32,000 nucleotides of DNA from Candidatus Dojkabacteria bacterium (GCA_016932045.1 JAFGDO010000023.1:1-32000); one strand, 5' to 3'; shown: positions 1 to 32,000, numbered from the stretch's first letter. Notes: a model not told the origin generated them from the letters alone. Numbers and translations are program-made.

Positions 1-58
1 AATGGTAGCACAACGGTCTCCAAAACCGTTAGTAGAGGTTCGAATCCTCTCGCTCCTG
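1..58 (+). tRNA. tRNA-Trp (anticodon CCA), 5' part cut off by the window edge
   Basis: Anticodon stem ACGGT/ACCGT (13-17/25-29) encloses loop CTCCAAA. T-arm is AGAGG-TTCGAAT-CCTCT (34-50). Acceptor 3' strand CGCTCCT plus discriminator G ends at 58. CCA is not encoded. Confidence 0.85.
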
Positions 59-77
59 CAAAGTTAAGTTCTTCAGA

Positions 78-202
78 ACAAAACCGTTGGACCTAGTTCA
101 AGTCCAGGCAGGCCTGTTAATTTGCAGTTCTACATGGATTTTAATACTGAGCTTGCCGAAATACAAAACTGCTATTCTCAGTTCAAGTCTGAGCGAGCCT
201 GT
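78..202 (+). repeat. Two 40-nt direct repeat units (78-117 and 163-202) resembling the 3' half of the adjacent tRNA-Trp
   Basis: Hand alignment gives 28/40 identical positions between the units. Both start with ACAAAAC(C/T)G, as the tRNA does from its anticodon loop (CCAAAACCGTT at 20-30). Both contain a GTTCAAGTC T-loop-like core and end in AGCCTGT or GGCCTGT. Neither has a matching 5' acceptor strand, so they are not functional tRNAs. Confidence 0.6.
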
Positions 203-262
203 ATGGTTCAAAGCTGGAGCTGTTGAATCAATAAGTGTAATTTGTATTTTGTAGTTAGAAAG

Positions 263-967
263 ATGAGTAAAACTAAAAATAAGAAAGTCGGAATAATTGG
301 CGGTGTCGGGCCGCAGGCTACGTCTGTGCTTTACTCTGAAATCGTGAGGTTTGCTCAGATAAAGTACAAGGCTCGGGATAACGATGACTATCCATATGTT
401 TTAATTGAGTCTGTACCAATTCCGGATTTCATCTCGGATAAAAGTCATATGAATGAAGCATTTAAAATGTTAGAAGTGACGGTAGAGAACTTAGCAAAAG
501 TTGGATGTACAAGAATTTGTATAGCAAGTAATACTGTGCATTTGCTTTTACCTAGGTTGCGAGAAACAACAAAGGTTAAATTTATATCAATGATAGAACT
601 AGTAGCACAAAAATGTAAAGAATTAGGATTTAAAAGAGTAGGGATTGTTGCAAGTAGTATGACTATTGGGACTGGTTTATATAGAAAAGTGTTAGGCAGA
701 TACGATATAGATGTTATTAGGCCAAATTGTAAGCAAAGGAAGGTTATAGATAAAATCATAAGATACGTTCTTGCTGGTGAGGATAATGGAAGAGAAAGGA
801 AGGAATATATTGGAATACTACACGATTTGATAGATAATGGTGCAGAAGGTATTATATTAGGTTGTACAGAATTACCATTAGCAATTAACTATGAAGCACT
901 TGGGAATAAGGTCATTAACTCGATGAAGGTGTTGGGTGAGGGAGTAGTTGACTATTATTATAGTTGA
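263..967 (+). CDS. Aspartate racemase (Asp/Glu/hydantoin racemase family)
   Basis: N-terminal KKVGIIGGVGPQAT and two catalytic-Cys contexts (ICIASNTVH and ILGCTELP) are typical of the family. The ATG at 263 is preferred over the TTG at 242 given in the ORF track. Confidence 0.8.
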   Translation: MSKTKNKKVGIIGGVGPQATSVLYSEIVRFAQIKYKARDNDDYPYVLIESVPIPDFISDKSHMNEAFKMLEVTVENLAKVGCTRICIASNTVHLLLPRLRETTKVKFISMIELVAQKCKELGFKRVGIVASSMTIGTGLYRKVLGRYDIDVIRPNCKQRKVIDKIIRYVLAGEDNGRERKEYIGILHDLIDNGAEGIILGCTELPLAINYEALGNKVINSMKVLGEGVVDYYYS

Positions 968-1028
968 TTTTACTTTGGTCAGGAACTTGGAATCAAAGAT
1001 ATCTATTTTATTTATTATTTTATCAAAT

Positions 1029-2555
1029 ATGAATACATTTGAAAGACTTCAAAAGTTACTAAAAGACAAAAATGTCCCTCATCAGATCCTTGATAGTAAT
1101 ACTGATAGTCTTGATCTAGATGAACAGATTCAAGCTCTCAATATGAAATATCGAGAGGGAATGGGAACGCTACTATTTACAACTGATGATGGAAGGTATA
1201 TTGCGCTTCTCAGAAGAGATGACCGAAGTGTAGATCTAAAAAAGTTCCGTCAGATTTTGAAGGTGGATACCCTTGAAATGTGTGATATATTTAGTCTTCA
1301 AAGACTAGGTTTTGAGAGTGGACTGCTTGCTCCTTTGCTTCTCGATGATCGAGTTGAGATCTTTATTGACAGAGCAACACTTGAGATGAAAAAGATGATT
1401 TGTGGTGCGGGAGATGCTAGACATGCACTAGTAATAAAGAAAGAGGATTTACTAAAGAATTTGCACAGTTACAAGGAAATAGATGTAACTTTTCCAAATC
1501 CTTTTAGGCAAGATGCGGATAATGTACAGATAAGAAGGGTTTTGTCGGGAATTACCCCAAGTGGAAACGCACTTCATATAGGTAACTACTTTGGAGCAGT
1601 TAAACCACAGATGGATTTACAAGAAAAGGTTGAAAAGTCATTCTACTTTGTTGCAGATATGCATGCTTTGACAACAATTCAGGATAAAGAGAGGCTTGAA
1701 GATAATATAGCGAATAATGTCCTCGATTTCATAGCTTTAGGGCTCGATCCTGAAAAGAGTGCTTACTTCCGACAATCTGATGTACCTGCTCATTGTCAGC
1801 TTATGGTTGTACTTGGTAATTATATCCCATTTGGTTTGATGAAACGGATGCATGCATTTAAGGATAAATTGGAGAAGGGGGCAACTGTTGATTCTATAAA
1901 TATGGGGCTATTTAATTATCCAATTCTTATGGCTGCAGATATTCTTCTATATAAACCAGATGGAGTACCCGTAGGAGAGGACCAGAGACAACATGTTGAG
2001 CTCACACGAGATGTGGCGCAGTACTTTAATAATGCTTATAATCAAGGATTTTTTCCATTACCTGAGGCTTTGATCCAAAGCAGTTATGCCGGAAAGGTGG
2101 TTGGAACTGATGGCGAGAGAAAGATGAGTAAAAGTCTTGGAAATGTTATAGGAATATTTGAAGATGAGGAGGTGATCAAGAAGCAGATAATGTCTTGTTA
2201 TACAGATCCGAAACGGATTAAAGCTACTGACCCTGGCACTGTCGAGGGAAATCCGGTGTTTGTATATCATGACCTTATAAATGAAGATAAAGAAGAGGTA
2301 AATGATCTGAAGAATCGGTATAGAAAAGGCAGAGTAGGTGATGTTGAAGTCAAAGAAAAGCTATTCGAAGCTCATAAAAAGAGGTTTGCAAAGGCAAGAG
2401 AAAAAAGGAAAGAAATAGAGAATAATATAGATTTAGCAAAAGATATACTCAGATCTGGAGCAAAAAGTGCGAGCGAGTTTGCTAACGTTACTCTTGAAGA
2501 GGTATATGACGTTATAGGGATGAAAAACAACTTGAGCGTATTGTTCGGGGAATAA
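1029..2555 (+). CDS. trpS: Tryptophanyl-tRNA synthetase with an N-terminal YbaK/tRNA_edit-like domain (about 170 aa)
   Basis: The class I core has SGITPSGNALHIGNYFGA (HIGH-type motif) and KMSKSLGN (KMSKS). The N-terminal part (LLFTTDDGRYIALLRRDDRSVDLKKFRQIL...GFESGLLAPLLL...IFIDRATL...ICGAGDARHALVIKKEDL) follows the YbaK/ProX deacylase pattern. The start is set at the ATG at 1029 (MNTFERLQ). Confidence 0.85.
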   Translation: MNTFERLQKLLKDKNVPHQILDSNTDSLDLDEQIQALNMKYREGMGTLLFTTDDGRYIALLRRDDRSVDLKKFRQILKVDTLEMCDIFSLQRLGFESGLLAPLLLDDRVEIFIDRATLEMKKMICGAGDARHALVIKKEDLLKNLHSYKEIDVTFPNPFRQDADNVQIRRVLSGITPSGNALHIGNYFGAVKPQMDLQEKVEKSFYFVADMHALTTIQDKERLEDNIANNVLDFIALGLDPEKSAYFRQSDVPAHCQLMVVLGNYIPFGLMKRMHAFKDKLEKGATVDSINMGLFNYPILMAADILLYKPDGVPVGEDQRQHVELTRDVAQYFNNAYNQGFFPLPEALIQSSYAGKVVGTDGERKMSKSLGNVIGIFEDEEVIKKQIMSCYTDPKRIKATDPGTVEGNPVFVYHDLINEDKEEVNDLKNRYRKGRVGDVEVKEKLFEAHKKRFAKAREKRKEIENNIDLAKDILRSGAKSASEFANVTLEEVYDVIGMKNNLSVLFGE

Positions 2556-2571
2556 GAAGCAAAAGTTATGT

Positions 2572-2591
2572 TTCTACTACTGATAGTAGAA
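2572..2591 (+). terminator. 8-bp hairpin just after trpS; possible terminator, but it lacks a U-tract
   Basis: TTCTACTA-CTGA-TAGTAGAA forms a perfect stem starting 17 nt after the trpS stop. It is followed by TCCACAAG, not a T-run. Confidence 0.3.
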
Positions 2592-2646
2592 TCCACAAGT
2601 TAGTCCCATTGCGGATAATGGAACCTACGTTGGTGATAAAATCCTC

Positions 2647-2676
2647 TTGACAAAATGGAAAAAATTGATTTAATCT
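2647..2676 (+). promoter_or_regulatory. Sigma70-like promoter candidate for the small acidic ORF
   Basis: TTGACA lies at 2647-2652. TTTAAT follows 16 nt later (2669-2674), or TAATCT with 18-nt spacing. Confidence 0.35.
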
Positions 2677-2712
2677 AGGATGTATAAAATAATTTTCACC
2701 AGATATATACGC

Positions 2713-2910
2713 ATGAATGACTATGATGATCTTGAAGATATTGTAGATGATGAAGATACTTCTGATCCTTTTGACCCAGAATTAAATGATGAGCTCGACG
2801 ATCTAAATGACTTTTCGGGTATTGAGATAGAAAACGATGATGAGGATAAAGAAGATGATAGTGAGGATGGGACTTTAAGAGACGAAGATGTCACTGAAGA
2901 TGATGAATAG
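2713..2910 (+). CDS. Small, extremely acidic protein (65 aa, mostly Asp/Glu), function unknown
   Basis: Open frame starting at the ATG at 2713 (MNDYDDLEDIVDDEDTSDPFDPELNDELDD...), with a candidate promoter upstream. Low sequence complexity makes coding status uncertain. Confidence 0.4.
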   Translation: MNDYDDLEDIVDDEDTSDPFDPELNDELDDLNDFSGIEIENDDEDKEDDSEDGTLRDEDVTEDDE

Positions 2911-3094
2911 TATTAGGATATTTTTATTTGCTGTATAAGCATTTCTAAAGCCGTTATATTCCAATATACCAAATCCTCAGTTTTTTGTTCTTTTAGCTGA
3001 TTATGCTGATTTATATATCATAATCTTATCTCACTTCTTTTGTGTTATTTCTAAAAACTTAGTAATATAAAACGTAAATATTACAGATGAATTT

Positions 3095-4216
3095 ATGAAA
3101 AGAATTATAAGCCTTGTATTTGCAGTAATTCTTTTTTTTACTGCTTTTCAGGTTGATAGCTATGCTGCTACCTCAGAGTCGGTTGTGAATGGTAAAGTCG
3201 TGGAAGCAGATCAGGTGACAGAAAAAGAGGGGTTACGTGTTCAGACTGTAAAGGTCGAAATATTAGAAGGTGAATACAAAGGAAGTGTGTCTTCGTTGGA
3301 TGTTCCGCTTGATACAATTTTTACAAGACCGATTAGTATTGGAGATAAGCTTAAGGTAGATATAACTTCTATCGGAGATGAGGTGTATTTCCAATTTTAT
3401 GATTTTGCAAGAGCCCGCACATATATTTGGCTTGCCTTGCTTTTTCTGATAGTAATTATTGTATTTTTGGGGTGGAAAGGTTTTAAGACTCTTATACCGT
3501 CAATTCTTCTTGTGTTGTTTCTACTACTTGGAGTAATCCCTGATATTTTTGATAAAGTGAGTATACTCTGGGGGGCCTTAATCGTGATTTCAGTTGTATC
3601 CGCACTAACCGCATGGATAAGGATTAGAGATGTTTTATTAACCGTGATAGTCGTTTTTTCTGTTGTTTTGGCTTTATTGATTGGCTTTATAATTTTTATG
3701 GGTTTTTCAAATGTTACTTATATTGTTCCATTCCTTGGTTCAGTCACAACTCTAGACGAGGATCTTTATTTGAAAGTTTTAGATCTTGTTTTGGTTAGTA
3801 TAATCTTTCTTCCTGCAGGTGGAGTGGTGAATGCTAGCACTCAAGTTGTAAAATATCTATTTGAGAAGTTTTCGAGTAGAACACAATTTTCTACAGGTGA
3901 TATCATAAAAGAAGGTATTAGGGTAAGTCAAAAAATATCTGCAGGGGAGCTGAATAATTTGATTGTGATGATGGTAGGGATAAGTCTGGCGGGTGTATTT
4001 CTGTTAAAAGAGCAGTTTCCTCATGTAAGATTTTGGGACAATGGTTGGGTCGCATTACAGGTCATTTATACGATTTCTGCAGGTATTACAATCCTTCTTA
4101 TTTCTCCAATATCAGTTTTCATAACAGCAGCCGTAATGGGATATCAAAGAAGTAGAAAGGAATTTGGGGGACAACGAAGATTAAGGGTAGGTGGTCGTAG
4201 AAGAGTTAAAAAGTAA
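3095..4216 (+). CDS. Multi-pass membrane protein, YibE/F-like
   Basis: Signal or anchor peptide, then an extracytoplasmic segment of about 100 aa (GKVVEADQV...VKVEILEGEYKGS), then about 7-8 hydrophobic helices. This architecture and the AGGVVNAS motif resemble the YibE/F family. The C-terminus is Arg-rich. Confidence 0.55.
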   Translation: MKRIISLVFAVILFFTAFQVDSYAATSESVVNGKVVEADQVTEKEGLRVQTVKVEILEGEYKGSVSSLDVPLDTIFTRPISIGDKLKVDITSIGDEVYFQFYDFARARTYIWLALLFLIVIIVFLGWKGFKTLIPSILLVLFLLLGVIPDIFDKVSILWGALIVISVVSALTAWIRIRDVLLTVIVVFSVVLALLIGFIIFMGFSNVTYIVPFLGSVTTLDEDLYLKVLDLVLVSIIFLPAGGVVNASTQVVKYLFEKFSSRTQFSTGDIIKEGIRVSQKISAGELNNLIVMMVGISLAGVFLLKEQFPHVRFWDNGWVALQVIYTISAGITILLISPISVFITAAVMGYQRSRKEFGGQRRLRVGGRRRVKK

Positions 4217-4360
4217 ACTTCTTCACATGAGGTGGATATATGGCTTCAAGGCTGTAAAAATGATACAATCAGGGGCCGATATGTTCAAGAATGGAAACAA
4301 GAAGACAGATACCTGGTACTTGATAAGTGTCCGTTTTTATTTAAAATCAGTTGAATAAAC

Positions 4361-5401
4361 ATGAGTGGAGTATTACAAACGTTTAACAATATTAGCTACA
4401 GCAGAGAGAAGCTTCCTGATGGCAGACTGAAATTAAATGTGGAGATTGCAAATGAGAGGTTTGAGGATGCGAAGCAGAAGGTTTATGAGAGATTAGCCCC
4501 GACTGTGGATGTTTCTGGATTCAGGCCGGGTAAAGCACCAAAGAATGTAATAATTGCTAAGCTTGGGCCTACTTTATTTGAACAGACATTAAATCAGCTT
4601 ATACCGGAGTGTACTGTTGAAGTCTTAAAAAGAGAAAAGCTTATGCCTCTTGATCAAATAGCATATCAGTTAGAAAAGGTTGCTGATGGCAGTGGGGTTA
4701 AATACGCAGCAGTTTTCAATATATTTCCGGAATTTGAACTACCTGATCTGACAAAGATAAAGGCAACAAAGGAAAAGGCAGAGGTGGCTGATAGCGAAGT
4801 AGACTCTGTTCTGAAACAGATGTATGAAGGGGGGAAAGATGTGGAAAAGGAAGACAAGAAGAAAGAGAAACAAATGAATGATAAGTGGGCTTCTTCTTTA
4901 AATCTTGATGTTAAAAATTTAAGTGAACTCAAAGCGAAAGTAAAAGAGGAGCTTAAGCGTCAAAAGGAAGTAATGGAGGAAAATAAGTATATAAGCAATA
5001 TACTAAAGCAGATAGTGGATCAAAGTAAGATTGAAATTCCCGAAATGCTTACTGATCAAGAGGTGACAAGGCAGGAGACTGCATATAGAAAACGTATTGA
5101 GAACCTGGGTATGAAGGTAGAGGATTTTCTCAGGAACCAGAAAACCTCGCTTGAAGAACTAAAGAAAGGCTGGAAAAAGGAAGCTGAGGAGAGACTTAAA
5201 ACCGAGATGATTTTTATAAAAATTTCCGAGAAGTATGATGTGAAGGTTGATGAAAAAGAGGTAGAAAAACACATTAGTTCCATAAAGGACGAGAAAATGC
5301 GTGCACAGTATCAGAATCCTGAAGCTAAGAGATACATTAGAAGTGTTTTAGTAAGACAAAAAGTTGTTGATAAATTATTAGGAATTGTTGAGGGAAAGTA
5401 A
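4361..5401 (+). CDS. tig: Trigger factor, short form lacking the FKBP/PPIase domain
   Basis: The ribosome-binding signature GFRPGKAPKNVI sits in the N-terminal domain. The C-terminal arm domain pattern follows (LSELKAKVKEELKRQ...IEIPEMLTDQEV). Length is 346 aa against about 430-440 aa for canonical trigger factor, with no PPIase segment between the two domains. Confidence 0.8.
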   Translation: MSGVLQTFNNISYSREKLPDGRLKLNVEIANERFEDAKQKVYERLAPTVDVSGFRPGKAPKNVIIAKLGPTLFEQTLNQLIPECTVEVLKREKLMPLDQIAYQLEKVADGSGVKYAAVFNIFPEFELPDLTKIKATKEKAEVADSEVDSVLKQMYEGGKDVEKEDKKKEKQMNDKWASSLNLDVKNLSELKAKVKEELKRQKEVMEENKYISNILKQIVDQSKIEIPEMLTDQEVTRQETAYRKRIENLGMKVEDFLRNQKTSLEELKKGWKKEAEERLKTEMIFIKISEKYDVKVDEKEVEKHISSIKDEKMRAQYQNPEAKRYIRSVLVRQKVVDKLLGIVEGK

Positions 5402-5568
5402 TTTCCGCTTCAGGAATTTTAATCTTTGATTTTACTCAGGACTAAAATAATTGGCTTTAAATCTGTATTAGAATTAAAATTCTTCAGATACAGTTAACCT
5501 AACTGTCTTATGTGATCATTTAGTCTATTAGCTTTACTTGACTGTGAATAAGTAGAATACTTCTTCTA

Positions 5569-6696
5569 ATGATTCTTCAAAATCTTAGACTCACAAACTT
5601 CCGCAATTTAAGTGGAGAATTTTCTCTTGAAAAGGGCGTGAATATTGTCGTTGGTGAAAATGGGGTCGGGAAAACAAATTTGCTTGAGAGTATAGGATTT
5701 TTATCATTCGGAAAGTCTTTCCGCACAAGTCTTGAGATTTATAGCATAAGTAGAGAAATGTTTAATATAGACAGTTTTGTTTTTTCAAGAGTATCAGGAG
5801 ATATAATTGACCCCTTGGGAAATCTTGTAAGCAGGGAAGTTATCTTAGAAAGATATGAAAATTCAAATGGAGATGGTTGCAAAAAAGTGTTAAAAATTGA
5901 TGGAAGTAAAACTAGTGTTTCGGATTTTCAAAATGGTTTTCACTCTATAATATTCTCTCCAAATACAATTGATCTTGTAACAAAAAGTCCTTCACTGAGA
6001 AGGAGAGATTTAGATGAATTCTTAAGTAGTTTTGATGAATCATATTTGAATGAGATATCGGAGTATAGAAAGGTTGTCAGGAATAAAAACAAAATTCTTG
6101 AAAAATTTGCAGAGGGATTCGGGGATAAAAAAGAATTAGATTTCTGGAATAAAAAACAAATAGATCTCGGATCTAATATCATATATAAAAGGTTAAATAT
6201 TATTAAGGAGATTAACCCAATTATTCAAAGATTGGCACCAGGACTTTTTAATCTCGATATCGAAGATTTGTGCATAGAGTATTTAAGTAAATTCACCGAG
6301 GAGCCGGAGCTTGAATTTATAAGAAATTCATTTGCGGATAAAGTGGAGCATAATTTAAAAAAAGAAGTTGCTGCCGCAATGACACTTTATGGTCCACAAA
6401 GAGAAGATTTTAAGTTTAAACTAAACGGACAGGATTTAAGTGAATTCGGATCCAGGGGGCAACAGAGGTTGTTTATCTTTTTATATAAGATTGCACAGCT
6501 TGAACTTCTTGAAGAAAAAGGCACGAATTCTCCGATATTACTTCTTGATGACTTGTATAGTGAATTAGATAAGAAAGTTCAGAAAGATGTCAGCAGCTTT
6601 TTGATAGGACTTGAAAATCAGGTCGTTGTCACAACTGTTTCCGAAAAGGAGATAAATGATAATTTAAGAGAAGAATCAAATAGAATTACGCTATAG
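5569..6696 (+). CDS. recF: DNA replication and repair protein RecF
   Basis: LRLTNFRNL...VGENGVGKTNLLESI (Walker A), a GSRGQQR signature-like motif, and LLLDDLYSELD (Walker B). Length is typical at 375 aa. Confidence 0.9.
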   Translation: MILQNLRLTNFRNLSGEFSLEKGVNIVVGENGVGKTNLLESIGFLSFGKSFRTSLEIYSISREMFNIDSFVFSRVSGDIIDPLGNLVSREVILERYENSNGDGCKKVLKIDGSKTSVSDFQNGFHSIIFSPNTIDLVTKSPSLRRRDLDEFLSSFDESYLNEISEYRKVVRNKNKILEKFAEGFGDKKELDFWNKKQIDLGSNIIYKRLNIIKEINPIIQRLAPGLFNLDIEDLCIEYLSKFTEEPELEFIRNSFADKVEHNLKKEVAAAMTLYGPQREDFKFKLNGQDLSEFGSRGQQRLFIFLYKIAQLELLEEKGTNSPILLLDDLYSELDKKVQKDVSSFLIGLENQVVVTTVSEKEINDNLREESNRITL

Positions 6697-7083
6697 ACTC
6701 TTTATTTTTCCTCTTGCCAGTTCTTTCAGGTCCTTTCCAAGTTTTATCTCTCTTAAGTATTCGTGAGCATTTAGCACGTCGTCTGAAGAAACAGGGGTTT
6801 TCCCGATGAATTTTTTTGCTTCTTTTGCAGATGATATGTCAATTTTTAAAGGCATCCTGCTTGAACCTTGAAGTGTTCCAAGCGGGCTTACTACGTTGAT
6901 AAGGTAGGATTCTTTACAAGAACCACAGGTAAGATGGAGAACGGCGGTATAATCATCCTTTTGTATAAGCGTAAGGTCCTTCTCGGTATATTTATGCCCG
7001 CAGTTACTGCAGTGGTTGGGGACTGCCTTTCTGATGCTTTTTATAAATTCATTGTTTTGTCTTTGGCTAGTGCTTTTCTTCAT
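6691..7083 (-). CDS. Hypothetical small protein with a CxxC...CxxC zinc ribbon
   Basis: 130-aa ORF containing CSNCGHKY...CGSCKESY. It converges on recF with a 6-nt overlap. Confidence 0.55.
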   Translation of the reverse strand: MKKSTSQRQNNEFIKSIRKAVPNHCSNCGHKYTEKDLTLIQKDDYTAVLHLTCGSCKESYLINVVSPLGTLQGSSRMPLKIDISSAKEAKKFIGKTPVSSDDVLNAHEYLREIKLGKDLKELARGKIKSL

Positions 7084-7183
7084 AACACAAATATTTTAGC
7101 ATGTTAGTCAAGATAAATTCAAATTGCCATTCCGTCTTATTTCTTATTAACATCTTAGTAAAAATAACATAAAATAAAATGCT

Positions 7184-8881
7184 ATGACACCAATAATTAC
7201 AGACGTGAAAAAAGAGGCTGAAACAGAGGACAACAGAGCAAAGGGGGTCGAATTATCTAAATCCTTCAAAAGTCTTATTCTTGAATACAAAGAGATAGTC
7301 GAGAATGAGCAAAAACCAGCCATTTCTCCAATTCATGTAGATGAATTGGCCTCGAGAATTGCTGTTTTCTATGAAAGGATTAGAAGAATCATTGATTGGA
7401 AAGAGGAGCATCTGATAAGACGATTCGCTATAGAAAGAGTACTAAAACGAAGTATGCTTTCTCAAATCTCAGGGATTAGTATAATTTCCGGGCTAAATGC
7501 AGCAAAGATGGCAGAGCCTCTTGTCATGGAGCTTATCAGAAACGGCTACTTTGGTAATGCTAAAATTTCGAAGCTAAAGATTCCATTCGTACAAAAAGCA
7601 CTAGAAAAGTATATATATATTCTCCGAAATGGTTCTCCTACAAGAAATCCCTTTTCCTTTAGAATAAAAAGGAAAGTTCAATTCTACAATTGGATTCTTT
7701 CGATTGCAGCTTGTGAGATTGAGGAAATTCTTGATCCGCCATTCTTTGACAGCTTGCTTATCAATTTCATGACTTACAGGATCAATGAAAGGATCAATAT
7801 ATTACCGGAGAATGCTATCGCTTCTGATAAAAAATTTTATCAAACATACATAGCTGTGCATAGAACTCTTTTTAATTTTGAGCCGGCGATAATAACCTAT
7901 CATTTAATTCGCGGTAAGTATCCGCAATGGACAAATGAGCCAGAAAATTTAATAGAGGAATTTACGAAGAATATTGACCAAATATGGCACGACCTTGAAA
8001 AAGAACTGGTTGATAAGTATTCGGGGCACTTTTATAAGATCTGTGAGCAATATGACACTGTGTATCTTGTAATAGGGGATATTCTAAAAGGGTTTAAAGA
8101 TAATCCAAATGACATTGAGGAGACACTTAAAGATAGAACTAAACTGAAATCCCGAATACAAGAAGTATATGACGAACGACTTTCAACACTCAGAAAAAGA
8201 GTTTACAGATCTGCAGTTTATTCTACACTTTCGATTTTTCTTGCCGGGGCAGTAAGCTTGTTTATCATCGAAGTGCCGATTGCGAAGTTAGTGTACGGTA
8301 GCTTTAGTCTTCTTGCTATTCTCGTTGATATTCTAATTCCGACAATCTTTATGTTCGTTCTCGTATCTTTGATAAGACTTCCTTCAAAGAAGAATTTTGA
8401 CCGTGTTGTTGAGGAAGTAAGCAAGATCGTTTATGAAACATCAGGTACAGATATGTATGAGGTAATGCTTGTGAAGCAGAAAGGACTTTTCAAGAATTGT
8501 ATTTTCGGCATAGTATTTCTGCTGATTGGCGGTTTGTCGCTGGGACTCATGTACTGGCTATTTAAGCTTGCAAATATTCCCTGGACATCGATCTATATCG
8601 ATACGATTAACATTGCAGTTATTGTTTTTGCGGCATATGTTATTCGCCAAAGAGCACGAGAGATGACAGTAGAAGACAGCTCAAATTTTCTTGAATTTAT
8701 AATTGATGTCTTATCTATACCTATTGCAAAGATTGGTCAATGGTTTGCAGTTAAATGGCAGGAATATAACTTTGTGAGTGTATTCTTTACTGCCCTTATA
8801 GACATACCTATTGTGAAAATTGTACAGATATTCGAAGAATGGAGAACTTTCCTAAAAGAGAGAAGGTCTGGGCTGCACTAA
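7184..8881 (+). CDS. Hypothetical membrane protein (soluble N-terminal two-thirds, C-terminal multi-TM region)
   Basis: 565-aa ORF with hydrophobic helices from about residue 345 onward (AVYSTLSIFLAGAVSLFII, LLAILVDILIPTIFMFVLVSLI, IFGIVFLLIGGLSLGLMYWLF, INIAVIVFAAYVI). No family recognised. Confidence 0.65.
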   Translation: MTPIITDVKKEAETEDNRAKGVELSKSFKSLILEYKEIVENEQKPAISPIHVDELASRIAVFYERIRRIIDWKEEHLIRRFAIERVLKRSMLSQISGISIISGLNAAKMAEPLVMELIRNGYFGNAKISKLKIPFVQKALEKYIYILRNGSPTRNPFSFRIKRKVQFYNWILSIAACEIEEILDPPFFDSLLINFMTYRINERINILPENAIASDKKFYQTYIAVHRTLFNFEPAIITYHLIRGKYPQWTNEPENLIEEFTKNIDQIWHDLEKELVDKYSGHFYKICEQYDTVYLVIGDILKGFKDNPNDIEETLKDRTKLKSRIQEVYDERLSTLRKRVYRSAVYSTLSIFLAGAVSLFIIEVPIAKLVYGSFSLLAILVDILIPTIFMFVLVSLIRLPSKKNFDRVVEEVSKIVYETSGTDMYEVMLVKQKGLFKNCIFGIVFLLIGGLSLGLMYWLFKLANIPWTSIYIDTINIAVIVFAAYVIRQRAREMTVEDSSNFLEFIIDVLSIPIAKIGQWFAVKWQEYNFVSVFFTALIDIPIVKIVQIFEEWRTFLKERRSGLH

Positions 8882-8951
8882 GTTCTCGAGTAAGGGTTAA
8901 TCGTCTCGATTTAAACAATATCTTAGGCGATTCAACCGATTCCAGATTCGC

Positions 8952-9608
8952 TTAAGCCATTAGTGGAACTTTTAGGCGTTGACTGATTTCTTCTATCTCC
9001 ATTAACTCTGCCACTTTTTCGCTTGCACGGAATTGACCGTTTGATCTGACAAGCCAAGTACCATCTTCGTGTTTTAGTATTTCTGATCCTATCATTTCAG
9101 TTAATCTTTCAGATATAGTTCCAGCTAGCTCGGTACTTATTTGTTCTAGTAAAGAAATAGCAAGCTCTTCTCTGATACCAGGCACAACTGTGATTTTAGC
9201 TATCTCATCGCCGTCCAACACACCTGCAATGCTAACCTCGACGGTTTGCTCTTCCTCGGAACCAGGTCCTGGATATTGAAATGCGGCTACTCCAGTGCAT
9301 ATGATGGCGTCAGTGCGAGCAGTTTCGCCTGTAGGAATACCCTCTCCTGGATATTCTGGTTCTGTCTGGATTTTTGCGGCTTCAAGTCTATCAAAGTAAA
9401 CTCGAGTTAATTCTACTCTTTTAAACTTATTCCCTTTTGGGAGCTCAAATGGAGTTTCAAAAGTATGAGGGCTTGCCTGACTAAAAGCACCCTCAGCTAA
9501 AACACCTGTATCTTGGGCGAGTCTTTTCATTCGTAAGAGGTCAATAAACCCGGGTTTAAGTTGTTCGGTGAGAATCGAAGTGGTTTCAGCTCCTGCAATC
9601 TGGGTCAT
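8952..9608 (-). CDS. Hypothetical protein
   Basis: Long ORF with flank-like GC content. The ATG at 9608 (MTQIAGAE) is preferred to the upstream start at 9689. No family recognised. Confidence 0.55.
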   Translation of the reverse strand: MTQIAGAETTSILTEQLKPGFIDLLRMKRLAQDTGVLAEGAFSQASPHTFETPFELPKGNKFKRVELTRVYFDRLEAAKIQTEPEYPGEGIPTGETARTDAIICTGVAAFQYPGPGSEEEQTVEVSIAGVLDGDEIAKITVVPGIREELAISLLEQISTELAGTISERLTEMIGSEILKHEDGTWLVRSNGQFRASEKVAELMEIEEISQRLKVPLMA

Positions 9609-9745
9609 GTTTTTCAAGCTTAAATTAGTGGTTAAAAAGATATTAACAAGATTTTTTCTACTTATCAAACAATGCACTTGGGATTGCATAGACAGCCAAT
9701 AGATTTTATTGTACGATAATTTGTGGGCTTAATTGAGATATTTCT

Positions 9746-10432
9746 ATGAAGCTAAAATCCTTATTAAAAAAAGAGAAGAGATTTTTGTTGTTTTTCCTTA
9801 TTTTTATTCCTTGTGTAGCATTATTTATTAGCGGGGTGTTTTTATCTGTTACAAAAAGACCAATAGCTGAACCTGATAATGTTATACCGAAATTTAGTGT
9901 TGAAGAATTGCCAACAACAGGAGAGGGTGAAATCGTTGAGGAGGAATTAGGAAATTCAACGTTACTAACATACACTAACGGTAAGTATGGATATTCTTTT
10001 GACTATCCTTCGGATATAAAAGTTATGGACTTGACCCTTAAGGGCTGCAAAGGATTAAGTTGTGTAAAAATTCCTCAAGCTAGAAAGGACTTTGCTTCTC
10101 TGGAAGACTTAAATATCTCAACTTTTTACTCAAGTTCCATTCTCGATTTTGCTTATGATGAGGGCTTAGACAGATCACTTTATAAAGAGCCAAGGCAAAC
10201 AACTATTGGAGACAAAACATATTACTACATCATTTCCAATGAGGGGTTTGTAGAGATGATTACTTCTGACTTTAGGTACCAGGGAGAAATACTTTGGGTG
10301 AAAACTGATCAAAGAGTTGATGGTGCTAATGGTGCTTACTATATTGCCTTTGATCCAGGTATCTCAATAAATGCTATTCCTGAAGAAGATATTGAAGAAA
10401 TAGATAAAGTATTGAAATCCTTTAGATTTTAA
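9746..10432 (+). CDS. Hypothetical membrane-anchored or secreted protein
   Basis: 228-aa ORF with an N-terminal hydrophobic anchor (FLLFFLIFIPCVALFISGVFL). No family recognised. Confidence 0.6.
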   Translation: MKLKSLLKKEKRFLLFFLIFIPCVALFISGVFLSVTKRPIAEPDNVIPKFSVEELPTTGEGEIVEEELGNSTLLTYTNGKYGYSFDYPSDIKVMDLTLKGCKGLSCVKIPQARKDFASLEDLNISTFYSSSILDFAYDEGLDRSLYKEPRQTTIGDKTYYYIISNEGFVEMITSDFRYQGEILWVKTDQRVDGANGAYYIAFDPGISINAIPEEDIEEIDKVLKSFRF

Positions 10433-10456
10433 TTGTCACACTTTTTTATTTTAATT

Positions 10457-11284
10457 ATGCGTAAAACATTAGGAATTTTATTAATTCTTCTTATCGGCTC
10501 ATTAGTCTTTTTTGAGCTTTATAGATATTCCCTTATAGAGATTATTGGTGATGTTGATATAAAAGAATTAAAAGATGTGTCTTTTAATCAAGACGGTAAA
10601 AGCGAAAGACCATTTATCGGGGAAGAAGCGTTTAAGGATACATTTACTGTTGTTATCGGTGATGTTTCCGAGGAAGAAGATCCTGATGATATTTTAGGTG
10701 AAGAAACACCAGTCGAGCTTCCCTACAAAAAGGGATTAATTGAAATGCCCTTATACCGTGGAGATTATTATTATGGTAAACACATCAATGCAACAGCAGC
10801 AACAAAAGAACTAAATCAAAAAATGCCTATTCTTGAACCCGGAAGTAGGGTTGCAGTTATCGGAAACGGATATTTGACTATGAGTAAGGGGTGGGGCTAT
10901 GTCAGCCCCGGTGCTGAGTTTATGTATGCGTCAGGAGTGTGTTGGACTACCAGTGCTCTTGGAACTACGATGGATGAGGTCAACAAAGAATTCATGTATA
11001 AATATGATATGCCGCTATTTGTTTTTTATGCCGGTGATAGATACCCTCATCCTGTTGCTTATAGTACATATCGGAACAGCAACTATGGATTTGGTTATAC
11101 TGTAGTTAGAGCCTATGGAAGAGGAAGTCCTGATTTCAAATTTACTGTAAATCCAAACATAAAGACGAATCCAAAATTCCTGAATTTAAAAATTAAGATA
11201 GTAATGGTATCCTCAACTGACCATCCCAAAGCCTTTCTTGGACAGTCAATCGGCGGATATATAGAATCAAATATTGACTTTTAA
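10457..11284 (+). CDS. Hypothetical membrane-anchored protein, possibly VanW-like
   Basis: ATG at 10457 (MRKTLGILLILLIGSLVFF anchor). The segment ASGVCWTTSALG...RYPHP loosely resembles the VanW-domain GxC...H pattern. This is a weak call. Confidence 0.5.
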   Translation: MRKTLGILLILLIGSLVFFELYRYSLIEIIGDVDIKELKDVSFNQDGKSERPFIGEEAFKDTFTVVIGDVSEEEDPDDILGEETPVELPYKKGLIEMPLYRGDYYYGKHINATAATKELNQKMPILEPGSRVAVIGNGYLTMSKGWGYVSPGAEFMYASGVCWTTSALGTTMDEVNKEFMYKYDMPLFVFYAGDRYPHPVAYSTYRNSNYGFGYTVVRAYGRGSPDFKFTVNPNIKTNPKFLNLKIKIVMVSSTDHPKAFLGQSIGGYIESNIDF

Positions 11285-11435
11285 TGTCAGAACTTTCTTT
11301 TGAATCAAGATAGCTATCTTGAACGCTATCAATACCACATCCTGATAGAGACGTTCAGTAAATTAGAATTGCCTTATTGCATTACATTAGGTAATCTCTT
11401 AATATATACCAGATAGTTATGGTATCAAACTGCTC

Positions 11436-12125
11436 ATGAGTATGGATCTAAATTCCGAAGAGGAAACAAGGTTAAGACGGAATATAAAACTAGTTCCCAG
11501 GTATAAGAATATAGTATTGGTCGCTGCTTCCCTTGTTGTCTTGATCTCAGTATTTACACTATTTAATAATCAGGAACATCAAGCATCTGTTCAATCGGTA
11601 CAAACATCACAAAGTATTGATGTAGAGATAAAGGCAGCCATCGCTCAATATAACTTTTCGCGTTCTGAGCTTGAAACTGTAGCAAAAATTAAAGCCTTTG
11701 GAGAGGAGAGTATTCCTGTTTTGACGGAGCTTATACATGCCGAGGAAAAAAAGACACGGTACATTGCCTATATTTCCCTTTCGGGGCTTACCCTACAGGG
11801 AGTAGGAGATTATACCGAGATGGTGACTCTTCTAAAGGATGGGCTGGACGACCCTGATCTATCGATTAGGGTGCAAGTGGCACAGCTTCTTTTTAATTTC
11901 CAAGAAAAAGAAGGGATACCAGTTCTAATTGAGGCTTTAGATTCAGATGAAGTAATGACTCCTTCAAGTCCTCCAATGAAAGTATCTGATTATGCTTACA
12001 TTATTTTAACTAATCATATAGACCAGGATTTTGGAGTAGAAAGTGAGGATTGGTTAGCTTGGTGGGAAGGCAGTGGCGATGATGCAAAGTGGGATGAAAC
12101 GAATGAGAGATTTGTAAGTGAATAA
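11436..12125 (+). CDS. Membrane-anchored HEAT/PBS-lyase-like repeat protein
   Basis: N-terminal anchor (IVLVAASLVVLISVF), then repeats of the type IPVLTELIHAEEKKTRYIAYISL, DPDLSIRVQVAQLL and GIPVLIEALDSD. Confidence 0.6.
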   Translation: MSMDLNSEEETRLRRNIKLVPRYKNIVLVAASLVVLISVFTLFNNQEHQASVQSVQTSQSIDVEIKAAIAQYNFSRSELETVAKIKAFGEESIPVLTELIHAEEKKTRYIAYISLSGLTLQGVGDYTEMVTLLKDGLDDPDLSIRVQVAQLLFNFQEKEGIPVLIEALDSDEVMTPSSPPMKVSDYAYIILTNHIDQDFGVESEDWLAWWEGSGDDAKWDETNERFVSE

Positions 12126-12146
12126 ATTTCATTTTATAGAATTCAT

Positions 12147-13889
12147 ATGCGAGATATAGGTATAAAGATTTTTACAACTTTTCTGTTTATATCTCTAGGG
12201 TTAATTCTGGTGATGGGGGAAGTGTATTCGCAGGTTGGGTGTGTAAGGGAGGGGTGTAGTATATCAATAAATTTGAATATTGCTTTTGTTGGCTTACGAG
12301 ATGAAGATATGGAAAACTTTAAAAACGAAATAGAATCAATTTGGGGAGAGGCAGTAAGTGGCAGATTTGAGTGTGATGTAGATTTCGTTGTGAGCTATGA
12401 GTCTTCAGAGAAATGCCCCCTTCTTGCTAACGAAAACTCTTATTGTATTGAACTCAGCAAGAATCTTATAAAAGATGAGAATGGAAAGGAATATGTTGTA
12501 TACGTAAACCGTTCCGATGGTCGTAACCCTTCGGTTAGGGTTTGGGGAGGGGCATATACTAGATTGGGAAGAGTCAATGGGCTAGAGGAGCAAGGTTATA
12601 AGGGGTATATCGCATATAGTGTTGGTCGTATGATGGGACTGGAGACTGACTATGATATTAAGAATGGGCATTATAACGAGACAGTCATGGGGTATTCTGA
12701 AGGGGTAGATAAGAAACCAAGCCAGGAACAGATTGATCAGATAGTAGATGCAAGCTGCAATGGAGATAATGGTACTTGTCCTTCAACTTGTGCTTGCGGA
12801 AGAAATGCGCTGATTGATACTGATATCGATCCTTCTGAAGAATGTGACTTAAGTGCAGATCCTGTGGGTTGCGAGGAAGGCTTTGAGTGTGATGATAAGT
12901 GTAAATGTGTAAGTATTGAAGAGATTATTAGTGTGGATGATATAAATCCCGAAGCAACCTCTATAGACACTTCTAGTTGGGGACAGCAGAGTGGAATAAA
13001 TGCTCAAGAGAATATTCCAGCATTAGATAGACTTTCGTCAGGTTATGTGATTCGTGGACGTACCTTTGAGATACGGGGGAGAGCGGAGCAATATTCAAAG
13101 ATTGAAGTTTATGTGGATTCATATAAGGTGGGTGAGACAAGTGTAAGTAGTGAAGGCTGTAGCGGGTCGACAAAAGCATATGGGAGTACTTACTATCAGA
13201 TTTGTGATTGGAATTATAATTTAACCATTGGTGCGGTCGAAACATCTTATAACATTCGGACAAAAGTGGTTGATCGTGCAGGAAACAAGAGTCAGGTCTC
13301 AACCGATACTGTTGTAAATTATGACAAAACTCCTCCACATATCCCTTATATCAAGTCCGCTGGTGATTATTGGAATGAAGATGGTCTCGGAAATATTACA
13401 AATTTATCAAATATAAAACTGTTAAGTGAGATTGAAAAAAACAGTGACTTTGAAGTTTGGTTCAAGGATCCTTTAGGCAGTACAGACTATACTTTATTTC
13501 AAAATTATGCAGGAATAAACTGGAGCCAGGATAAAGCTGTACTTTCTGATGGATGGTATGAGGTCCAGATGAAGTCTACTGATGCTGCTGGAAATGGTTC
13601 TCAATTATCAATACTTAGACTCGAGAGGGATACTGTTGCGCCAAATAATCCTGAAGCAGGTAAGCCCTACAAGTGCAACGAGAATTCTATATGTATAGAT
13701 ATAAGCGGTGAGGATAATTCAAAGGTATATGTTAACGATGTTTATATTGGAAAAGCGTCTTCATCGGGAGGAACTTTCAAAGTTCTGGAAGGATATGAGA
13801 GAAGAACTAGGTACTATTTTAGTATTTTTCTGGAGGATAGAGCTAGAAATAGATCGGGAACTGTCTTTAGGAATATCCGTATTAAGTAA
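12147..13889 (+). CDS. Large secreted protein with a Cys-rich linker and Ig-like C-terminal domains
   Basis: Signal or anchor peptide. Cys-rich stretch CNGDNGTCPSTCACGRNALIDTDIDPSEECDLSADPVGCEEGFECDDKCKC. Domain-boundary motifs DKTPPHIP and DTVAPNNP, plus VVDRAGNKS, STDAAGNGS and EDRARNRS, are typical of bacterial Ig-like surface domains. Confidence 0.65.
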   Translation: MRDIGIKIFTTFLFISLGLILVMGEVYSQVGCVREGCSISINLNIAFVGLRDEDMENFKNEIESIWGEAVSGRFECDVDFVVSYESSEKCPLLANENSYCIELSKNLIKDENGKEYVVYVNRSDGRNPSVRVWGGAYTRLGRVNGLEEQGYKGYIAYSVGRMMGLETDYDIKNGHYNETVMGYSEGVDKKPSQEQIDQIVDASCNGDNGTCPSTCACGRNALIDTDIDPSEECDLSADPVGCEEGFECDDKCKCVSIEEIISVDDINPEATSIDTSSWGQQSGINAQENIPALDRLSSGYVIRGRTFEIRGRAEQYSKIEVYVDSYKVGETSVSSEGCSGSTKAYGSTYYQICDWNYNLTIGAVETSYNIRTKVVDRAGNKSQVSTDTVVNYDKTPPHIPYIKSAGDYWNEDGLGNITNLSNIKLLSEIEKNSDFEVWFKDPLGSTDYTLFQNYAGINWSQDKAVLSDGWYEVQMKSTDAAGNGSQLSILRLERDTVAPNNPEAGKPYKCNENSICIDISGEDNSKVYVNDVYIGKASSSGGTFKVLEGYERRTRYYFSIFLEDRARNRSGTVFRNIRIK

Positions 13890-13918
13890 AGGAAAGTCTG
13901 GGTAGATTTTTGCAATAA

Positions 13919-14626
13919 TTAACCCTTATTAAATATTATTTCAACATCGATAAATACTACTCTCCCATTGATTAGAAAGTGATGCCTTGAGTGTCTTACC
14001 TCGTCCTCTATCTTAAAACCCGGATATCCCTCTTGTTCTGCGTATCGATGAATATATCTCCTAACCCGAATCTGATCAACTCTTGAGGTTAGCGGGGTTA
14101 ATCTGGCAGGTCTTTGTCCATACTCTTGGAACATTATTCCATAATGTGCATCTCCACAAATGGATACTGGCAGTATCATGTAAGTCCTCAGATCAGAATA
14201 GAAGGCCCTGCGTTTTCCCAACATTTCTTTTGCCATGTATATCTTTGGATCTGTCGGGACTTGGACTCCAAGGCTACCATCATATCCTGCAAGATGTACT
14301 ACTACCTTTCCGTTTCGAGTAGAAAGCAGAAAGGAGAGTTTGGATTCTCCTCCTCCTATATATTCTAGAGTTCCAATACGTGGGATTTGTTCCTGAAATG
14401 AAAATAGATCTCTATCGATTTCACGGAATCTTTCTACTAATCCCAGTGATAATATTTTATCCGTAACAGCTTCAATAACATCTACGGTTAATTCTTGTGA
14501 GTAAAGGGTATCTTTTTGATCATAGTTGGGTTCAAGACCTTGAAAAGCAGGACTTGCAAGAGCTTGATCAAGATCAGCTCTTGTATAAGCCTTTTTGACT
14601 TCCTCTGTTGCTGGTACTTCGCTCAT
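13919..14626 (-). CDS. Hypothetical protein; last core-like gene before the island
   Basis: 235-aa ORF. GC content resembles the flanks (hand count 43% for 14041-14100). No family recognised. Confidence 0.6.
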   Translation of the reverse strand: MSEVPATEEVKKAYTRADLDQALASPAFQGLEPNYDQKDTLYSQELTVDVIEAVTDKILSLGLVERFREIDRDLFSFQEQIPRIGTLEYIGGGESKLSFLLSTRNGKVVVHLAGYDGSLGVQVPTDPKIYMAKEMLGKRRAFYSDLRTYMILPVSICGDAHYGIMFQEYGQRPARLTPLTSRVDQIRVRRYIHRYAEQEGYPGFKIEDEVRHSRHHFLINGRVVFIDVEIIFNKG

Positions 14627-14689
14627 TTGAGAATTATGATAAGAAATTAATGATATTATAATACAAGTGGTAGATTTCGGCGAAGTTAG

Positions 14690-14943
14690 ATTAGGAGTGG
14701 AAGTGACTCCACCATGCCTACATATCGCTTTTCGAAATTTCGGGAGGCAGGCCGTGAATCCATGCCTACGCTAAAGCTTCGGCAGGCAGGCGAACCTTCT
14801 TTCAGAGTTTATTCCAGAACGATCAACAAATGACACTTCGACAAGCTCAGTGTCACTTCTCCTCTTTGTATTACACATAATTCTTTTATTAAGAATATGC
14901 TTGCACTGAGCGAGTTCGAAACGTAGTGAAGAACGAGTCGAAG
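14690..14943. repeat. GC-rich repeat cluster in the core/island junction
   Basis: CCATGCCTAC occurs twice (14712-14721 and 14760-14769), each heading a degenerate unit of about 48 nt that ends in GGCAGGC. A TGACACT...AGTGTCA hairpin (14831-14857) encloses CTTCGACAAGCTCAG. Motif variants follow: CTGAGCGAGTTCGAA (14906-14920) and GAACGAGTCGAAG (14931-14943). Confidence 0.6.
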
Positions 14944-14999
14944 TGACCCCGAAGAACTGGTTATCGAACCAAATAATAAACGATTTATTGAAAATCTAT
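14943..14999 (-). pseudogene. Degenerate copy of the 3' part of tRNA-Glu (candidate displaced att remnant at the left island border)
   Basis: GTGACCCC[gaaga]ACTGG[tt]ATCGAACC (14943-14970) aligns with GTGACCCCACTGGGAATCGAACCC of the intact tRNA (28414-28437) in the same orientation. Weaker similarity continues into the anticodon stem-loop (GATT..TGAAAATCT versus GATTGAGAATCT). Confidence 0.45.
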
Positions 15000-15061
15000 A
15001 GATTTATAACTAATATTAAAACTTGTTATCCAACTTATGCTCTAAACCTATTCACACAATC

Positions 15062-16825
15062 CTAGGAGTTTCCTTTTTTATCAGATAGAAATAGATTCGG
15101 TATGTTAAAAATTTTTAGATAATCCTCATTATTCATTCTTTTTTCCTTCTTAGGATTACTTTGAAAACTTCCAAACCTATATAAGCTATGTCCTTTAACT
15201 GATGATTCCCATTCTAATACTTCATTCACAAATTCAAAAGCCTCCTTTCCCTGAGATGATCCTGCCCAAAAAGTTTCTAAATCCAGCAATGATAAAATTA
15301 TTGGCTTTTTGGTTTGTAAGGAATCAAGTTTTGTATCTATTATTTTTTCAGTTAAGTAATTGTTATATCTATTAAGCAAATCAAAATCTCCAAAGTAACG
15401 TTCTGTGACCAGAATAGGAATAACCTCAGTGGTTGGACTCTTTTTCTTGATTTCATTTACATATTTGTTTAATTTGCGTAATTTACCTCGGTTCTTGCTA
15501 AAAAGTAGATCAAATAAATCTTTTTCAAAACTTAAAATATCTGAATTATAAAGTGATTCCAGTTTATAATACTGAGTAGTAAATTCTAATACGAAAATAT
15601 ACTTCTTCCCATTAGCTTCTGCTTTTACTATTGCATCTTGCTGATTATTCTTATTTGATGTTATTTGTGCAGACTCATGAAAGATTTGTTTAATTAAGAA
15701 ATTAAAATATTTTTCAATTAAATTTCCATATACACCCATAAATTCCTGCATATTATCACTTAAATCAGTTCTATTTAATTCAAACAATTTATATTTCAAA
15801 CCTCCACAGATGTTTTCTATAAAGTAAGTTAAGTCCAAAATGCAAAAACAGTTCTTTTCAACTTCACATACTGGATTATCATATATATAAGGGAAGTATT
15901 TATAAATTTCATTGCTTATTTCAACTTTTGGTTTTCCTTTAAAAATTTTAATAAAGTCCTTAAAATTCTTACTCAATGATTCTAAGCTATTGTATACAAT
16001 TGGATTTTTTTTAAAATTCTCTTTTAATATGTAAAATGTTTTAGGATTTTCTGGTCTAAATCCAAAACCTAAGTCAGGTTTTAACTTTCTTGCGAATAAA
16101 AACCAACTTATAAGTAATTTAATTGTTTCCATGTATTCTATTATATTGATTCCTGTTAAATCTTTGAAAGTTTTTTCAATTTGTCCCCAAAAAATTTTAT
16201 CAGAATTATTTAACTCCTTAACTAAGTCCGAATATATCTTGTTGTATCTGAGATAGTTGTGTTTAAAATACCACTCAAGTGCTTCTGGGTTCATAAAATC
16301 TGGATTCCTAATTAAACCTCGTTCAATTTCAAAAATGCTTTTAGCTTGTGCGATACTTAATTTTGAATTGGCTAGTAAAAATATTTCGAGTAGTATCTTT
16401 TTATCTTCTGGATCAATATTTTTTTCTTTATCGTTATTTAGTCTTATTCTTTCAGCAATTACATAAAGTAAGGTGTCTCTCGGTATTACTAATCCTTGAT
16501 CCTGAAATTTTCTCTCTGTTTCTATATTTGGATAAAGCCGTTTGACATCATTCAATAGCATTTCTTGAGCTATCTGAAAGTTAGTAGTTTGCATCACCAT
16601 ATTCATATGAGCTGATGCACATACGCAGTCTAATGCTGATGTATGATTTAATAAGTTTTGAAATTTTTTCTCAGAGAAAGACCCAAAAATATCTTCGTAT
16701 CCTGTATATGTAACAATGTTCACAGCCGAATCATCTTTCAATCTATCGGTATCTAAACAACATTTTTTATACTTTTTCCCACTCCCACAGTGACATGGCA
16801 TGTTTCTGCCAAGTTTATTATTCAT
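15062..16825 (-). CDS. SEC-C motif protein (587 aa), otherwise unrecognised; fourth gene of the cargo operon
   Basis: N-terminal MPCHCGSGKKYKKCC is the SEC-C metal-binding motif. A possible PD-(D/E)xK-like pattern (GVYGNLIEKYF...QQDAIVKAE...IFVLEFTTQ) is a weak call. The gene starts 28 nt after the upstream gene. Confidence 0.7.
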   Translation of the reverse strand: MNNKLGRNMPCHCGSGKKYKKCCLDTDRLKDDSAVNIVTYTGYEDIFGSFSEKKFQNLLNHTSALDCVCASAHMNMVMQTTNFQIAQEMLLNDVKRLYPNIETERKFQDQGLVIPRDTLLYVIAERIRLNNDKEKNIDPEDKKILLEIFLLANSKLSIAQAKSIFEIERGLIRNPDFMNPEALEWYFKHNYLRYNKIYSDLVKELNNSDKIFWGQIEKTFKDLTGINIIEYMETIKLLISWFLFARKLKPDLGFGFRPENPKTFYILKENFKKNPIVYNSLESLSKNFKDFIKIFKGKPKVEISNEIYKYFPYIYDNPVCEVEKNCFCILDLTYFIENICGGLKYKLFELNRTDLSDNMQEFMGVYGNLIEKYFNFLIKQIFHESAQITSNKNNQQDAIVKAEANGKKYIFVLEFTTQYYKLESLYNSDILSFEKDLFDLLFSKNRGKLRKLNKYVNEIKKKSPTTEVIPILVTERYFGDFDLLNRYNNYLTEKIIDTKLDSLQTKKPIILSLLDLETFWAGSSQGKEAFEFVNEVLEWESSVKGHSLYRFGSFQSNPKKEKRMNNEDYLKIFNIPNLFLSDKKGNS

Positions 16826-16853
16826 ATTTTATAATTCCTTTTTTATAAAAATG

Positions 16854-17612
16854 TTATAAAACAAACTCCCCTTTCTCATCCCTAAAGCGTCTTTTCTCAC
16901 TTGATTTTATTAAATTCTTCCTCCTCCTTTTCTGCTTCTCCCAAATCTCGTTCATTTCCTCAACAGCTTTATTACTCTGAATATACTCTTGCCCTTCCTC
17001 ACTCGTTAAACAATATTTATCCCTATCTTTGGCAAAATCGAGGTCTTTTTTCTCCTCAATATTTCCGTAAGTATATACATCTATGTTTTTACACTTATTA
17101 CATTTTGTGTACACAGTCAATTCTCCTTTGATCTTTTTTGTTGACTTCTTAACATTTTCACTTCCACATTTTTTACATTTAGCTGGTTTTACTCTGTACT
17201 CTGTTCCATCATTATAAAAAGCTCTACAGCTATTACAGTCTGGACAGCTATACATAAAAAATACATATTCATGCCCATATCTTTCTCTCAAGCTTTTATC
17301 AAAACATTTCATGATTTTGTTACAGCAAAGGCAGTGAATGTTTTTAAGTTGCTCTGAGTTTTCAAGTAGCTCATCCTTCCTTCTGTCTTCACTTATCCAA
17401 GCTTGAATTTGTTTATCCTTCTTCGCATATTCTTCCCCTTTCCAAAAGTACATACATAAATCGTGGATAGCTTTTCGTGCCTTAAACAGTTTTAGAGGCT
17501 CATTTTTCCTACGCTTTAAATCCTTGTCCATCAATCTTCCAATCGTAACAGTATGCCTGTCGTATAGGTCGCTGTAGTAGATGTGATCTTTTTCGTGCTT
17601 GTAATAATTCAT
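16854..17612 (-). CDS. Double zinc-ribbon protein (252 aa), unrecognised; third gene of the cargo operon
   Basis: Four Cys pairs (CLCC, CPDC, CKKC, CNKC) spaced as two zinc ribbons, with a basic C-terminal tail (KQKRRRKNLIKSSEKRRFR). Confidence 0.65.
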   Translation of the reverse strand: MNYYKHEKDHIYYSDLYDRHTVTIGRLMDKDLKRRKNEPLKLFKARKAIHDLCMYFWKGEEYAKKDKQIQAWISEDRRKDELLENSEQLKNIHCLCCNKIMKCFDKSLRERYGHEYVFFMYSCPDCNSCRAFYNDGTEYRVKPAKCKKCGSENVKKSTKKIKGELTVYTKCNKCKNIDVYTYGNIEEKKDLDFAKDRDKYCLTSEEGQEYIQSNKAVEEMNEIWEKQKRRRKNLIKSSEKRRFRDEKGEFVL

Positions 17613-17655
17613 TGGTTTCTTGGTTCGCTTTTAATTTATTCTTAGACCTCGCTTT

Positions 17656-18627
17656 TTATATATCTTTACTGATAATATCAAGCAGTTCGTTAAAACCTAT
17701 TTCTTCCCTTTCTAGTTTTCTTAGATAATTATCGCAATCAGCGGGACTTAATAGCCCTCTTATTCCTATCTGGGTTTCAAAGTTCAATTCCTTTCCAATT
17801 CTAGTCAATGCTTCATTTAATTTATCAATGATATATTCCCTTAAAATAGCTTTAGTTCCGTGAAATTTTACATATCTATATAAATAATAATATTCTGTCA
17901 TGCGATTCTTGTACATACTTCTTGCAGTCCAACCTAAACCTCTTGTCAATTTGGCAACTTTTGTGTCATAAATCTTTCTGAAAGCTTCATAATCGAAAAA
18001 AGTTTGCTTAATTGAGTCTAATCCTTCTTTAAACACAAATTCAGGAGAGGTAGTATGCTTCCCTATCCAATTTAATTCATTAAGAATTTTAACAATTTTC
18101 CTTTTACCCCCCAGTAATCTTGGGAAAGGAAATTTCACTATTCTATCTTTTGGAAAAGATATATACCTCTTTTCTATTTTATAACTTGTTCTTACCTCAG
18201 AAGGGATTATCTGAAAGCATTTACCGAAAATATTCTTTAACGAGTAGTTCGGAATATCTATTAAGCAAAATCCATTAGGTTTATCTTTATCTTTTGAGGG
18301 ATAATAGTAAACTATTTCGTAATAAACATCTCCATAATAGACTAACAGTTTGGTGCATCTCTCTACAAAATCACAGACAACATTACATAAGCTTTGAGGA
18401 TATTCTTTATCTGTTAACCCATAAGTTAAAAGAGACTCAACTTCTTTTGAAGAAAAAGTTAATTCCACTTTAAATTTTTTATTTTCGGTTCTACCTCCTA
18501 TTGGCATTATTCCTAAGCCAAAGTCATCAATAAGCATAAATGCGTAAGATTGAAAGTCCTTCGCTTTCTTGTTTTGATAATAAATTGCTTGTTGTGAATT
18601 GTATTTCGAATCACTTCTTTTAGGCAT
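17656..18627 (-). CDS. Hypothetical protein (323 aa); second gene of the cargo operon
   Basis: Long ORF whose start overlaps the stop of the upstream 825-aa gene by 8 nt (18620-18627). No family recognised. Confidence 0.65.
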   Translation of the reverse strand: MPKRSDSKYNSQQAIYYQNKKAKDFQSYAFMLIDDFGLGIMPIGGRTENKKFKVELTFSSKEVESLLTYGLTDKEYPQSLCNVVCDFVERCTKLLVYYGDVYYEIVYYYPSKDKDKPNGFCLIDIPNYSLKNIFGKCFQIIPSEVRTSYKIEKRYISFPKDRIVKFPFPRLLGGKRKIVKILNELNWIGKHTTSPEFVFKEGLDSIKQTFFDYEAFRKIYDTKVAKLTRGLGWTARSMYKNRMTEYYYLYRYVKFHGTKAILREYIIDKLNEALTRIGKELNFETQIGIRGLLSPADCDNYLRKLEREEIGFNELLDIISKDI

Positions 18628-21097
18628 TTTTTTTCTTTTCTCTATCTAATATTTGAATAAAATCGTCTAGACCGCTAATATTAAAAGTTTTAATTCCTGC
18701 AACATCTTTTAAATATCCAGCCATGAAAACGTATATCGGTGAATTAAGTGAGGGAAGAAAGGTTTTTCTTGCCCAAACACGAATTAGAGGGCTTTTGTGT
18801 TCAACGTCTTCCTCTCTATCGAACGGGTCTCTACTCCGTTCTTTGCTTATAATCTTTTTCTCTATCAATTTAGCATTAAACCTTCTTGACCAATTAAACC
18901 TTAACATGTCTCGTTCATATATACGTATTGATGTTTTTCTCAATTTGTATAAGGTTATTAAAAATTGAGTTACCTTATTTTTATCCTCAACTAAATCTAA
19001 ATACTTGTCCCAACACCCCTTGCATGATTTCCATATTGAACTATCATCATAGAGTTCTCCATATAATATCGCATATCCACTTAATTCGAATAAATCCATG
19101 AAAGGTTCTGATGCCAGTAAAACTTTATCCAAGGCTCTGATATTTGAAGGTTTTAAATCATCGAGTAGTCCATAATACAACTTGAAAGCAGAAGAAAGTA
19201 AGGGGATAAATAATTTATTGAATTTTTCTGTATGATTACTCCTAATAGCTTCGTAGACTTCAAAACATATAAGATTAAAGCTCTGCCCATAAAAATCGGG
19301 AAATTCTTCATCAGTATTAGGTTGTAAAAATAATATACACTTGGCTAAATTTTCAATAACCCCATCATTGAAGGAACCGATCCCTTTAAGAATTTTCGAC
19401 ATGTCTTTTTCTTTATAATCAATTTCATCAACTTTGGGAAACTCACTAATATACTTTTTAATAGAGTGATTAAAGTTGTTTACAAGCTTAGAAGATAGTT
19501 CTTGGGCTCTTAATAAGAAAAGAGTTGCCGTTAGATATTTCTTCTTCCTTATTAGTTCGTTGACGTCATAGATAAAGGTATCGCTAAAAAACCTTAAAAT
19601 CGTTTCAAGATTTTTTACTGTTAATGATATAAACTTTTGTGAGAGGAGCTGAATAATGTACCAGTCTGTAGTAATTTTTTTTCCTTCGATTTCGATTTCA
19701 AAATTACATTTCTTCTGAACTTCGATAAGCATATCCAAGAATGCTGGATGGAATTTACTCTCATATACAGCACATTCATCTCTCCAATTCACTTTACTAA
19801 TTTGTTGTCGTAGGTTTTTATAGTTGAAGACATCAAATGATTTTATAAAGCCGATAAACAAATCTGCTATCCCGAAAGCAATCAAATCATTTAAAGCTAA
19901 CACATTGTTTATATATTCCTTATCATCTTCTTGAGACTTTAAAGTTAATGCTAGGACAGGTCTGTACATTCGTTTTATTATCGAAATTCCTTGTTCTATT
20001 TCCCAGTTCAAACCAATATCCTCAAGAAGATAGGAAGTTAGTTGAACAATTGTTAAAGCATTCTCAAAGTCATTTGAATCAAGAGATTTTACTAGTACCT
20101 TTTCAATAATGTCGATTAACTCATCTTCTAGCCAAAACCTGTTGGGAATTTCATCAGGCATGAGAGCAGTTTTCGTGTTAAGAGCGATCTCTTCTCTGGA
20201 AATATCACCCAAAAACCATTTCCTATGTTTTCGCTTTCTAATAAACCAAAAACTATTAGGTGGTATCTTATATTTATAATTCTTTATATAGCTTTTGTAG
20301 ATTGCTAATATTTGAATTGTTAAGTCTGATAGTGTCTTATCCTTAAAGTGTCTCTCCGACATACAAATTTGAGTTAGACACTTCATTTTGTCAATCTTGT
20401 CATCGACTATTTTTCTATAATGATTTTGAAAGTTTTTGTCTTGCCACTTAAAACCCTTAACCTTAACACGGTTGAGAGTCTTATCAATTTCGAATCTTAT
20501 TGTCTCTCCTAAAATACTCGGGTTAAGTAAGTTAATAGTTCGCCATCCCAGGCTGATGAAAACAAATATAGCAATGAAAGCAAAGACTAAATTTAGTACC
20601 GAATTAAGCATCCCTGGATTTCCACCAAATGAAAGTGTACCTAACATCAAGAGTGTATGAGCTAACAATATACATAGGAAAGTTATATACAGGTTTCCAA
20701 CTTTGTCTCTAAAAAGACTGCTTATTTGTGGAGGGACTTTTACACTTGCAAAAATACTGATGCTGGTAAAATACAAACCGATATAAACACCAGTTACAGA
20801 TACAATAGCTGTTAGCAGGTCTCTGTAAGGTGAATCGGGACTAATTAGATAGGGATTGGCATTTATGTTTGCAATAGACTCAATATACCCTAAACCGAAA
20901 AAAAAGAATAAAGAAATTAAAATTGATTTAAGAGAGACTTTAATAAACTCAAAGAATACCTTCAAAATGAACTTAAAGTCATTCACATTTTCTTTCTTCT
21001 TAAAGAAAACTTTATTTATCTCAAACAATATTCGTTCACGAATACTTCTAATTACCCAATAAATCTTTTTGTTTGTATATTTGAATAAGAAAAACAT
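18620..21097 (-). CDS. Membrane protein (825 aa) with four N-terminal TM helices and a large soluble domain; first gene of the cargo operon
   Basis: Hydrophobic helices are SILISLFFFFGLGYI, LLTAIVSVTGVYIGLYFTSISIFASV, LYITFLCILLAHTLLMLGTLSF and VLNLVFAFIAIFVFISLGW. About 630 aa follow without a recognisable motif. Confidence 0.7.
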   Translation of the reverse strand: MFFLFKYTNKKIYWVIRSIRERILFEINKVFFKKKENVNDFKFILKVFFEFIKVSLKSILISLFFFFGLGYIESIANINANPYLISPDSPYRDLLTAIVSVTGVYIGLYFTSISIFASVKVPPQISSLFRDKVGNLYITFLCILLAHTLLMLGTLSFGGNPGMLNSVLNLVFAFIAIFVFISLGWRTINLLNPSILGETIRFEIDKTLNRVKVKGFKWQDKNFQNHYRKIVDDKIDKMKCLTQICMSERHFKDKTLSDLTIQILAIYKSYIKNYKYKIPPNSFWFIRKRKHRKWFLGDISREEIALNTKTALMPDEIPNRFWLEDELIDIIEKVLVKSLDSNDFENALTIVQLTSYLLEDIGLNWEIEQGISIIKRMYRPVLALTLKSQEDDKEYINNVLALNDLIAFGIADLFIGFIKSFDVFNYKNLRQQISKVNWRDECAVYESKFHPAFLDMLIEVQKKCNFEIEIEGKKITTDWYIIQLLSQKFISLTVKNLETILRFFSDTFIYDVNELIRKKKYLTATLFLLRAQELSSKLVNNFNHSIKKYISEFPKVDEIDYKEKDMSKILKGIGSFNDGVIENLAKCILFLQPNTDEEFPDFYGQSFNLICFEVYEAIRSNHTEKFNKLFIPLLSSAFKLYYGLLDDLKPSNIRALDKVLLASEPFMDLFELSGYAILYGELYDDSSIWKSCKGCWDKYLDLVEDKNKVTQFLITLYKLRKTSIRIYERDMLRFNWSRRFNAKLIEKKIISKERSRDPFDREEDVEHKSPLIRVWARKTFLPSLNSPIYVFMAGYLKDVAGIKTFNISGLDDFIQILDREKKKNA

Positions 21098-21262
21098 TTT
21101 TAGTGATTTTCATAACGTTTTCTAAAATAGATGCTGATACGTTAAATCGATACATATAGATTATATTATTTAGAAAAAGTTAAGTACAATGAGGAATCTA
21201 GAACCGATATTTTTTTTACTTAATTTGCTAATCTCTATGAATAGAGAAGCTGAATAACAATT

Positions 21263-21424
21263 ATGAATAAATTACCCACTTCATCAAATGATCAGCATTG
21301 CATAAGCGTAAAAGAAGCAAGAGAAATTCTTGGAGAGAAAATGAAACACCTAACTGATGAACAGATTCTGCAACTCATTACAGAATTGGAACAACTTTCG
21401 GATATTTTTATAAAAAGTGAATGA
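21263..21424 (+). CDS. Small ORF (53 aa), paralogue of the ORF at 26583-26792; not in the supplied ORF track
   Basis: My translation is MNKLPTSSNDQHCISVKEAREILGEKMKHLTDEQILQLITELEQLSDIFIKSE. It shares the pattern VKEAR-IL...(S/T)DE-(I/V)-Q-I...IFI with MDVKEARHILNLGEEYSDEFVQQIIDQTAKIAQIFIEQF. Confidence 0.4.
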   Translation: MNKLPTSSNDQHCISVKEAREILGEKMKHLTDEQILQLITELEQLSDIFIKSE

Positions 21425-21851
21425 AGAGAGTAAGTGGCTATCATCATTTATTAAAGCATTTACGAGTTGATAATAAATAGCTTATAGTCTATTTCTAATA
21501 GACCATAAAGAAAATGTTGTGTTAAAATTGATTACATAGACTTAAAATTAAGAATAATCCTTGTATAGAGGTTCTTTAGTAACCTACAATAACTATGTAT
21601 TTAAGTGACGTAAAGTGGTATGTTTGTGTCCCTTTTTTAAAACGTTTTAAAGTTATGATATTCACCCACAATAAGCTCATAGTGCTTTCGTATAGAGTCA
21701 AAAAGTTTTCTGTCAGTTAAGTTGTATAAGTCAAATATAATCTTAAACGATTTTATTGCCGTAGATAAAGCTAAATCTCCAATTTTATCTATGGATTAAA
21801 AGGCGTGTAATAGGCTAGTTTGAGGCCTTTTTCTAACAAAATTTTACGTTT

Positions 21852-21895
21852 TTGAAAAAATAAGTTTTTTAAGGTAATATTTCAATATATTGAAA
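21852..21895 (+). promoter_or_regulatory. Promoter plus 16-bp perfect palindrome (candidate operator) directly upstream of the HTH-methyltransferase gene
   Basis: TTGAAA (21852-21857), a 17-nt spacer, then TAATAT (21875-21880). The palindrome TTTCAATA|TATTGAAA (21880-21895) overlaps the -10 and start region, 8 nt before the ATG at 21904. Confidence 0.5.
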
Positions 21896-21903
21896 GTTTT
21901 AAA

Positions 21904-23106
21904 ATGCAAAATGTAGGAAAAAATATAAAAAAATATAGAGAGGTAGCTGGCTTAACTCAAAAAGAACTTGCTAACAAATCGGGTGTTACCTACTCAACTA
22001 TTACTAAAATTGAAGCTGGAATAATCAAAAATCCGACAATTTCTCAAGTTTCAAAAATATCTTCTTATTTAGATATTCGAATGGATGATCTTGTGTTTAA
22101 TGAAAATACAGTAACCGAAGATATTACAAAAGGTAAATTTATAGATTTATTTGCAGGTATTGGAGGATTTAGACTAGCACTCGAAAGTTTCGGTTTAGAA
22201 TGTATTTTTTCTTCTGAGTGGGATAAGCAAGCTCAAAAAACATATGAAGCTAATTTCGATGAAAAACCTTTCGGAGACATTACAAAAATAAATGAAAAGA
22301 AAATACCAAAACATAATATTTTATGTGCTGGATTTCCATGTCAGGCTTTCAGCATATCAGGCAAACAATTAGGCTTTCAAGACACAAGGGGGACTTTATT
22401 TTTTGACATTGCTAGAATAGCTAAATTTCATAAACCAGAAATTCTCTTTTTAGAAAATGTAAAGAATCTTGTTCGACATAACAATGGAAAAACTCTCGAA
22501 ACGATAAGAAATGTTTTAAAACAAATTGGATATGATGTTTTCTATAAAGTTTTAAATGCGAGCGATTATGGCATACCAACCTCTAGGGAGAGAATTTATT
22601 TTATTTGTTTTAGGAAAGACCTTAAAGTAACTGAATTTAGATTCCCAGAGTCCAATGGGAAATACGTAAAACTTGAAGATTATCTTGAAGAAGATAAAGC
22701 CGAAATCGAAAAAAGCATTATAAGAAGGGATGATATACATATAAGGAATAAAATAATCGAACCTGATTTATTGGGCAACTATCCTCAAAAGCCAATTAGA
22801 GTGGGAACTATTAACAAGGGAGGTCAAGGAGAAAGAATTTATAGTCCTTTAGGTCATGCTATAACACTTTCAGCTTATGGAGGTGGCGCAGGGAGCAAAA
22901 CAGGGGCATATTTAATTGACGGGAAGGTTAGGAAACTTACTCCAAGAGAATGCGCTAATGTGATGGGATTCCCCAAAGATTTTGTGATTCCAGTCAACAA
23001 AACTCAAGCCTACAAGCAATTCGGGAATAGTGTAGCCGTTCCAATCCTTAAAGAAATATTTAAAAATATTATAAAAGCATATAATGAAAAAACAAGAAGC
23101 TATTAA
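21904..23106 (+). CDS. DNA (cytosine-5) methyltransferase with an N-terminal XRE-type HTH domain
   Basis: HTH: IKKYREVAGLTQKELANKSGVTYSTITKIEAG. MTase motifs: FIDLFAGIGGF (I), GFPCQAFS (IV, catalytic Cys), LENVKNL (VI) and QFGNSVAVP (X). Confidence 0.9.
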   Translation: MQNVGKNIKKYREVAGLTQKELANKSGVTYSTITKIEAGIIKNPTISQVSKISSYLDIRMDDLVFNENTVTEDITKGKFIDLFAGIGGFRLALESFGLECIFSSEWDKQAQKTYEANFDEKPFGDITKINEKKIPKHNILCAGFPCQAFSISGKQLGFQDTRGTLFFDIARIAKFHKPEILFLENVKNLVRHNNGKTLETIRNVLKQIGYDVFYKVLNASDYGIPTSRERIYFICFRKDLKVTEFRFPESNGKYVKLEDYLEEDKAEIEKSIIRRDDIHIRNKIIEPDLLGNYPQKPIRVGTINKGGQGERIYSPLGHAITLSAYGGGAGSKTGAYLIDGKVRKLTPRECANVMGFPKDFVIPVNKTQAYKQFGNSVAVPILKEIFKNIIKAYNEKTRSY

Positions 23107-23845
23107 ACTTGGTTCTCAGACAGCAAAAAAGGGGTTTAAAAACGAAAGAGATATTGCGAAAAAGTTTAACAATTGGGAAAACGATGAAGATGCTAAAAAA
23201 TGGTTAAGTATTATGAAATATGATCTAAATAAGATAGAAAAAGTGGTGGCAATTGTTTTGTCAAATCAATATAAATCTGATATTCAAGTAAAGGTTTCTG
23301 TCTATCTGAAAGAAGCTATTTCTGCCGAAAACATTAGCATTAAGCTAGTAAGCAATCCAAAAGGATATAATCAAGTGGATAAAAGATGGGTTGATAAATA
23401 TGCTGGAATGTGGAACATGCCTAAACAGATTAGAAAGTTGCTTAAACACTTTACAGGAGAGGTAACACCATACAAAACAAAGATAAGAGATAAAAGACGA
23501 ATGTTTTTAGATGAATTTACTGATGAAGAACAGCAAAAAATTCGAAGATTCTTTATGAAAAAGAAATTATTGATTGTTGGAGATATATTAAAAGGACGTG
23601 GCAGATTATCGGCGGAATGGATGATGGTCGCACTTAGAATAAATCGAAAAGTGACATGGACTCTAAAACCTATAAATTTAGTTCTAAACATTTTCGGTAA
23701 CGGTAAAGTCGAGATAACAAAGAAAGGAAGTTTAAAAATAGGCAAGATCACTATGCAGAGAAAAGGCGGAGATGGAGGGAGAAAAACTGCTCAAATGTTG
23801 CAATTTAAGATAAATCCAGTTGAACTATTCGATTCTAATGGATAA
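23084..23845 (+). CDS. Putative type II restriction endonuclease partner of the C5 methyltransferase
   Basis: The start overlaps the methyltransferase gene by 23 nt, and the stop overlaps the vsr start by 8 nt. From memory, the C-terminal RKGGDGGRKTAQMLQFKI resembles C-termini of MspI/HpaII-type enzymes. That resemblance is unverified. Confidence 0.6.
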   Translation: MKKQEAIKLGSQTAKKGFKNERDIAKKFNNWENDEDAKKWLSIMKYDLNKIEKVVAIVLSNQYKSDIQVKVSVYLKEAISAENISIKLVSNPKGYNQVDKRWVDKYAGMWNMPKQIRKLLKHFTGEVTPYKTKIRDKRRMFLDEFTDEEQQKIRRFFMKKKLLIVGDILKGRGRLSAEWMMVALRINRKVTWTLKPINLVLNIFGNGKVEITKKGSLKIGKITMQRKGGDGGRKTAQMLQFKINPVELFDSNG

Positions 23846-24242
23846 AGTTAGCAGAAAAAAAAGAAGTCAAATTATGAGTAAAGTTAGAAGCAAGGATACT
23901 AAGATAGAGATAGAATTTAGAACTGAGTTGTGGAAAAAAGGATATAGGTATAAGAAAAATGTTTCTAAGTTAAAAGGCAAACCCGATTTATACTTCCCGA
24001 AATATAGAACAGTTGTTTTTATAGACTCTTGCTTTTGGCATGGATGTAAAAAGCATCTTAGAATGCCTTCTTCAAATAGAGGCTATTGGGAATCCAAAAT
24101 AAGGAAGAATATAAATAGAGACAAGGAAATTAACAAATATTTTAAGCAGAATGGATATAAAATAATTAGAGTATGGGAGCACGATATTCAGACGAATCTA
24201 GACAAAAGCATTAAACGAATTATTAGAGAATTGAAGAAATAA
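23838..24242 (+). CDS. vsr: Very short patch repair endonuclease (Vsr)
   Basis: SRKKRSQIMSKVRSKDTKIEIEFR...GKPDLYFPKYRTVVFIDSCFWHGC...W..KI..N..RD matches the Vsr family pattern. Start is the ATG at 23838. Confidence 0.85.
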   Translation: MDKVSRKKRSQIMSKVRSKDTKIEIEFRTELWKKGYRYKKNVSKLKGKPDLYFPKYRTVVFIDSCFWHGCKKHLRMPSSNRGYWESKIRKNINRDKEINKYFKQNGYKIIRVWEHDIQTNLDKSIKRIIRELKK

Positions 24243-24243
24243 A

Positions 24244-24978
24244 TTACTTTATCAAAGATTTTATTTTCTTTTTTGCTCTATGATATGCGGCTTTAACAGA
24301 ATCCTCGTTAATACTAATATCATTAAGAGTTTTTCCATATTTTTTAGTAATCTTATCGGCGATTTCAGTAAATTTTAACTTCTTTTCATCTCTTAAATGA
24401 ACTATTTCTCTGTCTCTCTCTGTAATAAGCCACTGCGGCAAAACAGGAAGATTTTTTAAGCTTTTTGAAATTGACTCCCAGTTGTTGTCTAAATACTTCT
24501 TAAACTGTGATTTTGTAACTTGATAAAGCACAGAGAAAAACATCATATTACTATTTTTTGAAGTAGGAACATGGTAGATCGCTCCCTTTTGCAAATATAG
24601 AAAATTCCCTATTACTATACAAAAAAGATTATGGTCTAAGTTGATTGGCTCTAGAAGAGTGATATTATTTTCTCTAAGTTTCCTTTTAACAGAGGATATA
24701 ATCTGATTTTCTAGCTCATAAGAATATCTTGAGTGGAGACACTGGAATTGAGGATCGTTACCAAAATCTTTTACAGTGAAGCCTTGCAAAGGTACATCAA
24801 ACTTCCTCCTTACTTCCTTGATGATAGTAGCAAATTTATCGTGGTTTTCTAGTGCTTTAATATAATTTGTAATCTTTTTATTGAAAACAAATGGATTATA
24901 CTCTCTCACTTTCTTTGACGTAAAAACTTTTACTAGTTCTCCCGTCTTTGCATTTCTTATAAGAAAACCTATTTTCAT
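24244..24978 (-). CDS. Hypothetical protein with a C-terminal LuxR/sigma-70 region-4-like HTH
   Basis: The C-terminus ITERDREIVHLRDEKKLKFTEIADKITKKYG...SVKAAYHRAKKKI follows the LuxR-type HTH pattern. The gene is divergent from the SpoVG-like gene. Confidence 0.55.
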   Translation of the reverse strand: MKIGFLIRNAKTGELVKVFTSKKVREYNPFVFNKKITNYIKALENHDKFATIIKEVRRKFDVPLQGFTVKDFGNDPQFQCLHSRYSYELENQIISSVKRKLRENNITLLEPINLDHNLFCIVIGNFLYLQKGAIYHVPTSKNSNMMFFSVLYQVTKSQFKKYLDNNWESISKSLKNLPVLPQWLITERDREIVHLRDEKKLKFTEIADKITKKYGKTLNDISINEDSVKAAYHRAKKKIKSLIK

Positions 24979-25041
24979 TACATCTTCTATTTAATATTAA
25001 AACTTAATTCAATTATATACTATAGGAGCTAAATATTTAAG

Positions 25042-25071
25042 GTAACAACTTCTTATAGTAACAGGTGTTAC
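25042..25071. promoter_or_regulatory. GTAACA half-site plus inverted repeat GTAACA-GG-TGTTAC in the divergent intergenic region
   Basis: GTAACA at 25042-25047 and a perfect inverted repeat at 25058-25071, lying between the divergent genes 24244-24978 (-) and 25144-25437 (+). Confidence 0.3.
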
Positions 25072-25143
25072 TCTATTCTTCTGGCACAGACTAAAATTTC
25101 TTCTTCAAGTAAACTCGAGTATCGAAACTGTTTTAGAAAAGTT

Positions 25144-25437
25144 ATGAATGAATTGAAACAAATATCAGAAATACAAATTATCCCAATAAAACCCCAAAAT
25201 GGTCTTGTGGCTTTTGCAAGCTTTGTTCTTGATTCGAAACTTTATCTCGGTTCAATAGCAATTATTACAAGACCCAAAGGAGGATATAGACTTGTTTACC
25301 CGACAAAAAAAGTGGGAGAAAAAGATATAAATATCTTCCACCCGATTGATAAAGAATTTGCCAAAACTATTGAATCCCTCATATCAAATAGACTTAATGA
25401 AGTAATGAATAATTATGAAAGACACAAAAGAAACTAG
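25144..25437 (+). CDS. SpoVG-like small nucleic-acid-binding protein
   Basis: ISEIQIIPIKPQNGLVAFASFVLDSKLYLGSIAIITRPKGGYRLVYPTKK...INIFHPIDKEF follows the SpoVG pattern: a conserved A-x-A-S strand, then a P-(T/S)-K-(K/R) motif and an H-P-I motif. Confidence 0.5.
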   Translation: MNELKQISEIQIIPIKPQNGLVAFASFVLDSKLYLGSIAIITRPKGGYRLVYPTKKVGEKDINIFHPIDKEFAKTIESLISNRLNEVMNNYERHKRN

Positions 25438-26116
25438 GTCACAAAATGTATTCTTCAAGGTATTTATAAACCCTATTCGTTATGATGGGTTATTAAAAGT
25501 CTTACCGCCAGAATTACTTTCTACAATAATAGCATTAGCAACCTTCATCGATGATATGAACACTTGTTATCCAACAATTAGAACTCTAAGCAGTATTTGC
25601 GGAGTAAATTCTTCAACAACACAAAGACGAATTAACCGCTTAAAGGATATTAGATTTAAAGGGCGACCTGTTATCGAAATCAGAAAGCAGAAAGTGCAAA
25701 ATTCTGGTTTTAGCAGAAATAAATATGAATTAAATAAAGTTATGGGAATAGCGATCTTTGACAATAATCATAGTACGCATAGACGCAAACAATGTACACC
25801 TAAACAACTTCTAGACAATACTAACCAGACCCACTATTTAAAACAAGACTATAGTAATGAAACAATAGATGAGATTAAAAAAGTAGCGGATCTGCTTGTA
25901 AGATTCGATAAAAGGATAAATGGAGACATTGGATTTAGTAGGAGGGCAGTATTATCACATATAAAACATTTTGGCGAAGAAAAATGGCGTGAACTTTATA
26001 AAGAAATGAATCGCAATGCTTCTGGAATTTACTTCTATAAAAAAATAACCTTCAAAGTTATTCGTGAAAAAAAGACATACGAGCAAGCTAAACAAGAATG
26101 GGATAGTGAGCACTAA
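25415..26116 (+). CDS. Winged-HTH protein of the phage/plasmid Rep-associated type (HTH_36-like)
   Basis: CYPTIRTLSSICGVNSSTTQRRINRLKDIRFKGRPVIEI matches the common 'cfPS-etLA...G-s--TV-r-i--L' wHTH pattern of mobile-element replication and regulatory proteins. It overlaps the upstream gene by 23 nt. Confidence 0.5.
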   Translation: MKDTKETRSQNVFFKVFINPIRYDGLLKVLPPELLSTIIALATFIDDMNTCYPTIRTLSSICGVNSSTTQRRINRLKDIRFKGRPVIEIRKQKVQNSGFSRNKYELNKVMGIAIFDNNHSTHRRKQCTPKQLLDNTNQTHYLKQDYSNETIDEIKKVADLLVRFDKRINGDIGFSRRAVLSHIKHFGEEKWRELYKEMNRNASGIYFYKKITFKVIREKKTYEQAKQEWDSEH

Positions 26117-26147
26117 TTTAATATTTTATTTTTTATTTATTATTAAA

Positions 26148-26582
26148 ATGAAATACTGTATTTATTGTAGAACAGCTACAAATCTTCAAGGAGCTGGTTT
26201 ATCTGTATCAACTCAGCTTGAAGGGCTTATAAAATTAGCTAAAAGGAGGAGACTCTGTATTGAAAAAGTATTTGTCGACTTTGGTTCAGCCAAAAATATA
26301 TCAAGACAGGGATTCAACTCAATGATTGATGAGATTAGCTCAGGTAAAATTCAAGGGATTCTTACTTTGAGATTTGATAGGTTAAGTAGGGATTTGGAAA
26401 CTACAAGCAAGTTGGTTCAATTGAAAAGTGAAGGTAAATTAAAAAGTATAGTAATGGAGGATGACGAAATAAGTTTGAGTCCATACGAATCCCTTACGAT
26501 AAATGTTATTGATACCTTGCAACAATTTGAGAAAGATATGAGAAGCTTTTCCATTAAGAAAGGAGCAAAAGGGAGGAAATAA
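26148..26582 (+). CDS. Resolvase catalytic-domain-only protein (144 aa) with the nucleophile Ser replaced by Ala
   Basis: YCRTATNLQ aligns with YIRVSSDQQ of the neighbouring recombinase. Other resolvase motifs are retained (VDFGSAKNISRQGF, RFDRLSRD, IDTLQQFEKDMRSFSIKKG). There is no DNA-binding domain. Start is the ATG at 26148. Confidence 0.7.
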   Translation: MKYCIYCRTATNLQGAGLSVSTQLEGLIKLAKRRRLCIEKVFVDFGSAKNISRQGFNSMIDEISSGKIQGILTLRFDRLSRDLETTSKLVQLKSEGKLKSIVMEDDEISLSPYESLTINVIDTLQQFEKDMRSFSIKKGAKGRK

Positions 26583-26792
26583 ATGGATGTAAAGGAAGCT
26601 CGGCACATATTAAATCTTGGAGAAGAATATTCAGATGAGTTTGTTCAACAAATAATTGATCAAACTGCAAAAATTGCACAGATTTTTATCGAACAATTTA
26701 GAGAGAACAAACTTTGTCAAAAAAATAAAAATAGCTATAATAAGAATGGAGACAACAATCAGAAAGGTGACTGTGTTCATCTTGAGAACTAA
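26583..26792 (+). CDS. Small ORF (69 aa) immediately upstream of the integrase; possible excision or directionality factor
   Basis: The start abuts the stop of the resolvase-like gene. The VKEARHIL N-terminus recalls MerR/Xis-type HTH starts. It has a paralogue at 21263-21424. Confidence 0.45.
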   Translation: MDVKEARHILNLGEEYSDEFVQQIIDQTAKIAQIFIEQFRENKLCQKNKNSYNKNGDNNQKGDCVHLEN

Positions 26793-26795
26793 AAG

Positions 26796-26850
26796 ATGGG
26801 CACTTGGTCAACAGCCTTTCTGGTTGTCTCCACCAAGTGTCCATTTTTTA
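26796..26850 (+). terminator. Intrinsic-terminator-like hairpin with T-run, ending 3 nt before the integrase ATG
   Basis: ATGGGCACTTGGT (26796-26808) pairs with ACCAAGTGTCCAT (26832-26844), giving 13 bp with one G-U. It is followed by TTTTTT (26844-26849). Confidence 0.5.
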
Positions 26851-26852
26851 TT

Positions 26853-28451
26853 ATGAAAAAGAAACATTACAAGTCCACAGATAGAAATAAAAGTATTCCT
26901 AGGTATCCTAGCAAAACGGCTGTGCTTTATATTCGTGTTAGCAGTGATCAGCAAGTCGGTAACTTTTCAATACGAACTCAATTAAAAACATGTAGGAATT
27001 ATGCAAGGAGGGAAAAACTAAAAATTGTTGGTGAGTTTGTAGAAGAAGGAGAGTCAGCTAAAGATGCAGAAAGAACGGAACTTAGTAATCTTCTGAACTT
27101 TATTACTAGAAATAAAGGGAATGTCGATTATGTCATCGTTTATAAATTTGATCGCTGGACAAGGACACAGGCAAGTTTTTATAGTCTGAAAGCGGTTCTT
27201 ATTAAAAATTATACAAATCTCATCTCAGCAACCGAAAATACGGATGATAGTCCTACAGGAAGATTTTTAGAAGGTATATTTTCTCTTGTAGCTCAACTTG
27301 ATAATGAAATTAAAGCTCAACGAACAAGAGATTGCATGATGACCAAAGCTTTAGATGGGTGGTATCCTCATCAGCCTCCTTATGGTTACAAAAATAACAA
27401 GGATACAAAAAGAGTCGAAAAAGACCCTATATACTTCGATAATATAAAAACAATAGCATATAAATTCATAGAAGGAGAAAAGTGTTATAAGCTAGCAAAA
27501 TACTTGAATGATCAAGGATTAAGGACACGGGGAGGAGACAAACGAAAACCAAGAATATTTACTGCAAAAGACGTAAGCGGTATTATAATGCGATATAGCA
27601 AATTCTGGGCTGGGAAGTACGATTGGGGTAAAGAAAGAAATATAAAAGGGAAACATCCGACTATGATCTCTTGGGAAGATCATCTTCTTATTCAAGAAAG
27701 ATTTAATAAGAAAGAAGTTTCTACTGGAAAACCGAAACAAAACTTTATTCTAAATTTTTCTATTAGATACAAAGTTGGCTTTTTATGTTGTGCTGAGTGT
27801 GGTGAAAGAATGAAATCATGCAGATCAGAAGGCAACGGAGGATTTTACCATTTATATTACTGCAACAATCCTAAATGTTCTGCAAAGAAAAAATCTATTC
27901 AGAGGCATGAATTAGAGGGTCTTCTCGAGAATCTGTTGGAAAAAATAACACCAACGCAAAGATATATAGATATGTTTAAAAAAATAACAGTAGAAGGATG
28001 GAATAATCAACAACAGGAGATAGAGGAAAAACAGAAAAGAGCTAAAAAATATAAGGAAAGTCTTTTGATTGAAAAAAGAGAAACAATAGCTATGAGACGT
28101 AGGGAAGAACTAGAATTAGAGGATTTCAAAATAGAAATGGAAAGAATAAAGAATGAACTTATTGTTACCAAAAAGGTTATTGAAGAAAATCAAATTGATA
28201 TAAATGAGCTTGAAGCATTACTCGAACAAGCCGAGTTGTTCCTTTCAAATATCAAACCCCTCTATTTAGGCTTCAATACAAAGCATAAACGTGAGTTTAT
28301 TACGATAATATTCCCAGAAGGGATTAAATATGCTGACGGAGTTTTACGAACCAATAAAAAGTCTTACCTGTTCGAGTATTTAGAGACAATACAGAAAGGT
28401 GAATTTGAATACGTGACCCCACTGGGAATCGAACCCAGATTACAAGATTGA
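26853..28451 (+). CDS. Large serine recombinase (integrase)
   Basis: Resolvase domain (AVLYIRVSSDQQ, KFDRWTR), recombinase domain (DGWYPHQPPYGYK), zinc ribbon (CCAECGERMKSC...YYCNNPKC) and a C-terminal coiled coil. The ATG at 26853 is preferred. The last 38 nt (28414-28451) lie antisense to tRNA-Glu. Confidence 0.9.
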   Translation: MKKKHYKSTDRNKSIPRYPSKTAVLYIRVSSDQQVGNFSIRTQLKTCRNYARREKLKIVGEFVEEGESAKDAERTELSNLLNFITRNKGNVDYVIVYKFDRWTRTQASFYSLKAVLIKNYTNLISATENTDDSPTGRFLEGIFSLVAQLDNEIKAQRTRDCMMTKALDGWYPHQPPYGYKNNKDTKRVEKDPIYFDNIKTIAYKFIEGEKCYKLAKYLNDQGLRTRGGDKRKPRIFTAKDVSGIIMRYSKFWAGKYDWGKERNIKGKHPTMISWEDHLLIQERFNKKEVSTGKPKQNFILNFSIRYKVGFLCCAECGERMKSCRSEGNGGFYHLYYCNNPKCSAKKKSIQRHELEGLLENLLEKITPTQRYIDMFKKITVEGWNNQQQEIEEKQKRAKKYKESLLIEKRETIAMRRREELELEDFKIEMERIKNELIVTKKVIEENQIDINELEALLEQAELFLSNIKPLYLGFNTKHKREFITIIFPEGIKYADGVLRTNKKSYLFEYLETIQKGEFEYVTPLGIEPRLQD

Positions 28452-28485
28452 GAATCTTGTGTCCTAACCGTTAGACGATGGGGCC
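28414..28485 (-). tRNA. tRNA-Glu (anticodon CUC)
   Basis: The reverse complement is GGCCCCA TC GTCT AACGGTTA GGAC A CAAGA TTCTCAA TCTTG TAAT CTGGG TTCGATT CCCAG TGGGGTC A. This gives a full 72-nt cloverleaf with a Glu-type D-arm and no encoded CCA. Confidence 0.9.
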
Positions 28486-28674
28486 GTTCGACAGGCTCAC
28501 GGCAAGCCCATATATTATATATCTTTGTATTCAATTTCGACCTCTACTCGTCAATCCTGAGTTTGTCGAAGGAGAAGTTTTATACGGTATATTTTGTAAA
28601 GAACTCATTTCTTACAACTGTTATCCTGTCCTACTACATTCCTTTCTTAAATTATGCTGTGAAGATGCTGTGTT

Positions 28675-29037
28675 CTACTTTTCAATAACTTTACCTTTCC
28701 CATTCTTCCCAACTCTCATAACCACAGGCTTTCTTCCTTTTCGAAATCTCTTTTCTTCTATAGCTTCTTGGAAATCTTTTCTTAACTTTTCGATCTCTTT
28801 TTTCGTAAACTTCCTTTCCAGTTTTAAAGCCCTTTCAATCAAATGCTTTCTGACTGCTTTATTAAACACTTTAATATCCATACAGATATTTGCCCCTCTT
28901 CCTCGCTCTTTGCCTTTTGGATCTACTTTTATAACGTCATCAACTCTTACAATTCTCATAAGCTCCATTTTTGGCTTCTTAACTTTTGTTACTATGCATG
29001 TCCTTATTGGGACGTGCTTTTGTTTATTTTTAGCCAT
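28675..29037 (-). CDS. ylxR: YlxR (DUF448) family RNA-binding protein with a Lys-rich C-terminal extension
   Basis: HVPIRTCIVTKVKKPKMELMRIV...GKERGRGANIC matches the YlxR pattern (RTC...eLiR...GRGaY-C). It sits directly downstream of nusA. Confidence 0.85.
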   Translation of the reverse strand: MAKNKQKHVPIRTCIVTKVKKPKMELMRIVRVDDVIKVDPKGKERGRGANICMDIKVFNKAVRKHLIERALKLERKFTKKEIEKLRKDFQEAIEEKRFRKGRKPVVMRVGKNGKGKVIEK

Positions 29038-29061
29038 GCGCCGTTATGATGAATTTATTGT

Positions 29062-30408
29062 TTATTTTGTTTCTTCTTTTGCCTTTTTTGCAGGAGCCTT
29101 TTTAGCTGCCTTCTTAGTTTTCTTATTTTCTTTCACTTCCTTTACGGTCTTTTTATCCTGAGTTTGCCGAAGGATCTTTTCTTTTTTACTTGCCGAGGCT
29201 TTTTTCTTAGCTGCCTTCTTCTTCGCTGTTGTGCCCTGAGCCTGTCGAAGGGCTTTCTTTTCCTTAGCTTTTGTCTTCTTTTCAGTTTTTTTAACCTTTT
29301 TTGCTTTTTTCATAGTCTTTTTACCCTCTTTATCCTGAGCTTGTTGAAGGATCTCCTGTTTTTCTTTCTTTGCTTCTTCTTTACCCCGTATATCTATCTT
29401 CCACTCGGTTAGTTTTGCAGCAAGCCTTACGTTTTGTCCATCTTTTCCTATCGCAAGAGAAAGTTGGTCATCGGGTACGGTTACCTTTGCGATATTCTCG
29501 TCTTTGTCGATGGAGATCTTTTCTGCTTGAGCTGGGCTTAGAGAATTCGCGATAAAAGTACCGGTATCCTCATCCCATAGAATTATATCGATTTTTTCTC
29601 CCTTAAGTTCATCGGTTATGTTGTCAATTCTTATACCCTTTTGACCTACGCAGGCACCAATAGGATCTACTCCTTCTTGATTTGAAACTACAGCAACTTT
29701 GCTTCTTGAACCTGCCTCACGGGCAATTGCTTTGATTTCTACACTTCCTGATCTAATCTCCGGTACCTCAAGTGCGAAAAGTTCTTCTAGAAACTTCGGA
29801 TCGGCCCTTGAAACAATAAGCTGTTTGCCTTTTACGGTTCTGTGAATCTTTTTAAGAAGGAATTTTAATCTGGCACCACTTTTGTAGAACTCTCCAGGTA
29901 ATCTTTCCTCGGCTGGCATGATTGCCTGAGCCTTATATATCTCGACAATAACATTATCGCCGTCCATTCTCTGTATGATACCGCTTTCGACTGTACCAAC
30001 TTTGTCCTTGAATTCCTTCATTACTGCTTCTTTCTCAACTTCACGTATTTTCTGTAGTATTACTTGCTTTGCAGCCTGTACTGCTATTCTGCCAAAGTCT
30101 CCCTCGGGTGTGACGTCTACTTGTACATGATCACCAACCTTCAGTTTCGGCTCTATCATTCGAGCTTCTTTAAGGGAGATTTGTGTTGCTTGATTAGTCA
30201 CTTTTTTAACTATCTTTTTATCAGCATACACTAGGACTTTTCCTTTGTCCTCGTCGATATCTATGATTAAAGATTCCCCAGTATCATAGTTGTTTTTGTA
30301 ACCTGTACGGATAGCTTCTTTGACTGCTTCCATAACATCATCTGGTTCTATACCACGTTCAGCAGCTATCTGGTTTACTGCTGCAAGAAAATCACTTAAT
30401 ACTGCCAT
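29062..30408 (-). CDS. nusA: Transcription termination/antitermination factor NusA with a Lys-rich repeat tail
   Basis: N-terminal domain (LAAVNQIAAERGIEPDDV), S1 domain, and KH domains (IGACVGQKGIRI, SLAIGKDGQNVRLAAKLT). An Ala/Lys-rich tail of about 110 aa then carries three (I/A)L(Q/R)Q(A/T)Q(D/G) repeats. Confidence 0.9.
   Translation of the reverse strand: MAVLSDFLAAVNQIAAERGIEPDDVMEAVKEAIRTGYKNNYDTGESLIIDIDEDKGKVLVYADKKIVKKVTNQATQISLKEARMIEPKLKVGDHVQVDVTPEGDFGRIAVQAAKQVILQKIREVEKEAVMKEFKDKVGTVESGIIQRMDGDNVIVEIYKAQAIMPAEERLPGEFYKSGARLKFLLKKIHRTVKGKQLIVSRADPKFLEELFALEVPEIRSGSVEIKAIAREAGSRSKVAVVSNQEGVDPIGACVGQKGIRIDNITDELKGEKIDIILWDEDTGTFIANSLSPAQAEKISIDKDENIAKVTVPDDQLSLAIGKDGQNVRLAAKLTEWKIDIRGKEEAKKEKQEILQQAQDKEGKKTMKKAKKVKKTEKKTKAKEKKALRQAQGTTAKKKAAKKKASASKKEKILRQTQDKKTVKEVKENKKTKKAAKKAPAKKAKEETK
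29157..29350. repeat. Three copies of the 17-nt motif CCTGAGYYTGYYGAAGG inside the nusA tail coding region
   Basis: CCTGAGTTTGCCGAAGG (29157-29173), CCTGAGCCTGTCGAAGG (29235-29251) and CCTGAGCTTGTTGAAGG (29334-29350). The same motif occurs intergenically at 28556-28572 and 147-160, and in reverse at 14836-14850 and 28487-28502. Confidence 0.75.
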
Positions 30409-30518
30409 GTTTTTTAATTAAAAATTAATAATTAAGAATTAACAACTAAAAATTCAAGTATAAGGTAGAAGGTCAAAGGTATCGGTATAACCTTCCGGCC
30501 ATCCAACCCGTTCCTATC

Positions 30519-30545
30519 AACAAAAAGTGGGCCTTAAGCCCACCG
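30519..30545 (-). terminator. GC-rich hairpin plus U-tract on the minus strand within the nusA upstream region (possible leader attenuator)
   Basis: The minus strand reads GTGGGC-TTAAG-GCCCAC followed by TTTTTGTTG (stem 30527-30543, T-run 30522-30526). It lies about 115 nt upstream of the nusA start. Confidence 0.45.
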
Positions 30546-30635
30546 TCATCTCCACATTTACGTTACGTTAAATAAGTATAGCAAATTATAGTGCAATTAA
30601 CAATATTTGAAGTAGTTTTTAATTAGTAAGTGTGG

Positions 30636-30664
30636 TTTCATTTTGTCGTGTGGGGAGTTATAAT
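30636..30664 (+). promoter_or_regulatory. Promoter candidate for the FemAB-family gene
   Basis: TTTCAT (30636-30641), a 17-nt spacer, then a perfect TATAAT (30659-30664), about 97 nt upstream of the ATG at 30762. Confidence 0.3.
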
Positions 30665-30761
30665 AATGTAATTCAATTGTTGGGTGGCCTGATGGCCTGA
30701 TAGTTGGTTAGGTAATACTTAGTAACATGGCTTTCTATATTACTATACAGTAAGATCCACT

Positions 30762-31844
30762 ATGGAGTTTATTGAAGTAGAAAACAAGCATAAAGAAAAA
30801 TATGAGGCGTTTGTGAATAATCAATTCGAGTCTACCTGTATGCAGATGTGGCAGTGGGCAGAATTTCGGAATCAACTCTCACCAAATCTATACAATCGTT
30901 TAGGAATTATTGATAAGGAAGGTAACTTTCATCTTACGGCTAGTTATGCCATTAATCGATTTAAATATATAGGTAACATTCTTTATATTCCCCAGGGACC
31001 AATTTGGAGAAGCGCAGAGGCTTTAAAGCTTTTTGAAGAGAAAATTGTAGATTTCGCGAGGAGAAAGAATTGCATAGCAGTAATTTGTGATCCAAGAGTC
31101 AAGAAGGATGATGGTAAATTTAAAGACCTTGAGAAAGTTAATTTTTTATTTACAGATGAAGCGGTTCAACCTCGTGTGACCATATTTTTGGATCTTTCCA
31201 AAAGTGAGGACGAAATTCTTCAATCTTTTTCAAAAAACACAAGGTACAATATCAGATATGCTTTACGGAAAGGCATAAAGATTAAGAAATTTAGTGAACC
31301 AAAGGATGCTAGCAGAATTGTAGGTTTTTACGAATTGCTTTTGTCAACGCAAAAAAGGAAATATTTTTATGTTCAGCCCATTGAGTATTTTGAAAGTTTA
31401 TGGGATACATTTAGCAGGGAAGGAAGAATTACTCTTTTTGAAGCCTTCTATAAAGATTCCCATTTAGGTTCAATTCTTCTTATCAATACAGATAAATTTG
31501 CGATATCTCTATTTTCAGCATCAAGTCCGCAATACTCAAATCTCAAACCGCTATATCTTATGCGGTGGGAGAGTATAAAGGAAGCAAAGTTACGTGGATG
31601 CAAATTCTATGATTTTTTTGGTGCAACTGATTCTCAGGATGAAAGCCACCCCTTCTTCTATACAACTCAACATAAGCTGGGTTTCTCAAAGGACTTCCAG
31701 AAATTTGCAGGAACTTTTGAAATTGTTTTAAATCCATTAAAATATAAGATGTGGAGGTTTATGGAGGATATGGGTATATTTAAATTCTATGAAAAGACAT
31801 TTATCAGACAATTCCGAGAAAGGAATGTTAATAAAAAAAACTAG
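30762..31844 (+). CDS. FemAB-family peptidoglycan interpeptide-bridge aminoacyltransferase
   Basis: SFSKNTRYNIRYALRKGIKIKK and the overall 360-aa two-lobed layout match the FemAB/FemX/MurM family pattern. Confidence 0.75.
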   Translation: MEFIEVENKHKEKYEAFVNNQFESTCMQMWQWAEFRNQLSPNLYNRLGIIDKEGNFHLTASYAINRFKYIGNILYIPQGPIWRSAEALKLFEEKIVDFARRKNCIAVICDPRVKKDDGKFKDLEKVNFLFTDEAVQPRVTIFLDLSKSEDEILQSFSKNTRYNIRYALRKGIKIKKFSEPKDASRIVGFYELLLSTQKRKYFYVQPIEYFESLWDTFSREGRITLFEAFYKDSHLGSILLINTDKFAISLFSASSPQYSNLKPLYLMRWESIKEAKLRGCKFYDFFGATDSQDESHPFFYTTQHKLGFSKDFQKFAGTFEIVLNPLKYKMWRFMEDMGIFKFYEKTFIRQFRERNVNKKN

Positions 31845-32000
31845 TGACAATTTAGAAAATAAGGGGCAAGCGGATAAAGATCAGCTTGGATTGGGTATCT
31901 CAAGATCCAAGTTTGCTTTATTCCCAAGGTTTAAGCTTCTGACGAGGCAGATAGAAAAGAACTTTATAGTGCTGCCTTTTTGGAGGAACGGATACATTTG
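31825..32000 (+). CDS. 5' part of an ORF running off the window; function unknown
   Basis: An ATG at 31825 overlaps the FemAB gene end by 20 nt in another frame. The frame stays open to 32000 (MLIKKTSDNLENKGQADKDQLGLGISRSKFALFPRFKLLTRQIEKNFIVLPFWRNGYI). Confidence 0.3.
   Translation, partial: MLIKKTSDNLENKGQADKDQLGLGISRSKFALFPRFKLLTRQIEKNFIVLPFWRNGYI

Follow-up and report, generated by a model that had tools for sequence, protein, structure and literature searches.

A conserved two-gene module encoding a membrane protein and a predicted portal-fold partner: candidate anti-phage cargo on an integrative island of Candidatus Dojkabacteria

Four genes and the question they raise

Four adjacent minus-strand genes of Candidatus Dojkabacteria, packed head to tail near a restriction–modification module, raise the question of whether they form a single undescribed defence system, as an earlier note on this DNA had proposed, or independent cargo of a mobile island. 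The window examined here is the whole 32,000-nt stretch analysed (JAFGDO010000023.1:1-32000), and its features are as follows.

Gene A: 21097–18620, minus strand; 825 aa, membrane anchor plus helical domain, first gene of the A-B module
Gene B: 18627–17656, minus strand; 323 aa, soluble, predicted portal fold, its start overlapping the stop of A by 8 nt
Gene C: 17612–16854, minus strand; 252 aa, two zinc ribbons and a basic tail
Gene D: 16825–15062, minus strand; 587 aa, N-terminal SEC-C motif
Terminator-like hairpin: 14938–14952, minus strand; from a consensus scan, the sole minus-strand site downstream of A-D
Divergent intergenic region separating A from the methyltransferase operon: 21098–21903; 806 bp, AT-rich, from the ORF map
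Type II restriction–modification module: 21904–24242, plus strand; HTH-fused C5 cytosine methyltransferase, R.HinP1I-family endonuclease and Vsr mismatch endonuclease
Large serine recombinase: 26796–28451, plus strand; Pfam Resolvase, Recombinase and Zn_ribbon_recom domains
tRNA-Glu: 28413–28485, minus strand; from tRNA calls

Coordinates, strand and lengths of the four ORFs all agree with those first given for them, and the same spacing was recovered (the 8-nt overlap of A and B, then gaps of 43 nt between B and C and 28 nt between C and D). These ORFs are not products of chance, since stop codons are common at ~30% G+C and each of the proteins has homologues elsewhere. The consensus scan found no terminator-like site on the minus strand between any of the four genes, and the downstream hairpin could possibly end one transcript common to them all; terminator-like sites are no more numerous than shuffling predicts, however, so that the hairpin is weak evidence of a transcript end. 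The divergent intergenic region is presumed to hold the promoters of both A and the methyltransferase operon, and a promoter scan of it gives no information in such AT-rich DNA.

The restriction–modification and Vsr genes (Pfam E-values of 6e-101 for the C5 methyltransferase, 9e-81 for R.HinP1I and 4e-26 for Vsr) begin 806 bp from A, in keeping with the distance of about 800 bp reported before. The description of the region as an AT-rich, tRNA-integrated, recombinase-bearing island stands in its main parts: G+C falls from 0.37–0.40 to 0.27–0.33 at ~15–28 kb, and the final 39 nt of the serine recombinase ORF overlap the tRNA-Glu gene. A defined boundary was not confirmed, as neither a duplicate of the 3' part of the tRNA nor an att-like repeat was found. 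That genes A to D are cargo of a mobile island is supported.

A and B travel together, C and D apart

In 27 loci B directly follows gene A. Wherever upstream DNA is available (24 of 24 loci, ~20 distinct sequences), A is immediately 5' of B, either overlapping it or a few nucleotides away, and the same order is seen in a Tn3 locus and on plasmids of Paenibacillus and Burkholderia. A natural fusion of the two also exists: in P0159 (1,145 aa), residues 1–798 match the A profile (E 1e-262) and residues 841–1140 the B profile (E 1e-57). The pair is spread over at least six phyla among otherwise unrelated neighbours. A-B is therefore a widespread, conserved and previously undescribed two-gene module, with B the obligate partner of A. 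We infer that the two proteins form a physical complex and that B assembles into a ring.

Gene C behaves differently. Its protein begins with a conserved N-terminal YYSDLYDRHTV motif, after which come a pair of zinc ribbons of the CxxC...CxxC type and then a basic tail. The four cysteine pairs pointed out previously are present and form conserved zinc-ribbon knuckles, with C94/C97, C123, C146/C149 and C171/C174 invariant across the alignment (11 of 11 sequences). Searches against family models and PDB sequences returned only sub-threshold zinc-ribbon matches. The homologues are longer (355–419 aa), and all 10 carry a C-terminal domain of 100–160 aa that the window copy lacks; their loci contain no A, B or D. 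C is an independent module.

So is D, whose three homologues (48%, 47% and 30% identity) occur in loci without A, B or C, with unrelated downstream partners. Its N-terminal SEC-C motif, already noticed in the sequence, passes the Pfam threshold (PF02810, residues 7–24; 27.2 bits against 20.4), and this segment also matches the C-terminal peptides of SecA and YchJ in the PDB. SEC-C appears to be an accessory in the family, being missing from the 30%-identical homologue (P0005). The rest of the protein is a ~550-aa domain of no recognised family, in which D397 and E414 are conserved; its C-terminal half has no Pfam match and its candidate nuclease core no match among PDB sequences, in each case even at E ≤ 10. 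Residues Y366, G367, D397, A398, E414, F415 and T417, which the earlier note had picked out as PD-(D/E)xK-like, are invariant in the four-sequence family. The candidate PD-(D/E)xK pattern has T rather than K in its third position, and the invariance of D397 and E414 is that of four sequences only.

These distributions bear directly on whether A, B, C and D are one four-component sensor/effector system. Such a system is suggested by their common strand and tight spacing, by the lack of a minus-strand terminator-like site separating them, and by their being unannotated and on the same island. However, the four are found together nowhere else: C and D are absent from all of the ~23 other distinct A-B loci, in other genomes both families stand on their own, beside different partners, and the C of the window is without its family's C-terminal domain. 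By the earlier note's own standard, under which conserved co-occurrence was expected, the single-system proposal fails, and we regard it as very improbable. Instead the row reads as [A-B], [C] and [D], which may be co-transcribed in the window; C and D are possibly stand-alone defence candidates, separate genes of the island cargo, and given their tight packing behind A-B may yet be functionally coupled to it locally.

Sequence searches recognise almost nothing

The statement that the proteins are unrecognisable was borne out, as Pfam, NCBIfam, PHROGs and PADLOC together recognise nothing beyond the SEC-C motif of D. In the PADLOC search (PADLOC-DB v2.0.0, 2023), A, B and C were without any component match at E ≤ 1, and D matched the PDC-S12 and E1-E2 models only locally, through its SEC-C motif of 20 residues. 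For A and B this holds at the level of sequence; what it missed is the large family to which A belongs and the predicted portal fold of B, to which we now turn.

Gene A: a membrane anchor with a large helical domain

The four hydrophobic helices reported near the N-terminus of A were located within residues ~54–184. Counts of K+R along the protein (13 / 1 / 3 / 0 / 11 for the N-terminus, the loops and the segment after TM4) indicate, by the positive-inside rule, that both termini and the soluble domain are cytoplasmic. Beyond the anchor lies a ~630-aa all-alpha domain, solenoid or toroid-like and predicted to be cytoplasmic, and the AlphaFold2 (AF2) model is helical throughout (pLDDT 86, pTM 0.80). 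Foldseek found no specific structural relative, only generic helical-repeat or designed-toroid matches (TMq ≤ 0.25), and no effector or pore domain was recognisable in A, nor an NTPase domain in either A or B.

The A family comprises 1,075 representative clusters (E ≤ 1e-3), with hosts among CPR bacteria, Omnitrophota, Chloroflexota, Bacillota and Betaproteobacteria. A weak similarity to DUF2254 (PF10011) is confined to the TM region (residues 95–208): A itself scores 10.9 bits (E 0.2), short of the gathering threshold of 28.8 bits, and three of 50 family members match at E ≤ 0.01 (best 4.9e-5). DUF2254 proteins, themselves predicted membrane proteins, are ~370 aa long, compared with 825 aa for A, and offer no functional clue.

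Gene B: a predicted portal fold

The AF2 model of B (pLDDT 77, pTM 0.82; two of the five models fall below pLDDT 50) resembles portal proteins to the near exclusion of anything else. Against the PDB, Foldseek ranks 1–39 are all portals, with probabilities up to 1.00 and TMq of 0.37–0.49 among the high-probability matches, whereas the best non-portal has a probability of 0.03. Against BFVD there are 11 matches at E ≤ 1e-3, those named being portals or phage-related, and all named entries in the top 50 are portal, collar or connector, capsid-assembly or otherwise phage-derived proteins. The matches are modest in themselves (E 1e-3 to 1e-4, TM ~0.45, rmsd ~10 Å, identity ~10%). The order of elements follows what we take to be the canonical portal topology (wing, stem helix, clip, stem helix, tunnel loop, long helix, crown): the model runs from an alpha/beta wing through a stem helix (174–192), a short clip and a second stem helix (213–231) to a low-confidence loop (234–243), a long helix (245–281) and C-terminal crown helices. 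The loop falls at the predicted tunnel-loop position, and the near-invariant LGWTAR motif (231–236) sits at the junction of stem helix and loop. The model thus shows B with the wing–stem–clip–crown fold of tailed-phage portals.

This predicted fold and element order are shared with the portals of tailed phages and archaeal tailed viruses (among them G20c, 4ZJN/6IBG; phage 812, 8QJE; E217, 8FVH; lambda gpB, 8K38; T4 gp20, 6UZC). B nonetheless differs from them in several respects. It is smaller (323 aa against 400–750 aa, a shortfall of about 100–200 aa from real portals) with a minimal clip, is only ~10% identical, and lies outside the Pfam and PHROG portal families (no Pfam match at E ≤ 1, no portal PHROG, and no match of its profile to PDB sequences). 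It is constantly paired with a membrane protein, to which it is once fused. No terminase or capsid gene was seen beside A-B in loci with annotated genes, and homologues of A and B were absent both from 50,697 phage genomes (tblastn) and from IMG/VR (pattern scans). In phages the portal clip docks the terminase; as the clip of B is tiny and poorly modelled, the idea of a decoy for terminase is weakened.

Mobile and defence surroundings

The A-B pair is found with recombinases and integrases, with Tn3 or IS66 elements and on plasmids. A serine recombinase or tyrosine integrase adjoins it in 10 loci, the element's own recombinase repeatedly lies directly beside it (L008, L016 and L020), and ArdC and integrase genes are found nearby. 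Defence and toxin–antitoxin genes are also among the neighbours. In addition to the type II restriction–modification and Vsr genes of the window, we observed type I HsdR and HsdS upstream, with the PADLOC candidate systems PDC-S42 (6e-52) and PDC-S45/LmuA-like downstream (L028), GmrSD/HEC-05 with an nSTAND3 NTPase (L024), a HigB-like toxin with an HTH-M78 partner at the Tn3 locus, and VapBC on a B. glumae plasmid where the pair sits between IS66 copies. As a raw count, recognisable genes of these kinds occur in ~5 of 11 long A-B contexts. For A-B, the clustering with defence genes once suggested for the whole operon is supported, as it recurs at independent loci.

Likeness to known defence and satellite systems

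Several known systems share part of this design. Kiwa is a two-gene defence module of KwaA (four TM helices) and KwaB (DUF4868); both it and A-B combine a four-TM protein with a soluble partner of ~310–330 aa and occur in defence islands. However, neither A nor B matches any model in PADLOC or Pfam, those for Kiwa included; B has no DUF4868 and a predicted portal fold instead, and A has an additional helical domain of ~630 aa. In Zorya, another defence-island system, the membrane component ZorA bears a long all-helical cytoplasmic extension, as A is predicted to do, and A-B too is island cargo. Yet the pair has neither MotA/MotB-type homology nor a PADLOC or Pfam match, B lacks both TM and peptidoglycan-binding domains, and the neighbours are unrelated, with no ZorC/ZorD-like or ZorE partners.

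Closer in concept are element-encoded homologues or binders of phage head or packaging proteins that disturb assembly (the SaPIbov5 Ccm capsid homologue, P4 Sid, PLE TcaP and SaPI Ppi), a precedent for element-borne interference through a homologue of a head or packaging protein. A helper phage packages those satellites, which bear packaging signals or genes, whereas A-B is carried by transposons, plasmids or minimal recombinase islands and is predicted to be membrane-tethered. The Avs (STAND) NTPases, which sense phage portal or terminase, are a conceptual mirror, as their immunity responds to the conserved machinery of head packaging; one neighbour of A-B in L024, noted above, is an nSTAND3 NTPase. 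Avs binds the phage portal, whereas B itself has the predicted portal fold, and A-B is without an NTPase domain.

What A-B may do

Of the alternatives to a role in defence, the one that survives best is that A-B serves the mobile element, a portal-type ring on a membrane protein acting as a conduit or docking site for the export, import or exclusion of the element's DNA, or the pair acting in some other way in maintenance of the element at the membrane. Portals are DNA channels, LGWTAR is strongly conserved at the tunnel-loop position, the module is predicted to be at the membrane, and it adjoins recombinase genes and lies near ArdC and integrase genes as described above. We nevertheless consider this unlikely, as the pair comes without an ATPase, a relaxase or any further gene for transfer, its soluble parts are cytoplasmic with nothing envelope-spanning predicted beyond the four helices, and its neighbours are typical defence cargo. 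Moreover, A-B is a passenger both in Tn3 and on a plasmid that is already conjugative, where IS66 copies flank it, and in such settings a private channel would be needless.

Somewhat less likely again is that the portal likeness reflects convergence or an artefact of modelling or searching, A-B being a membrane complex with an unrelated housekeeping-like or stress function. The modest Foldseek statistics, the two poor AF2 models and the lack of a sequence-profile link to portal families speak for this view, but two independent libraries, PDB and BFVD, yield portals almost exclusively, the element order fits, and the patchy, mobile distribution speaks against housekeeping.

That B serves a satellite or a degraded prophage as a genuine structural portal, the island hijacking the capsids of a helper phage and A being a membrane assembly chaperone, would suit the predicted fold, the integrative, recombinase-bearing context and the existence of capsid-forming satellites that encode portals (T4 gp40 is such a chaperone for gp20), but we hold it to be highly improbable, since the annotated loci contain no capsid, terminase, scaffold or head–tail genes, the 50,697 phage genomes and the IMG/VR pattern scans yielded no homologues, the pair occupies transposons and plasmids across those six or more phyla, B is far smaller than functional portals, and the A-B fusion would hold a portal subunit at the membrane for good.

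We therefore favour, tentatively and with somewhat less than even confidence, a reading in which this integrative island of a CPR bacterium carries three cargo modules in succession, each independent of the others, of which A-B is a candidate anti-phage module, a portal mimic tethered at the membrane. A defence function and a decoy mechanism are what we infer for the pair. The four helices of A would anchor it in the cytoplasmic membrane with the large helical domain towards the cytoplasm, where it would bind B, a putatively domesticated portal mimic. Upon infection, B would engage phage proteins that dock on or co-assemble with the portal, candidates being the scaffold or major capsid protein, the terminase and head-completion proteins. 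This engagement may directly sequester or poison head assembly and DNA packaging; or it may be signalled through the solenoid of A to the four-helix membrane domain, which would then permeabilise the membrane and so bring about abortive infection.

An A–B gene pair in the window

Two genes of the window, A and B, form a module that encodes a membrane-anchored helical protein and a protein with a portal fold, and this module is the main finding here. They lie at the head of four minus-strand ORFs that the earlier note had proposed as one four-gene defence system, and the ORF map reproduces its description of them:

Genes of the set (window coordinates)
A, 21097-18620, minus strand, 825 aa
B, 18627-17656, minus strand, 323 aa
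C, 17612-16854, minus strand, 252 aa
D, 16825-15062, minus strand, 587 aa

The spacing (an 8-nt A/B overlap, then gaps of 43 nt and 28 nt), the four hydrophobic helices within residues 1-190 of A, the four Cys pairs of C and the N-terminal SEC-C motif of D (27.2 vs. a Pfam threshold of 20.4 bits) are all as described. The proteins had been called unrecognisable, and searches of A–D against Pfam, NCBIfam, PHROGs and PADLOC indeed returned the SEC-C motif alone; profile searches with the four alignments against PDB sequences yielded only SEC-C peptides and zinc-ribbon noise.

Homologues of B fall into ~25 clusters of close relatives (~40% identity). All 24 loci that extend far enough upstream (~20 distinct sequences) have an A homologue as the gene directly before B, either overlapping B or separated from it by a few nucleotides. 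More distant members are paired as well, including a Tn3-borne copy and copies on plasmids of Paenibacillus lautus and Burkholderia glumae. The P. lautus proteins are WP_119851504.1/WP_119851503.1 on plasmid NZ_CP032413.1, and those of B. glumae are WP_209954640.1/WP_209954642.1 on NZ_CP021077.1. A natural fusion of the two was also found (P0159, 1,145 aa), residues 1-798 of which match the A profile (E 1e-262) and residues 841-1140 the B profile (E 1e-57). At the level of sequence, A–B is thus established as a two-component unit, and its strict adjacency together with the fusion argues that A and B probably act as one physical unit. The fusion gene (L040, a metagenomic contig, 8001-11438) adjoins genes for a SNF2-family helicase and an HNH_2 protein.

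The A family is large. A word-index search had matched A alone, as if it were an orphan; an exhaustive HMMER search overturned this, yielding 1,075 representative clusters at E ≤ 1e-3, 492 of them at E ≤ 1e-30. These homologues are mostly full-length (~840 aa) at 23-32% identity, and every source name is ‘hypothetical’. The 50-sequence A alignment was too divergent for locus retrieval, and a scan of genome contigs with B gave only three loci. A few loci depart from the simple pair. In L032 an intact A–B is closely followed by a piece of a second A-family gene (2260-3114, minus strand), an N-terminal fragment (profile positions 7-165) that points the other way. In L035 (5392-6081) and L036 (1292-1981) a B homologue truncated at its N-terminus (profile positions 102-328) occurs without A, preceded by unrelated ORFs of 268 aa and 140 aa; it is either a decayed copy or part of a different partnership.

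Predicted structures of A and B

As modelled by AF2 from 26 sequences (pLDDT 77, pTM 0.82), B has a portal fold. Ranks 1-39 of its PDB matches are all portal proteins of tailed viruses, at probabilities of up to 1.00 and, for the high-probability matches, a TMq of 0.37-0.49; the viruses are phage 812, G20c, E217, lambda, P23-45, HFTV1, T4, 80alpha/SaPI1, Chi and Bxb1. In the BFVD structure library 11 matches reached E ≤ 1e-3, and the named matches among the top 50 were all portal, collar/connector, capsid-assembly or otherwise phage-derived proteins. Canonical portals run from wing through stem helix, clip, stem helix, tunnel loop and long helix to crown, and the modelled elements of B follow this order:

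Elements of the B model
Residues 100-167, alpha/beta wing
Residues 174-192, stem helix
Residues 193-212, clip, short and of low confidence
Residues 213-231, second stem helix
Residues 234-243, disordered loop at the tunnel-loop position
Residues 245-281, long helix
C-terminal, after the long helix, crown helices

A near-invariant LGWTAR motif (231-236) falls at the junction of stem and tunnel loop.

The model of A (50-sequence alignment; pLDDT 86, pTM 0.80) is all-helical save for two small hairpins, with four long membrane helices followed by a solenoid of ~630 aa. Foldseek returned only generic helical-repeat proteins and designed alpha/alpha toroids (TMq ≤ 0.25), and A is thus without a specific structural relative. 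A weak, sub-threshold similarity to DUF2254 is confined to the transmembrane region, and a literature search on DUF2254 gave no relevant description. Counts of K+R for the N-terminus, the three loops and the segment after TM4 are 13, 1, 3, 0 and 11; the positive-inside rule then places both termini and the soluble domain in the cytoplasm, a prediction that fits both a partner, B, that has no signal peptide and the existence of the A–B fusion. We also considered A as a terminase analogue ahead of a portal, and ruled this out: A is a membrane protein, is all-helical and matches no ATPase or nuclease.

Distribution and genomic neighbourhoods

A–B is patchily distributed and mobile, occurring in at least six bacterial phyla, with copies in CPR bacteria, Omnitrophota, Actinomycetes, Anaerolineae, Bacillota and Betaproteobacteria. 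Six loci have a serine recombinase, large or small, beside it and four a tyrosine integrase; one copy sits in a Tn3-family transposon, and the B. glumae copy, on a conjugative plasmid, is flanked on both sides by IS66 copies. The defence-type neighbourhood that the earlier note had seen in the window recurs, with known defence or toxin–antitoxin genes adjoining A–B in several independent contexts:

Defence and toxin–antitoxin genes near A–B (L numbers are retrieved homologous loci)
This window, type II R-M and Vsr
L028 and L039, type I HsdR and HsdS directly upstream; PADLOC candidates PDC-S42 (E 6e-52) and PDC-S45/LmuA-like downstream
L024, GmrSD/HEC-05 and an nSTAND3 NTPase
L041, HigB-like toxin with HTH-M78 partner
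B. glumae plasmid, CopG-VapC

A–B is therefore associated with mobile cargo and defence islands. The evidence is guilt by association rather than statistical enrichment, but because it recurs it carries more weight than the one neighbourhood available before.

The window belongs to a Candidatus Dojkabacteria (candidate division WS6) genome. In it, the predicted R-M/Vsr operon was confirmed 806 bp upstream of A on the opposite strand; it comprises an HTH-fused C5 methyltransferase, an R.HinP1I-family endonuclease and Vsr. The methyltransferase (21904-23106) has an N-terminal Cro/C1-type HTH domain, as if the controller of a HinP1I-like R-M system had been fused to its methylase. The surrounding island, described earlier as AT-rich, recombinase-bearing and tRNA-linked, does show low G+C (a drop from 0.37-0.40 to 0.27-0.33 between ~15 and ~28 kb) and a recombinase at a tRNA gene: the ORF of a large serine recombinase (26796-28451) enters tRNA-Glu(CTC) (28413-28485, opposite strand) by 39 nt. 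This overlap suggests that the island inserted into tRNA-Glu and now provides the 3' part of the tRNA. What the window lacks is a second copy of that 3' part or a convincing direct repeat of att type, so the left boundary is placed by composition alone. Just upstream of the recombinase, a short resolvase-domain ORF (26064-26582, 172 aa) encodes the N-terminal catalytic domain alone and could be a recombinase that has decayed or is nested. A SpoVG-family gene of the island (Pfam; 25144-25437) has a sigma-70 region-4-like gene on one side and an HTH_36 gene on the other. Promoter and terminator scans of the locus gave nothing informative at such low G+C.

Elsewhere in the window, a 535-aa protein (948-2555) joins a YbaK-like tRNA_edit domain, at its N-terminus, to a class I Trp/Tyr-type aminoacyl-tRNA synthetase, an unusual architecture; a 346-aa trigger factor homologue (4361-5401) has Trigger_N and Trigger_C and no match for the central PPIase domain; and four consecutive ORFs of the host-like part (7184-11284; 565, 245, 228 and 283 aa) have no Pfam match.

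A putative role for the module and its alternatives

With confidence a little short of even, we infer that A–B is a defence module acting via its portal-like subunit. B would mimic a portal and be held at the membrane by A; in an infected cell it would engage the usual binders of portals, such as scaffold or capsid proteins, terminase or head-completion proteins. Either B would directly sequester or poison head assembly and packaging, or a signal would pass via the A solenoid to the four-helix membrane domain and cause abortive infection. In real portals, scaffold and capsid proteins bind at the wing or crown; the reduced clip of the B model argues against simple terminase docking and would favour wing- or crown-mediated contacts. 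We hold more tentatively the broader reading that cells and mobile elements exapted the portal fold into a non-virion, membrane-tethered module, as an immune decoy or a membrane-docked DNA channel; the decoy would trap phage head-assembly and packaging machinery at the membrane.

A portal fold at the membrane might instead serve the mobile element itself, as a DNA conduit or an exclusion device. Given the recurrent defence neighbours, we think this unlikely. More doubtful still is that the portal resemblance is an artefact or convergence: B matched none of the portal sequence families (Pfam, PHROGs, PDB sequence profile), but phage portals are its closest structural relatives, and the first non-portal match appears at a probability of 0.03.

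The grouping of all four genes as a single system has become very improbable. The earlier note had named co-occurrence elsewhere as decisive: A–B recurs as a pair, no other A–B locus holds C or D, and homologues of C and D occur without the other genes. Tight same-strand packing on an island can reflect a row of separate cargo modules rather than an operon-level system, and the four genes make up three modules, A–B, C and D; their interpretation as defence-island cargo stands. An equally remote reading, that B is the real portal of a satellite or prophage, or A–B a degraded prophage, fails because B belongs to no portal sequence family and is 100-200 aa shorter than typical portals, loci with annotated genes have no terminase or capsid genes beside B or other phage genes nearby, and neither tblastn searches of 50,697 phage genomes nor pattern scans of IMG/VR turned up a match to A or B.

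C is a zinc-ribbon protein, itself frequent in defence and mobile-element neighbourhoods. Homologue searches (alignment A2) define a family of 355-419 aa sharing an N-terminal YYSDLYDRHTV motif and two zinc ribbons; the window copy lacks the C-terminal domain that every homologue has. The homologues stand alone, never with A, B or D alongside, near ParB-methyltransferase and type IIG R-M genes or a SMODS and SAVED pair. A conserved gene of 138 aa lies 3' of C in two of them (L046, 3253-7667; L012, 276-1929), overlapping the long C-family genes (415-417 aa) and 91% identical between the loci. In L046 the C-family gene directly follows a SAVED and SMODS (CBASS-like) pair and a ParB-N6/N4 methyltransferase.

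D, judged from its sequence, is a SEC-C-tagged protein with conserved acidic residues and may have a nuclease-like fold. It has three full-length relatives (48%, 47% and 30% identity), the last of which lacks the SEC-C motif, and its C-terminal half had no Pfam match at E ≤ 10. None of the homologue loci has A, B or C ahead of D; the closely linked gene after D encodes 423 aa or 302 aa, and these partners are unrelated to each other and to all window genes. A 235-aa ORF without family match (13919-14626, minus strand) lies just beyond the low-G+C island (G+C ~0.40), and no relatives of it were found beside D homologues.

Comparison with known systems and implications

Kiwa and Zorya share the layout of a membrane protein with a soluble partner or helical tail, but homology tests against Pfam and PADLOC were negative and rule out membership of A–B in either; satellite-encoded head-protein mimics and portal-sensing Avs proteins resemble it in concept alone. 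Copies in cultured organisms are labelled hypothetical proteins in RefSeq, and full-text literature searches found no cellular portal-fold/membrane module, no portal-like or decoy defence and no mention of the A–B RefSeq accessions. Set against defence catalogues up to 2023, we rate the module, whose function is putative, as new in kind.

To our knowledge, the portal fold has so far been found solely in virions of tailed viruses and herpesviruses and in their derivatives. If true, a decoy or channel role would mean that a bacterial system works on a new principle and that cells use a portal, for the first time. If A–B is a defence system, no earlier one would rest on a mimic of a core virion protein, and bacteria would have a new way to attack the part of tailed phages that is most conserved and hard to mutate; if it is a DNA conduit, it would translocate DNA at the membrane by a new kind of device. 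The module is directly testable because plasmid copies exist in cultured Paenibacillus and B. glumae, and it offers a lead for ~1,000 protein clusters currently called ‘hypothetical’. Either way, a fold thought to be virus-specific enters cellular and mobile-element biology.
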